Source: Candidatus Bathyarchaeota archaeon
GTDB taxonomy: Archaea > Thermoproteota > Bathyarchaeia > Bathyarchaeales > Bathycorpusculaceae
Assembly: GCA_963768425.1 (NCBI GenBank)
Contig: CAVYHV010000012.1
Span: 1 to 64,000, forward strand
DNA: 64,000 bases
Direction of reading: 5' to 3'
Numbering within the stretch: position 1 is the stretch's first letter; each line of letters opens with the position of its first letter. Positions 1 through 64,000 of this stretch are shown here, in pieces. Position numbers and translations under genes: made by a program. Below the pieces are notes generated by a model. The model saw only the letters and a program-made list of their open reading frames with translations, was not told the DNA's origin and searched no databases.

Positions 1-2093
1 CGTCAAACTGGCTTGGGAGTCCTTGGGGAACCAATCAAGGCTATGGTAGCGAATTCCCAGGGGATGCAGTAGGTCCTCAAACTGCTCACGTCATGTGGAC
101 TAAGCCAATTCAAGGCGGCGGAGTTGTCGGAGGAAACAGCTTTGTTAATGTGGGAGATACATACTTCGACGGATCAGCATACAATCAAAGATTCACCAAT
201 CCCATAATAATTGATGGAATGCTATACTACACTGAACCAATCTCATTCGCAGGCGCTTCAAGTGGGCCAACCGACTGCGTTAACCTTCAAACGGGGCAGC
301 TTATTTGGTCTCGAACAGATGTCCCAGCATTAGATTTCGGCTACATATATGACGTCCAAGACCCTAACCAACACGGAGGTTATCCGCCAATCCTAATTTC
401 TGTTTCCCCTCCGCCCTTCATAGGATATTCAGCTAATTCTGAATGGAGAGCTTTTGATGCATACACTGGAGATCCGATATTCAACATAACTAACGTTCCC
501 GCAGGCACCTCAGCTATCGGCGTAAACGGCGAGTACCTGATACTATCACTTGCAAACTATGGTCCAACAATCATGACTCCTTTCGGTCCTGTTCCTTCAG
601 GGCCAGCAATATGGTATCTGCAAGAATGGAATTCCTCTAGACTTTGGGATAATACATACTCAGGCCCATCAACATCTCCGCCCGTTATACCCCCTATAAC
701 TAATGGCAACAACCCAAGCTTGCTTGACTTCAACGTTTCAATGACTTCACTCGACTCTCAACCGGGAACGCCATCTATACAAGAAGCGTTCTGCAACAAT
801 GAATTGATTGGCACGATAGGCACTCTTCCCGCTGGTTCCAGCATATTCGGTGGAGGAAGCTGGGCTCCATACTCGTACTTTGGAGTTAACTTAAACGCAT
901 CTAAAGGGACAATCGGTTCGGTTATGTGGACAAAGACATACAATGCACCAGCAGGCAACCTTACTGTCGAGTGGGGAGGCGCAGACGCTTCAGCAGGAGT
1001 CTTTGTTGAACAATACAAGGAAACTTCACAGTTCGTTGGATACAGCATGAAGACAGGTGAGAAACTTTGGGGACCAACCGGAGGTCAAGCAGCCCTCGAC
1101 TATTACAATTTCGGATATAACGCTGGTGGAAACGAAGAGGGAACTATCCTCGCTGACGGCAAACTCTACAGTGGTGGATTCAGTGGAATAATTTACTGCT
1201 ATGATTTGACTAACGGAAACTTACTGTGGACTTACGGTAACGGCGGTGCAGGCAACAGTACAAGCAGCGGCTTCGAGGTACCCGGGAATTATCCAACTTC
1301 AATATATGCTATTGGCAACGGCATAATATACACCACTACAACTGAACACACAGTTGAAACACCGATTTACAAAGGAGCATTAGTACGCGCTATTAACGCC
1401 ACAACCGGAAAAGAAATATGGACTCTTTCAGCCGTCACATCCGAATCAGGACCACCTGGCACAGGCGCAATCGCTGATGGGTATACAACAATCCTCAACG
1501 GCTACGACAACCAAATATACTCTATTGGCAGAGGACCCAGCGCCACCACGGTTACCGCACCTAACATTGGAGTTACAACCGCTACACCGATAACCATAAC
1601 GGGCACAGTGATAGACGTCGCCGCAGGCACAAAGCAAACTGAGCAGGCAGCTGACTTTCCATACGGAGTCCCATGCGCATCTGACACAAGCATGACGGCC
1701 TGGATGGGATACGTTTATCAGCAGCAACCAGAACCAACCAACTTCACCGGCGTTCAAGTGCAACTGGCCGTTTTAGATTCTAACGGAAACCACTACCCCA
1801 TAGGCTACGCTACAACTGACGAAAGCGGCACCTACAGCTTAACATGGACTCCAAGCATCGCAGGCAACTTTACAATATTCGCTTCCTTCGCAGGAACCAA
1901 GGGTTACTGGCCATCATCAGCTGAAACACACGTCTACGCCGGCACACCACCAGCAACATCGGCACCGACAGCAACACCACTTAGCGGCGTCGCCACACAG
2001 AGCACCCTCGAATACATAGGCATCGCAATAATCATCGTGATAATCATCATCGGCGCAGTACTCGCAATACTCGTTACAAGAAAACGACCATAA
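1..2093 (+). CDS. PQQ-binding-like beta-propeller surface protein with C-terminal TM anchor (5'-truncated by window edge)
   Basis: Frame is open from base 3 (SNWLGSPWG...HVMWTKP). Repeated 'D/NxxTGxxxW' propeller motifs, Ig-like C-terminal domain, Pro/Thr linker, TM helix and RKRP tail. Confidence 0.8.
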   Translation, partial: SNWLGSPWGTNQGYGSEFPGDAVGPQTAHVMWTKPIQGGGVVGGNSFVNVGDTYFDGSAYNQRFTNPIIIDGMLYYTEPISFAGASSGPTDCVNLQTGQLIWSRTDVPALDFGYIYDVQDPNQHGGYPPILISVSPPPFIGYSANSEWRAFDAYTGDPIFNITNVPAGTSAIGVNGEYLILSLANYGPTIMTPFGPVPSGPAIWYLQEWNSSRLWDNTYSGPSTSPPVIPPITNGNNPSLLDFNVSMTSLDSQPGTPSIQEAFCNNELIGTIGTLPAGSSIFGGGSWAPYSYFGVNLNASKGTIGSVMWTKTYNAPAGNLTVEWGGADASAGVFVEQYKETSQFVGYSMKTGEKLWGPTGGQAALDYYNFGYNAGGNEEGTILADGKLYSGGFSGIIYCYDLTNGNLLWTYGNGGAGNSTSSGFEVPGNYPTSIYAIGNGIIYTTTTEHTVETPIYKGALVRAINATTGKEIWTLSAVTSESGPPGTGAIADGYTTILNGYDNQIYSIGRGPSATTVTAPNIGVTTATPITITGTVIDVAAGTKQTEQAADFPYGVPCASDTSMTAWMGYVYQQQPEPTNFTGVQVQLAVLDSNGNHYPIGYATTDESGTYSLTWTPSIAGNFTIFASFAGTKGYWPSSAETHVYAGTPPATSAPTATPLSGVATQSTLEYIGIAIIIVIIIIGAVLAILVTRKRP

Positions 2094-2444
2094 ACTAAAG
2101 TTTCAAAACAAAACATCCTTTCCTTTTTTTGTCCCTTAAAAGTGATAAAGTCTTGTTTGCTACGATGGACCTTCTTTAACTTCTGCAACCAGTTATTTGT
2201 AGACATGAAACATTCAAGAAGCGTCTAATTATTATATAAAAAAGGCAACTCGCGCTAGAGCTTTGATCCACAACTTCTCGAGTAGAATCAGCAGCCTGAT
2301 CCTAGAAGGGGTTGCGAGTTGTGCGTTCGAAGATTCTTAAGACGTGGAAAGTAATCGAAGCCAAATCCAGAATATTCCTAATGCACTGCATTAGAGTAGC
2401 AACGTAGGCTTAAGTTTAAGTTAATAGAAGATCGATTAATCGTT

Positions 2445-3808
2445 ATGCCGCGTTTATGGTTTGACAAGGGTACCATACTCTTGAAGGGAGAAGTTGGAAC
2501 TCCGTATGGCAAATGGGACGCCCGAAGCGGCTGTTACCGACTTAAGGCCAGTCACTACAAAGACGCGTTGGAATATTTTAAGGAAAGCAAACTCCGGTAT
2601 GAAGATGATGTTCCAAATCTTCCTCCTGTCGAGCAAATAAAGAGCAACGTGGAGTTGAGGAATTACCAGAACAAAGCTTTGGATAATTGGCGCCGAGCAG
2701 GTTTCAGGGGAATTCTTGTTTTGCCCACAGCAGCCGGGAAAACATTCGTTGCCCTAAAAGCGATTGATCTTCTCAAAACTCAAACGTTGATCGTTGTTCC
2801 CACTTTGGATTTAATTGACCAATGGAGAAAGCGAGTTAGGGAATGCCTTGGCTGGAAACTGGAGTAGTAGGTGGAGGCGAGAACACCATAAGAATGGTTA
2901 CGGTTTCAACCTATGATTCGGCGTATTCTCAGGCCCCATACTTAGGCAACAGGTTCAACTTCTTGGTTTTTGACGAAGTGCATCATCTGGCTTCACCGGG
3001 TTACATGCAAATCGCTGAAATGTACATTGCACCTTACCGAATGGGCTTAACTGCCACATACGAAAGAAGTGACCAGAGACACGAGCTTCTTCCGCTACTC
3101 GTCGGCGATTTAGTTTACTCTATCGGCATTGAGGAACTCAAAGATAAACATCTTTCACCCTTCACATATGAGAAGGTGTCTGTCGAATTGACTAATGATG
3201 AACAACGAACCTACGATACGGAGATGACCACCTTCAAGAATTATCTTCGAGAAAGGCGAATAGTTTTGAAAAGCGCTGCTGATTTCCAAAGGTTCATTAT
3301 GACCACAGGAAGGGATCCACGTGCACGGGAAGCGCTTCTTGCCCGAAACAAGGCTTTGAAGGTTGCAATTAACTCCGAGGCTAAACTGAACCTCTTAGCC
3401 AGGAAACTTGAAGCATACCCAAATGAGAAAACTTTGATTTTCACACTCTACAATGACTTGGTCTACGTTATCAGCAGACGTTTTTTAATACCCGCTATTA
3501 CGTATCAGACTCCCCGGGAAGAGCGCCGCGAAATAATGACCAACTTCGGAAACGGCAAGTACAAAGTCATAGTTACTTCTCAAGTTCTAGACGAAGGGGT
3601 AGATGTCCCAGACGCATCAGTTGGTATAGTACTGGGCGGAACTGGAAGCACACGGGAGTACGTGCAACGGCTAGGGCGACTTCTTAGAAAGAAAGAGGGC
3701 AAAACAGCCAAGCTGATAGAGATAATTTCCAAGGAAACCATAGAAGTCGGGATAAGCCGCAGACGGCACCAAAAAACTGGAGAGACATCAACGGTTGCTT
3801 CCCAGTAG
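2445..3808 (+). CDS. xpb: XPB/Rad25-like SF2 helicase (one frameshift near 2850)
   Basis: LRNYQ and LPTAAGKT in the first fragment; DEVHH, LTAT, LDEGVDVPDA and QRLGRLLR in the second. Adjacent to Bax1. Confidence 0.85.
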
Positions 3809-5363
3809 CTTGCTTGTGGTGTGGAAAAGAAAGGGCGAAATTCAGCCTCGATACGCCAAGTTCTCTTCAGATAATCTTGAAGTTGCGCGAGGTCTTATTG
3901 AAGCATACAAGGCTAATGTTGGAGAACAGAAGAAAGTTCTCAAAGCAGTCGTCGTTGACTTGGAAACCAGCGGGCATGAGTATCGTTTTGTTAGGGCGTT
4001 GGCTTTGCTGCTTGACAGAAAAAGCATCTTCAGCTGCGGCAGCAAAACGAACCCTGCTGATTTGAGGAAGAGAATCTTTCAAGCTACAGAAAAGTTTGGT
4101 TTGCCTACGACTCCAGAAAAGCGACAAAAAATAATTGAAGCGGTCGCTTCAGAAATGGGGTTGACAACCGAAAACGTTGAGGATTGTTTATACGCTGATT
4201 TAGATGAGGAGCTGATTCTTGAAAAGTTTGATCCACCAGAAGTGATGACCCTGCTTGAACAGTACAATCTTAGCCTAGCGCAGACGCTTCTTTTTGACTC
4301 CACAGAACTAAATTTTACCGCTTCAGGCAACTGGCAGAGCCTCTTTTTTTACGTGAAAAAACTGGGCCTTATCTATGAAGTGTCCCAAGATGATGGTTTC
4401 TGGGTTAAAATAGACGGGCCAGTCAGCCTCTTTAAGCTCACAAGAAGGTATGGCATTAGTATAGCCAAGTTACTTCCCATAATAGTCGCCAATCCCGAAT
4501 GGACCGTTAATGCAAAGATACTTTGGAAGTACACAAACGAAATCTGCAACTTCAAAATTGAAAGCAAAAAGCATGGCTTGTTGCTTAAGAAACCCGGTTT
4601 GCCGCGTGTAACGTATGATAGTGCAGTTGAAGAGAGTTTTGCTTCACAGTTTCGAGCTGTGAAGTCTGGTTGGACTTTGAAAAGAGAGCCGGAACCTGTT
4701 CCCGCTGGAAACCAGGTTATAATACCTGATTTTTCTCTTGAAAGAGCTGGCGTCAAAATATACTTGGAGATTGTGGGGTTCTGGACTGAAGAGTACTTGT
4801 TGCGAAAAGCGGCAAAGTTGAAGCAAGTAGAAGCGAATATGCTTCTGTTGGTCGATGAGGCTTTGGCATGTGAGAAGCTTGCTTCGCTGGAGAAGCGACC
4901 TCAGTTGAACTTCATTTATTATCATGATAAAATTCCTTTGGCTTCTGTTCTGCGTTACTTGGAAACTGCTTTTGAAGGAGTCAAAGCTATGGAGATCAAG
5001 TTCTTAGAAAACCTCTCGGTTAAGTTTACGGAGCCAGTTGTCGCTTATGACGAATTTGCCGCTAGAATTGGCATTTCAGTTGAAGCCGCAAAAGCGTTTC
5101 TAATGGCGAATCCTCCTTCAGATTACGTGGCAATGCCTAACATTTTAGTGAGCAAGGAAAAGTTAGTTCAAATAAGCAATCGAATCGAAGAACACCTAAA
5201 ACAGTCAGCAAAGTTGCCTCTTACGGAAGCAATAGGGGTTATTGAAGCTGAGGGAGTAAGCGATGCATCTTGCGTCTTAACTGAAATTGGCTATAAAATT
5301 ATCTGGCGTGGAATAGACAGCGAACAAGCCGAGGTCTCCAAGGTTTTCAAAAAGAAGGAATGA
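3795..5363 (+). CDS. bax1: Bax1/DUF790 endonuclease
   Basis: MLPSSLL start, YNLSLAQTLLF, DGPxSLFK.TRRYG, IPDF...EIVGFWT nuclease motif; overlaps xpb. Confidence 0.85.
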   Translation: MLPSSLLVVWKRKGEIQPRYAKFSSDNLEVARGLIEAYKANVGEQKKVLKAVVVDLETSGHEYRFVRALALLLDRKSIFSCGSKTNPADLRKRIFQATEKFGLPTTPEKRQKIIEAVASEMGLTTENVEDCLYADLDEELILEKFDPPEVMTLLEQYNLSLAQTLLFDSTELNFTASGNWQSLFFYVKKLGLIYEVSQDDGFWVKIDGPVSLFKLTRRYGISIAKLLPIIVANPEWTVNAKILWKYTNEICNFKIESKKHGLLLKKPGLPRVTYDSAVEESFASQFRAVKSGWTLKREPEPVPAGNQVIIPDFSLERAGVKIYLEIVGFWTEEYLLRKAAKLKQVEANMLLLVDEALACEKLASLEKRPQLNFIYYHDKIPLASVLRYLETAFEGVKAMEIKFLENLSVKFTEPVVAYDEFAARIGISVEAAKAFLMANPPSDYVAMPNILVSKEKLVQISNRIEEHLKQSAKLPLTEAIGVIEAEGVSDASCVLTEIGYKIIWRGIDSEQAEVSKVFKKKE

Positions 5364-5471
5364 CAAGAAAGACCATTGAAATATGCTAGGCATGCGGGTA
5401 ATTACTTTTCGAAGGCTTGAAAGAACTAGGCAGCGCAATACTTAGATAGCCCTGCAAGTCTAACTACAATA

Positions 5472-6083
5472 ATGTCACCTGCAAAATTTCCTCAAAGGAA
5501 ATTCGTCTACGTTGACCCGTCAAAATGCACCGGCTGCGGAATCTGCGAATATGCATGCATCCAAGAAAAAGAGGAATTAACCCCGCTGCTGTCCAGAATT
5601 CGCGTGGTCCGCATGAAACCTCTATTCAACTTTGCCTTGTCATGCAGAGCATGCGAAGACGCCAAATGTGTCGTGGCCTGTCCTGAAAAAGCGCTCTCCC
5701 AAGAAGAAGCCACAGGCATCATTATGCGCAGCGAAGAGAAGTGCAAAGGCTGTGACTGGTGCGTCCAAGCCTGCGAACACGGAGGTATCTCAATTCACCC
5801 AGACACAGGCTTTTCGGTAGCATGCGACCTCTGCGGCGGGGAACCTCAATGTGTAGAATTCTGCCCCGAAGAAGCCCTAGAGATCATAACCACTGATGAA
5901 GAAGCCGATAAACGAATGAGCGAAACCCTAAAGAAGTTGCCCGCAGAAACTGAACGAGTAACCAACATAGTCAAAAACAAAGATTGGAAACCCATGCTGG
6001 CTGAAGCAGAAGAACGAAGCAAAAAAGTCTCAGAGAAACTCGAAGCCCTCAGGGATAAAGCTAAAACGAAGAAGAAGAATTAG
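5472..6083 (+). CDS. 4Fe-4S dicluster (DmsB/HydN-like) protein with helical C-terminal extension
   Basis: Four Cys clusters (CxxCxxCxxxC type). Confidence 0.8.
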   Translation: MSPAKFPQRKFVYVDPSKCTGCGICEYACIQEKEELTPLLSRIRVVRMKPLFNFALSCRACEDAKCVVACPEKALSQEEATGIIMRSEEKCKGCDWCVQACEHGGISIHPDTGFSVACDLCGGEPQCVEFCPEEALEIITTDEEADKRMSETLKKLPAETERVTNIVKNKDWKPMLAEAEERSKKVSEKLEALRDKAKTKKKN

Positions 6084-6320
6084 TCAACTTAGACAATAGC
6101 TTTTGAGTGTTTTTCCTTGCTATCGAATCAAAATCCAATCAGCATAGTTTTACATGTGCATTAAATTCCAATTTTTAGGCTTGGCGACCAAATCTTAAGC
6201 GGACACTGATGGAGCAGCGCCTCCCATTTTCTCAATTAAGAGTTTATTTCCAGAACGTCTTCTAACAATTGACACACTATACGTTTTTATGCTCGGCAAA
6301 CAACTTGTTTTTGATGGGAA

Positions 6321-6749
6321 TTGAATTTCGAGAAAAGAAACATAAGAGTGCTTCCCGGTGATACCGACGCTTTTGGCATATTAAACTGGCAAGCTTACGT
6401 GCGCTACAGCGAGGAAGGCGAAGTGGGACTTATGGAATTGCTAGATTTCAATATCACGCGTTTTTATGAGGAGCAGAAAATCTTTTTCCCAAGAAGAGCC
6501 GCCGCCTTTGAGTACTTATCTCCAGTCTCTCCTGACAGCCTAATAGATATAGAAACCAAAGTGAAGAAGGTTGGCAAAACTTCTTTTACACTTTCACATT
6601 CTTTTTTCAAAAAAAACTCAGAAGACGGCGAACGCATTTTGTCTGCTAAAGCCGAGGTGACTGCTGTCGCCTTCAACGACCAAATTCGTGAAAAGGTAAA
6701 GTTACCTGTCGAACTACTCGGCGCCTTAAGAAGGTGCCTTCCTACCTAA
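6321..6749 (+). CDS. Hot-dog fold acyl-CoA thioesterase (4HBT/YbgC-like)
   Basis: DTDAFGILN motif; VGKTSF. Confidence 0.75.
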   Translation: MNFEKRNIRVLPGDTDAFGILNWQAYVRYSEEGEVGLMELLDFNITRFYEEQKIFFPRRAAAFEYLSPVSPDSLIDIETKVKKVGKTSFTLSHSFFKKNSEDGERILSAKAEVTAVAFNDQIREKVKLPVELLGALRRCLPT

Positions 6750-6971
6750 CTGAAATTCGAGTCCTTCAAAAGCAAGCCAATAATTCAGAAGCCGTTTAAC
6801 TTCTCGCTACGTTACTCCCCAAAACCGTTGGAGTTCGGTTGGACTAAAATCTTTCTCTTTCTCTCTCTCTCCTACACCCTACTACTCAGTACTCTACTCG
6901 CTACAAACAAACTGCTAACTCAAATGTCCCTTACTTTTACTATGCTACTAACCTTTAAGCACCCACACCTT

Positions 6972-7028
6972 CAACACGGCACCACACAACACGGCACCAC
7001 ACAACACGACACCACACAACACGACACA
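6972..7028. repeat. 15-bp tandem repeat CAACACG(G/A)CACCACA, ~3.8 copies
   Basis: Units start at 6972, 6987, 7002 and 7017; no spacers. Confidence 0.9.
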
Positions 7029-7058
7029 AAAAGCTAAAAAAGAAAAAAGAGGAATTTT

Positions 7059-7265
7059 TTACATTTTGTGCCTAGTTTTTGTTGCCAACGCTGCTGCTGC
7101 CACAATTATGACAATTACGCCGAGCCCAATTACTGCCCAATATAGGTAGGTTATGCTTTCCTTAGGGATGACGTAGCACCACGCTAAAGAGACGAGTACA
7201 ATCAAGATGCCCAGCCCTAGTTCAGCTCCTGCAAAAGCTTTCATTGTCGCCATTTTTTTTCCCAA
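7059..7265 (-). CDS. Small two-TM membrane protein
   Basis: Two hydrophobic helices, basic tail, T-rich terminator downstream. Confidence 0.6.
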   Translation of the reverse strand: MGKKMATMKAFAGAELGLGILIVLVSLAWCYVIPKESITYLYWAVIGLGVIVIIVAAAALATKTRHKM

Positions 7266-7423
7266 ATAACATATGTGGCGAACGTCTTTTAAAATTTTGG
7301 CGTGCTAATTTTCCTGAAAAGGAACTAAATGCCTTAAATGCCATTTTTGACAAATATTTGCTTCTCTCCGTCCTAGAAAACTCTAAATAACGGTCTGGTA
7401 GATAGCAAGGAGTTCAAGTTGTG

Positions 7424-7660
7424 TTATTTTTCTTCAACGATAATCATTGTTAGCGTTGACCGCACTTTGTCGAGGCGTCGAACCTGCCATGTTACTATTT
7501 CTTTCAATTTATCCATGGTTTCTGCTCTAACTCTCGCCACTATATCATAGACTCCATAAACAGCTGAAGCTTCCTTAACACTCTCTATTTTTTTGAGATC
7601 TTTCAGCACGTCTGATTCTGAACCTATATCAGTATTTATTAAAACAAAGGCGGTTGGCAT
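7424..7660 (-). CDS. Stand-alone Lrp/AsnC ligand-binding (RAM) domain protein
   Basis: AFVLIN...VYGVYDIVA...STLTMI; no HTH domain. Confidence 0.85.
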   Translation of the reverse strand: MPTAFVLINTDIGSESDVLKDLKKIESVKEASAVYGVYDIVARVRAETMDKLKEIVTWQVRRLDKVRSTLTMIIVEEK

Positions 7661-8104
7661 ATCAATCCAATCCTATATAATCGATTAGTTAATTGTGCAT
7701 TAAAATCTTTCTAACGCGGTTTCTGATTATTTTACTAAAGGGTTTCTCAAAGGATGAAATACATAAGTCGAGAGCTTGATTTAGAACTGAGAATGATATC
7801 TGCCTCAGCTTCACTGATACTGGATTTATTAATTAACACTTCATCTTCATCCAACAGACCGTTTACTACACTGCCCAAGGTGCAAAATATTTTAGGATGT
7901 TACGAGGCATTTTTATAGTTAATCATCCATTGCCGTCCGTGTAACTCTGAACTTTCATCCAATAATGTCAAGCTAATGCCTTCTCATCATCCGGCAACAA
8001 CTAATTTGGTTCAACGCAGATAAAAGCCTATACTTTGTCATGGCTGGTTGCAGGGAACACTTTTATTTTTCTCTTACAAGATAACCTCTTAGGAGCTTGA
8101 AAGA

Positions 8105-8677
8105 ATGGACTTTGTAGGTAGCCAAACAGAAAAGAACGTTCTAGCTGCGTTTGCTGGAGAATCACAAGCAAGAAACAAGTACACCTTTTTTGCCAGTGTC
8201 GCCCGGAAAGAGGGTTATGAGCAAATAGGTGCTATCTTTGAAGAAACTGCTGCAAACGAGAAAGAGCATGCAGAACTCTTCTTTAAACATCTCAAGGGCG
8301 GAATGGTTGAAATCAAAGCCACTTATCCAGCGGGAATAATTTCGTCGACCGCTGCGAATCTTAAGGCTGCTGCCGAAGGCGAAAAACTCGAGTGGGGAAA
8401 ACTTTACCCGAGTTTTGCTGAGTCTGCCGTCGAGGAAGGCTTCAAAGACGTTGCAGCAACGTTCAGCATGATAGCTAAGGTCGAAGCTTATCACGAGCGA
8501 AGATACAACAAACTGCTTGAAAGCCTAACGCAAGGCAAAGTTTTCAAAAAAGACGAGCCCACCAAATGGAAATGCAGAAACTGCGGTTACGTTTGCGAAA
8601 ACAACGCCGCGCCCGAAAAATGCCCAGTATGCGCTCATCCAAGAGCCTATTTTGAAGTTTGGGTTGAAAACTATTAA
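8105..8677 (+). CDS. rbr: Rubrerythrin
   Basis: AFAGESQARNKY, ExxH pairs, C-terminal WKCRNCGY...CPVC. Confidence 0.95.
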   Translation: MDFVGSQTEKNVLAAFAGESQARNKYTFFASVARKEGYEQIGAIFEETAANEKEHAELFFKHLKGGMVEIKATYPAGIISSTAANLKAAAEGEKLEWGKLYPSFAESAVEEGFKDVAATFSMIAKVEAYHERRYNKLLESLTQGKVFKKDEPTKWKCRNCGYVCENNAAPEKCPVCAHPRAYFEVWVENY

Positions 8678-9090
8678 CAACCCTTCATTTTTTCTCAAAG
8701 CACTAAACCTACTTTTTGCTCCATTTTGTCCATTCAGACCAAAAGCTGACTTTGCTTTTTTGGAATTTAAGTTGTTAAGAGCGCCCTTCGTTTCAGAGCA
8801 GGTTTACTCACTGCGTTATCCACAGGCTTTACCAAACAACTTTCTATCTTTCAATACATTCGGCGGCAACAGAGTTCACGACGTTTGGATGGGGGATAAT
8901 TTCATGCTATTAAGTTAAGATAAGCTGTAAAACTGCAGCGTTACCTATGACTGTGGTTATGCCTCTCTTGAACATGAATCATCAAAGCTTTTGCCGTGTT
9001 AAACTTTGCTTTACATAAAGGACAACGATATTCTTTTTCTTTTTCAACCATTGTTTTACACAAACACCTGGATTTTTGAAATAAGTCTTT

Positions 9091-10008
9091 TCACTCCGTG
9101 TGCGCCTCTGCCAAAATTTGGGCTGTTCTTATAGGTCGAATTTTAGGATAAGCGAAGCGGACAAGCAGGTATAAGACAAACACGTTAGCGCATATGAAGA
9201 AACTGACTGGGTAAGGTGTATAAAAGGCGATAAAAAGCCCCAGCCATGTTGCGAGCAGAGCAATGATTACAGAAATAATTATGACCTGCCTTGGTCGTTT
9301 TGCCAACATTTGGGCAGTCGCGGCAGGGGTTACCATCAGTGCGAAAATGAGCAGGACACCAACCACTTGGACCGCAAACGACGTTGCCACCGCTACTAAG
9401 AGCATGAAAATTACACCCAGCAGAAGCACGGGCATTCCTTTGGCTTCTGCCACATCTTCATCAAGTGACACAAACAAGAGTGGTCGATAAACCGCTGCGA
9501 TGATGACCAGAATTATCGCGCCAGCAACAAGGGTCAAAAGAACAGCGCTGGGACTGACCCCTAGTACTTCTCCAAACAAGATCGAGTACGCCTCCTGTGC
9601 ATATCCACCGGCGTAAAGACTAAGGAACAACACGCCTAGGCCAAGCATGAATGCAAGCACTGTTCCTATTTGGACGTCACGCTGCGCAGCACGCCTGCCA
9701 AGTGCTGCTATCCCGAGTCCGCCCAAACTTGTGAACGCAAGAAGACCGTAAACTGGGTTAACTCCGATTAATACTGCAGCTGCAGCCCCAGAAAAACCGA
9801 TGTGGGAAAGCGCATGCGCTGCGAAAGATGAGCGACGCAGCACAACAAAATAGCCAACAATGCCCGCTACGATTGCAACTATTGTTCCTGCTTCAAAAGC
9901 ATGTTGCATGAAAGGAAATTGAAAAATCCGTTGCAGGTCAACTATAGGGTTAAAGCTGAAAGTTGACGTCAAAGTAGAAAATGACGTCAAGGTCATTTTG
10001 CTTGACAC
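9091..10008 (-). CDS. Zn/Mn-type metal ABC permease (ZnuB-like)
   Basis: ALSH motif, S.DED.A.A.G, VGVLL...PAA. Confidence 0.9.
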   Translation of the reverse strand: MSSKMTLTSFSTLTSTFSFNPIVDLQRIFQFPFMQHAFEAGTIVAIVAGIVGYFVVLRRSSFAAHALSHIGFSGAAAAVLIGVNPVYGLLAFTSLGGLGIAALGRRAAQRDVQIGTVLAFMLGLGVLFLSLYAGGYAQEAYSILFGEVLGVSPSAVLLTLVAGAIILVIIAAVYRPLLFVSLDEDVAEAKGMPVLLLGVIFMLLVAVATSFAVQVVGVLLIFALMVTPAATAQMLAKRPRQVIIISVIIALLATWLGLFIAFYTPYPVSFFICANVFVLYLLVRFAYPKIRPIRTAQILAEAHTE

Positions 10009-10789
10009 CCGTGGCAGTCTTCAATTCCAATAATTGCAATGTTCCCTCTGGAGTCTTGGAGTACTTCAACTTGAACCCCGAACAAAACGGAAAGACACTC
10101 TGATGTCAGGACCTCTTGCGGTGTCCCAGTTGCCACCTTGCCATTAGCGATGTAGATAACCTTATCAAGGTACGGCAAAAGAGGATTAATGTTATGGGCT
10201 ATCAGCAATGCAGTTACGTTGCGTGATTCAACCACACCATGTATAAGCTGTAACAATTCCCTCTCGCGCCTCATGTCGAGATTAGACAAAGGCTCATCAA
10301 GCAATAGAACAGAGGGATTACTCACCAGCGCCTCAGCCAAAAATATTCTCTGCAGTTCCCCGCCTGACAAAACTCCGAGAGAACGATGAGCCAAGTCTGT
10401 AGCTCCAACATCTTTCAATGCATTTAGAGCGCTTTCGCGGTCTTTTTTGGATAATACGCCAAGCCCCACTGTTTTCCAGAGACTCCTAAGCGGACAAGTT
10501 CAAAGGATTCAATATTTGTTTCACCGTCGAATATGTGCCGCTGAGGCACGTAACCAATTTGTGGATTGCCACGCTTGGGCGCTTCATCAAATATCTTGAT
10601 TGTGCCGCTAACCGGTTGTTGAAGCCCAAGGAGCAAACGAAACAGAGTTGTCTTGCCTGCCCCGTTAGGTCCAATAACCGCCACAAACTCGCCGCGGTTA
10701 ACTGAGAACTTGGCTTCTCTCCAAACTATGTTGCCTGGGTAACCTGCCACTAGATTCTCGGCTGATATTATCTCGTATTGCTCGCCCAT
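9993..10789 (-). CDS. Metal ABC ATPase (ZnuC-like; frameshift near 10465)
   Basis: GPNGAGKTT and YVPQ in one fragment; LSGGELQR and LLLDEP in the other. Confidence 0.85.
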
Positions 10790-10791
10790 AG

Positions 10792-11724
10792 TTATGACCC
10801 AAGAGCTTTCGAGTTAAGAGCGTTCTGAATGGAAAGTAACTCAGCATTCATCCAGACTTGGAACGCGACATCCGACGGCTGTATAGTCTCCGTAACTCCA
10901 ACAATTGGAATGTTATATTGAGCGGCCAACGCTTTGATGCTCTGTGTTAGCGGCGTCACTGTTTGTTCGTTATAAACGAGCATAGAAATGGTTCCATTTG
11001 TAACTAAATTATCAAACTGTACGATGCTCTGGGCTGGGGGATCATTTCCTTCGGCGACAGCTTCCATGAAAGCAGGGGGAGACACAAGATCAAGACCCGT
11101 GGCGTTTGCCAGATACACGAAGATACTCTCTGTAGATGCTACTTTCACACCTGCGAATTGTTGCTTTATCTCATTGATGCGTTCGTTGTATACACCGAGT
11201 GAGGCTTTTAGTGCGGTGTACTGCTGAGTGAAGTATGAAGTGGCGGACGGATCGATGGAACAGAGATCTTTGTACATTGCAGCTACTGTGTCATTTACGT
11301 AATAAGGACTGTACCAGAAGTGAGGATTAGCGCCAATTGGCTGGTTGATCTGTTCCTGCACATTTAAGACCACCTGATGTGGACTATTGCTTGCTGATAT
11401 GAGCTGAAGGGCCCACGTATCATATCCGGCTCCGTTGACTATAACAAACTGGGCGTTTGCAATTGCTATTGCATCAGCCGCGTTGCTTTCGTATTCGTGT
11501 GGATCTGCATTGGGGTCGGTAACGATGCTTGTCACGTTAACGTATTTTCCGCCAAGCTGAGTTACTAGGCTGCCCCAGAAATTTTCAGCGGCAACGACCT
11601 TTATGACGTTTGAGGTTGAATTTGAGTTCGTGTTAGGGTTGCCTGACAGGTATATGCCTACGAAGGCTGCTAACACGATTACTACAACCAAAACTGTGGC
11701 TATTATGTAGGCTGTCTTTTTCAT
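10792..11724 (-). CDS. Cluster A-I metal-binding protein (ZnuA/TroA-like)
   Basis: DPHEYE and NPHFW motifs, N-terminal TM anchor. Start placed at MKKT (11724) from the TATA position. Confidence 0.85.
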   Translation of the reverse strand: MKKTAYIIATVLVVVIVLAAFVGIYLSGNPNTNSNSTSNVIKVVAAENFWGSLVTQLGGKYVNVTSIVTDPNADPHEYESNAADAIAIANAQFVIVNGAGYDTWALQLISASNSPHQVVLNVQEQINQPIGANPHFWYSPYYVNDTVAAMYKDLCSIDPSATSYFTQQYTALKASLGVYNERINEIKQQFAGVKVASTESIFVYLANATGLDLVSPPAFMEAVAEGNDPPAQSIVQFDNLVTNGTISMLVYNEQTVTPLTQSIKALAAQYNIPIVGVTETIQPSDVAFQVWMNAELLSIQNALNSKALGS

Positions 11725-11739
11725 GTAATTCCACATATT

Positions 11740-11763
11740 TGACATTGTCAGAGACTTTATTAA
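11740..11763 (-). promoter_or_regulatory. TATA box (TTAATAA on minus) plus palindrome TGACA-T-TGTCA; candidate repressor site for the metal ABC operon
   Basis: Palindrome 11740-11750 lies between the TATA (11757-11763) and the start codon. Confidence 0.45.
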
Positions 11764-11949
11764 GTTTTGCGTTTTTTTTAATAACTAGGAAAATCGGCTT
11801 TTTAATAAAGCAGACCCTGACCTATAATTGACTGAAAGCTGCTTGAAGGCATTTTGTTCAGTTTCGGTTTTCAAAACGACTGTTTCAAAGAATTAAGATG
11901 ACAATATTTAAGTCAAGCAAACTCAATAGAGTGGAGAACCACGCATAGG

Positions 11950-12366
11950 GTGAATTTAGTGAGCATTATCAGTCTTTCATTGCCAAACGAACTGCTTGAA
12001 CAGCTAGACACAATCCTTGGGGAAGATCGAAGCGCAACCCGGTCAGAAGTAGTTCGCCAGGCAGTTCGCATGTACCTCACTCAGTACAATGAATTGGAGA
12101 AAATTCAAGGAAACGTAATTGCGACAATCACAGTGCTATACGATAAAGCTGAGCAGAACAAGGAGCTGTTTAGGTTGCAGCATGAGTTTGATGATATGAT
12201 AACGGCTTATCTACATGCCCATTTGTCTGAGACTAGCTGCCTTGAGGTCATGGTTGTTAAAGGCTCTTCGGAAAGGCTAAGATGCTTAATCGACGGCCTG
12301 AAAGCCAACAAGCCTGTGAAGCAGATAAAGTTTTCAATCATGGCAATTAACGAAAAAGAAACCTAA
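11950..12366 (+). CDS. nikR: NikR-family metal-responsive regulator
   Basis: RHH N-terminus (ISLSLP...RSEVVRQA); His76/His87/His89/Cys95-equivalent residues (QHEF...LHAHLSETSCLEV). Confidence 0.85.
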   Translation: MNLVSIISLSLPNELLEQLDTILGEDRSATRSEVVRQAVRMYLTQYNELEKIQGNVIATITVLYDKAEQNKELFRLQHEFDDMITAYLHAHLSETSCLEVMVVKGSSERLRCLIDGLKANKPVKQIKFSIMAINEKET

Positions 12367-12540
12367 TCTTTTGAAAGGGCATTCCCGCTATATTTCATTC
12401 GTATGGAAATTTGGCACTTAGCCCCAATCAAGCTTGGGCGGTCCAATTGAGCTTAGAGCAGAGATTGCGCTAGAAAAAAATCGAATTTGACCAAGCAACG
12501 CTTGGGGGAAGGCTTTAATGCAACAAGCAGTTAACGTTTT

Positions 12541-13137
12541 GTGACCGTTATGATACTTGGAATTTGCGGGAGCCCCAGAGAGCAAGCCACCGAGTATACT
12601 TTAAAGGAAGCTCTGCGGCTGCTTGGCGAGAAAGGGTTTGAAACCCAGTTTTGGACTGTGCGTGGAAAATGGGTTGATTTTTGCGCTCACTGCGATTACT
12701 GTCTCCAAAACAAAGAGTGCGTCGTTCAAGATGATGTACAGGAGCTTTATACACTGCTCACCGAGGCGAAGGGCATAATCTTTGCGTCTCCCGTGTACAA
12801 TGGCGGGGTAAGCGCTCAAACTAAAGCGTTGATGGATAGAACCCGAGCCTTGGTCGCGGCAGACAAGAACGTTTTCAAAGGCAAAATCGGAATGGGCATC
12901 GTCGTAGGCGGCGACAGGAACGGCGGACAAGAGTTTGCGCTCATGCAGATCCACTCATTCTACATTATTAATGGAATGATGCCTGTTGGCGGAGGGTTCT
13001 TCGGAGCCAATTTAGGAGCGACCTTCTGGAGCAAAGACACACTTGAAGGCGTTAAAGCGGATGAAGAAGGCTTCAGAAGCTTGAAGAAAACGATTAAGAA
13101 GTTTGCAGCCTTCATGGAAGAGCCTGAAAAAAAGTAG
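12541..13137 (+). CDS. Iron-sulfur flavoprotein (Isf)/multimeric flavodoxin
   Basis: GSPR, CxxCxxC...C, SPVY, GGDRNGGQE. Confidence 0.85.
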   Translation: MTVMILGICGSPREQATEYTLKEALRLLGEKGFETQFWTVRGKWVDFCAHCDYCLQNKECVVQDDVQELYTLLTEAKGIIFASPVYNGGVSAQTKALMDRTRALVAADKNVFKGKIGMGIVVGGDRNGGQEFALMQIHSFYIINGMMPVGGGFFGANLGATFWSKDTLEGVKADEEGFRSLKKTIKKFAAFMEEPEKK

Positions 13138-13150
13138 TTGGTTGATTGTT

Positions 13151-13738
13151 ATGGTTGAAAACGTTAAGGTCAAAAAGCCCAAGGTTGCTTGGGGAATTAC
13201 TGGTGCTGGCGACAAAATCGCCGAAATAGTCGAGGTCATGAAAGATCTAAAGAAGCAGTCAGAGGACAAGGTTGAGATCGACGTGTACATCTCCAAAGCC
13301 GCTGACACTATGCTAAAATTTTATAGGCTGGAAGATGAAATCAAAAAGAACTTTCCCAAAGTTATGGTTGAAATCAACGCCAACTCGCCTTTTCTTGCTG
13401 CGTGGCTACAAAGCGGCAAATACGAATTCCTGCTCATCGCACCTGCCAGCTCGAACACCGTGGCTAAAATCGTCAATAGCATAAGCGACACCATGCTCAC
13501 CAACGCTGCCATCATGAGCCTCAAAGCCTTCAGACCCGTCTACATTCTGCCAACTGACTATAAGGAAAGCGTCGTTTCAACGATATTGCCAAATGGCAAA
13601 GAAATGAAACTGCGGGTTCGCAAGGAAGAAGCCGATCAAGTGCGAAAGCTGGAAGCAACAGAGGATGTGCATGTGCTGGAAAGCCCCCAAAAGATGAAAG
13701 AAGCCTTCTTGGATTGGCTAAAAACGTTGCAATCCTAA
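13151..13738 (+). CDS. afpA: Archaeoflavoprotein AfpA family
   Basis: VAWGITGAG, PASSNTVAKIV..ISDT.LTNA, YILPTD. Confidence 0.8.
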   Translation: MVENVKVKKPKVAWGITGAGDKIAEIVEVMKDLKKQSEDKVEIDVYISKAADTMLKFYRLEDEIKKNFPKVMVEINANSPFLAAWLQSGKYEFLLIAPASSNTVAKIVNSISDTMLTNAAIMSLKAFRPVYILPTDYKESVVSTILPNGKEMKLRVRKEEADQVRKLEATEDVHVLESPQKMKEAFLDWLKTLQS

Positions 13739-14391
13739 AGCCCAATTTCTTTTGGATGGTCTGACTTGTCTTTTTGAGCGACAATCGCGTTCCAATCCGA
13801 ATCAGCTTCTGTGAATACTCGGACGCATACGAAACCGATTGACTGCAAGGTACGGCGGATTTCTTCCAGCGGGAAGAGTTTTACATGGGTTTCTTTAATC
13901 ACTTTTGCAGGAGTGGCGCGGTGTTTCAGTTCATTGATTAAAAGCAGCTTCCCGCCTGGCTTCAGTACCCGTTTTATTTCCTTTAAGGCGTCAGCAAATC
14001 TTTGCCAGAAATAATAGGTTTCGCAAGCTGTCACCAAATCAAAGAAGCCATCCCTAAAACCCATTTTTTCAACTGAACCTTGAATTATTTCCACTCGGTT
14101 CTTCGCAACCAAGGTTTTGTTAGTTTTTTTGGAAAATTTCACCATGTCCAAAGAATAATCAAGCCCGAAGACTTTGCCCTCCGGCGCCGCCTTGGCTAAT
14201 TTGCCAATCGTTTTACCGCCGCCACAACCCACATCCAAGATCACAAAATCGGGGCCAACGCTGATTTTTGACAGCCCCCACAACGTAAGCTTTTGATGAT
14301 GTTGATTCATCATTGCAGCAACAAGCCTGCCCTGAGGACCCGTCGGACACTGATATTGATCCCCTAAATTGGACATCACAAACGCCGTCAT
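13735..14391 (-). CDS. Class I SAM-dependent methyltransferase
   Basis: LDVGCGGG; FDLVTACET.YFW; RVLKPGG. Confidence 0.9.
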   Translation of the reverse strand: MTAFVMSNLGDQYQCPTGPQGRLVAAMMNQHHQKLTLWGLSKISVGPDFVILDVGCGGGKTIGKLAKAAPEGKVFGLDYSLDMVKFSKKTNKTLVAKNRVEIIQGSVEKMGFRDGFFDLVTACETYYFWQRFADALKEIKRVLKPGGKLLLINELKHRATPAKVIKETHVKLFPLEEIRRTLQSIGFVCVRVFTEADSDWNAIVAQKDKSDHPKEIGL

Positions 14392-14609
14392 TATGCTAGA
14401 ACAAGGCTTCTAATAAAGTGCAAGATGCAATCAGCTAAAAATCAACATTTATTGGAAATTGTTCGGAATCATGTCCTTAAGACTAATGGCAAGAATAGAA
14501 AACAACCGCTTGGTTTCGTTTGTTGTATATCTGAGCTCCCAGAAAAGGGAAGCTTAGTGGTGGTCTTTTGATGTGCACTTCAAAAGGCCATTTTATCCTT
14601 CTATTTGCT

Positions 14610-15824
14610 TTAGGGCGAGTGTACGTATTTGTCAAGCAGAGTTCTCTTGTTTACGACGTTGAGTTGTTTGAATAGGAAATCAAACTTTGCCTCGATTTCA
14701 GCCGCAATTGCATCCCGTGTTGCCCTTGGAAGCTCAATGATTTCTTTCTTGAAGGGACCTAACCCTTTTTTGCGTGTCTTATAGAGGAATTGGTCCTCGG
14801 TTTCGTCTGCCTTTGCCTCATTCGCCGCGTTGACTTTTAGCCATTCATAGATTTTCTTTTTCAGATCAGTTGGGAAATGCTTTGATTCGTAAATCATGTT
14901 TTGGAACTCGGTGGCTAAGTGTACTTCGGCAGTTTCGCATTCGACGAACTTGTGGAACGCTTCTGGTGGCAGCGTTGATGCCCCGTGTTGGACTGCTCCC
15001 GCCAACCCGTATTTTTTGCGGGCAATTTCGGAAAGTGTCTTTAGCGTATTGAAGTCAAGACTAATTTGCTTAATTGATCCGTCAGGTAGGACGATGCCGC
15101 CGTGTGTTGTTCCCGTTTGAACCGAAATCTTGCTGATGCCGATTAAGCCTTTGGGTAGCCTTTCTTTGAGTCCTTCCATGAAGACATGTAGGTCTTCAGG
15201 CGTGGAATTCTGGTGTCCAATCTCGCCGATTTCCCCACCTACTGAAATCGTTGTTACTTTCGGTTCATGTTGGCGGGCAAACTGGGCAAGTTTTGCACAA
15301 ACATCATAATTTAGGAGTTGCTGCTCTTTGTAGGTCGGTTTGGATAAGTCGACGAGCGTTGAGGAGTCGATGTCGATATTGTAGAAACCCGAGTTGATGG
15401 CATCCCAGATCAGAGTTTGCAAGCTTTCAAGTTCTTTCTGTGGGTTTTCTTTGTATTTGGCGGCGTTGGCTTGGAAATGGTCGCCTTGTATGAAGACTGG
15501 ACCAGAATATTCTTCTTTTATTGCCGCGGCCATTACCATGCTTGCGAACTCGACGGGTGGCTGATTGGTGTAGCCAATTTCGGAGCGAGCGATCTCAAAA
15601 ACAAAGGCGCCAGAATCATTTTTCTTAGCGACCCTGAAAATCGCGCGAGCCAAATCATAAGTCATGCTTCGCAAATTTATTGCAGGAACTGTGAAGCCGG
15701 AGAATTCTCCCCTGCCCCGCGCCATGTAAAATTCCTGGATGCTAGCTGGATAAATCCCCATTGCGAAAGCATTCTTAAAGATTTTTTGAGCTAAAGGCTT
15801 CTTTTTTGAAACATCATCTTCCAA
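14610..15824 (-). CDS. Class II fructose-bisphosphate aldolase-like protein
   Basis: TVPAINLR, QGDHFQ, IDIDSS, GEIGEIG, GTTHGG, VQHGAST, HLATEFQN. The frame stays open somewhat upstream, so the start is uncertain. Confidence 0.8.
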   Translation of the reverse strand: MEDDVSKKKPLAQKIFKNAFAMGIYPASIQEFYMARGRGEFSGFTVPAINLRSMTYDLARAIFRVAKKNDSGAFVFEIARSEIGYTNQPPVEFASMVMAAAIKEEYSGPVFIQGDHFQANAAKYKENPQKELESLQTLIWDAINSGFYNIDIDSSTLVDLSKPTYKEQQLLNYDVCAKLAQFARQHEPKVTTISVGGEIGEIGHQNSTPEDLHVFMEGLKERLPKGLIGISKISVQTGTTHGGIVLPDGSIKQISLDFNTLKTLSEIARKKYGLAGAVQHGASTLPPEAFHKFVECETAEVHLATEFQNMIYESKHFPTDLKKKIYEWLKVNAANEAKADETEDQFLYKTRKKGLGPFKKEIIELPRATRDAIAAEIEAKFDFLFKQLNVVNKRTLLDKYVHSP

Positions 15825-16000
15825 AATTATTTCGGTTACCGTTTTCTCAACATCAAACGATTCTGCTTTGATAATCTCACATCCCCAAATCGGTGCCTAT
15901 TCTTATGTGCCCAATTTGTCTTATTTTAATATTAAGCCTTGCGGAGAGATGGCTCGCCGAAATAAAAGTTAATATTTCTTTGCTTGCCTAAAATGCACTT

Positions 16001-16523
16001 ATGTCTTTTCATGTTAGACGCAAGGACAGAGAAATAGTCGACCCAGAAGAGATGCGGCAGTTGCTGAAAACAACCCAGTACGTCACAGTCGCCCTTCTGC
16101 ATGAACAACGAACCCTACCTTGTGTCGCTGAGCCACGGCTACGACGAATCAAAAAACTGCATATACTTCCACTGTGCACCTGAAGGCAAAAAACTCGTTT
16201 ATTTGAAGGCGAACAGCCGGGTTTGGGGTCAGGCTGTGCTGGATTTCGGCGTAACGGACGAATGCGATTACGTTTACAGTTCAGTCCACTTCTGCGGCAA
16301 AATGACCCTCCTCGACGACCTCAGCGAGAAGCAACATGGACTCGAAGTGCTGGTACGGCAGCTTTCCCTTGATCCTGAGAAGAAATTGGCAAACATAAAA
16401 CCTGAAAAGCTACAAAAGACAACAATCGGAAGAATAGACATCGAGAAAATGACAGGCAAGAAGGGTTCGCCGAACAAAGAAAGACTGCTGGACCTGAAAA
16501 ATTCTGTTTTCCGCAGAAAATGA
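16001..16523 (+). CDS. Pyridoxamine 5'-phosphate oxidase-like / NimA-like flavin-binding protein (frameshift near 16095)
   Basis: RRKDREI N-terminus; PY.V.L..GY...IYFHCA.EGKK; MTGK. Confidence 0.8.
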
Positions 16524-16534
16524 TTCACGCCAAA

Positions 16535-18437
16535 TTAAGACCCGATTTGATTCAGTTCAACTTGGTAGATTTCTAGGTTTTGATTTGTGTAAACAGGTTT
16601 TAGCCAGCTGATTGCGTTGAACCTAGCCGTGCATCCTGGATAATGATACGTTTCGTCGTTGCCGACGTACACGTACGAAACCTTGTATTCTTTGACAACT
16701 GCTTCCAGTTGCGCAGCTGTACCCTGATAAGCTGCTGTCGATATCGGAATCACGTTTATCGATTTGGCTGAGGGGAATGCCCCATCCGTAAGGCCAGTTG
16801 ACATAGGACGAAACAGTGAGTCTTCCGCCAATCATGGCTGGTGGACATTGAATAGAATAGTACGTTAAGAAAACGGAGTCCGGCGGCGTGTTACTGCGCA
16901 CCCAGAGCCCAAGTTGATACTCCGGTGTTGTCGCCCCCAAATAGTTTGTTCCAAAATTGTAGATGACTACGCTCGCTGAAGCCAAAATTGAAAGCAAAAC
17001 CAACGTCACAATCACAATTTTCCTGGTCTTAGACAACATCACCCCAGCTAACACGGCAATTGGGATCCATGCGAAAATAAAGAATTTGTACATGTCCCAC
17101 GGGTTAGGCGTAATCACGAGAACAATGGGAATTAGCAGCAGGAAAAGCATCGTTGCTTTCAGAGTTTCGTTTCCAGATTTCACAAAAGAAACGATTGCCA
17201 CCACGAAGGGCACACCGAGGTTGAGAAGGTAATAGAGAGGCGGATCTTTTGCGAAGTTTAAAATGAAAGCTATACTCAACGAAATAGTGGCGGGCGGCCC
17301 GTGGTTTAGAATGAACGGCAAGGCTAAAGCGGTTGGCAACAAGAAGTAGAGGCAATTCGTCAGCTTGAACTTCTTTAAGTTAAACAGTGCAGCGACGACG
17401 AAGGCGATGTAGCAGCAGAGAAACCCGACGTTGTGGAATTCAAAAAGCAAGCCCGTCATCACGCCAGCCAACAACAGCCGATTTTTGCTCTCCATGTTTC
17501 CAAACAACGCTAAAACGAAGGCGAACACGGGCAAACCAATCAGGAGTGGTCTTTGCTGGAGTAAATTGTCAAAGATAGGCGGCAATCCGAAATTTTGAGC
17601 GTACTGGTATGCATAATTTTGGGTAGCGTTAAAGCTCCCTGTAAACAGCGCGTTGAAAAGGACAAAGTAGCTTAATCCCCAGCCGAACGTGGCGATGATA
17701 GTTGCGATAATTGCAGCTCGCCTGCCGTTGGGTCGAGTCAATGCGTAGATGGCGAACCCGAAAATGAGTATGAAGACGGCGTTTAAGAAGGGCAGAAGCT
17801 GGGGAAGGTAGCCGAAGACGTTCTCAATGATAGCTGTGTGAAAATCAACGAAGTAGTAGTAGGTCATGGGTACCCCGGCGAAATTAGGCATTTGCGGTGG
17901 AAAATTCCCGTTGTTGAGGCTTTCAATTATCTCGTAGTGAAGAGGAGTGTCTTGCCAGTTTGAACCCGTCAAAACTATCCCATACTGGTTGCCAGCCCAA
18001 ACGCTTCTGGCTAAGACAACGAGTGCAATTGCGAATATTACCGCAAACAGAAGAAGGCTTGTTTTCTTGATCTGCTTGGCTCGGAGGAATTTGGGAGGCT
18101 GAATCGGTTCACCCTTCCAGTAAACGACGAGCGCGTAGAAGGCCGTTAAGGCGAGGAAACTGAAGAGAATGGTTTGCCGCGAATACCCAACAGCCAAGGA
18201 CAAGTAGTAAATCAACTCAACGGATACTAAGACGCTAAAAAGGGGGACAAATGCCCAGATTTCATGAGATTCGAGTTTGAAGAATCTATAGGCAATCAAG
18301 CCGGGAACCAAAAAAGTGAAGACAAAGGCGGCGAAAAGTGCGACGTAGATGGAAGGAAACGATGCTAAAGCAAGGATAAGTAAGAGTAAGCAAATCCAGT
18401 ACTTTTGCAGAACGGATGAAGCATCAGTGTTATTTAA
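16535..18437 (-). CDS. Polytopic membrane protein, GT-C glycosyltransferase-like (frameshift near the C-terminus)
   Basis: More than 10 TM helices, DTPLH...FPP..P.FAG..M.YY loop, C-terminal Y.V.YVYVG..E. Frame is open to ~18437, behind an SD-like GGTGAGGAG. Confidence 0.6.
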
Positions 18438-18613
18438 TACCTCTCCTCACCACCAATTACAATCAATCAAGCAACCGGAAACGTATTAAAATTACGCATA
18501 AAACACTCTTTCAATGGCGCAAGCAAATAAGAAATCGTTTTCTAACAAACCATCGGCGTTGGCTGCGAGAAAAGTTAATTAGCTAAAGATATTAGTATTG
18601 TTGCGGCGCTTGT

Positions 18614-18720
18614 GCCCAGGTAGTATAGTTCGGTCTCAGCGTGAATTCCTTCGCGTTGCCGAAGCAGTATATGCGGCTGTCGCCCGCAGGACCCGGGTCC
18701 AAATCCCGGCCTGGGCGCCA
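18614..18720 (+). tRNA. tRNA-Asp(GTC) with a 29-nt D-loop intron (18636-18664) and encoded CCA
   Basis: Acceptor stem GCCCAGG/CCTGGGC; anticodon stem TGCGG/CCGCA with loop CT-GTC-GC (18679-81); T arm CCGGG-TCCAAAT-CCCGG; bulge-helix-bulge around TCGG/CCGA. Confidence 0.9.
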
Positions 18721-19035
18721 AAACCCTCTATTTCACGTTATTTTGCAAAATAAGAGTGCAATTGAGCTTGATTTCTTATTTCATGCTTAAGAAACTCAGG
18801 CAGAATTTCAGTAATGAAGTAGGATTCAGACCTGCCGTGGGATGAGTCCGGAAGAGACTCAGCCTTATTCACGATTGAGGCCTTAATAAAAGGCAAATAG
18901 ATCAAGAAGCAAAAATGTCGAGCTAAATTTTAAACCTTTTCTTCGCTAATAAATTAGAAAACCGAGCTTAACTTAAAGTTTTTTTCCCGTTTAAGTCTTT
19001 GGAGGGCTGGGCAAACTCACACCAAAAGTTGTTCC

Positions 19036-19320
19036 TTAGCCTAAAACCGCTTCATTTGTGGAGAACTGGTGTTTATTTGTGAGGTTGTAAATTATGAAAC
19101 TGTCTGCTTCTTGGATTTTTATGGTGAGATGATTTTTCATGAGAATATCTTGCATGCATGTTCTTGTTTCTTCGTCAAGAGTAGCCTTAATCTCTATTTG
19201 ATAGCCGCCACTCATCTTACTGGAGGCGTTAGGTGGTAATAATTCCAAATAGTGACCGTCGAGATTGGTGCACTTTTCAAAAAGTTCCTTTAAGACCAAT
19301 ATTGCTTCTTCACGCTTCAA
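19036..19320 (-). CDS. Hypothetical protein
   Basis: 94-aa ORF with an upstream TATA-like element and globular composition. Confidence 0.55.
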   Translation of the reverse strand: MKREEAILVLKELFEKCTNLDGHYLELLPPNASSKMSGGYQIEIKATLDEETRTCMQDILMKNHLTIKIQEADSFIIYNLTNKHQFSTNEAVLG

Positions 19321-19419
19321 ATGTATCCCACGTAAATTTAGCGCTAATTTGTTATAAAAGCTTTAAGCTTCTAGCTGCACTATTCAGAGTCACAACAAAA
19401 AAGAAAATCTAAAGACATC

Positions 19420-20831
19420 TTACTTAGTTAGAGGCAAACTTACTGTGAAAGTGGTTCCTTTGCCAACTTCGCTTTCAAATGTGACAGTTCCGCCAAGTGA
19501 CTCAGTCATTCGCTTAACAACTGGTAGACCGAAGCCTTGACCCTTCGATTTTGTCGTGAACATTGGTGTAAACATTTTACCTTGTATTTCTTTTGGAATG
19601 CCTACGCCAGTATCCTTAACCGTCATAACTAGGTCCTTTGACTCTTTGAAGGCATGCACAGTTAGTGTGCCACCGTTTGGCATGGCTTGCACCGCATTAT
19701 TAATCAGGTTGTACATGATGCGGTTTATGTAATAGGTATCGGTACTGATTTTTTCAGCGCTATTCTCTACTTTAATTCTCAGTTCAATGTTATCTGGCAT
19801 GTTGTTCTTTTCGAATAATTTTGTGATTATCAGTTTCAGGTCAGCTTCCTCTGGCTTGGGGTTAAGTGGTCTGGCATAATCTTGAAGGTCTTGCACAATT
19901 TTGTTAATGTAATCCGTGTTCTTTTCAATCTCTTGCAGACTTTCTGACGCATTTTTCTTTCCCTCACTGTCCGGAAAGGAATCTAACTCAGTCTTAGCCA
20001 AGAAAACGTCGCTAATTATCGCCTGCAACGGGTTACGAATATCATGACCAACCATCCCCGCAGTAGCACCTATACTGGCAAGCCTTTCTGAGTCTTTCAA
20101 CTGTTTGTTAGCGGTCTTTAGGTTAGAGGTCATTTGGTTGAAAGCTTGGGATAATTCCCCAATTTCATCATTGCTCTTTGAGCTAATAGTGTAATCCAGA
20201 TTGCCTGAACCAACAATTTTTGTTCCGTCATGAAGTTTTGCAATTGATCTGAATGTTTGTCGGTAAAAGATGAAATAGACCGCGATAAAATACAGCGAAA
20301 TGCGGCTCACAAAGCAAAATAAAGAAGTGTATTTGTTTGCTTAACTTGATTAGCTTGACTATCGAAAAAGCTAATAAACCGGAACATCAAAAGCAAGGAC
20401 TGAATTTGCACATCCAAAATATATAGTATCCAACTTCAAGATTGGATAAACTGCACCATTCTGACTCGCAGAATACTTCCACGTACCTACCAAATAAATG
20501 AATATATGTGCTCAAATTTTGCAAATCAATGTTAACTGCGTTTATTTGTGTCTTTTGCTCCAGATTGCTAGAGTTTAGATTTGAAACTTGGTTTGAAACC
20601 AATGAAATTGGGTCTTGCCACTCTAACAATTGGGCATTTTGTTGTTAAGAAATAATCGTTTGAAATATACGCAAGGGAACTTGCTCCAGATTGAACATTT
20701 GCTGCAGTTTTTGCCTGATTATTAATCAGATTTACCTGTCGATTTGTGATAACTACTGAGACAGAAATAACTGCTAGTAGGCGAGGCCAGCAACTTGATA
20801 AATGAGTTCGGATTCGCATTTTGTGCCTCAT
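19420..20831 (-). CDS. Membrane HAMP-domain sensor histidine kinase (N-terminal part multiply frameshifted)
   Basis: HAMP (DEIGELSQAFNQM), H-box GHDIRNPL, N-box NLINNA, DTGVG, F-box, GFGL. Confidence 0.8.
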
Positions 20832-21834
20832 CCAATGACATTTACATAGTTCGGGTTTACTGTTTCGAGTCCGTTTACGTATATTAATTTATGAAAATGG
20901 GCACGTGTGTTGCGGTGGTTAGGTTGTTGCTTATCAGCGATTGTGCTTCGTTTTGCATTAGTAAGATGAGAGGTTGTGTGAGAGTGACTGAAAACTGAAA
21001 CACGCCCCAAATAGATGCGAGGGACGAGCTAGGTAACAAGTAGCTCTTCAATTAAAGCCATCGCTGGTCTGGATGGTTTATGTTAAAGTTTTGAGCCCTA
21101 CCAGCGCCTTCAAGTAAGGCGACTAAATCTGGATTCGCAGCCGCCCAACTTGTCGTGCAAATCGCCTCAAGATAACTAATTGGGTGCTTTGGGCTGACCA
21201 CGTTACCGTGTCATTAGGAGAAGACTTTCAGCTTGAGTTGAGTACGGCGGAGTCGCCACTAACGCATCTACTGTACCGTTTGCAAGAGCCATCGGTCCTT
21301 GCTGGTTAGGAATATTGAGAATTGTTACTTGGTTTTGGCTTATCCCGTTTAGTTCGAGGAATTGACTAAGGTAGAATTGAGTAGACGATCCCAGTAGGAC
21401 TCCAATCTTTTTGCCTCTAAGTCGGAGATATTATTGATTCCGAGGTCTGTTCTCGCAACCACTTCTACGTTGTTGTATTTACAAATACTTCCAATAGCGT
21501 AAAGACTTGCATTAGCTACTGCTTCTTCAGCAATAACGAAATCTGATGAGGAGGCTATGTTTACCTGACCGTTTAGCATACCCTGCGCTGCTGCTAAGCC
21601 GTAGGCGTAGTTTCGATGGTTACATTTAGCCCGTTTGCGGCGAAATATTGCTGGTCCATGGCTATATAAATTAATGTATCGTACGCTGAAGGTGAAGTTC
21701 CAAACGGTGATTGATTCAACCTTGCCGTTGAAGGGTTTTCATGAATTAATATAAACAAATGAACTTAAAACAATGGCCACAACCAAGAGATAACTAGCTA
21801 ATACTATCAAATTTCGTCTTTTTTTCAGGGCCAT
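20828..21834 (-). pseudogene. NMT1/SsuA-like substrate-binding protein, heavily frameshifted
   Basis: Fragments: N-terminal TM, YIAMDQQYFAANGLNV, G.VNIA...VVARTDLGINNISDL. Stop overlaps the kinase start. Confidence 0.6.
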
Positions 21835-22348
21835 AAAAAGTCTCAACGGAAATTTATTAGTCTACTTAACAGCGAAAGTATATATGGCTATTCAAAATAA
21901 GTACAAAAAAGGAACATTTTTCAGATTTGAATCAACAAAATCTCTTATTCGAACCGATAAATCTGTTTTTTTCGGTTTCTCACCAAGATTCAAATATGTA
22001 AATTTTGGTAATCGCCCAATGCCAACCTATTGGCGCAGCAAATGAGGGGTTTAAAATTTTTTTCAACGGCTCTCATGTCAAATTGCCTTGAAGCAACTTC
22101 TCCTAAACTGGAAAATCACTAGCCAAGTTAAGGGACTAAGCTCCATTTGGGGTAAGCCCGGTCCGACTCATCCTTGAAGTTAAGAAGGTCCTTGCTTTTA
22201 TTATGCGAGACTTTTCCGAGTTGTAACCCAAGTATGAGCTAAGGCTGGGCGCCAAACCCTATTTTCAGACATTTTCCGAAAACAAGTCCTTAACATTTTT
22301 AAGAAACAAAAAAAAGAAAGATGTTGATTTTGTTGTCGTTTGTTCGCT

Positions 22349-25059
22349 TTATGGTTTCTTTCTGAGCATAATCAACGCGAATCTGCGCCAATTATGATTA
22401 TGACTATAATGACCGCTATGATGCCGTATTCTAAGGCTGCAGTGGATGCGGTCCTGTGAGGGGTGTAGCTGCGGTGCGGGTTTGCTGGAGCACTCATTAC
22501 GTTAAAGCTTGTTCTTGGCTTGATGGCCAATACGCATTGTGCCGCCGAAGTGGGCATAGACAGGTAGTGCCTGTGATGCTGGGTGTCCATGTTAGTGTAT
22601 AATGGCCGCTCTCGTCGGTTGTGGTAGTGCCTACGATGTAAGTGTTGTGATTAGAGTCAGTAACACCTATCGTGACTGGAACAGCAATAAAGGTGGCTGG
22701 TCCTGGCTGCTGTCGTAAACGTACCCCATCCACTGAGTCATGCATGTGTCTGCTGCGCATGGGACTCCGTTTGGAAAGTCCCTGCCTGCTCAGTTTGTTT
22801 TGTGCCTGCGGAAACATCCATCACCGTGCCCGATATGACTACGTTGCTTCCAAGGGTTGTGACTCTGTGGTCCAGTTTACTGTTGTTCGGCTTGGTCCTC
22901 TGCCCACACTGTAAATTTGGTTGTCGTAGCCGTTAAAGGTTATTGAAAGCCGTCTGCGATGGCGTAGCTGCTAGTTAGGAATTCGCCTGTGTAATCCGAA
23001 AGAGCCCAGATTTGTAGTCCGGTTGTTGCATTGATAGCGCGTGCTACTGCACCTTTGAAGATCGGTGTTTCTTCAGTGTGCTCGGTGGTAACCGTGTATA
23101 TTACTCCTGAACCGATTGCATTTACGAAGGTTGGATAATTACCAAAGGGAGTTTCAAGACCAGCATTTGTACTATTGTCTGATCCTACTGGACCATTGCC
23201 GAAAGTCCACAATAGATTTCCAGTCGATATTGTAGCAGTGGAGTATTCCTGCGTAGGCGCCGCTGTAGATATTGCCGTAAGCAATTGCATCGCTTATGCT
23301 CCCTGACCCGTCTGAGCCATAGTAGTCAAGTGCCGCTTGTGCTGCGCTTGGCCCCCAAATTTCCTTGCCTGTAAGTCAAACTGTACCCGACAAACTGGTT
23401 AGTTTCCCTGTAGCTTCGAGAAAGACATTGTTAACGGGTCGATTCCGGCCCATAGGACAGTGATGTTGCCTGCTGGCGGTTGAAGCATGTTTGACCATAA
23501 ATCCGTACCCAGATGTACTCCGGTGTAGTTGTGCTCCATGCAGGCTAGATGCCATAGTGAGCCGAGAAGTATAGGGAGTGTCGCTTGATCCGCCAAAGAA
23601 GAGGTTTTCACCAGTTGAGGGAAAATTGCCAGCGCGTGCAAGCAATATATCACTTGGACAGCTGCGGAAACAGTTATGGATCTTATGGGTGCGCCGTTAG
23701 CGTTGCAGTGTTGAGCCATGGCAATGAAACGTTAAAGTCGTATAAGTTTGGTTCATAATTTGGTTCCCGCTAAGCTTTCTGCTCCGAGCACCGTGGTTAT
23801 CGGCGGGGGCAAAGTTGGCGTTGTTGATGGACCAGAGTATAGGTTATCCCAAAGCCTAGATGAATTCCATTCATACCTGATACCAATTTGGAGCTGCTGC
23901 GGATTCCGTAGTTTGGAGGGTACTGCCAGATTTCGCCGTTCGGACCCAACATTGTTGTGCCCGAGGGAGGGTTTGTCATGTTAAAGAGTGGTATCCTGTG
24001 AAAGCATCAAAAAATTCCCATCCAACCTCCAACGACTGCCGACTAGCATTGGTGGCCAAACTCCGTGTTGGTTGGGATCTTCGGCATCGTATACATAGGC
24101 GAATGATATTGCAGGACAATTCGTTAACGTCAGGCTAGCGGCTACCAGATTTGTTGTCCGTTTGCAGGTTAAAGCAGACGGTTGGTCCGCCTGAGGGTTG
24201 GGTTTGACTGATTGGTTCTTTGAAGATGAGCATTCCGTCCACGATTATCGGGTTTGTGAATTTTTGATCGTATGCAGATCCTTCAGCGTAGGTGTTTGCA
24301 GTTATTGTAGTGGCAGTTTGTCCGACGACTCCGCCGGTGGCTAAGGCATAGTCCACATAACATGAGAAGTCAGAGGCCCTACGTTCGTCGTTGAGCCGAA
24401 CTCTTCCCCGTTGCCTCCCAAATTGGGTCCGGCGCCGAGCGCTATGTAGCCAGGTGAACCGAAACCTAGCCAGTTTATCCAAGCGTGTACCACGCGGTAT
24501 TTTCACCGTATATGGGTCGCGTCCAGTACGCAGTTGGAAGCGGAGTTTGCGGAATTCCGGATATTGTCGTTCACTGAACAGTGAGGGTTGTTGATGCAGA
24601 CGTTGCTAGATAAGTCATCGCCAAAGAGCTGATGGGATCATTCCTGGAGTTATTGTTGTTGCTGGAAAGTTGAATGTGATAGTGTACGTTCCGGTCGTGG
24701 TAGGAGTGAAGTAATAGTCATAGTCTGATGTTGGGCTTACGACAACGCCTAAAGTAGTGGTTATATTCGTCCATCTGGCACAGTAACGATAAATTCAAGA
24801 GTCGAGGATTGCTGAATCGGTAGCTATTGGGTAATTCGGCTTATTCCCAAAAATCATGTTGAACCCACATGATAATTTCGCTTTGTTGACCAACGCCTGA
24901 TGGGTTAGGTGCCGCACTGATGTATGCAAACACTGGAATATTGGTCGACCGCATGACGCTTGGCAAAAAAATCATTGAAGCTGTCATTGAAAATGATAAG
25001 ATTATCGTGATGGCAATAGCTAAAGTTCTGTTTTTAGTTATTTGCAATTTCTTGTTCAT
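22349..25059 (-). pseudogene. Second PQQ-like beta-propeller surface protein, heavily frameshifted
   Basis: Fragments match gene 1 (FTNPIIVDGML, LWTFGNG, TTEHT.ETPI.KGA..RAINATTG, TTTDESG.Y.LTWTP, LEY-TM-RKKP). Confidence 0.8.
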
Positions 25060-25493
25060 TTTTTTTTTTCTCCATTTAATTTATTTTTCTATTGACCAAA
25101 AGGTTCACGGGGACAATAGTAGAATAGATTCATAGCAATCAAAGGATCACTGCTGCGCAGGCGGGCACTGTCGACATGTTCGCCACTTGCCCGCCGCTTG
25201 CTCAATGGCTATCACGGAAAATGTATATTTAAACTTTGCAAGAATAGGCAAAGTAAAGATTAAATCGTCATGTTCGTACAAAAAAAGGAATAATAAATGT
25301 TAGACAGGAGCACTGATTTGCAGTAGCAAGAATAAATAAAGATTTGCGGGAGAGATCACCTATCGCTTAGTCCAAATTTGGTCTTTGACACTGCCTTACT
25401 CTTTTTCCTCGTCTACTGTAGTTACAGCAAGACCACTTCTCGAACGCGCGGTTAATAAGTTTATTAAGGGTAAATGTCACGTGAAATAGTTAG

Positions 25494-25949
25494 GTGAACG
25501 ACATGGGTGAAAAGGAAAACCTTCAGTTGATGAAAACACTTGATAACGCTTGGAATGCAGGACCCAGCAGTCCACTTTGGGAAACGTTCAAGAAACGCCA
25601 TAGAGAAGACGTTAAAGTATACTGGCCAGCTCAACCTCTTCCAACATTAGGAAGGCACAACCACGATGTCGAAGCTACAGAATTTTTTAAAACCTTTGAT
25701 AATAAACTGACAAACAGCCCGTACAAGATCGCATTCGGTCAAGGAGATCACACATGCACCGTTGCTGATTGGACTGTGACAATGAAAGGACCGATGAAAG
25801 GGGCAGACGGAAAGATGATTCCGCCGACCGGAAAGACTGCAAAGCTTGAATTTTGTACCGTCGCCACGTGGAAGAATGGCGAGATCGTTGAAGAAAGATT
25901 ATTTTACGATGTTGTAGGTCTAATGCAGCAGCTTGGACTGAGCAAATAG
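25494..25949 (+). CDS. SnoaL-like/ester cyclase family protein
   Basis: GP...DGKMIPPTGK....FC......G.IVEE...YD....QQLGL. Confidence 0.8.
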   Translation: MNDMGEKENLQLMKTLDNAWNAGPSSPLWETFKKRHREDVKVYWPAQPLPTLGRHNHDVEATEFFKTFDNKLTNSPYKIAFGQGDHTCTVADWTVTMKGPMKGADGKMIPPTGKTAKLEFCTVATWKNGEIVEERLFYDVVGLMQQLGLSK

Positions 25950-26054
25950 CTCAGCCCAACTTTCTCTTCTTTTTCGTCTACAGGCGGGCTAAATGCATCA
26001 ACAAAAAATGAATAATTAGTTCTTGATTGTTAAGTAAGTATTAGGTGATGTTCT

Positions 26055-26909
26055 TTGGAAAGAAAAGTGGAAAAAATATTAGAACGTCAGCTAACTCTTG
26101 AAGGCGCAGGAGTTAAGCTCAAACGAGTTTTGGGAAACAACGAAAACTCCACGCTCGATCCCTTCTTGCTCTTAGACCATTTCGGATCAGAAAACCCTAA
26201 AGACTACATCAAAGGTTTTCCCTGGCACCCCCACAGAGGCATAGAAACTGTAACCTATATGTGGACGGGCGAAGTAGAACATGGCGACAGCATGGGAAAC
26301 AAAGGCGTAATCAGATCTGGAGATGTGCAATGGATGACGGCAGGTTCAGGAATAATTCACCAGGAAATGCCCCAAAAATATGAAGGATTAATGCAGGGCT
26401 TTCAACTGTGGGTAAACTTGCCCGCTAAGAAGAAGATGATGGATCCCCGGTATAGAGGTATCGAAAAAGATCAAATCCCCACTGTGCAGAAAGATGGCGT
26501 GAAGATTAAGATTATTGCCGGCAAGATAGATGAAACGGAAGGACCAGTACGAGACTTAGTAACTGGTGTAGAATATTTTGATGTGGATTTGATGGCTGGA
26601 AAAACGTTCGAACATGACGCACCTAAGAATTGGACAGTTTTCGCCTACGGTGTTAATGGGTCAATAGAGGTTCGAGATGAAGCGATAACATTAGGTCAGT
26701 GCGCTGTTTTTGGAGAAGGTACCTCGGTTAGGATTAACTCAAAAGAAGGGGCACGTTTTCTGTTTGCTTCGGGAGAACCACTAAAGGAACCTGTGGCATG
26801 GGGAGGACCTATCGTGATGAACACTGAGGAAGAACTGAACAAAGCTTTTGAGGAACTTGATTTAGGTACATTCGTAAAAATCAAGAAAAAGGGAGTTTGG
26901 CAAGAGTAA
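26055..26909 (+). CDS. Pirin family protein
   Basis: DPFLLLDHF, HPHRGIETVTY, WMTAGSGIIHQE, QLWVNLP, GPIVMN. Confidence 0.95.
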   Translation: MERKVEKILERQLTLEGAGVKLKRVLGNNENSTLDPFLLLDHFGSENPKDYIKGFPWHPHRGIETVTYMWTGEVEHGDSMGNKGVIRSGDVQWMTAGSGIIHQEMPQKYEGLMQGFQLWVNLPAKKKMMDPRYRGIEKDQIPTVQKDGVKIKIIAGKIDETEGPVRDLVTGVEYFDVDLMAGKTFEHDAPKNWTVFAYGVNGSIEVRDEAITLGQCAVFGEGTSVRINSKEGARFLFASGEPLKEPVAWGGPIVMNTEEELNKAFEELDLGTFVKIKKKGVWQE

Positions 26910-27101
26910 ACGTAACTTACTTTGTAACCAATTTGTGTTTCTTGGGTTCTGTTGTTGATTTTCCGAGTTAAAACCCCAAGTGTGGATGTAGACTTGAGTG
27001 CCACTTTTTTCCTTATCAGGGATTTCTAATATAAACAGCAGCTCAAGATTTTGGGTTCATAACTGATAAATCAATTGTTACACAAAGCAGTAATGATTAT
27101 A

Positions 27102-27293
27102 ATGGAAACCGAGCAAGAAGCGCAAATACCATGCATAAAATGCCCGTCATATAGTGCCGAAAAAAGAAAGTTCGCGTGCAAACCTCACATCTGCAAGGAA
27201 CTGTCAACTTGGCTACAAAAACATGTTCCGCAACTTGCTCCTAACACGATGGAAATGCAGTTGCAAATTGCAGCAATCCCCTACGTAGTTTAA
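27102..27293 (+). CDS. Small Cys-rich hypothetical protein
   Basis: CxxC...CxxxxC pattern; upstream TATA-like element. Confidence 0.5.
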   Translation: METEQEAQIPCIKCPSYSAEKRKFACKPHICKELSTWLQKHVPQLAPNTMEMQLQIAAIPYVV

Positions 27294-27394
27294 AGTTGCA
27301 GGTGCAATCTACATAGCTGATTTGTTGGTTTTAAGTTGTTGTTGGCGCTTGGCAGTCACAAAACTATACAATAGGAAAAACACTACTTTAATTT

Positions 27395-27976
27395 GTGAAA
27401 TTCAAGTCGCTGCATGGTAAGGCAAGGATTCTTGACCGGTCAATAGATGACTATATCGAAAAGAAAGGAAGCTTTGTTCCAATGCGTCTGTTGCAGCAAA
27501 AGGTCATTGATGTTTTTCCAGACGCAGTGATGGTTAATTTCGGCATGCATAAACTGGTTTTTCACCTGCGACATAAGAGTCACGATTTAGCGCTTAAAGT
27601 CGGGAAAGCCCAAGCTGTGGAACGTGATCATAGAGTTTATAGGCAAATGCCGCCGAGCTTGAGGCATGTATATCTTGCAAGGGTTTTTTGGCACACTAAA
27701 TACTCGATTTTACAAGAGTACGGGTTGGAAGCAGGCGTTTCTCGGCAGCAACTTTTGCAAATTCGGGCTTTAGCTGGCAAATACGGCTTGCTAGATATAA
27801 CGTGCGATAACATACGGGTAGTGAACGGTCACTTGAAAATTATCGACGCTGGTATCTCGCCTCCTGGGCTCTATGGATTATGGAAGGCCGCTGACACCAT
27901 AAGCCGCCGCTTGCCAACGCCTGTCAGCAGAATAATTAGGAGAACCAGGTTGATAGCCACCATCAGGCAACGATAA
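27395..27976 (+). CDS. Small protein-kinase-like fold protein
   Basis: ALKVGK...E, QEY hinge, D...DNI and KIIDAG resemble kinase subdomains II, III, VIb and VII. Confidence 0.5.
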   Translation: MKFKSLHGKARILDRSIDDYIEKKGSFVPMRLLQQKVIDVFPDAVMVNFGMHKLVFHLRHKSHDLALKVGKAQAVERDHRVYRQMPPSLRHVYLARVFWHTKYSILQEYGLEAGVSRQQLLQIRALAGKYGLLDITCDNIRVVNGHLKIIDAGISPPGLYGLWKAADTISRRLPTPVSRIIRRTRLIATIRQR

Positions 27977-28043
27977 GACTTGGAAACATCTCGTTTTTTC
28001 GGAAAAACATATCAAGCCGATACGTTCATCATGCAAGTGTAAC

Positions 28044-29378
28044 ATGACAGTCGCTCCGACGATTCAAAACGTTCATGGCTCAGATGATTGGCTAAAAGAG
28101 ATCTTGAACGCGGCGAAGCTGGGAAATACCGACCAACTTGTCACCCGGAGCTCTCAAGATAGCTTGTGTGTTCTCTGCAAGGGCTCCAGGTTTCTCTGCG
28201 GAAAAACCCGTTGCCCCATCATGCTTAAAGTCAACTATTTCCTCAAAAGCGTTCCGTTGATGGGTGAAGACATCGCGGGCATGTCGCCTCCTAGCGTGTT
28301 CATCGGAAGGATCGGCTACCCAAACGTCTACGCGGGTCCGCTCGTGCCTCCCATACATGAGGACACAGCTGTTTACGATTTGCCTGAACGCTGGTTTGGG
28401 AAGAGTATGGATGAAATTGTGGGTTTCCGCAGTATGCTTGTTCGGGGCAAGCACAGGGTTAACGTTCGAAACTTTATGGATGCTGGCAAAATTTTGGATC
28501 AAACCCGTGAGTTAGCTCTTGCGGACAGCAGTGTTGATATCGAATTGAATCTTACCAAAAAACCCCACAGCTCGCTTTTCCTCGATGATAATGTTCAGCC
28601 TTTTGGCCCTTCCGCGCCGATTCGGGACTTGCACGTCGGCAACGCTCGCTACGACGACAAAATAGAGAAGGCATACTACGATACGGACTTGCGAGCTCTC
28701 CCTGCGGTGCTTGACCTATACAGTAAGGGTGTTATGGTTAGTAAGATTCAGAAAGCTTTCAGCGTCGGCGCCTTTGGAGTGGAAAAAAACAGGCGTCTGG
28801 TACCCACAAGGTGGAGCATAACTGCCGTCGACGACATGATCTCTAAGAATTTGATGGCAAAAGTTAAAACCTTTCCTGAAATCAACGAGTTCAGAGTTTA
28901 TGAGTCAATTTACATGGATAACGTTTTTGAAATCCTGATGATTCCACAGGGCTGGAGTTATGAATCCATGGAAGCATGGTACCCTGGAACTGTTTGGAAC
29001 CCCACTGGAAAAAGCATCGCGATTTTTTCAGATTGGGAAGGCAACAGTGGGCGAACCACTTACGCAGCGATCGGAGGCTGCTACTATTCCGCGCGTTTGG
29101 CAACCTGCGAGCAGCTGGTGAAGGAGCGAAGGCAAGCTACAGTCGTTGTTCTCAGAGAGGCGCGTCCTGGATACATCATGCCGATAGGCGTTTGGCAAGT
29201 CCGTGAAAACGTCAGGAATGCGATGCGGCAAAAACCTTACCTCTTTAAGAGTTTGGCTGAGTCTCTGCAGTTTATCGGCGGAAGATTTGAGATTCCGATG
29301 CACCGCTGGATAATGCAGAGCGAACTTTTGAAGCAGGCATTGTTCCAAAAGAAAATATCTGATTTCTTCAAAGCCTAG
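28044..29378 (+). CDS. nreA: Nre family DNA repair protein
   Basis: CxxCKG...LCG...CP, SPPSVFIGR.GYP, LVPTRWSITAVD, GGCYY, C-terminal PIP box QKKISDFF. Confidence 0.9.
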   Translation: MTVAPTIQNVHGSDDWLKEILNAAKLGNTDQLVTRSSQDSLCVLCKGSRFLCGKTRCPIMLKVNYFLKSVPLMGEDIAGMSPPSVFIGRIGYPNVYAGPLVPPIHEDTAVYDLPERWFGKSMDEIVGFRSMLVRGKHRVNVRNFMDAGKILDQTRELALADSSVDIELNLTKKPHSSLFLDDNVQPFGPSAPIRDLHVGNARYDDKIEKAYYDTDLRALPAVLDLYSKGVMVSKIQKAFSVGAFGVEKNRRLVPTRWSITAVDDMISKNLMAKVKTFPEINEFRVYESIYMDNVFEILMIPQGWSYESMEAWYPGTVWNPTGKSIAIFSDWEGNSGRTTYAAIGGCYYSARLATCEQLVKERRQATVVVLREARPGYIMPIGVWQVRENVRNAMRQKPYLFKSLAESLQFIGGRFEIPMHRWIMQSELLKQALFQKKISDFFKA

Positions 29379-29471
29379 CCACCATTAGTTATCTTTGTAT
29401 GAAGTTTTTTTGATCGCTTGGTGACAACAAATCTTAAAAAACCAGTCTATTATACACTGAACTGAAATCTA

Positions 29472-31097
29472 ATGTTAAACCCTGCATTGAAAAGATTCAT
29501 TTTGCCCTTCGCGCCGCAGAAAAGCAGGGAACCATTCAATTCTCAAGTTGAAGAAGCTGCCGTGTACGCGTTTGCAGAGCTTGAAAGAATGAAGGGCGGC
29601 GGACTTATAATGAAGCAGCCAGAGGAGAAGCTTGTTTTTTTAGCAAAAATAGGTTATCCACTGTGGGTGGTTTCCAGGAACGAATCGTCCTATATTCTCG
29701 ACGACCTAAGCGCCCCAAACCTTGTCATGTCATATTTTGAATTGCCTTCGGTTAAAACTTTCATGGAAAGCCTTGAAGCCAACTCTAAAACTCGGGAAGA
29801 CTTCATAGCTTTCCTCTCAGACCACAACAACTACTTTTCCCAACCAAAGAAAGAAAAAGAAGTTTCCCTTGGGCACATGATTGTCGACTCGGCTTTCAAA
29901 AAAGAATTCAACGCCTACCGAAGAGAAGCGGTGGAGATCACAGGTCAAGCGGCAAACTATGCACTTCTTTCGACAATGCTAGAAGAAGGAAAGGTTTCTT
30001 CGTTTCTAACGGAAATTGTTAATCTGCAAATGGGCGCCAGGGACGACGAGGAGAAGCTCGCTGAATGTCAAAGGGCAATCAACAAGATAACTGGACAATA
30101 CATTACGGAACTTGACTACGAAGCATCAGCCGTTAGAGATGAGGCAAACGCAAAAATCAGGGCGCAGGCAGAATTCATCAATCCCAAGGTAGCCGCTTTA
30201 AATGCTCAATTTAAGCGGCGGATATCCGAAGTTGCCAAAAGCTTTGATCAAGAACTTGAAAACATCGGAAAGCTTAAAGCAAAGACGCAACGGAACATGG
30301 AGAGCGCTGAAGGCAAAATCGGGCTTTACCAGCGAGAAGCGGAAAGCCACGCCTCAAAGAACCATTTAATTTACGAGAAAAGATCGAAAGAAAAAGCTGC
30401 GCAGACCAAAAAGGAACTCAAAGCTTTGGGAAAGGAATTGAAGCGCACTGAGAAAAACTTTGAAAAACTTACAAAACGGAAAAAATCGGAGACCGCCAAA
30501 CTGCAGATTGAATTGGATGCAGAAATTAAGCGCGCACGCCAGCCTATCTTGGATCTTGAAGCCATCCGCGATGCAAAAATGCTGATTTTCAAACAAGAAA
30601 CCGAGAAGTTGTTTAAAATGGAAAAACCCGTTGCCGATAGTCTTAGTGACGCAATGAAGTTGGAAGAAACAATTAAAGGCAAATTTGCGATGCTCGGGAG
30701 TGTGGATCTGCAGTTGAAGAATCCAGCTCTCTTTTACGTTCCTTTTTACGTAGCATTCTACCAAGCTGGATTGAGTAAACGCTTCATTTTTCTTCCTCCG
30801 TCCGTGGCGGCTGAAGAAAGTTTCGCCACAAAAATTAAGGACGCGTTTGGCAGATCAAAGATCAAGCAGTTTTTGATTCCGCGATTCAAAGCTGTATCCA
30901 TGCTAATCGACAACGTCGAAATTCTGGCCAAGCAGGACCCGCTTGTGGATAACCAAATCAGAAGTTTAGGCGAAAAAAACAATCTTGTAACCTCCCGTTT
31001 GACCCGAGGCAGCATCGCCGAGGGCATCCTGCGTCTAAGAAGTCAAGGTTGGCTTTCTGACAAGGAATACCAGATTGTAATTGGCAGTTTGGCATAG
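29472..31097 (+). CDS. Long coiled-coil hypothetical protein
   Basis: Central K/E/A-rich heptad region flanked by globular ends; no Walker A motif. Confidence 0.7.
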   Translation: MLNPALKRFILPFAPQKSREPFNSQVEEAAVYAFAELERMKGGGLIMKQPEEKLVFLAKIGYPLWVVSRNESSYILDDLSAPNLVMSYFELPSVKTFMESLEANSKTREDFIAFLSDHNNYFSQPKKEKEVSLGHMIVDSAFKKEFNAYRREAVEITGQAANYALLSTMLEEGKVSSFLTEIVNLQMGARDDEEKLAECQRAINKITGQYITELDYEASAVRDEANAKIRAQAEFINPKVAALNAQFKRRISEVAKSFDQELENIGKLKAKTQRNMESAEGKIGLYQREAESHASKNHLIYEKRSKEKAAQTKKELKALGKELKRTEKNFEKLTKRKKSETAKLQIELDAEIKRARQPILDLEAIRDAKMLIFKQETEKLFKMEKPVADSLSDAMKLEETIKGKFAMLGSVDLQLKNPALFYVPFYVAFYQAGLSKRFIFLPPSVAAEESFATKIKDAFGRSKIKQFLIPRFKAVSMLIDNVEILAKQDPLVDNQIRSLGEKNNLVTSRLTRGSIAEGILRLRSQGWLSDKEYQIVIGSLA

Positions 31098-31240
31098 CAC
31101 TTTGATTTGTCTTTAGAAAATTATTGCTCTATCCCAATCTTAAGAGTAGAAATTCGCTTTTAAAATCTAAAAACTGACGCACCGGTTCTTAGAAGAAGAC
31201 TTATAGGGTACCAGTGTTACCCTTTTGTGGTTTTTGAAAA

Positions 31241-31324
31241 ATGTCAAAAGACCTTTTTGTCAGAGAAGAAGAAGAAGAAGATTGCGACGACTGCGATTGC
31301 GAAGACTGCGAGGACGAAGAATAA
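31241..31324 (+). CDS. Putative 27-aa acidic Cys-rich peptide MSKDLFVREEEEEDCDDCDCEDCEDEE (not in ORF track)
   Basis: Hand translation; TATA-like TTATA near 31201 and a T-rich terminator after the stop. Confidence 0.55.
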   Translation: MSKDLFVREEEEEDCDDCDCEDCEDEE

Positions 31325-31469
31325 ACTTCTTCCAACCCTTTTTTCTTTAGAGCCAACAAGAAAACTTTGAATCAAGAGATCGTACCCCGAATCTAATGAT
31401 TCCAATGGAGAAAACTTTGAAAAACTTTATGGGTTCTATTGCGATGATCATAATCAAAGGGGTTGTAAG

Positions 31470-31883
31470 TTGAGAAAGTTTACAGGAAAAACTTCGACGG
31501 CAATAATTCCTTTTCCCGAAGGCAAAATTTTGCTGGTAAAGAGAGACACTGTGCCTTTCAAAGGTTACTGGGCGTTGCCAGGAGGCAGAATGGATCCAGG
31601 TGAAACTGTAGAGGAGACAATTGTTCGCGAGTGTAAAGAGGAGACGGGGCTTGATGTGGAAATTGTCCGCAAAATTGGGGAGTACGTGGAAAAAGGCGTG
31701 AAAGACGAAGTGGAGTATGAGTATTACCCAACATGCTTCCTTGTCAAAGTGGTCGGCGGCGAAATTAAACGGCAGGAAGGCGAAATCCAAGAAATAAGGC
31801 TTTTTCTGCTACAACGAATGCCGAATCAATTGGCGTTTGAACACCTCAAAATGATTGAGGACTATATGAATCCGAAGGAATAG
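31470..31883 (+). CDS. Nudix hydrolase
   Basis: PGG..DPGET.EET..RE..EETGL Nudix box. Confidence 0.9.
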   Translation: MRKFTGKTSTAIIPFPEGKILLVKRDTVPFKGYWALPGGRMDPGETVEETIVRECKEETGLDVEIVRKIGEYVEKGVKDEVEYEYYPTCFLVKVVGGEIKRQEGEIQEIRLFLLQRMPNQLAFEHLKMIEDYMNPKE

Positions 31884-32294
31884 TTACTGTTTCTCTATTG
31901 CTTTCTTTACTTCAGATAGGACATCAGAGAAGTCGGTTTCTTTGTCTGGGTTCATGCCTTTCTTGGAAACCTTAAGCACCGTTTCGTAGCCTTTGCCATC
32001 AAGCATCTTTTGCATTATTCCCATAGCTCTGCCGCTTCCGAACAGGCGATGAGTAACAAACACTATGGCTTTTTTGCTTTCCACTTTAGGCATGCTTTCG
32101 ATGAAGGCTGAAGCTTCCTTTGCTGGGCTCGCTCCCTCAACAGGCGTACCTATGATTAGGAGGTCGCAGTCTTGGATGGAGGCAGGCTGAGTTTCTGCCA
32201 TAACGAAAATCGGCGCCTTTACAGTATCGGCTATTGCTTGGGCTAATCGTTTGGTGTTTCCAGTTCTTGAAAAGTAAACTACGCAAATCTTCAT
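31884..32294 (-). CDS. Flavodoxin-like protein
   Basis: VYFSRTGNTKRLA; IGTPV. Confidence 0.85.
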   Translation of the reverse strand: MKICVVYFSRTGNTKRLAQAIADTVKAPIFVMAETQPASIQDCDLLIIGTPVEGASPAKEASAFIESMPKVESKKAIVFVTHRLFGSGRAMGIMQKMLDGKGYETVLKVSKKGMNPDKETDFSDVLSEVKKAIEKQ

Positions 32295-32399
32295 GCTTTG
32301 AGATAGCGTTTGGACGGTTAATATAACCTTCTATATAGCTGTCTTTTTCCCGAGGTGTTTCATTTTAATAGTTCTGCAATAATATTTCCTTTGACCGAA

Positions 32400-34174
32400 A
32401 TGATGGATTACGCAGTAATCGCCGAGGCTTATGAGAAAATTGAAGCAACAACAAAACGGCTTGAAATGACAGATTTGTTGGTTGATCTTCTAAGAAAAAC
32501 GCCTAAAGAGATCATAGCGAAGGTTGTTTATTTAACACAGGGCAAACTGTACCCAGACTTCCAAGGAGTCGAAATGGGCGTCGCCGAAAAACTGGCCATC
32601 AGGCCTTAGGCCGCGCATCTGGCCAAAGCGAAAGTCTAATCGAATCTGAGCTTCAGAAAAGCGGCGACATCGGTCAAACTGCCGCAAAGCTCTTAGTTAA
32701 AAGGAAACAATCCACTTTTTTTAGCCAAAAGCTCACAGTGGAACGGGTTTACGAGACACTTGACAAGTTGGCTAAAACTTCAGGTGCCGGGGCTGTCGAC
32801 ACAAAAATGGCTATGCTCTGCGGGTTATTAACTGATGCAACGCCTACCGAGGCAAAATGGATTGTCCGGACTGTTACAGGTAACCTGCGGCTAGGTATCG
32901 CAGACATGACAGTTCTCGATGCTTTGGCAATCGCTTATGCAGGCGGTAAGGAAGCTCGGGAGCTGGTTGAGCGCGCATACAACATTTCTTCTGACCTTGG
33001 CAGGGTCGCAAATGTTGTAGTTGAGCAAGGTTTGGAGGGGATCAAGAAGTTCCAAGTTATGGTTTTCGAACCCATAAGACCCATGCTGGCTGAACGGTTG
33101 GCTTCACCCGAAGAAATCCTTGACAAGCTAGGCGGGAAATGTGCAGCCGAATATAAATACGACGGCGAACGGATACAAGCGCATAAGAAAGACGACAAAG
33201 TAATTTTGTTTTCCCGACGGTTAGAAAACATATCCAGCCAATACCCTGACGCAGTGGATTTAATCAAGGAAAAAATCGACGCGAAAGAAGCCATTTTAGA
33301 AGCGGAATGTGTCGCGATGGATTTGGAAACTGGAGATATGCGTCCATTTCAGGAGTTGATGCATCGGCGGCGCAAGTACGGGGTCGAAGAAGCTATTTCG
33401 CAGTACCCGATTTCGCTGTTTCCTTTTGATCTTCTCTATGTCGATGGCAAAGACTTGACTCAGAAGCCCTTCAAGGAGAGGCGGAAGGAGCTGCAAGCCG
33501 TCATCGAGGAAGCGGACCGGGTTAGACCTGCCATCCAAAAAGTCGTTAAGAGCGCAAAGGAACTTGAGGATTTCTTTGAAGAAGCCATAGAGAAGGGTTG
33601 CGAGGGGTTGATGTGCAAATCCATTGCCGAAAACTCGCCTTACCAAGCTGGAAGCCGAGGTTGGCTCTGGATAAAATATAAGCGCGACTATAAAAGCGAA
33701 ATGACCGACACAGTGGATCTCGTAGTTGTCGGCGCTTTCCACGGCAGAGGCAAACGAGTCGGGACCTACGGCGCTCTGCTTTTAGCAACCTACAATGACA
33801 AAAACGACACCTTTGAAACTGTAACCAAATGCGGCACAGGCTTCACTGACAAAGACCTCGTTACCCTTCGGGATACTCTTGCTATGCACATTATTCCACG
33901 CAAAAACAGCCGTGTCCAATCCATGTTGCAGGCGGATGTCTGGTTTGAACCCAACTTGGTTCTGGAGATTTTAGGTGCTGAAATCACCCTTAGCCCGATT
34001 CACATGTGCGCCATGGATTCAATTCGGAAGGGCAGCGCTTTAGCAATCCGTTTCCCACGTTTCACAGGAAAATACAGAACTGACAAATCCCCAGAAGACG
34101 CCACAACCTCCAAGGAAATCGTAGAAATGTATCGTGCGCAGCTCAAAAAGATCAGTGAGCCTCCTAATGCATAG
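32400..34174 (+). CDS. lig: ATP-dependent DNA ligase (frameshift near 32603)
   Basis: N-terminal DNA-binding domain, EYKYDGERIQ, EGLMCK, WIKYKRDY, RFPRF. Confidence 0.95.
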
Positions 34175-34261
34175 AAAAATGGCCATGGCAGACAAGCATT
34201 TTCGCGATGAGCTAGAAAGGCTAAGACTGATAAGCATCTAACGATAAAATAAAGGGAGTGC

Positions 34262-34924
34262 GTGGATGGCTTGGCGCAAGATTCCGAGAAAATGAAGTCA
34301 ATTATCGCTTTCAAGAAGCGACTTGAAGACCAGCTTGAAAAATTAACCGCTGAAACGAAAGAGATTCAGGCTTCTTTGGATGCTGTCAACGATATTTTGC
34401 TTCAAAAGGGCTTCAAACGCGGAGATCTGAAAGAGGTACCTGAAAGACCATCCCCGATGCCTGTTCTTGAAGAAGTTGTTTTGCCAAAAACCGAGCCTGA
34501 GGCACCAAAAGTAGTTATTCAACGGGGATATGAGTCTTCAAAAGCCCCTGTCTCTCCGCAACCTACTGAAAGGGAAAGCGTTATACCCCTTAAAACTATG
34601 GCCGAGGAGCCATTGGCGCTGATAATTTTTGACAAAGTGGGGATGCATGTGTTGCCTGACGAGAGCAAGAACTTTAGCGTGAACACGCCGCCCTTCAACA
34701 ATTTTCTGGTTGAAAAGGTGTTCGCCAAGATGCAGGAAAAAGACGCCGAGCTTGTTAAGACAAAGCAGTTGACAGTGGAGAAGGCGTTTTCTTTCCACAT
34801 AGCGCGAGAAGGCGACTTGATCCGGGAAATAATCATTCGAAATGTCGATGAAGAAAGGGTCAAAGAGCTTAAGTCGAGTATCCGTTGGACTTTTGAAAAA
34901 ATGTACGAAAAAATGAAAAGCTAA
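34262..34924 (+). CDS. Hypothetical protein (N-terminal coiled coil, Pro-rich linker, C-terminal globular domain)
   Basis: 220-aa ORF downstream of lig. Confidence 0.65.
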   Translation: MDGLAQDSEKMKSIIAFKKRLEDQLEKLTAETKEIQASLDAVNDILLQKGFKRGDLKEVPERPSPMPVLEEVVLPKTEPEAPKVVIQRGYESSKAPVSPQPTERESVIPLKTMAEEPLALIIFDKVGMHVLPDESKNFSVNTPPFNNFLVEKVFAKMQEKDAELVKTKQLTVEKAFSFHIAREGDLIREIIIRNVDEERVKELKSSIRWTFEKMYEKMKS

Positions 34925-34929
34925 CAGAG

Positions 34930-35256
34930 CTAAGCCATATGCTTTTGAAAGGTTTCAGTTATCCTGTTTTTCGGACATAAGCCCACTAGCCGTTCAGCCT
35001 CTTGCCCGTCTTTGAAGAGAATCATTGTTGGGATACTGAAAACTTTGAAGCGTTCAGCAGTAGCAGAGTTCTCGTCAACATCAAGTTTGCCGACAAAAAC
35101 TTTCCCACTGTATTCCTTTGCTAACTCCTGAATCGTCGGCGCCAAGGCTCGGCAAGGTCCACACCAATTTGCCCAGAAATCAATCAAAACAACCTTGTTT
35201 TTCTTTATGGTTTCTTCAAAATTTGCGTCTGTAACATGAAAAGGTTCAGTACTCAT
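34930..35256 (-). CDS. trxA: Thioredoxin
   Basis: WCGPC; SIPT. Confidence 0.95.
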   Translation of the reverse strand: MSTEPFHVTDANFEETIKKNKVVLIDFWANWCGPCRALAPTIQELAKEYSGKVFVGKLDVDENSATAERFKVFSIPTMILFKDGQEAERLVGLCPKNRITETFQKHMA

Positions 35257-35458
35257 CGTTTCCTACTCCTTACACAATAGTAGTTTTAGAATTATGTTTC
35301 ATATAAACCGTTCGCGAGGCGTTTCCACACGTTTCACACTGACACCATCCAGAATCTAAGCGTTCAGCAACTTTTTTGTGCCACTTGGTTTTTGTGTTTT
35401 GACTGCAACGCTTAAATGAGTTTCTTCACCTTGAATTCTTGTCAGAAGGCGGCGTGTT

Positions 35459-35962
35459 TTGGGCAGCGACTTCAAGGATATTGAGCGGTTTTCCAGCATG
35501 TTGGATACAGCTAAGAATTACGGTGAAGTCTGGCAGATAGTGAAGGAAACGGTGCAGTTTGCTTTGGGAACACGAAGAGACAGTATGATGCTCTTTTTGG
35601 ACGATTTGCCTTTGCAGCTGGGAGCGTATTACCCGGTTGGAACCAACAACATCGTTTTGAATCGGGCTTTGGTTGAAATTGTAGAGGCATCGTTGAGTTC
35701 TAAGCCGACGGTTAACGCGCTGGTTTACAACCTTTTGTTACACGAGTACCTACATGCTCTGGGCGACTACTCCGAGGCTGGTGTTAGACGTGGGGTAGTT
35801 GATGTTGCCTTGAAATGTTTTGGTCAGGAGCATATTGCAACGGTTGTTGCCCGCAAAAGCCCATGGGTTCTTCTAAAGGATATTCCGCTTGGCCCACCTG
35901 GACCTAAACGTGTCATGCAAATCGTAAAGGACTTTGAGAAAACAAGCAAATACATCGTGTGA
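35459..35962 (+). CDS. HExxH zincin-like hypothetical protein
   Basis: LLHEYLHALG...E. Confidence 0.65.
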   Translation: MGSDFKDIERFSSMLDTAKNYGEVWQIVKETVQFALGTRRDSMMLFLDDLPLQLGAYYPVGTNNIVLNRALVEIVEASLSSKPTVNALVYNLLLHEYLHALGDYSEAGVRRGVVDVALKCFGQEHIATVVARKSPWVLLKDIPLGPPGPKRVMQIVKDFEKTSKYIV

Positions 35963-36300
35963 CGATTAGCAACCTTCACTTCTTTGACCTTTGGTGGCTT
36001 CTTTTGGTTTTCCAGTTCATGAGGTCAGGGCGATCAAGGCGAAAAAGGGAAATATCCTGATTTATTGTGATTTTTAGATTCTTAGGCGTAACTTGCAGCT
36101 AATTTGGCCCCAAAAATGCTCCAAGTCCTCATTTTACCGCATCCTTTGTCGAAGATCATAGGCACGTTTTTTCTTCATAACTAAACTTTCAAAGGCAAAA
36201 GTCACCGTGTAGCCGTTTTTTTTACTCTATCTCTTTGAGGCTGTTATAGAGTTCAGGACCAAACCTAAAACTTGAAGCATCTTTGGCATGCGCTCGCCGA

Positions 36301-36354
36301 CTGTACCGACAAACTGTACCGTCAAAGTGTACCGACATTGACCCGACCGGTCGG
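36301..36354. repeat. Three 13-bp direct repeats (C/G)TGTACCG(A/T)CA(AA/TT) followed by a perfect 12-bp palindrome CCGACCGGTCGG
   Basis: Units start at 36301, 36314 and 36327; palindrome at 36343-36354. Confidence 0.85.
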
Positions 36355-36630
36355 CGTTGTACACACACAAGAGAGAGCCCTCATCCATGGTTGTTTGCGT
36401 TTCTTGTTTTCCATAGGCTCAAAGGCATTTTTTACTGCGCCGCTTTGGGATTGTTTAGGGTCTTTGGAGTCACAATGGGTCTTGCAAAGTAGGTATGGAT
36501 CGTAACCAGCAAACTCAGCAAACATCAAACAAAAAAACAATTAAAAACGTCAAACAAAAAAATGTCCTCTCGAAAAAATGGAAAAAACTAACCTGTCATT
36601 AAATCGACAGCGTCCATATTAGAACTATAA

Positions 36631-37160
36631 GTGAACTACTCGCCTCTTCCGAGGCGAGCATCCACACCTAATTTTTGTTGATATATTCTTCTATTTTCGC
36701 ACTGGTAACAACGCCTGCAGTTCTTACAGCATAGCCCTCAGACCACAAATGCCCACCCCAAAGCTGCAACCTAAGGTCAGGAAACTCCTCAAACAGCAGT
36801 TTAGCAGAATTACACTTCAAGACACGCACCATCTCAGGTATACATAGCTTTGGCCGAGCTGAAACAAACACGTGAATATGGTCGCCATGATGAACTTTAG
36901 CAGCCAGCAGTTGGAAGCCGTGCGTAGCAGCAATCGTTTTAAGTACTTCCTCCAATCTAACCTCAACTGAGCCCAACAGTACCTTGCGGCGGTATTTGGT
37001 GGCCCAGATAAGGTGGTAGTTGGCTTGGAAAGCACATGATCTTGCTTTCTCCAGGTCATTCACCTCCTTATCTAATGGTGACAGACCTATCGACATGGAG
37101 AGCTAATAGAACTACGTGTTGGACGCATTCATCCTGCCGCTAACGCGGCAGGTATTCTCC
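36631..37160. mobile_element. IS200/IS605-family element carrying tnpA only
   Basis: Subterminal hairpins CTCGCCTC-TTCC-GAGGCGAG (36639-58) and CCTGCCGC-TAAC-GCGGCAGG (37133-52) flank tnpA. Confidence 0.85.
36668..37096 (-). CDS. tnpA: Y1 HUH transposase TnpA
   Basis: YHLIWATKYRRKVL, DHIH (HUH), LWSEGY, EEYI. Confidence 0.95.
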   Translation of the reverse strand: MSIGLSPLDKEVNDLEKARSCAFQANYHLIWATKYRRKVLLGSVEVRLEEVLKTIAATHGFQLLAAKVHHGDHIHVFVSARPKLCIPEMVRVLKCNSAKLLFEEFPDLRLQLWGGHLWSEGYAVRTAGVVTSAKIEEYINKN

Positions 37161-37193
37161 TAGGTTTTTTATAAAAGAGAAAGAAGGGGTTGT

Positions 37194-39410
37194 TTATTCG
37201 GATTCGAAGTATTCTTCTGGTTTTGGCGGTACTGGTGGCAGTCCTCTTCGTTCACGGATTTTCTTGATGGTTTCGGCTTGCATCTGCTCTGGTACTGGTG
37301 CCCATCGGCTGAACTGTGTTGCCCAGAATGCTCTGCCTGAAGTTGAACCTCGCAGTTCATCGGCGATTCCGAAGCTTTCGGAAACTGGCATTTCTGCTTT
37401 TACAGTTATCATGTCTTCTTCAGATGGCATGTCAAGGATTTTTCCACGTCTCTTGTTTAACAGTGTGATCACAGAGCTTACGAATTCGCTTGGAACTTTG
37501 CATTCGAAACTCATAAGGGGCTCAAGAAGTTTGGGGTCGCTGAGCAGTATGGTGCAGTAGATTGGTCGCCAAGTCATTGGAATGGCTTGTGCTGGGCCTC
37601 TGTGGACTGGGTCTTCGTGCAGGACAATGTCTTCTAGGTTAATTTTGAGGCCGTATGCGGGTTCTTTGGCTAAGGGCGATGTGTGGACTGCTTCGCGGAA
37701 ACCTGATTTGATGTGGTCTAAGACTTCTTCCACGTATTGTCTTCCTCTGATGCGGTTGCAGAGAATGCAGTTTTCTTCAACGGCAACTGCGCCTTTTGCG
37801 TCGTCTGCTTCCCAACCCATTGTGCGCAGGATTTTAGTTCTTTCATCTTTGCTCTGCATATCGTTAATTTTGTCTGATTTGATTGCTTCAATCACTTCGT
37901 CTGAAAGTTTCTCGATGGTTATCCAGAGTTTGTTGTGTTTGTTTGGGCTTTTACCCATGATTGCTGGACCTCGGTAATCGTGGCTTATTGTTTCTCGGTA
38001 GATGACGATGGGTTTGCTGAGTTTAACTTTTAACCCTGCTTCCTGCATTCGATAAGCGGTGATTTCAAGGTGAAGTTCACCCATTCCTGAAAGCAGGAAT
38101 TCGCCGCTTTCCTTGTTCATGATGAAGTGAAGGTTAGGGTCCTCAGTTGTTAATTTATGCATGACTTTGTCGAACAACGGCAGATCTTTGACGTCTTCCG
38201 GCTCAACGGCAACAGTTACAACTGGGTCTGAAACGTATCTTAAGCCCTCAAACGAGTGAACTTCAGCTCCTTCTTCAGCGATGGTTTCACCGACATGAAT
38301 CGACGGCAACCCGGCGATGGCTCCAATGTTGCCTGCTGGAACGCGGTCAATGATAACTCGATCAGTTGCCATGCTCATGAAGACCTGTTGAATTGTACCT
38401 TTCTGGTTGCTGCTTACAAGCTGAACAGTTTTGCCTCGTTCAATTGAGCCGCTGAAGATTCTGCCGATTGCGACGGTTCCGCTGTGAGGGTCAACTTCAA
38501 TGGTTGATATGCACATGAGCAATGGTGCTTTCGGATCAACTTTTGCCATGCCTACGCCTGTTGGGCTTTCTACGTCTCCTGGCCAAATTTGCGGTTGCCT
38601 GTAAGGCTGCGCTTGGTATGGGTTAGGTAGGTGTTTGCAGAACATGTCCAGGATTGGTTCTGGTAAGGGTGCTCTTTTGCTGAGTTCGTCAACTTTTCTT
38701 CCTACGTCTATTGGGTCGCCTGTGTATGCGTCGATGATGTCTTGGAAGGTGACTTTCTTTAGTTTCATGTGGTCAATGTTTAAGCCCCATTTGTGAAGGG
38801 CGGAACCGAAAGCTACGCGTCCATCTTCAACGGTGACTTGCCAGTCTTTCTTATGCTCGGCAGGCGCATACTTCTCGATGAGGTTGTTGACTCTTAGGAG
38901 AATCTTTGCAAACTTGCGTTGAATCTCCGCGGGAGTCAACTTGATTTCTTTGATTAATCGGTCAACTTTGTTTATGAATAGGATTGGTTTAACGCGTTCT
39001 CGCAGGGCTTGCATAAGAACGGTTTCTGTCTGGGTCATGGGTCCTTCAACTGCGTCGACAACTACGAGTGCACCGTCGACGGCTCTTAGGCTTCTTGTTA
39101 CTGCGCCTGAAAAGTCAATGTGTCCAGGTGTGTCGATTAGGTTGATGAGGTAATCTTGATTTTGGTAAGTGTGGACTAGGCTGACGTTTGAGGCGAAAAC
39201 GGTCATTTGACGTTTCTGCTCAAGATCCCATGAGTCAAGAAACAGCTTCTGGCCAGCTGTTTGAGTGCTGATAATGCCTGCTGCGGCGAGAAGGCTGTCG
39301 GAAAGAGTTGTTTTTCCGTGGTCTACGTGGGCGATGATGCTGGTGTTGCGTATGATGGTTGGGTTTTCCATTAGTTTAACTATTTCATCTGTTTGCCTGT
39401 AACGCGCCAT
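37194..39410 (-). CDS. Translation elongation factor EF-2 (likely the divergent paralogue aEF-2p)
   Basis: AHVDHGKTT, DTPGH, NKVD, GMGELHLE and HRGPAQ diphthamide loop. Switch I reads RQMT rather than RGIT; not in a str operon context. Confidence 0.9.
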   Translation of the reverse strand: MARYRQTDEIVKLMENPTIIRNTSIIAHVDHGKTTLSDSLLAAAGIISTQTAGQKLFLDSWDLEQKRQMTVFASNVSLVHTYQNQDYLINLIDTPGHIDFSGAVTRSLRAVDGALVVVDAVEGPMTQTETVLMQALRERVKPILFINKVDRLIKEIKLTPAEIQRKFAKILLRVNNLIEKYAPAEHKKDWQVTVEDGRVAFGSALHKWGLNIDHMKLKKVTFQDIIDAYTGDPIDVGRKVDELSKRAPLPEPILDMFCKHLPNPYQAQPYRQPQIWPGDVESPTGVGMAKVDPKAPLLMCISTIEVDPHSGTVAIGRIFSGSIERGKTVQLVSSNQKGTIQQVFMSMATDRVIIDRVPAGNIGAIAGLPSIHVGETIAEEGAEVHSFEGLRYVSDPVVTVAVEPEDVKDLPLFDKVMHKLTTEDPNLHFIMNKESGEFLLSGMGELHLEITAYRMQEAGLKVKLSKPIVIYRETISHDYRGPAIMGKSPNKHNKLWITIEKLSDEVIEAIKSDKINDMQSKDERTKILRTMGWEADDAKGAVAVEENCILCNRIRGRQYVEEVLDHIKSGFREAVHTSPLAKEPAYGLKINLEDIVLHEDPVHRGPAQAIPMTWRPIYCTILLSDPKLLEPLMSFECKVPSEFVSSVITLLNKRRGKILDMPSEEDMITVKAEMPVSESFGIADELRGSTSGRAFWATQFSRWAPVPEQMQAETIKKIRERRGLPPVPPKPEEYFESE

Positions 39411-39611
39411 AATTATTCAATCTCCATTTTGAATGAATTTAATAGTTGGAAACATCTTTTTTTGGATATTTGCAGCATTTTTATAAACTCTCGAAATTGA
39501 TAAGCTGACATGGAAAGTGAATTTGTAGCCTATTAACTTTATGGCAATCTTTTTTGAAACACTTGGGCGCTGTTGAAAAGTTTTTATTGACTACGCCGCA
39601 ATGTAGAGTCA

Positions 39612-40500
39612 ATGTCACAAAAACAGTTTTTCATAGACCGCTACGCAAAACTCGGTTGGACATACAAAGAAACCAAGCTTAAACAATCGATACGCATAAA
39701 CCAAATTGACGCAAAAGGAAAAAAACTTCCAGAGAGACTTCGCGGCTTAGGGGTTGAACTTGAGAAAATACCTTTTCTAGTCTGCGGGTTACTGGGTTAA
39801 CAAATCAAAAGTTTCAGTCGGCGCAACAGCGGAATACCTGCTTGGTATGTACTCAATTCAGGAAGCGGCTGCACAAATCCCAGCCTCGCTCTTCACTGCT
39901 TTGGGAGGAAAAATGGTGCTTGACGCCTGTGCAGCTCCGGGAGGCAAAACCCTTCAGCTTTCTGACCTTATGGGAAATAGCGGGGTCATAACGGCATTGG
40001 ACATTAACAAACAGCGGTTGAATGCTCTGGCTAACCACTTGGAGCGTTGCCACATCAGTAACTCAATCGTTTATAATATTGATGCACGTCAGGCTGGGAT
40101 GCTGAACCGGAAGTTCGAACGCATCTTGTTAGACGTTCCATGCTCAGGCAATTTTGCAGGGGATGACCAATGGTTCTACCGCAGAACATTGGATGATGTT
40201 GAACGAAATGCAGAAGTGCAGAAGGCAATATTGAAGGAAACAGCATCCTGCTTATCCGACAGCGGCGAAATCGTGTATTCCACCTGCTCGCTGGAGCCTG
40301 AGGAAAACGAGTTAAACATGGATTGGGCAATAAAGAATTTGGGGCTTCAAATCCAAAAGATCGACTGCATAGGATCAAACGGGCTGACTGAGGTTTCGGG
40401 CAGGAAACTCGATGCAACAGTGGCTTTATGCAGGAGACTTTGGCCAGGTGAAACGCAGGGTTTCTTTGTTTGCAAACTCAAAAGGGAGCCTAAACAATGA
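39612..40500 (+). CDS. NOL1/NOP2/Sun RNA m5C methyltransferase (frameshift near 39780)
   Basis: DACAAPGGKT, DVPCSG, YSTCSLEPEENE, GFFVCKL. Confidence 0.9.
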
Positions 40501-40952
40501 GGCCGCTTGAGACTTTCGCCGTGCGGTTGGGCGCAAAAATCGTCTTTAACCCAGAGTTCACGGTAGAGAAAAACCAACGCTTTTACCTACTCAATCCCCG
40601 ACTCAAAAAATTGCAGAGCAACTTTTACTATGCTGGGTTGTACCTTGGCAAAGTTAAGAACGGGGTTTTCTTCCCAAGCTTTAACCTGCTCAACATGCTT
40701 TTACCCGTGGCAGCGAATAAGGTTGTTATTGACCCCAAGGCTGCTTGGCTTTTCATCTGCGGCAGGGACGTTTTCGGGTCGGGCATTGTTAAGGTGATGG
40801 GTTCCAAACGTAAGGGCGATTCCTCTTTGGTGCTCAATGAACATGGCGAGTGTTTAGGGTTTGGGTGGATAACAAGTGATTTAGGATCCGCCGAGAGAGT
40901 TGCGGTCAAGAATGTGTTGGACGTTGGAGATTTTTTGAGGCGGGAAACGTAG
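40497..40952 (+). CDS. Nip7-like PUA-domain protein
   Basis: AGLYLG, FICGRDVF, D.G.FLRRE; coupled to the NOP2 homologue. Confidence 0.8.
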   Translation: MRPLETFAVRLGAKIVFNPEFTVEKNQRFYLLNPRLKKLQSNFYYAGLYLGKVKNGVFFPSFNLLNMLLPVAANKVVIDPKAAWLFICGRDVFGSGIVKVMGSKRKGDSSLVLNEHGECLGFGWITSDLGSAERVAVKNVLDVGDFLRRET

Positions 40953-41009
40953 CCAAAAGAAAGAATAGCGAGAATAAGCGTTTTTCCCGTTATGCACTCT
41001 TATGCCCCC

Positions 41010-41026
41010 TTCATAAGACTTATGAA
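41010..41026. promoter_or_regulatory. Perfect palindrome TTCATAAG-A-CTTATGAA upstream of glnA1
   Basis: Lies ~65 bp upstream of the TATA TTATATAT (~41091). Confidence 0.4.
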
Positions 41027-41138
41027 CTACCATGAGACTCCTCGACTACTTTTCCATGGTGAACGTTTATTCAAAGTTTCAAGAGATAAGCTTATATATG
41101 TTTATGTTTCAAAGGGAATCTAAAACATATGATTTAGT

Positions 41139-42608
41139 ATGGTGAAAGTCATGAGTGAAGTAAAGAAAGCAATTGAAACTCTCAAATCAAACAACGTCCG
41201 ATGGGTGCACTCAGCATTTGTCGACGTAAGAGGAATACTCCAAGATATGGTTTTACCAGCCAGAGAATACATAAGCGGCTCAGCATTCACCGACGGCATC
41301 GGCTTCGACGGATCTTCTGTCCGCGGCTTCAAATCAATAGAAGAATCTGACATGATTTTCATGCCGGACGCCAAGACCTTATCGATAATGCCATGGGTTA
41401 CTGATGAAGCGCAAAAAAGCGCAATCGTGCTCGGCGACGCATTGGAAGCTTCAGGAGCAAAAGAGCCCTCCGTTACCTGCCCACGCGGCTACGTTGCAAA
41501 AAGGGCAATAAAAGCAGCTAAGGATATGGGGTACACTGGAATTTTCGCTCCCGAACTTGAACACTTCGTCTTCTCTTCAATCGACCCCACCAAACTAACC
41601 TGGGACCTTTGGGCTGCTCCAAAAAGCGGCGAAGGAGACGCATGGGGTGCACCACGCGTTGTGCCAAACTCTCCAGAAGTAACTCCCGGCGGCTTCATCC
41701 TTAGACCCAAAGAAGCCTACTACCGAACACCACCAGAAGACACAACTGTAGAGTACCGAAACGAGGTTTCGCAGATACTTGAAGACAACTTTGGCTTAAC
41801 AATCGAGAAACATCATCATGAAGTAGCAACTGTTGGCCAAGTAGAAATCGACTACAAATATGGCGAACTACTCGAAACAGCTGACCGCGCACTCTTCTTT
41901 AAATTCGTCGCCAAGAACATCGCTAAGAAACGCGGCTTAATCGCCACCTTCATGCCCAAACCAATCTACCTTGACAACGCTAGCGGCATGCATGTCCACT
42001 CAAGCCTATGGAAAGACGGCAAAAACGCAATGTACGACGCCAAAGATGATTATGCAGAACTCAGCCAAACTGGTAGATACTACGTCGGTGGTATACTTGA
42101 ACACGCCAAAGCCCTAACCGCGGTGTGCTGTCCAACAGTTAGCAGCTACAAGCGCCTTGTTCCAGGGTTCGAAGCTCCAATCTACGTTATGTGGTCAAAA
42201 GCTAACCGCTCGGCACTTGCTCGCATACCCATGTACTACAAAGGCCCCTCGCACTCAGCACAGAAACGCGTTGAATACCGAGGCGTGGACCCGTCATGCA
42301 ACCCGTACTTGGCTTTTGCTTGCATAATGATGGCAGGCTTAGATGGAGTAAAGAAGAAGATTGACCCAGGCGACCCAGTTGACGAAGATGTTTACAAACT
42401 GAGTAAAGCAAAACGCAAAGAACTTGGCATAAAAGAGCTGCCAACAACACTTAAAGGCGCACTAGACGAAATGGAAAGCGATACCGTCATCAAAGAAGCC
42501 CTTGGTGAACACGTTTTCGAAGCATTCATTGAACTCAAGACAAACGATTGGAACCAGTACTGCTTGTATGTTTCCCCATGGGAAATAATGAAGTACTTGG
42601 ACTACTAA
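41139..42608 (+). CDS. glnA: Glutamine synthetase type I, copy 1 (with internal insertion)
   Basis: FDGSSV.GF..IEESDM, HHHEVA, TFMPKP...NASGMHVH, SYKRLVPGFEAP, NRSA..RIP. Confidence 0.9.
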   Translation: MVKVMSEVKKAIETLKSNNVRWVHSAFVDVRGILQDMVLPAREYISGSAFTDGIGFDGSSVRGFKSIEESDMIFMPDAKTLSIMPWVTDEAQKSAIVLGDALEASGAKEPSVTCPRGYVAKRAIKAAKDMGYTGIFAPELEHFVFSSIDPTKLTWDLWAAPKSGEGDAWGAPRVVPNSPEVTPGGFILRPKEAYYRTPPEDTTVEYRNEVSQILEDNFGLTIEKHHHEVATVGQVEIDYKYGELLETADRALFFKFVAKNIAKKRGLIATFMPKPIYLDNASGMHVHSSLWKDGKNAMYDAKDDYAELSQTGRYYVGGILEHAKALTAVCCPTVSSYKRLVPGFEAPIYVMWSKANRSALARIPMYYKGPSHSAQKRVEYRGVDPSCNPYLAFACIMMAGLDGVKKKIDPGDPVDEDVYKLSKAKRKELGIKELPTTLKGALDEMESDTVIKEALGEHVFEAFIELKTNDWNQYCLYVSPWEIMKYLDY

Positions 42609-42886
42609 GTTGGCAAACATCGCAACCTGGTAAAACAAAGCAAGAAATTGGGCAAGAAGCTCAATCTTGTCTTATTTTTTTATCTTGCCTTCAAATTTAA
42701 CGTTTTTTTCATTAAATTTCAACCTTTGCTGCCATGTTTGTTAATTCACATGTCTAAAGAACAAACGATTTATGAACAATTGTTTAGTTCCCTTATAAAC
42801 AAGTTAGATGTGTTAAAGATATTTATGCTTAGACGATTATTAGTAAAACGGGTAAATAACACTTAACGCTAAGGTGAAAATAGAAA

Positions 42887-44254
42887 ATGAGAAATTTTAA
42901 AGACGCAGCATGGAAAGAAAGCGTAACTAAGGTAATACAGCAAATCCAAGAACAAGACATCAAATATGTGCGGCTTCAATTCACCGACATCAATGGCATG
43001 CTCAAAAACTTAGCCGTTAGTTCAAAGAACTTGGAAACAATTTTTGAACACGGGCAATCCTTCGACGGCTCCTCTATCACAGGGTACCGGCCAATAGAGG
43101 AATCAGATATGGTTCTCTACCCTGACCCTACAACTTTTGCTGTTGTGCCTTGGAGACCAAAAGAGAAATCCAGCGCCCGATTGATATGCGATATCTACAC
43201 TCCTCAAAACAAACGCTTCGAAGGCGACCCACGCTTCGTTCTGGAGCGTGTCACTGAAAAAGCAGCTAAATCAGGCTACACATTCTTCTGCGCTCCTGAA
43301 CTGGAGTTCTTTATCGTGAAAGAAAGCGAAGAGGAAGGAGGGTTACCCACCCCGATTGACATGGCTGGCTACTTTGATTTTCATCCTGGCGACTTAACTG
43401 ATGACTTGCGTAGAGAAATAGCTGACACTGCAGAAGCGTTCGGCATTGACATTGAGATTTCTCATCATGAAGTTGCTTTAGGCCAGAACGAGATTGACTT
43501 CAAGTTTGACGAGGCGTTAAAGACGGCTGACCGAACAATCACCATGAAGATGTGCGGCAAAGTTGTAGGCGCCCGAAATGGCTTCATCACCACATACATG
43601 CCTAAGCCTTTTTCCGGCATAAACGGGTCAGGAATGCATACTCACCAAAGCCTCTGGAACAAAGATGCAACCCAAAATCTCTTTTACGCCGACGACGAAA
43701 AGAACGGTTTCCTGTCTGACTTGGCGAGAAACTTCATCGGCGGACAATTGGCTCACGGGCGCAAAATGTGCGCAATACTTGATTCGTGGCCAAACAGCTT
43801 CAAACGGTTAGTCCCAGGCTACGAGGCACCAGTGTATCTTGCTTGGGCCCACAAAAACCGCTCACCTCTTATCCGTGTACCCAACTTCGGCGGAAGAAAG
43901 AACGCGGCTCGATGCGAAATTCGCAACCCAGACGGCGCAGGCAACCCATACCTGCAGTTTGCAGTGCTATTAGCAGCGGGTTTAGACGGCATCAAAAACA
44001 GGATTGATCCAGGCGATCCAGTAGAGCTCAACGTTTACCAGATGACTTACGAAGAACGCAAAGAACGCAACATCGTCTCGCTGCCAGAGTCACTGCAGGA
44101 AGCCTTAGACGAATTGGAAACCAGTGATTTGATGAAGGAGACGTTGGGTGAAACCGCGTTTGACAATTTCCTGCGGGAAAAGCGCCGCGAATGGGACCTT
44201 TACCGCACACAGGTGACCGACTGGGAAGTAAACCGCTACATCAAACGACTCTAA
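42887..44254 (+). CDS. glnA: Glutamine synthetase type I, copy 2 (GSI-alpha-like)
   Basis: FDGSSITG, APELEFF, SHHEVA.GQNEIDF, NGSGMH, KRLVPGYEAP. Confidence 0.85.
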   Translation: MRNFKDAAWKESVTKVIQQIQEQDIKYVRLQFTDINGMLKNLAVSSKNLETIFEHGQSFDGSSITGYRPIEESDMVLYPDPTTFAVVPWRPKEKSSARLICDIYTPQNKRFEGDPRFVLERVTEKAAKSGYTFFCAPELEFFIVKESEEEGGLPTPIDMAGYFDFHPGDLTDDLRREIADTAEAFGIDIEISHHEVALGQNEIDFKFDEALKTADRTITMKMCGKVVGARNGFITTYMPKPFSGINGSGMHTHQSLWNKDATQNLFYADDEKNGFLSDLARNFIGGQLAHGRKMCAILDSWPNSFKRLVPGYEAPVYLAWAHKNRSPLIRVPNFGGRKNAARCEIRNPDGAGNPYLQFAVLLAAGLDGIKNRIDPGDPVELNVYQMTYEERKERNIVSLPESLQEALDELETSDLMKETLGETAFDNFLREKRREWDLYRTQVTDWEVNRYIKRL

Positions 44255-44382
44255 ACTAAATGGCTTTGTTCCCTTTTTTTTGTTTTTCTCTTTCTTTTGA
44301 ATCCTATAATAACGTGATCTACTCTGGGTGTGAAAGATAAAGCTTTATTCAACCAAACTTCAATCTTTAGCGAGGTAGAACT

Positions 44383-44703
44383 ATGGACGAGATGGAAAAC
44401 TTCTTTCCAGCTTTAGACGAGAAAGAACTCAAAGATGGCGAAATGAAGCTCGTTTCAGTCGAAGGCACCGCAATCCTGCTGATCAAGCAGTCCGGTCAAA
44501 TTTTCGCAATTGACAACCGATGCCCACACCAAGGCTGCGGCTTTTCAGGCGGAACAATAGATGGATTAGTCATTGTTTGTCCTTGTCACGATTGGCGTTT
44601 TGATCTTGTATCAGGCGCTTACGAAGAGGAGCCGGAGATGACGCTAACAAAGTTCGAGTGGAAAATTAAGGACGGAAAAATCTGGGTAAAGCTTGAAGAT
44701 TGA
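44383..44703 (+). CDS. Rieske-type [2Fe-2S] ferredoxin
   Basis: CPHQ...CPCHDWRFD. Confidence 0.9.
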   Translation: MDEMENFFPALDEKELKDGEMKLVSVEGTAILLIKQSGQIFAIDNRCPHQGCGFSGGTIDGLVIVCPCHDWRFDLVSGAYEEEPEMTLTKFEWKIKDGKIWVKLED

Positions 44704-44812
44704 AAACCTGTCGAGTTTAAAACGTTAGTGTTATTCCAAGAAGCACGAAACAGCTTCACTCTTATATCGGTTTTTCTAATAATCATTACTCAAGAAATTG
44801 AGGCATAACAAA

Positions 44813-45163
44813 TTGGTAACCTTCACTCTGATAATTTATGAAGCCCCATACGCAAAAGAACGTGCTCTTTCTGCGCTTCGATTCGCATGGACTTGCGACG
44901 TAGAAGGACACAAAGTAAGAATCTGGCTCTTCGAAAACGGCGTCTACATAGCCAAAAAAGGGCAAAAACCCGCCCAGGGGTTAACTAACTATGGGCAAAT
45001 GTTAGAAGACCTGATGAAAGGAGGAACGGAAGTCAAAGCCTGCGTCGTTTGTTGCGAAGCAAGAGGCCTAACCCAAGCTGACCTGCTCGACGGCGTCAAA
45101 ATCGCCACCGTACACGAGCTCGTCCAATGGACCGTCGACAGTGACAAAATTATCGAGTTTTAG
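44813..45163 (+). CDS. DsrE/TusD family sulfur-relay protein
   Basis: APY..E.A.SALRFA, L.ENGVY, ACVVCCEARG. Confidence 0.85.
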   Translation: MVTFTLIIYEAPYAKERALSALRFAWTCDVEGHKVRIWLFENGVYIAKKGQKPAQGLTNYGQMLEDLMKGGTEVKACVVCCEARGLTQADLLDGVKIATVHELVQWTVDSDKIIEF

Positions 45164-45173
45164 GGCGACCTTT

Positions 45174-45398
45174 TTGGTAACCGAAAAACTGGATGTCAAA
45201 GGAAAAATGTGCCCCATGCCAGTAGCATTTACGAAGCGGAAGCTTGAAAACATGGCTTCTAGTCAATTGCTCGAGGTTGTTGGAGAAGGTGCATTGGAAT
45301 TTGATAACATTCAACGATGGGTTAAGAATAACGGACACGAGATTGTTGAGGCTTCTAAATCAGGAGAGGAATTCATGATTCTAATTCGAAAACGATGA
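45174..45398 (+). CDS. tusA: TusA/SirA family sulfur carrier
   Basis: LDVKGKMCPMP (CPxP motif), DNIQRW..NNGH. Confidence 0.9.
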   Translation: MVTEKLDVKGKMCPMPVAFTKRKLENMASSQLLEVVGEGALEFDNIQRWVKNNGHEIVEASKSGEEFMILIRKR

Positions 45399-45417
45399 TT
45401 TGAAGGAGGAAGAACCT

Positions 45418-46439
45418 TTGGACTATAGGTTGACAAAAGTTGTTCCGGTTCACGGTTGCAGCTGCAAGCTTCCTCAGTTCCAACTTGGTAGATTGCTCGA
45501 TAACGCGGGTTTATCTGGCAGTTTCGACGAGTCTGTACTGGCAGGTCCATGGGAAAACTCCAGCGTCGTAAAAATAGCAGACGACATCGCAGTTTTGAAT
45601 ACTTTGGATTTTTTCACGCCGATGGTTGATGAACCCGAGATTCAGGGTAGAATCGCAGGAAGCAACGTGACTAGCGACATTTACGCTTTAGGAGTGACCA
45701 ACATTGTTAGTGTCTTGTCTATTCTGGCGTTTCCTGAAAACATGCCTGATGAGCTAGCCGTGGGAATGCTGAAAGGGTTTGGTGACTTTTGCCGCGAGAT
45801 GGGTGCCCCCGTGCTTGGCGGTCACACGATTAGGAACCCTTGGCCCCTCATCGGCGGGGCGGCAACAGGAGTGGGCGACCCAAATCAGATTGTTTATACC
45901 TAGAGGCGCGAAGGCTGGCGACCAACTGTTTTTGACAAAGCCTCTTGGAGTTGCTCCTGCAATGGCTGCATACAGGCTTAGAAAAGAAGAAGACGGAAAA
46001 GAATTGCTTAAAGACATTCAGGAGGCGCCTAATTGGCGACGCGGTCACTGAAGCCATCGAAGGAATGATTAGCTCCAACAAACCGGTTGCTGAAGCGATG
46101 CAGAAGGTTCCGGTTCATGCGGCAACCGACATCACAGGTTTCGGTCTTACAGGTCACGCTGGAAACATGGCTTTGCTAGGTAACGTTGATATCGTTATTG
46201 ACCAGCTTGCAGTGATTCGTGGGACGCCAGTTTTGGCGGAACTTTTTGGGTACCCATTGCTGACTGGTGAATCAAAAGAAACTGCAGGCGGCATGCTAAT
46301 TTCAGTTGCGAAAGAAGACGTAGATAACTTGCTTGGCGAGTTGGATAAGCGGAAAGTTAGACATTTCAAAGTTGGCTACGTTACTGAGGGTAAAGGAAGT
46401 GTTGAGGTTCTCAAAAACGTCAATGTTATTGAAGCCTAG
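45418..46439 (+). CDS. selD: Selenophosphate synthetase, Cys-type (indels near 45900 and 46020)
   Basis: HGCSCK, DFFTPMVD, N..SDIYALG, GGHTI.NPWPLIGG, LTKPLG, ATDITGFGL.GH, ETAGG. SD GGAGG precedes TTG at 45418. Confidence 0.9.
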
Positions 46440-46468
46440 GAAAACAACGCTAAACTTAATTGTACTGA

Positions 46469-46825
46469 ATGCTTCAAGTAGTATCGGTGGCTGAAGTGTC
46501 CGCACTACGTTATGAGATTAAGCTTTGGATGGTTAACGAAAAAAACGAATCCGTTTTCGGCGACGGCATAGCTGAACTTCTGGAAGAAATAGACAAATGT
46601 CATTCAATGCTAAAAGCTGCTGAAGATTTGAACATGTCTTACAGGTACGCATTACATCGGATTACTTTGGCAGAGAGCAGGCTTGGAAAATTGCTAGTAA
46701 TTCGGATGCGTGGAGGGGCAAAAGGTGGAGGATCTTCAGAGGTTACCGATTTCGGTAAGGATTTGGCTAGACGATACCGGAGTGCCCAATCGGAGCTTAA
46801 CAGGGAACTGAAAGAAATGCCTTGA
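46469..46825 (+). CDS. ModE N-terminal winged-helix regulator
   Basis: FGDG.AELL..I....S...AA..L.MSY; RGGAKGGGS.VT. Confidence 0.85.
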   Translation: MLQVVSVAEVSALRYEIKLWMVNEKNESVFGDGIAELLEEIDKCHSMLKAAEDLNMSYRYALHRITLAESRLGKLLVIRMRGGAKGGGSSEVTDFGKDLARRYRSAQSELNRELKEMP

Positions 46826-46966
46826 ACCGCTTAGGGCGAAGTATCTAAGGCTTTGCATACGTGATTTTACGAGTTTTCGTTTTTTTTATTTGTAGTATTA
46901 TTTTGTCTGCAAGAAATGTTTATAACATTCGACTTTACTGACTGATAACATCGAGTATGATGAAAA

Positions 46967-48000
46967 ATGAATACCAAATATCTCGCAGTAGCATTGGTAG
47001 TCGTAATAATAGTTGCTTCAGCACTAGGTTATTTAGCATACAACGGAACATTCTCGTCAAACTCCAAAATTTCCCCTACACCTTCACCCGCACCGACAGC
47101 AACAGCGTCGCCAACACTTGTTCCAACAGCTACAGTAACAGCATCACCTACACCAACTAAAATACCTACCCCGACCGCAGCTCCAACAGCCTCTCCAAGT
47201 CCTGCTCCAACTGCAACCCCGACACCTGTTACTCTAACAGTGTTTGTTGCAGCAAGCTTAGTCAACGTCGTTGCCAACATGACCGCAGCATTCGACAAGC
47301 AATACAACTGCAACATAGTAGTCAACTCTGGCTCATCAAGCACACTTGAAGCGCAAATTGCTTCAGGCGCACCATGCGACGTCTTCATGTCCGCAGACAT
47401 CAAATGGACCAACACATTAAACAGCTACATCAGCCTGGCACATACGGCAACTTCAACACCAACTTCACAACAAACAAACTCTGCGTCATCATAGCACAGG
47501 GCAACCCGAAAAACATTACATCACTAGCAGATTTAGCTTCTACCGCTACAGGTGCTAATAAGATACATATCGTAATAGCGCAGACGTCAGTTCCTGTAGG
47601 CTCATACACAAACCAAACCCTGACAAAAATTAACTAACACATGGGGCAACTCAAGCTCTCCAAGCTACGTCACAAACGGTTCTTACGTTAACTATTACAC
47701 GAATTTCCAAAACAACGTCATTAATACATTATCAACTGATGAACAAGTAGTTGGCGCCGTTAACCTCAACGTAGGAGTCGCTGACGCTGGCATCGTGTAC
47801 TACTCTGACGAAGCTTACGCCAACATGATAGGAGAAACAGTACAATTCCTTCCAATACCTAACTCAGTAAACACTATTGGCACTTACGGCATTTGCATAC
47901 CTAGCGAAACAACTCAATCAACTGTAGCACAAGACTTCTATAATTACTGGCTTTCAGCCAAGGACAAGCGCTGCTGACAGAATTCGGATTCGGGTCATAA
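46967..48000 (+). CDS. modA: Molybdate ABC substrate-binding protein with Pro/Thr stalk (several frameshifts)
   Basis: VFVAASL, GSSSTLEAQI.SGAPCDVFMSAD, VPVGSY, DAGIVY.SD. Confidence 0.85.
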
Positions 48001-48057
48001 AAGTGCATATTAAGCACTCCTATCATCTTTTTTTAACTTATCGAACGGTGCAACATA

Positions 48058-48890
48058 TTGAAGCATAGCTTCGCTAATTCGATATCCAGATAAAATTATA
48101 ATTTTAATCGTTGCTCTAATAGTAATAACATACTTTCTTTTTATAACTGTACCCATTTTAGCAGTTTTCTTGAAAATCGAACCAAGCCAAGTCAGCGCTC
48201 AAATACGTAACGCTGGAATCATAGAAGCAATTAAACTCAGCTTAATTACATCGGGCATAGCGACTTTAATTGCTTTTGTCTTAGCGGTACCATCTGCTTA
48301 TTTCATGGTAACAAGGAATTTTCCTGGAAAAACAATCCTTGATACTCATAATGGATTTACCCATAGTGTTGCCGCCTGCTGTAGCGGGTGTGGCATTGCT
48401 ATACACTTTTGCGCCGAAAGGACTGCTGGGCCCAATATTCAATAGAATAGGATATCATTATACCTGGAAGCACAATAGCAGTTATTATTGCTGAAACTTT
48501 TGTTGCATCCCCATTTCTTTTCAGATCTGCCAAAGTTGGATTTGAAAACATGGACAGAGACATCATTAACAGTGCGAAAATGTTAACCGGTTCTCGCCTC
48601 AGGGTATTTTTCACAGTCACTTTCCCTTTATCAATACGGGCTATAATTTCTGGAACCATGATGACTTGGGCAAGAGCCATGGGTGAGTTCGGCGCAACCC
48701 TAATGTTTGCAGGAAACATTGCAGGGATAACTCAGACAATGCCCCTAGCAATCTACATGTTTCTGTATTACGATCCTTTAGCAGGAATCATGTTATCCAT
48801 TATTTTAATCATAATTTCATTCTCAATTCTTATTATCAGTTAAGCTTCTTGAGCAGAAAAGGTTTGGAGCCAAAAAATGATAAAAATTGA
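48058..48890 (+). CDS. modB: Molybdate ABC permease (frameshifted; ends approximate)
   Basis: FPGK..LD, WARAMGEFGATLMFAGN..G.TQTMPLAIY. Confidence 0.8.
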
Positions 48891-49990
48891 TTCAATTACA
48901 AAATCATTTAGAGAAAAAAAAGTTTTGGAAGACCTCAGTCTCGAAGTCAAAGACGAGGAAATCTTGTCACTTCTTGGGCCAAACGGTTGTGGAAAAACAA
49001 CGCTGCTTAACATACTTTCAGGCATAACAAGGCAAGATGAAGGCAACATTTACATTAACGATGTCTTAGTAAGCGGAAAAGCTGGCACAAGAAATGTTCA
49101 CATTAAGCCATCTGATCGCAAAGTTGGCTATGTCTTCCAAACGGTATCCCTTTTTCCTCATATGCGTGTTCAAGACAACGTGGCATACGGGTTAAAGGCG
49201 CTTCACTTACCTAAACAAGAAGTTAAAAAAAGAACAGAGAACTTGCTTGAATTTCGTTGGTCTTCACGAATACGCAAAGTTTTATCCAAATCAACTTAGC
49301 GGCGGGCAAAAGCAGCGGATTGCGTTGGCGAGGTCGTTAGCTACTGAACCTCAAGTGCTGCTTTTAGATGAGCCTGTTTCCGCGGTAGATCCGCAGTTAA
49401 GGGAGTCTTTCAGACTGGAACTCAAAAACTACCTGCAGGCGCTTAAAATTACTGTAGTGTATGTTACGCATAATTTGTCCGAAGCATTCGTCATGTCGGA
49501 CAGGATAGCCGTGATGGGCAACGGACACATTGAGCAAATCGGCAACAGAACGGAAATTTTTGATAAGCCCAGCTCATCATATGTTGCCAAGTTTCTGGGA
49601 ATAAATACTTTGAATGGTAAAGCGGTTAAAAATCAGGATGGCCTAGTCAAGATTGAGGCAAACGGGGTGGTGTTGCTGGCTCGTGCTTCACCGGATTTGA
49701 TTGGAAAAAAAGTGATTGCAACCCTTAAACCTGACAATATCTTTGTTTCAAAATCGCCTCAATCAAATTTTGGCGGTGAAGCAGGCAATTCTGTTGAAGG
49801 CGTCATAACTGAGATGGTTCAAATGCGATCAAACGCTATGGTTACAGTTGACGCTGGGTTTCTGGTAAAAACAAGGATTCCTTTAAGCTCAATTAAAAAC
49901 GAAAACCTTAGCATAGGCGATAAAGTCTATCTGCATTTCAGCGCCGACTCATTAAATGTCTTTGCAGACAACGACGCAAAAACATTTTGA
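48877..49990 (+). CDS. modC: Molybdate ABC ATPase with TOBE domain (frameshift near 49255)
   Basis: GPNGCGKTT, LSGGQKQR, LLLDEP, VTH; C-terminal TOBE-like strands. Confidence 0.85.
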
Positions 49991-50264
49991 TCATTTAAAA
50001 AGGCAGATTCAAGTCATTTTTCAATCTTCCAAAATGCAAAAGGAAAAATCAGAAAGACTGAATCGACCTTACACTGGGAAGAAATCAAATGTTTCCTTCG
50101 CAATGGCAATGGTGATGCTCTTCCGGGTCTTCAGGTGTAGCAAATAAACCAAAGAAACTGAAAATCGTGTATTTGTTTTTCTTTCTGGGCATGCTTATCC
50201 CTAACTAAGCCCTAAGGCAACGAAACATATAAACGTAATTTTAGTTTTCGTCGTTGATTGCGGC

Positions 50265-50791
50265 TTAATCGTTGTTGCAGATAATGGCTTTTTTAACGAC
50301 CAAATCGGCAAGGTCTCCACTTTGCGTCGAAATCCTGAACATCGGAACTCCAAACGCTGCGGCTTTCTCCGTTTCTGGCTTCGACTCTAAGATTAAACCT
50401 GAAATTGCCATAACCGAATGATCCATGTAGCTTTTCACTTCGTTAGAGGTTTTCGCTGCAATTATCTTCGGAATGCTTTGCTCTCGCTCGAAGCCTTCTA
50501 AGAGTACATAATCCAGCTTTTCCATGTACGGCGAAATCTCTTTTGCCTAAGCCGTCTTTTGATGAAGATGACGGTTTCGTCTCTTGGAACTGCAACGATG
50601 ATTTCGGCTCCGGCATTGCTGTATCTGTCGGTTTCTGTGGCGGGCGTATCCAAAGTTGGAATGCGCATCATCTCTTTGATTGTCCCAACCCGAAATCCAC
50701 GGCTCTTCAACTCCACAATCAGATGCTCGATAACGGTGGTTTTTCCGGAGTGTTTCCCGCCGATAACCGCAACCATTTTAGGCAAATTCAA
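50265..50791 (-). CDS. mobB: MobB-like protein, copy 1 (frameshift near 50535)
   Basis: GGKHSGKTT, G.RVGTIK, D....ETDRY..AGA, DYVLLEGF. Confidence 0.8.
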
Positions 50792-50877
50792 CCCTTATCC
50801 AATTTGTTTAAAGTGGATGAGCCATATATTGTTTGATGGTTGAGCGGAATTTTGGTCTCTCGCTCAGCTTGATCTGT

Positions 50878-52279
50878 TTATGCACTGTTTTGAATGGCAT
50901 AGAGCGCCGCGTCAAGGATTAAGCTGTTGGTGTTGCAGCCTGTGCCTGGGAATGCATTGTCCGTTGCTGTTTGCGCCGTCGCAGTACCCGTTTGAGGTTG
51001 GGTCGGGAAGGATGTTTTGGAGGTAAATAATCAGATTTTGAGCGAAGGTCGAATTGTACAGTGCTAGGAAGCTGTAGGCGACTTTAGTGTAGATTATGGG
51101 GTTGATGTTGAGGTAGGAGTTTGGGGTGGTGCTGGTTATTTTCCATGTTTGGCCGTTGGGGGCGACAACCCATTCGTAGAGGTATTGGCTTGTGAGAGAG
51201 TTTCCTTCGCTGAAAGCAACGTACTTGCCTGTTGCCATGTAGTATGCTTCATGGGCAAGGTAAACCTGGTGGGTTAGGCTGTTTAGTTGGGCGTTGCTGT
51301 TGTTGAGTTCGAACATTGCGCCAAGCAAGGGTTCGGTGGTGATGGCAGCATTTGGTAGTGTTACACCGTAAGTTGTGACATTTTGCGATTTGAAGATGTT
51401 ATTCATGATTTGGTAAGGGATGTTGTTGAGTTGGGGAAAAAAGCTTGCGAAGCCGCTGTCGATGTAATAGGCGTAGACGCTGTTGGAATCAGCGTCTTTT
51501 TCAACGTTAGGCAACAAAGCGGCATAGTCGCTTTGATTGTAAACGATGTAGTTAATCCTCTGCGTTAAACTGCTGTTGTAGCTTCTTAGATTGTTGAGAG
51601 CCACAAACAGTCTTCCTGTGTCCGCCTCGTCGACCGTGCCTGTTGCCTGGTCCGACAGTGAATGGTAATCTTGTCCGTTTGTACCGTCATAATACCAGTA
51701 GGGATAACTTGTTTTAGGATTTAAGGGTCGATTTTCAAGAAAATTCATAACTTTCTCAATTCTTGCGCTTGAACCCCACGAGCCATCGGTGCTTACTAAC
51801 CCGAGTTTCGCCGCGTCAATTACAGCTTGGATGTAACCGCCTAAGTCCCAAGCGGTAAAAGCTTTGAAATTGTTGCCTGACGCATATGGAAGCCCAGTTT
51901 GGGAGTCAACGCCTATGCCGGGTTGAAAGTAAGCCCACGCATTTGATGCTATGCCAAGCCAGACGGTAGCTGTTGACAGGTTGACCTGGAGCGACGAATC
52001 CTGAACCGCTGTTTTGATGAGAAATCGGGACATAGTCTATTCCCATCCACCGCTTTAGCTCTGAGTTTGAACTATAGAATGCGGCAAAAAAAGAAATCAG
52101 CAAAATAGCCGCGATGGCAATTGCAACGGCAGACCTTTGTTTTCCTGCCAAAACGCGAATGACCATGAGTTGACGAACTTTTGCCTCCAACCTTCAGGGA
52201 AGCGGGTAAACTGGCGACATCAGCGCATTTGAAGGAAGCGATTTCTTTTAGGGAGTAGCTTTGGGTCCATTAAATCCAT
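50878..52279 (-). CDS. DUF3131-like membrane-anchored putative glycoside hydrolase (frameshifted)
   Basis: AWAYF....D..TGL, TAWDLGGYI.A...A..LG, DTGRL, EP.L, AFSEG, TK.A; N-terminal TM. Confidence 0.6.
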
Positions 52280-52482
52280 TGCTTGGAACATGGATAAGGT
52301 AGGGTTCGATTTAAAACTAATGCAGAAAACAAAAATTTCCATAGTTTCCCAACCAGAACCAAAAAGCCAGAGTTTGCTAAAGATCATTCAGCTGAATGCT
52401 TCAATAGCAATTCAAAATTATTGAACTTAGGCGCAATTTATAAAAAGAAAGCAAGTACACTTTCAAGCAGGAGCGTGAACTC

Positions 52483-53050
52483 ATGGTTTTAGTTGTTGCC
52501 GCCGTCGGAGTAAGCGGTTCAGGAAAAACGGTTACGTTAGAGTACTTGATTTCTCGCTTGTCCAAGGAAGGCTACCAGATAGGTTCTATTAAGCATGTTC
52601 ACCATAAAGGCTTCACGATGGACAGGGAAGGCACGAACACTTGGCGTTATGCTAAGGCAGGCTCAAAAGTCATCGTTGCAATCTCCCCTGAAGAAATAGA
52701 CATCATCAAGAAAACCCAGATGGCGCTCAACGATTTAGACCGAATAATCGCGCTGCTTGAAAATGAGAAGCTGGACTTGGTTTTCATCGAAGGCTTCCAC
52801 AGCCTAATCGCGAAAAGAGCAGGACGTACCCAAAATCGTCACTGCAAAGGATGAAGAAGGGCTAAAGCAGACCCTGGAGGGAACCGTTAATCCAATCGTC
52901 GCGATCGCAGGCGTCGTTGCCACAAAATCCACAAGCAACGAATACCGTGGGATACCGATAATCAAAGTTCCGGAAGACGGACAAAAACTCGTCGATCTAA
53001 TAAGAAATCAATTACCCAAAAATAGACCAAGCAAAGAAGCTGCAGATTGA
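52483..53050 (+). CDS. mobB: MobB, copy 2 (frameshift near 52820)
   Basis: GVSGSGKT, IKHVHH..F.MD.EG.NTWR..KAG, FIEGF. Confidence 0.85.
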
Positions 53051-54150
53051 GGAAAAACTGCTTGACTAAAAGAGCTGCGCTTATATTGGCAGGGGGAAAA
53101 GCCCGTCGGTTCCAAGCCAAAGGCGGAGCAAGATGGGAAGATAAGGCGCTCGCAACTATTTCGGGAAAGCCCTTGCTGATTTACGCCCTCGAAAACGTTC
53201 ATGGCGTAGTTGACGAGGTTGCGGTAAGCGTGAAAGATGAAGAGCGCGCTGTAAGATACGAAAAAATCCTCAGAAAGAATAGTTTGAACAAGGTTCGGAT
53301 AGTGGTTGATGAAAAAAGCGACATTAGTGGTCCGACTGTGGCAATTATGTCGGGGCTAAGACGGGTTCAAGCGGATTATTGTCTTACATTGCCCTGTGAC
53401 ATGCCTTTTCTGGAGCCCAAAGTTGCGGACTACCTGTTCAAGCAAGCAGAAGAGTATGAAGTGGTTACCCCCATGTGGCCAAATGGCAGACTTGAAACCC
53501 TGCTGACAGTGCTGGAACGGAAAACGGGGTTGGAAATCGCTGAAACTCTGTGCAGACTAAAACGTCCTCGTTCAGATGACATTCAACGCGGCGCAAGCAA
53601 AACCCTCCTCGTATCTGCCTCGAATGAGATAAAAGAGCTTGACCCCGAACTCAAAAGCTTCATCAACATCAACTCCAAAGAAGATCTAAATAAGCTGCAA
53701 ACACGCCGAGCCCACGGTCCCATCAAAGAAAACGTAAAAATAAACCTTGGAGCTTCTCCAGTTTCCTATTTCAAACCTCTCAAAGAAGGTGCCGAATTGA
53801 TCCATCAAGGAAATCTTCCTGAGGCTCAAAATATTTTTTCTTCATGCTCCAAAAGCTTCGCGGCTAAGAAAGCTTTTTTTTGGGCTGGTATAAGCGGGGA
53901 AAACCAAGGCGAAACAATGTTGAAGCTCAGCGGACAGCAACAGGAACAAGAATTAGCTTTGGACTTAGATTTTCAGGGGAAAGAGGCTTTCGTTAAGGCA
54001 GCGAACGATTACAGATTAGAGTCAGAGAGGTTCGATGAGTACGGTTGCCGTTTGTTGGCGGAACGCGCGTTAGCTGATAAAGTATGGTGTGAGTCTTGGG
54101 CTATGGGGAAAACTGCGCACGTGCACAGGTACCCTTCGAAAGTCGCTTAA
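53047..54150 (+). CDS. mobA: Molybdenum cofactor guanylyltransferase with C-terminal extension
   Basis: LILAGGKARRF, DKAL, LPCDMPFL, FININS.ED, plus ~140 extra aa. Confidence 0.8.
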   Translation: MRKNCLTKRAALILAGGKARRFQAKGGARWEDKALATISGKPLLIYALENVHGVVDEVAVSVKDEERAVRYEKILRKNSLNKVRIVVDEKSDISGPTVAIMSGLRRVQADYCLTLPCDMPFLEPKVADYLFKQAEEYEVVTPMWPNGRLETLLTVLERKTGLEIAETLCRLKRPRSDDIQRGASKTLLVSASNEIKELDPELKSFININSKEDLNKLQTRRAHGPIKENVKINLGASPVSYFKPLKEGAELIHQGNLPEAQNIFSSCSKSFAAKKAFFWAGISGENQGETMLKLSGQQQEQELALDLDFQGKEAFVKAANDYRLESERFDEYGCRLLAERALADKVWCESWAMGKTAHVHRYPSKVA

Positions 54151-55427
54151 ACACCAAAAACAGCCAGTTCTTGCTTGCCGAATAATGTAACTTCCACTTT
54201 GCTGTTTTTCGCAATTGTCGAGTGGGGTGGAACTATGGCATAGCCATTTGATTTAACGATGGTTGACAGCGCGCTTGAGCCGCCCTCAACCGGCTCTGCC
54301 AAAAACTTGCCTTCGCTTTGGGTCAGCTTAAGGAGTTGGAACCTGAATTGCGGCCCAGAATCCAATGTTTCAGTTAGTTCAGCTGTTAAGCGCGGCTGCA
54401 TTCCCGCTTCTTTTAAGCCAGAGTATAGGCTGATTAGTGGTGCTGCGAAAAGGTAGAAGCCAGCAATGCATGATCCGATGTGCCCAGGCAACATAATTAC
54501 GGGTTTACCGTTAACTGCGCCAAAGCCTGAAACCGCGCCTGGACGAAGAAGTATCCCTTGAACAATAACACCGGGGTTCCCAAGAGAATTAACAGCGTCT
54601 GGAACAAAATCTTTCACTCCGACCGACGAACCGCCAATGGTAACGACAATATCCGCCTGCGCCAAAGCTTCACTAATTTTAGCTGTAACCTTGTCCAAAG
54701 AGTCAGGCATGATTCCCAACATTTGAGCCGATGCGCCAAGTTCAGAAGCTAAACCTGCAACGACAAGCGCGTAGTTGTTGGCAATTTTTTCGGGGTTCTT
54801 TTGGCGTTGACGAATTAACTCGTCTCCACCAGATAAGATAGCTACCGTTGGCTTTTTGAAAACTTCAGCCTCCTTCAACCCAATGGAAGCGAGCAAACCA
54901 ACATCTTGCGGTCTAAGAACCTGCCCTTTTACATTAATTAAATCGCCCTTCTTGACGTCGTCGCCCAATGGAATTACACCCTCTCCTAGCTTGATTGGTC
55001 GGAGAACTTGAATTTGGTCGCCGCTCAGGCGGGTTTCCTCCACTTTTACAGTTGAATCCGCACCTTTAGGGATCGGAGCGCCGCAGGCAACGTAAACAGC
55101 TTGTCCGGCTCCTACTGTTAAGGCGGGTGGATAGTCGACAGGGAATAATTTGCCAATAATTTTGAAAGTGGCGGGTGCGTTGACAGAGGCGTTTTTTGTT
55201 TCTTGCGAGTTGATTGCGTAGCCATCTATGAATGTCTTGTCGTAGGCGGGGATGTTGATTTCAGAAAAGATATCTTTTGCCAAAACTCTGCCTAAGGCTT
55301 CGGTTAAGAGGATGCTCTCGCTGTGTGTTTTGTTTTTGCGTGCGGCTTCAAGGAGTTGCTTTTGAGCGTCTATGGGGTTGCCGCGTTTAGGTAGCCTCTT
55401 GATGTCGGGTCTTTTCACTTTAGGCAC
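54147..55427 (-). CDS. moeA: Molybdopterin molybdenumtransferase
   Basis: ALGRVLA, DGYA, GAPIPKGAD, GDEL, GGSSVG..D, LPG. Confidence 0.9.
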   Translation of the reverse strand: MPKVKRPDIKRLPKRGNPIDAQKQLLEAARKNKTHSESILLTEALGRVLAKDIFSEINIPAYDKTFIDGYAINSQETKNASVNAPATFKIIGKLFPVDYPPALTVGAGQAVYVACGAPIPKGADSTVKVEETRLSGDQIQVLRPIKLGEGVIPLGDDVKKGDLINVKGQVLRPQDVGLLASIGLKEAEVFKKPTVAILSGGDELIRQRQKNPEKIANNYALVVAGLASELGASAQMLGIMPDSLDKVTAKISEALAQADIVVTIGGSSVGVKDFVPDAVNSLGNPGVIVQGILLRPGAVSGFGAVNGKPVIMLPGHIGSCIAGFYLFAAPLISLYSGLKEAGMQPRLTAELTETLDSGPQFRFQLLKLTQSEGKFLAEPVEGGSSALSTIVKSNGYAIVPPHSTIAKNSKVEVTLFGKQELAVFGV

Positions 55428-56213
55428 CTACAAAATTATTCTTTCTGCGCCCGTGTAAACGTTCATTCGGGTTCCTCTGACGAAGCCGGCGAGCGCGATA
55501 TTGGCTTTTTCAGCCGACGAGATGCCCGAATTCAGGACAGCCGCCACTGAAGCTACGATGGGCAAGCCGACTTTTGCTGCTTTGTAAATCATATCGCCAG
55601 GTACCCGTCCGGTGATAATCATGAAGCATTGGCTAAAGTCCACCCTGTTTAGGGATGCCTCTCCGATGACTTTGTCAACTGTGTTATGCCGTCCTACGTC
55701 CTCGGAGAAAGCAACCATTGTCCCGTCTGCCTTGAAAATGCCGGAGTCATGGAGCCCTCCCGTTTCTTTGAAGCCTTTAGCTTTACTGTTCATCTGTTTT
55801 ATGCAATCAAGAATTATCTGCGCTTTTACCTTCAGTGACGATTTCACAATAGGTATTTTTTCGTCATGTTGATATGGCGATGTGCTGGCTTTGATTAGCG
55901 GGATTATGCGGGTAGTGCGCCGCGAGTTTTTCATTCGCTCAGCCAAATCAACGTTTGCCTTTACATTTATCTGGCAGCGGTGTTCTTTTTCGTCACTGCT
56001 TAAGGATTCGATTTCATCAACTGAGTGCAGAACATCTTCCGCAAGCAAGTACCCGACTGCAAGCTCTTTGAACTGCGAAGGAGAGCACCAGATTACAAAC
56101 ATGTAAGCATCATTAAGTGAGATTTGAAGGGGCACTTCTTCGGCAACCCAGTCCTTTGTCTTCTCTGATTTTCCAGTTGACAAATCTAGTCTTACCATTT
56201 CAACCTGACGCAT
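55428..56213 (-). CDS. fdhD: FdhD-family cofactor-insertion protein (lacks the CGxCG loop)
   Basis: AEEVPL, ELAVGYL..E, TGGLH, EDVGRHNTVDK, TGRV, GFVRG..MNVY. Confidence 0.9.
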   Translation of the reverse strand: MRQVEMVRLDLSTGKSEKTKDWVAEEVPLQISLNDAYMFVIWCSPSQFKELAVGYLLAEDVLHSVDEIESLSSDEKEHRCQINVKANVDLAERMKNSRRTTRIIPLIKASTSPYQHDEKIPIVKSSLKVKAQIILDCIKQMNSKAKGFKETGGLHDSGIFKADGTMVAFSEDVGRHNTVDKVIGEASLNRVDFSQCFMIITGRVPGDMIYKAAKVGLPIVASVAAVLNSGISSAEKANIALAGFVRGTRMNVYTGAERIIL

Positions 56214-56361
56214 AACTTGCCCTCATGCTTTGTTGTGTTTTGAGCTCAGCGCTGTTGATAAGGCATTCGGCTACCAAGCATGCCCAAGAAACAGGCACAT
56301 TGAGCGTAAATTCACTTTTTTCAAACGAATAAAAAATTGAAAAAAACTTATGATAGAAAAA

Positions 56362-57183
56362 CTATAGGTATTTTTCGTATGTTTTAAGTTGCGGATTGTT
56401 GGCTTTGTTGACGAATAGTTTGCCTGTGCCGTGTTCTGCTAGGTCGCCCAAGAATACATAGAATGGCCCCGCAACGCTTTGGGTGTCATCGATTTTGACT
56501 TTAGGTTTGACGCTGTCAACGGTGAATCCAGGCATTACTTCTTGGATTGTGCCTGTTATGACTATTTTGCCGCCAGTCATTAATGCGCCTGCGCGGTTGT
56601 CACATTCCTTGTCAACGAGGATTGCGCCATCGCTCATGTGGTAGCCCAGGAACCTACCTGCGCCGCCTTTGATTTTTAGTACGCCTCCATGCAGGTAGCA
56701 TCCGACGTCGCTGCCGACTTTGCCGTCAACAACAATCAATCCGCCTTTCATGCCTGTGGCTGTGCCGCGGTATGGAGAAGCTAAATAATCACCTGCGTCT
56801 CCATGCACTTCAATTAAGCCGCCTTTCATGTCGTCACCTGACCATCCGCCTATGTTGCCGTTTACTGTGATTTTGCCACCAGCCATTTTTTCTCCTGTGT
56901 GCATACCGCAGTCGCCATTGACAACTATTTCTCCTGTTTTCATCGCTTGGCCAATTCGTTTGACTTTGCCGGCGTCTCCGTTTATTGTGATGTAGGGTGT
57001 TTCAAGGTGGTCTTCTTGTATTTCGAAGAGGTCGCCGAGTTTTAAGTTGCGGTTTCCTTCGGTTACGGGTAAGTTTGATATTTCAGTGGTGTCTTTGCCT
57101 TTGAAGAAATCGGGGGTTATGCATGCTGCTTGGACAGGCACCTCGAATTTTCTTTTCGGTGTTAAGATGATCATTTCAGACAC
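56362..57183 (-). CDS. fwdC: Formylmethanofuran dehydrogenase subunit C
   Basis: GxGxxM.GG.I.V.G repeats, YRG...GM.GG, GDLAE.G.GKL. Confidence 0.95.
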   Translation of the reverse strand: MSEMIILTPKRKFEVPVQAACITPDFFKGKDTTEISNLPVTEGNRNLKLGDLFEIQEDHLETPYITINGDAGKVKRIGQAMKTGEIVVNGDCGMHTGEKMAGGKITVNGNIGGWSGDDMKGGLIEVHGDAGDYLASPYRGTATGMKGGLIVVDGKVGSDVGCYLHGGVLKIKGGAGRFLGYHMSDGAILVDKECDNRAGALMTGGKIVITGTIQEVMPGFTVDSVKPKVKIDDTQSVAGPFYVFLGDLAEHGTGKLFVNKANNPQLKTYEKYL

Positions 57184-58873
57184 TTGCCTTAACAGTTAAT
57201 TTTTCTTGAACCTTGAGGTAATGCTCGAACACTGGATAATTGTCGTATTCGATTGTCCAGTACTGTCTGAATTTCTGTCTCATTTCATCGTCGATTATAC
57301 AGGGGTCTTTGGTTTGGACATCAAGCCACATGGTTCTGCCAGGTGTTGTGTTATCAACTACTTCACCATCTTTAACAACAATCTTGCCGTCTTTGACAGT
57401 GTATGCTGCGTGTTTGAAGGCTTTACGTGCGATCTTGAATTGTTGGGCAATGTCGAGTTTTTCAGGGTTAATATTGAAAATTGCAACATCTGCATCTGCT
57501 CCAACGCCAAGTTGACCTTTGGTTTTAAGACCCAAAGCTTTTGCTTGCCCAGCACGGGTCATAATGGCTATTTCGTAGAGGGACATTTCCCGGTCGATTG
57601 CGGGAAGCAGACTCTTTTTCTGGGCTCTCTTATTGCAGTGTTTAAGTGTTATTTCGCGTGCTTTCTTGCTGTATAGCCAAGCGAGAACACGTGGGTAAGC
57701 GAAGAAGGGTCCACCGTTTGGATGATCGGTTGACAAGAACATTTTCCAAGGGTCCTTAATGAGCAACGCTAATTCCAACCCAATAGACCATTGTAGCGCG
57801 TTTACTGGGCTGTTTTTTTTGTAGTGGAAAGGTATTATTCCGCCGCTGGTTTCGGTTTCGATGTCACTGTTAACCCATTTGTTGTGGCCGCCTAACTCGT
57901 AGAGTGAAAATTCGAATGGTCCGTCAGCAGTCATGGTTGTGGTGTCGGTGAATATGACTTGTCCCATATCGAAGGTCATGTGGTTGTGAGCATTGATGTA
58001 GCTTGAAATTTCTTCTGAGGCGGTATTAAAGTGTGCCCAGCTGTCACCAGCGAAGCTTGCGAACTGCAAATGAGTAATGTGGCCAACGGGTTTGCCGTTG
58101 TAAGGAACGCTTTCTAGTGCCTTCATAGTATCAAGTGTCGTAGTGTAGTTGCCAGGTAATCCAAGGTTGTTAGTGTGAAGATGTATCGAGTGAGGCAGAT
58201 TGAGAAGTGCATTAACTCTAGCTAAGCCGCAAATTATTTCGCGGGGGGTAATGCAGAAGTTAGCCACTTGGTCGTCTATGCTGTGGACGTTGTGTCCGAA
58301 ACCCCAAGATTCCAAGCCGCCTGGGTTAACGATTTTTATCGCATAGCCTTTGGTTATATCCAGCATCCAAGCGACGTGTTTGGCGCATTCTTCGATGTTG
58401 CCTTTGGCTAGGTTTTCTAATACGAACCACCAATCGCCTAGAAGCGGATAAGTGGCCTTGTCAAGTAAGGGTATGTCGTTTAATTCTTCATGGGTATGTT
58501 TAGCTTCCAAAGGCGCCATAGACGGATTCATAACAGTTGTGTAACCCATACGGGAATATCGATAACCAGTAGTGAAAGTCGAGGGAATGGAGTAACCAGT
58601 GCCGCTGCGGGTCATTGCTGTTTTGCGTTCCACATCTTTAACGTGATCATCCGGACGGATTATTCTGCCAGTGTTAACTTCTCCACCCGCAATGTGGGTA
58701 TGGATGTCAACACCGCCAGGCATAACAGTTAAACCTGAAGCGTCAATCACTTTGGCTTTGGTACTGACTTTTTGGACAATTTTGCCGTTTTTGATTGCTA
58801 TGTCCATTTTTTCTCCGTTAATCCCGTTTATTGGGTCAAAGACAAAGCCATTTTTTATGAGTAATTCAGTCAT
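57176..58873 (-). CDS. fwdA: Formylmethanofuran dehydrogenase subunit A
   Basis: GGVDIHTHIAG, K.VNPGG, H.HTNNLG.PGN, TMTADGP, TDHPNGGPF. Confidence 0.95.
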   Translation of the reverse strand: MTELLIKNGFVFDPINGINGEKMDIAIKNGKIVQKVSTKAKVIDASGLTVMPGGVDIHTHIAGGEVNTGRIIRPDDHVKDVERKTAMTRSGTGYSIPSTFTTGYRYSRMGYTTVMNPSMAPLEAKHTHEELNDIPLLDKATYPLLGDWWFVLENLAKGNIEECAKHVAWMLDITKGYAIKIVNPGGLESWGFGHNVHSIDDQVANFCITPREIICGLARVNALLNLPHSIHLHTNNLGLPGNYTTTLDTMKALESVPYNGKPVGHITHLQFASFAGDSWAHFNTASEEISSYINAHNHMTFDMGQVIFTDTTTMTADGPFEFSLYELGGHNKWVNSDIETETSGGIIPFHYKKNSPVNALQWSIGLELALLIKDPWKMFLSTDHPNGGPFFAYPRVLAWLYSKKAREITLKHCNKRAQKKSLLPAIDREMSLYEIAIMTRAGQAKALGLKTKGQLGVGADADVAIFNINPEKLDIAQQFKIARKAFKHAAYTVKDGKIVVKDGEVVDNTTPGRTMWLDVQTKDPCIIDDEMRQKFRQYWTIEYDNYPVFEHYLKVQEKLTVKASV

Positions 58874-60421
58874 TTAAGCTACCTTCGCTTTTTTTCTTTG
58901 CTTAACTTCAATCTTAGGAGCAAGGTTGTTGCGCGCTTTAAGTTCGGCTTTGGTTTCGGTTTCGGGGTTTTTGGCCTTGATTACTCGAACTTCATCAAGG
59001 ATTCTCTTCAGCAACTCCTCATCATTGAGGATTCCCGGTGGTGGTTCAACGACTTTGCGCAACATTATTGGCACGTGATCCATGCGGTAAGCTGAACCTT
59101 CGTATTCTATTCCGCACCATTGTGTTGGAAACACTACATCGCCAAGCCTTGAGATAGCGTTCATGTCTGGGTTAATCGTAATCAACGGGTGCTTCACCAT
59201 ATTTTGCATTGCTGATTTAGGAAAGTTCGCACCTGGATCTGACGAAATAACTAGAGTCGCATCGGTGTCGCCGCGTCTTAGCAGGTCAATAGATGTGAAT
59301 TCCCCTGGATTGTATTGTGGGTAGCCCTGTGAGAAGTCAATCGCGTATGGGTAACCTGTTGTCCAAGCGAAAACCACGTTTGCACCTGTGACATTGAAGT
59401 GCCCTCTCATAGGCGAGATAACAAATTTGGTTTTTCTATTAAGATCACGTGTTAACGCAATTGCTATTTCTATATTCCTGAACCTGCCAGCACTTTGAGT
59501 TAAACCAAGACCGAAGAAGATAACTCCAAAGTCGCAGTTCACCATTGCGTCAGCTACCTCTTTGAGGTATTCAACTGGGACACCGCCTACTTTGTCAACA
59601 TCCAATTCTTGATCAACAACTAAACATCTCATAGCATCAAGTATTTCATAGTCTTTATTCGGTTGAACTTGAATAAAATAATCAGCTGCCTCGGCGGTCA
59701 TGGTTTTTCTAACGTCGACGACAATCAGTTTACGCCCCGCCTTGTTGATTGCCTGTGGAGGACCACCTACAATGCATGCTTGTGGAGCAACTGGAGGATT
59801 ATAACCATCTAATATTCGCCGTGACGCTGCTACCACTTTTTTCTTGCTTTGGGTACCTTTTAGTTTTTCCAGGTAACTTTTCCATTCGCTTCCCTCAAAG
59901 CGCCCGTCAGTAAAACTGGTGTACCTTTCAAGATGTCTTGGATGTGAAGACCAGGGGTCACATGCCCAGTAAACTATTAGATCTGCACGATGTCTGATTT
60001 GCCCAAGAGTACACGCGGGGATACCAATTTCTTGTGTAGCCATAACTGATGGTCCGTGGCAAACACTGCAGCAGTTATCCAATGCTGAGCCCAATTCTTC
60101 AGCTAACTGAACACCGATTCGCTGCGCCTCGCAGGTTGAACTGCTCCAACCGAACAGCAGCGGATACTTTGCGTCGGTGAGAATTTGTGCTGCTTTATGT
60201 ACTGCTTCATCCATCGACACGGCGACTAACTTACCGTCCTTTCTTATCAGCGGTTTTAGAATTCGCTCGTCGCTCTTGTAACCGTGAACCATCTTAGCTT
60301 CACATTGAGCACAACCATTCTTCATTTTAACAATCTCGTTGTTTTCCACAGTTACTTCTAAGTCATCACACAAGCAGCCGCAAATTGGACAAACAACTGA
60401 TTTTATTGTTTCTGCCATCAA
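58874..60421 (-). CDS. fwdB: Formylmethanofuran dehydrogenase subunit B (Cys-type, with insertions)
   Basis: CPICGCLCDD, SVCHGPS (TGC codon), HPRH, MRGHFNVTG, G.AYRMD.VP. Confidence 0.95.
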   Translation of the reverse strand: MMAETIKSVVCPICGCLCDDLEVTVENNEIVKMKNGCAQCEAKMVHGYKSDERILKPLIRKDGKLVAVSMDEAVHKAAQILTDAKYPLLFGWSSSTCEAQRIGVQLAEELGSALDNCCSVCHGPSVMATQEIGIPACTLGQIRHRADLIVYWACDPWSSHPRHLERYTSFTDGRFEGSEWKSYLEKLKGTQSKKKVVAASRRILDGYNPPVAPQACIVGGPPQAINKAGRKLIVVDVRKTMTAEAADYFIQVQPNKDYEILDAMRCLVVDQELDVDKVGGVPVEYLKEVADAMVNCDFGVIFFGLGLTQSAGRFRNIEIAIALTRDLNRKTKFVISPMRGHFNVTGANVVFAWTTGYPYAIDFSQGYPQYNPGEFTSIDLLRRGDTDATLVISSDPGANFPKSAMQNMVKHPLITINPDMNAISRLGDVVFPTQWCGIEYEGSAYRMDHVPIMLRKVVEPPPGILNDEELLKRILDEVRVIKAKNPETETKAELKARNNLAPKIEVKQRKKAKVA

Positions 60422-60423
60422 AA

Positions 60424-60825
60424 TTACCTTCCATACTCCTCTTTCAAAAGTTCATCAAGCGTCAAGACCACTTGGTTTGGAGCAGGTTCAACTTCGACCG
60501 CAAAACCCTTGTACAGAGGCATACCCATTCCGAAAGTTTCATCTCCACAGACGGCATTTGCCCATAAACCGCAAGGGATGAAAACTAACCCAGGATTGGA
60601 GCCATAGGGGTTTTTCGCTGCTTTGACGATGACTGAACCATACTTTGAAGTGACTTTGACGTTTGTTCGGCTTTTTATGCCGAGTTTTTTCAAGTCAGCT
60701 TCATCTATAATGCAGATGGATGAGCTGTCAAAGTATTCTTTTGAGCCTTTCCCCATTTCCTTTCCAACGCCTTGATCGATTGTTCTACCAGTGATTAGAA
60801 TTACCCGCAGCTTTTGCTCTACCAT
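60424..60825 (-). CDS. fwdD: Formylmethanofuran dehydrogenase subunit D
   Basis: LITGRTIDQG, G.VFIP.G.WAN, T...GMP.YKG. Confidence 0.95.
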   Translation of the reverse strand: MVEQKLRVILITGRTIDQGVGKEMGKGSKEYFDSSSICIIDEADLKKLGIKSRTNVKVTSKYGSVIVKAAKNPYGSNPGLVFIPCGLWANAVCGDETFGMGMPLYKGFAVEVEPAPNQVVLTLDELLKEEYGR

Positions 60826-61051
60826 GGTCTAAGACCTTACCCAATAGAAATTTGAAGAGTTATATTTAAAATTAAGTTAATTAAAAGTGTAAAATTCACC
60901 TTTAACTCGGCAGATGCAGTCGGTTTAACAAGTTGGCAAGTTGCTGGTGACCTGGTTTTACCTGTTGAAGCCAATCGACGGGAGCATAAAAGCTTCAGGC
61001 TTACTGTCTAATCGCTATTCTTATATGTTCAACATTTGAGAGTTATGGGGC

Positions 61052-61837
61052 ATGCAAGCAGAAATCGGGATAATCGGCGGAACAGGGCTGTACGACCCTG
61101 AACTTCTCAAGAACGTTCAGGAAGTAATGGTGGAAACGCCCTACGGGAAACCTTCAGACTCCATAACTGTTGGAGAGTTAGGCGGCAAGAGCGTTGCTTT
61201 CCTGCCTCGGCATGGCAAAAAACATACGATTAGGCCGACAGACATCAACGTTAGAGCAAATATCTTCGCCTTAAAGAAACTCGGGGTAAAACGCATCTTG
61301 GCTCCATCCACTGTCGGCTCTCTGCGTGAAGAATATCATCCCGGCGAAATCGTCTTCTGCGACCAATTCATCGACCGCACAACAAGACGGGAACAGTCAT
61401 TCTACACCCAAGACAGAGTTTGCCACATAACTGTCGCCGAACCCATGTGCCCTGAACTTAGAGAAAACATAATCTCAGTTGCGAAAACCATGGGCATCAA
61501 AATGCACGAAACTGGAACATACGTCTGCATCGAAGGACCACGTTTTTCGACTAAGGCTGAATCGAAAATGCATCGTCAATGGGGGGCAGATGTCGTCGGC
61601 ATGACTCTGGTTCCCGAATGCGTCTTGGCCAGAGAAGCGGAAATATGCTACGCATCAATTTCAACAGTGACCGACTACGACGTGTGGAAAGACCATCCGG
61701 TCTGCGTTGACGACGTCATCAGAATAATGAAGACAAACATCGAAAACGTGAAAAAAATAATCGCAGAAACCGTAACCAAGCTGCCATCGGAACCCGCCTG
61801 CAAATGCGGAGAAGCCCTCAAAGGAGCATTTGTCTAA
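61052..61837 (+). CDS. mtnP: S-methyl-5'-thioadenosine phosphorylase
   Basis: IGIIGGTGLY, PRHG..H, EGPRFSTKAES, VGMT..PE..LARE, TDYD. Confidence 0.95.
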   Translation: MQAEIGIIGGTGLYDPELLKNVQEVMVETPYGKPSDSITVGELGGKSVAFLPRHGKKHTIRPTDINVRANIFALKKLGVKRILAPSTVGSLREEYHPGEIVFCDQFIDRTTRREQSFYTQDRVCHITVAEPMCPELRENIISVAKTMGIKMHETGTYVCIEGPRFSTKAESKMHRQWGADVVGMTLVPECVLAREAEICYASISTVTDYDVWKDHPVCVDDVIRIMKTNIENVKKIIAETVTKLPSEPACKCGEALKGAFV

Positions 61838-62396
61838 GGAGAAACCAAACATGACCAACCACGATGGTAAAATAGACTTAAAATCGAAAGTTAGAAGGAT
61901 ACCTCAGTTTAAAGGCGTAGTGTTCTGGGACATAACACCCCTTTTGAAAGACAAAGATTCTCTTCATGAAAGCGTAATGCAGCTAGCTGATCATTTCAGG
62001 AAAGAACACATCGACCTTGTTGTTTCAAACGAAGCCAGAGGCTTCATCATCGGTGCAGCTGTCGCCTACGAGTTAGGTGTAGGCTTCGTGCCTATAAGAA
62101 AAAAAGGCAAGTTGCCCTCCAAATGCGTCCAGCTGGAATACCTGAAAGAATACGAATCTGACGTAATCGAGATTCATGAAGACGCCATCGAAAAGGGCCA
62201 GAAAATCTTGCTAATCGACGATTTACTTGCAACCGGTGGAACCATAAAAGCCAACATTGATTTGGTCGAAAAACTCGGCGGAAAAGTCGTCGGCTTAGGC
62301 TTCCTCGTTGAACTCTGCTACCTCGAAGGCAGAAAACTGGTAAGCAACAAATACAACATGTATTCACTGATTCAGCTGCAAAACACAGACAGCTAA
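61830..62396 (+). CDS. apt: Adenine phosphoribosyltransferase
   Basis: GV.FWDITPLL, EARGF, RKKGKLP, DDLLATGGT. Confidence 0.95.
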   Translation: MSKEKPNMTNHDGKIDLKSKVRRIPQFKGVVFWDITPLLKDKDSLHESVMQLADHFRKEHIDLVVSNEARGFIIGAAVAYELGVGFVPIRKKGKLPSKCVQLEYLKEYESDVIEIHEDAIEKGQKILLIDDLLATGGTIKANIDLVEKLGGKVVGLGFLVELCYLEGRKLVSNKYNMYSLIQLQNTDS

Positions 62397-62618
62397 AACA
62401 GCCGCGAACTCAGGGGTTTAGGCTTTCAGCCCCAAATTATTTTGAAGATGCGCAACGCGCTCAACGAAATCCAGTTCGGTCACCTTAAACTAAAAGAAAG
62501 GCTCTCTGATGGATGTTAGCAGTATATGAGTGCGTCAAATCCTCGACAGAAAACCTGCTCTTAAGCGCACTAATAGTTTATAAAATGCCCTTTTAACTAG
62601 TATAATGGATCTGATTTT

Positions 62619-62874
62619 ATGCCACAATACATAGTAAATTCAGCAATTTTGAACAAGGACCCGAAAGCTTGCGCGGAGGGAGCAGCAAAAATGCTTGCAT
62701 CTGGAAAATTCAAGGATGTTCAAGACTAGATCGTGTTACTGTTCCAGCGCCGAGGGCAGGGTTGCATTCGTAATTGAAGGAGCAAGTAGAGATGCCGTGT
62801 TGCAGGCGATGGAGAAAATCGACATCCCAGTCGCATCAATAATGGAAGCTGAAGAAGTAAAGGCCAAGAAATAG
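62619..62874 (+). CDS. Small ~84-aa protein split by a 1-nt insertion (not in ORF track); DUF4242/DUF3303-like fold is an inference
   Basis: Removing one base near 62721 gives MPQYIVNS...KDVKTRSCYCSSAEGRVAFVIEGASRDAVLQAMEK...EVKAKK; TATA TTTATAA upstream. Confidence 0.6.
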
Positions 62875-63430
62875 TTAATCCGTTAAAATCAACTTTGCAG
62901 TCTCGGCATAGATTTGGAAGTCGCCTTCAGAAAACAGAACCAAAATAACCTTTTCTATCCTGTCTTCCTTTTCCAAAAAATCCTTCACCGTTTGCACAGC
63001 AACGCGGCTGGCATCTTCAATCGGGTACCCATACGCTCCCGTGCTGATAGATGGAAAAGCCACTACTTTGAGCCCCCTCGAAACGGCGAGCTTTAGTGAG
63101 TTTCTGTAGGCTTGCTTAAGAAGTTCAGCTTCAACATGGAAGCCGCCCATCCAAACGGGTCCAACCGTGTGAATAACATATTTTGCTTTCAAGTTGCCGC
63201 CTGACGTGATAACGGCTTTTCCGGTTGGAAGACCATCAGGCCACTCTGTCTCCCTAATCCGTCTGCATTCCTCATCGATTCTGGGTCCGCCTCTGCGATG
63301 TATTGCGCCGTCGACTCCGCCTCCTCCCCTCAGCGACGAGTTTGCAGCGTTCACAATCGCGTCTGCCTCAACATCCGTTATGTCTCCCCTGATAATTTGC
63401 TAAAACGGCTTTTCCAACTTTAAACTCCAT
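62875..63430 (-). CDS. Macro domain O-acetyl-ADP-ribose deacetylase (YmdB-like; 1-nt insertion near 63400)
   Basis: GDIT...DAIVNAAN..L.GGGGVDGAIH, VIHTVGP, FPSISTGAYGYP. Confidence 0.9.
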
Positions 63431-63460
63431 AATTAACCACTAACCCCAAATCCTATATAA

Positions 63461-64000
63461 CTATGCTAAAATCGACCACAACGATGAACCCACAAAGTAC
63501 GCTCCGAAGCCGATGAAGACTGCAACGCAGAAAAGCGTTATCCCCATTCTCACCTGCTGATTCCACCGTTGAGACCACAATTGCTGTGACTTAAAAATCG
63601 CGAAAGCAATAATCGTGTAGAATGACAAATCGCAGAGCCAATGCACCCCTGCAAACAAGGAAAAGCCGATGAGCCCGAACAGTTGTGCGTTAAGAATCAG
63701 GGTTGTGCCGATGGTTAACCACCAGAGGATAAACCCTGCGTTTACAGCGGTTGTATAAATGCCTGCAAGCACCGAATCTCGACTGGAACTCACAGGTGCC
63801 TCTTCTGTTTTGTTTCGTTTCATAAACGTTTGAATACCCATAAAAACCATCATGGAGCCGCCGACTAAACCAACTGCGACCTGGACAAAACTTGGAATCT
63901 TAAATTGGCTTAAAACAAAAAAGATGACAAACATCAATGGGAGCTCGATTACCGCGTGGCCGACGGCGATCAATGCGCCCTGCGCTTTTGCGTTTGTAGG
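63461..64000 (-). CDS. LysE-family translocator (5'-truncated by window edge)
   Basis: GHAVIELP, G..T...N..F.LWWLTIG, HWLCD. Confidence 0.8.
   Translation of the reverse strand, partial: PTNAKAQGALIAVGHAVIELPLMFVIFFVLSQFKIPSFVQVAVGLVGGSMMVFMGIQTFMKRNKTEEAPVSSSRDSVLAGIYTTAVNAGFILWWLTIGTTLILNAQLFGLIGFSLFAGVHWLCDLSFYTIIAFAIFKSQQLWSQRWNQQVRMGITLFCVAVFIGFGAYFVGSSLWSILA

Follow-up and report, generated by a model that had tools for sequence, protein, structure and literature searches.

A putative dsrE-tusA-selD selenium module retained in a Sec-free bathyarchaeotal genome

The window analysed here is a stretch of 64,000 nucleotides (positions 1 to 64,000 of contig CAVYHV010000012.1, assembly GCA_963768425.1) from a Candidatus Bathyarchaeota archaeon, whose genome is referred to as G000, with its congeners and other relatives coded in the same way. 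Open reading frames and Pfam/NCBIfam profiles identify a tight dsrE-tusA-selD cluster followed by modE, modABC, mobB/mobA/moeA/fdhD and fwdCABD (Table 1). The dsrE and tusA reading frames overlap, or lie 10 nt apart if the alternative tusA TTG start at 45174 is used, and tusA is separated by 19 nt from selD, which starts with TTG at 45418 and has GGAGG just 5' of the start. A first-pass annotation of this DNA had described DsrE (ACVVCCEARG), TusA (CPMP) and SelD as tightly coupled genes with modE and modABC behind them and mobB/mobA/moeA/fdhD/fwd further downstream, and had called FwdB Cys-type; the profile matches and short gaps confirm the coupling, the gene order is as described, and FwdB carries the Cys-type motif NCCSVCHGPS (its identity comes from NCBIfam; a Pfam search of FwdB gave no match at E <=0.01). 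Many congeners and genus g21 likewise have the Rieske gene upstream of dsrE, which makes it a conserved neighbour of the module, and a modE-like gene adjoins selD in many congeners. Intact orthologues in the relative G071 match TIGR01256 (modA), TIGR02141 (modB) and the WtpC/ModC models, and the G071 orthologue of the second mobB-like gene scores 89.6 bits on TIGR00176.

Table 1. Features of the dsrE-tusA-selD locus and the molybdenum/tungsten and Fwd genes downstream
Feature	Position in window	Strand	Evidence and state
Rieske [2Fe-2S] protein	44383..44703	+	PF00355, E 1.4e-20
Candidate archaeal TATA box, CTTATATC, ~45 nt 5' of dsrE start	44761..44768	+	Read off the sequence
dsrE, DsrE/TusD-like Cys carrier, 116 aa	44813..45163	+	PF02635, E 8.6e-22; intact
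tusA, TusA-like carrier with CPMP	45141..45398	+	PF01206, E 6.6e-18; intact
selD, Cys-type (HGCSCK)	45418..46439	+	AIRS N and C domains; three frames, two 1-bp insertions (2 frame switches)
modE-like HTH regulator, N-terminal domain only	46469..46825	+	PF00126; TIGR00637 52 bits, below cut-off; intact
modA, modB, modC (molybdate/tungstate ABC transporter)	46967..49990	+	3, 3 and 1 frame switches
Second mobB-like gene	50292..50827	-	1 frame switch; two frames in tblastn with the 202-aa G071 orthologue
DUF3131 protein	50912..52033	-	PF11329; 3' part in other frame, 1 switch
mobB	52483..53032	+	PF03205, TIGR00176; 1 switch near 52816, the 179-aa G071 orthologue aligning in two frames
mobA-like, moeA, fdhD	53047..56213	+, -, -	All intact; FdhD 195 bits on TIGR00129, over cut-off
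fwdC, fwdA, fwdB (Cys-type), fwdD	56362..60825	-	TIGR03122, TIGR03121, TIGR03129 (546.7 bits), NF042908; all intact

The DsrE protein scores 77.9 bits on PF02635 (gathering threshold 22.7) and its C-x-x-C motif (CVVC; C.VC) is invariant in 34 distinct orthologues; its best NCBIfam match is TusD, which at 39.9 bits lies below the equivalog cut-off of 89.25. The TusA-like protein scores 64.8 bits on PF01206 (gathering threshold 28.6), and all 39 distinct orthologues share its CP.P signature (the Cys and second Pro of CPMP). Both TusA and DsrE belong to the classical persulfide carriers. In bacteria, a TusA/SirA-like and DsrE-like pair of CPxP and CxxC domains is tightly linked to SelD in the form of YedF (TIGR03527, the SirA/TusA-like plus DsrE-like fusion FdhU), which is accompanied by YedE (PMC5322559). 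It is indeed the YedF models that the window's TusA matches best (NF008242, E 1.2e-11, and TIGR03527), but both matches are below cut-off, the latter scoring 37.1 bits where 110 are required and covering only profile positions 1–68 of 194. The window moreover has two separate genes, DsrE then TusA, its TusD-like DsrE fails to match the C-terminal domain of YedF at any E up to 10, and no YedE was found in G000. Membership of the YedF family was therefore rejected, and we treat the likeness as one of functional analogy; a 2015 survey reported YedF to be absent from archaea. Four distant DsrE homologues (35–44% identity) lie in bacterial MAGs, and nothing selenium-related was recognised in the unannotated listing of open reading frames around three of them (L151, L153 and L154).

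The intact orthologue of the window's selD (L047:2557-3576) scores 331 bits on NF010705 (cut-off 291) and 228 bits on TIGR00476 (cut-off 125), and the window's N-terminal fragment alone reaches 141.6 bits on the second of these. The crenarchaeal SelD-like family (NF038049) was considered and rejected, the intact orthologue reaching 39.5 bits where the cut-off is 250. The window SelD can be aligned over its full length with 22 relatives, interrupted only by the two breaks discussed below, and all of its catalytic motifs are intact: the catalytic Cys/Lys loop (G-C/U-x-C-K) reads HGCSCK, as it does in 21 other Cys-type sequences of the SelD alignment, and NPWPLIGG is also present. A TGA codon stands exactly at the first Cys of HGCSCK in G039 (same order) and in the congener G087, and Sec-type (TGA) versions of SelD were found in G087, G333 and G345; the first-pass annotation was thus right that this SelD has Cys where Sec-using archaea have Sec, and that it keeps the catalytic Lys and the NPWxxIGG motif. 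In the SelD tree G000 is closest to the Sec+ species G071 and G067 (92/77 support), and in Sec+ congeners no SelD passes the family cut-off other than the orthologue of the window's SelD (87–89% identical across the first 167 residues). We conclude that the gene is a bona fide SelD, for which selenide-dependent selenophosphate synthesis is predicted from its sequence.

The G000 genome is truly Sec-free. The best-scoring tRNA-Sec match in G000 is a tRNA-Ser and reaches 40.8, short of the cut-off of 47; there is no PSTK, no SelB over cut-off, and no SepSecS by either TIGR03531 or a congener's SepSecS used as query. A PF05889 match in G000 proved to be a split SepCysS-like gene beside tRNA-Cys rather than SepSecS, with TIGR03531 returning nothing. 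The same tRNA search placed tRNA-Sec beside SepSecS in all five Sec+ congeners used as a positive control. The ~10-kb SepSecS/tRNA-Sec/PSTK-SelB island of G071 and G067 is cleanly missing, its flanks abutting at C6:299875-300218 (C6 being the G000 contig that holds them), and HdrA, which reads DCSI-TGA-IEG in G071 and G067, has TGT (Cys) in G000. Other users of selenophosphate were likewise sought: SelU/YbbB (TIGR03167) gave no match in G000 at E <=0.001 or in any of 120 congeners at E <=1e-5, YqeB (TIGR03309) and YqeC (TIGR03172) gave none in G000, nor YqeC in any of the 120 congeners, and the best match in G000 to TIGR04348, which we take to be the model of the SenB-type selenosugar synthase, reached 37.9 bits (cut-off 300). 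The earlier statement that SelD stands in the window without recognisable Sec, SelU or YqeB/YqeC genes therefore extends to the whole genome and most of the genus, the full-genome search that it called for (tRNA-Sec, PSTK, SelB, SelU, yqeBC and SepSecS) having yielded nothing over cut-off. Many relatives also have a selenium-type LysR and a double-cubane reductase linked to SelD; G000 has neither, which could mean that the system is in retreat.

The selenium context of the trio is clearest in relatives. G348 has PSTK-SelB, then LysR, then DsrE-TusA-SelD-SepSecS, and in G333, G345, G170 and G230 TusA and/or a double-cubane reductase lies beside Sec-type SelD and Sec genes. The divergently placed LysR of relatives scores 261.6 bits on NF040786, the model for LysR regulators associated with selenium metabolism (cut-off 250), and in many relatives a 430-aa NF040772 protein (498.6 bits) lies between tusA and selD. 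This is the double-cubane [8Fe-9S] reductase family, whose members co-occur with SelD (Haft & Gwadz preprint, bioRxiv 10.1101/2022.07.06.499078); unlike these relatives, G000 has none in the window, only a 36% identical paralogue elsewhere in the genome. Congeners and sister lineages encode a 731–732 aa PSTK-SelB fusion, SepSecS and tRNA-Sec, corresponding to the bathyarchaeotal Sec system described previously (PMC9499178), of which the module is the SelD supply arm in these genomes, in contrast to G000 with its lost Sec genes and Cys-type HdrA. Because the sister-lineage copies sit in Sec clusters behind a selenium-type LysR, we interpret the trio as serving to deliver and activate selenium, and it is this embedding that places DsrE and TusA upstream of SelD as selenium donors. 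Transcripts of TusA/TusD in Methanococcus maripaludis are reported to rise 4.5–4.6 log2-fold upon selenium depletion (PMC11097638).

Of 120 congeners across the genus, 72 have a SelD scoring above the cut-off and 10 a SepSecS. Among the 73 high-quality genomes, 49 have full-length SelD, accompanied by SepSecS in six and lacking it in 43. A DsrE orthologue is present in 54/55 SelD-bearing and 0/18 SelD-less high-quality congeners, which together with adjacency upholds the proposed linkage of DsrE/TusA to SelD, although these figures overstate functional coupling, since one deletion can remove adjacent genes and kin are not independent. Pairs of SelD from Sec-minus genomes display a median dN/dS of 0.055 (37 of 91 pairs, those with unsaturated dS), and values of 0.045–0.116 were obtained within a well-supported clade, all six sampled members of which are without SepSecS.

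As assembled, the window's selD is not an uninterrupted reading frame but runs through three frames, with 1-bp insertions near 45901-45904 (creating a TAG) and near 46026-46028. It could be taken for a real, recently inactivated pseudogene, a remnant of the Sec pathway decaying together with modABC: the nearest SelD relatives are Sec+, G000 has lost the Sec island and has neither the selenium-type LysR nor a double-cubane orthologue, SelD has been lost from 18 of 73 high-quality congeners, and fragments persist in a few genomes (e.g. G005, G011, G131), and the local frameshift density (~1.6 per kb) is several times the genome average. However, the twelve frame switches within 45.9–52.8 kb affect seven unrelated genes (Table 1), with none in the next 7.8 kb, and since DUF3131 and two mobB genes are also broken, the breaks follow the region rather than function. 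Split orthologues are moreover found throughout the genome (24/115 sampled, essential ones among them), the affected genes including CarB, PolB, RLI, MetK, RecJ, ThrC and TrpD. Nor is there an excess of amino-acid change, the G000 selD branch (dN 0.044, dS 0.79) having a dN/dS of ~0.055, a ratio equal to that of its Sec+ sisters, with catalytic motifs intact and full-length SelD kept in the 43 Sec-minus congeners. Sequencing runs bear on the two sites as well: a ~90% identical relative in run X8 is without the extra base at 46026 and is in frame at the first site. Among the pieces listed, near-identical low-depth contigs (0–1 differences; runs X1, X2, X4, X8) leave 45786-45966 and 46026 uncovered, and only the ~90% identical relative bridges the indel sites; window DNA occurs in 11 listed runs at shares all <=0.14, with no RNA run among those listed. 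Gene decay is in our judgement unlikely; the two selD indels are most likely assembly errors, and the frameshifts in modABC and mobB are best explained likewise, as errors of a locally poor stretch of assembly.

Two further readings concern what the module acts on. The first-pass annotation proposed a seleno- or thiophosphate relay that would supply the Mo/W-bisPGD of Fwd with its terminal chalcogen ligand, a role that might extend to a further Mo/W enzyme whose gene lies close by. Molybdenum hydroxylases offer a known case of selenium as a ligand of molybdenum (PMC2276186, PMC2432076), an orphan SelD needs some consumer, and the neighbourhood is suggestive: the modE-like gene follows selD by 30–50 nt and leads into modABC, mobB, mobA, moeA, fdhD and fwd, and in G039 SelD, PSTK-SelB and SepSecS adjoin FdhD and MobA. 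The annotation called for a check of synteny and co-occurrence. The selD-mod-fwd order does recur in genus g21 as well as in many of the congeners, but within-genus synteny mostly reflects shared ancestry, the module lies away from mod/fwd in four examined congener loci (G014, G008, G015, G017), and several genomes have PhoU-like and Nfn/Sud-like insertions between selD and modE. Intact FwdB is over cut-off in 17 of the 18 high-quality congeners without SelD and DsrE, and a role in Fwd maturation is therefore unsupported. Of the two genes that mark the known selenium-cofactor trait, YqeB is absent from G000 and YqeC from both G000 and the 120 congeners, and FdhD, a dedicated sulfurtransferase, is already present beside fwd. 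We consider the Fwd relay very improbable, and the activated selenium is probably not destined for the neighbouring tungsten/molybdenum enzyme. The module might instead activate sulfur, producing thiophosphate or persulfide for SepCysS, for example, or for cofactor sulfuration, as would befit carriers of the classical persulfide type, a DsrE whose best matches are TusD models, and a genome with a SepCysS-like gene and no YedE-type selenium transporter found. In crenarchaeal clusters a SelD-like enzyme with TusA and DsrE (COG2210) neighbours has been proposed as a thiophosphate maker (Li et al. 2014, PMC4210487; NF038049), and the window resembles these in its AIR-synthase-family enzyme with N-terminal catalytic Cys, its TusA/DsrE-type flanking genes and its Sec-less archaeal host. 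Against this, the window enzyme is a true SelD, passing the curated equivalog cut-off and failing the SelD-like model (331 bits on NF010705, 39.5 on NF038049), it has no acylphosphatase fusion, and modules of its type lie inside Sec clusters in relatives, SelD standing between PSTK-SelB and SepSecS in G348. The same orthologue is the sole SelD of Sec+ congeners, relatives carry the divergent selenium-type LysR, and some encode SelD itself with a TGA, so that activation of sulfur appears quite unlikely.

We therefore favour, with a probability of about 0.6, the interpretation that dsrE-tusA-selD is a selenium module, accessory to Sec by origin and kept in a Sec-free genome for an as-yet-unrecognised consumer, its frameshifts being assembly errors and Fwd not an established target. 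The TusD-like DsrE (CxxC) and YedF-like TusA (CPxP) would carry reduced selenium as Cys-bound perselenide and hand it to the Cys-type SelD, which is expected to make selenophosphate using ATP. Ancestrally the module would have been accessory to the Sec pathway in Bathyarchaeia, and G000 and most of the genus have lost the Sec machinery while keeping the module under strong purifying selection; if so, selenophosphate must feed some consumer not yet recognised. The adjacent Mo/W transport, cofactor and Fwd genes form a conserved trace-element and C1 neighbourhood.

To our knowledge orphan SelD has been an open question since 2008, with known cases few and scattered. Like the orphan SelD genes of the third selenium trait (Haft & Self 2008, PMC2276186; Zhang et al. 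2008, PMC2432076), that of G000 occurs without Sec or SeU and near molybdenum-cofactor genes, and Methanoplanus petrolearius is a reported orphan SelD case (PMC4210487, PMC5322559). It differs from that trait in being without YqeB and YqeC, in that the adjacent Mo/W enzyme is of the bis-PGD family (Fwd) rather than the xanthine-dehydrogenase family, and in that dozens of species share the orphan state within a single genus whose other members include Sec+ and SelD-less species. If the module, often accompanied by a double-cubane reductase and a selenium-type LysR, is indeed kept by strong purifying selection in dozens of species without Sec, 2-selenouridine, YqeB/YqeC or SenB-type selenosugar, the genus would have an undescribed selenophosphate-dependent trait. 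We put this forward tentatively; one candidate is selenium acting as a ligand or modification of Mo/W enzymes or of some other cofactor.

The locus carries two cautions: assembly errors are the best explanation for genes that look like pseudogenes here, and a simple co-occurrence test is enough to undercut the attractive link with the Fwd cofactor. On our interpretation the small TusA/DsrE carriers, and likewise the enigmatic double-cubane reductases, would have a role in archaeal selenium trafficking. A single genus displays three states, namely Sec with SelD (6 high-quality genomes), full-length SelD without SepSecS (43), and neither SelD nor DsrE (18), and the consumer could therefore be found by phylogenetic profiling. 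With SelD equally under purifying selection in the presence and absence of Sec, the genus may provide a natural experiment for finding the consumer of selenophosphate.

Gene calls made from an ORF listing, a three-frame translation of the window and Pfam/NCBIfam scans confirm the arrangement described in the first-pass annotation, with every named gene in the order it gave and the motifs ACVVCCEARG, CPMP, HGCSCK and NPWPLIGG all recovered by translation. The window spans C12:1-64000. The gene identities and conserved cysteines of dsrE, tusA and selD are established; at most 19 nt separate the three genes, and a reading of the sequence places GGAGG before the selD start. FwdB is of the Cys type, as had been claimed (NCCSVCHGPS in the window copy). 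It has no Pfam match at E up to 0.01, and its 546.7-bit match to TIGR03129 (421 positions) falls into two segments, suggesting that it carries an insertion absent from that profile. Two parts of the window, ~18300-25500 and ~6750-8100, are sparse in ORFs of at least 90 aa and could be frameshift-rich or non-coding.

Features of the window and Sec island loci of two congeners (G071, G067) with their counterpart in the window's genome (G000)
Feature	Position	Strand	Evidence or state
two glnA	41139-44254	+	ORF, Pfam/NCBIfam; tandem glutamine synthetase paralogues, 489 and 455 aa, directly 5' of the Rieske gene
Rieske protein	44383-44703	+	ORF, Pfam/NCBIfam
DsrE	44813-45163	+	ORF, Pfam/NCBIfam
TusA-like	45141-45398	+	ORF, Pfam/NCBIfam; alternative start 45174
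SelD	45418-46439	+	spread over three frames
modE-like HTH	46469-46825	+	ORF, Pfam/NCBIfam
modA, modB, modC	46967-49990	+	frame-broken
mobB-like	50292-50827	-	frame-broken
DUF3131	50912-52033	-	frame-broken
mobB	52483-53032	+	frame-broken
mobA-like	53047-54150	+	intact
moeA	54147-55427	-	intact
fdhD	55428-56213	-	intact
fwdC, fwdA, fwdB, fwdD	56362-60825	-	intact
fwdB	58874-60421	-	515 aa
Locus holding the Sec island, G071 (L107)	C6:43000-62900		
Locus holding the Sec island, G067 (L108)	C49:4500-24400		
G000 counterpart	C6:296502-301401		

The best tRNA-Sec match in the window's genome scored 40.8 bits against a cut-off of 47 and is a tRNA-Ser, and aragorn reported none; genome searches found no PSTK, SelU, YqeC, YqeB or YedE-type transporter and no SelB above cut-off, and the best score against TIGR04348, which we take to be the SenB model, was 37.9 bits (cut-off 300). 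As absences from a 91% complete assembly (2.96 Mb, 33 contigs) are weak evidence alone, three further tests were added: a positive control, synteny and a selenoprotein gene. tRNA-Sec was found at 64–72 bits directly beside SepSecS in 5/5 Sec-encoding congeners. In two congeners with Sec, G071 and G067, an island of ~10 kb holds SepSecS, tRNA-Sec and a PSTK-SelB fusion of 731–732 aa (TIGR00475, 280.5 against a cut-off of 242), with an HdrA/MvhD pair on one side and two further genes on the other; in G000 these flanks meet directly at C6:299875-300218, and tblastn against that genome gave no SepSecS match and, for PSTK-SelB, matches at the EF1A and aIF2-gamma level only. HdrA carries an in-frame TGA in G071 and G067 (DCSI-TGA-IEG) versus a Cys codon in G000 (DCSI-TGT-IEG). 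Given the control, the abutting flanks and the Cys codon, G000 is therefore genuinely Sec-free, and the earlier statement that the window has no Sec, SelU or YqeB/YqeC gene holds genome-wide in the searches made.

Searching the examined congeners by tblastn with the window proteins recovered the order DsrE-TusA-SelD wherever the contig permits, and the Sec-encoding congeners have the same module, with SelD 87–89% identical over its first 167 residues. In about half of the loci, tusA and selD are separated by a gene for a double-cubane reductase of ~430 aa (NF040772, 498.6 bits, cut-off 350), and among loci with upstream ORFs listed a divergent LysR-like ORF of ~310 aa precedes dsrE in eight, L062 included; a G071 copy, the only one scanned, scores 261.6 (cut-off 250) on NF040786, the model for LysR proteins associated with selenium metabolism. 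The window has an orthologue of neither. Outside the genus, one relative (G348) has the order PSTK-SelB, LysR, DsrE-TusA-SelD-SepSecS, and two others (G333, G345) have DsrE-TusA-reductase-SelD(TGA) with LysR, and in G333 SepSecS too. TusA-SelD(TGA) in G170 and reductase-SelD(TGA) in G230 each adjoin PSTK-SelB and SepSecS, and in G039 SelD(TGA) is followed by PSTK-SelB and SepSecS (read from their N-termini), FdhD (by tblastn) and a MobA-like ORF. The module thus belongs to the selenium/Sec genes of the class, and this gene order places DsrE and TusA on the probable supply side of SelD.

In many Bathyarchaeia, the gene for the double-cubane [8Fe-9S] reductase separates tusA from selD (L047:1180-2475, L093-L098, L111, L113, L114, L117), and in G230 it stands beside a Sec-type SelD and Sec genes. 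One congener, G087 (L091, C1:947000-966900), has a Sec-type SelD (HG-TGA-SCK) with PSTK-SelB directly after it, no DsrE or TusA beside it and two tRNA-Sec matches above cut-off.

In the genus set of 120 genomes, which counts G000, SelD exceeds the archaeal equivalog cut-off in 72 and SepSecS its cut-off in 10; SelU and YqeC were found in none. The 73 high-quality genomes (at least 90% complete, at most 5% contaminated; cross-tabulated by hand) comprise 49 with full-length SelD (6 also with SepSecS), 6 (one of them G000) whose SelD is partial or broken, and 18 without SelD. DsrE is coupled to SelD: an orthologue (E up to 1e-20) occurs in 54/55 SelD-bearing versus 0/18 SelD-less high-quality genomes. 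A scan of 401 genomes of the class found SelD (E up to 1e-40) in 38, namely 28 of 40 sampled congeners versus only 10 of 361 other genomes, and in 6 of those 10 the match contains a TGA, making it Sec-type.

The first-pass annotation had read the trio as a seleno- or thiophosphate relay that puts the terminal chalcogen ligand on the Mo/W-bisPGD of Fwd, and the order selD-modE-modABC-mobB-mobA-moeA-fdhD-fwd is indeed common among congeners; several genomes have PhoU-like and Nfn/Sud-like genes inserted in it, and G014, G008, G015 and G017 lack it. However, FwdB exceeds its cut-off in 17 of the 18 SelD-less high-quality congeners, a failure of co-occurrence that leaves the Fwd relay with low probability; a selenium module outside Sec is the part of that interpretation that stands. 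In genera g1 and g21 the genes recurring between selD and modE (L047:3708-7118, L094, L113, L114) include a regulator that joins a PhoU domain to an AbrB/MazE-like domain, and an Nfn/Sud-like pair (Fer4_20 plus pyridine-nucleotide oxidoreductase; FAD/NAD subunit), for which a role in reducing selenium species is possible.

We also keep as a rival the reading of selD as a vestige, the window copy being spread over three frames by two 1-bp insertions, near 45901-45904 (creating a TAG) and near 46026-46028. Set against the intact genes of G071, the window changes frame 12 times from 45.9 to 52.8 kb (selD 2, modA 3, modB 3, modC 1, mobB-like 1, DUF3131 1, mobB 1) and not at all over the 7.8 kb from mobA through fwdD; the breaks therefore track region, not function. 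A sample of 205 ORFs, each 200 aa or longer, was drawn from 400 kb of the congener G019; for 115 of them G000 has an orthologue with an identity of at least 65% (the other 90, with the best match absent or below 65%, were left out), and 24 of the 115 are split across more than one frame, with 2 more partial in one frame. Twelve of the 24 were annotated and 10 given a family name, including carbamoyl-phosphate synthase large subunit (CarB), family-B DNA polymerase (PolB), RLI/ABCE1 ATPase, MetK, archaeal RecJ, ThrC and TrpD; also split are genes resembling aIF2-gamma and, adjoining tRNA-Cys, SepCysS. A living cell cannot carry so many broken essential genes. Frameshifts across the assembly are frequent and clustered (for example C14:321921-328845, C6:181478-182454, C9:259088-259899, C6:25314-26010), and caution is due for any seeming pseudogene in this genome.

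Near-identical contigs from two public soil runs cover neither indel site in selD; a ~90% identical relative from a peat run reads in frame through the first site and has no additional base at 46026. When the breaks are written as X, the window SelD can be aligned over its full length with 22 relatives and all its motifs are preserved, and a three-taxon decomposition gives its branch a dN of 0.044, a dS of 0.79 and an omega of ~0.055 (G071 0.052, G067 0.040). The selD indels are very probably assembly errors. Purifying selection acts on SelD and looks alike with and without Sec: median dN/dS is 0.055 among Sec-minus pairs (n = 91, dS saturated in 54, which are left out of the median) and 0.05 among Sec-encoding pairs (n = 15, none saturated). 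A six-species SelD clade (support 99/99), all without SepSecS, has dN/dS of 0.045–0.116 where dS is measurable, and the window copy groups with the Sec-encoding G071 and G067 (92/77).

In the selenium reading, reduced selenium would be held on a cysteine of DsrE (CxxC) and TusA (CPxP) and presented to SelD, whose Cys and Lys loop would then make selenophosphate from ATP; the double-cubane reductase, where present, may generate selenide. That the module instead activates sulfur is kept as a rival. A SelD-like/TusA cluster of Crenarchaeota is proposed in PMC4210487 to make thiophosphate; the enzyme here fails the crenarchaeal SelD-like family model. Other sources tie TusA/SirA-like and DsrE-like proteins to SelD in bacteria as YedF, stated there to be absent from archaea (PMC5322559), describe a TusA/TusD pair in M. 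maripaludis that responds to selenium depletion (PMC11097638), and review the bathyarchaeotal PSTK-SelB fusion (PMC9499178). Orphan SelD, present without Sec or SeU machinery, has been a topic since 2008 (PMC2276186, PMC2432076), and co-occurrence of double-cubane proteins with SelD is reported in a 2022 preprint (bioRxiv 10.1101/2022.07.06.499078). In the literature outside subscription journals and supplements we found neither an orphan SelD clade nor a split DsrE/TusA-SelD module described for Bathyarchaeia. The tusA-reductase-selD adjacency adds physical linkage to the published co-occurrence. The interest of the system lies in how large and clean its orphan-SelD clade is.
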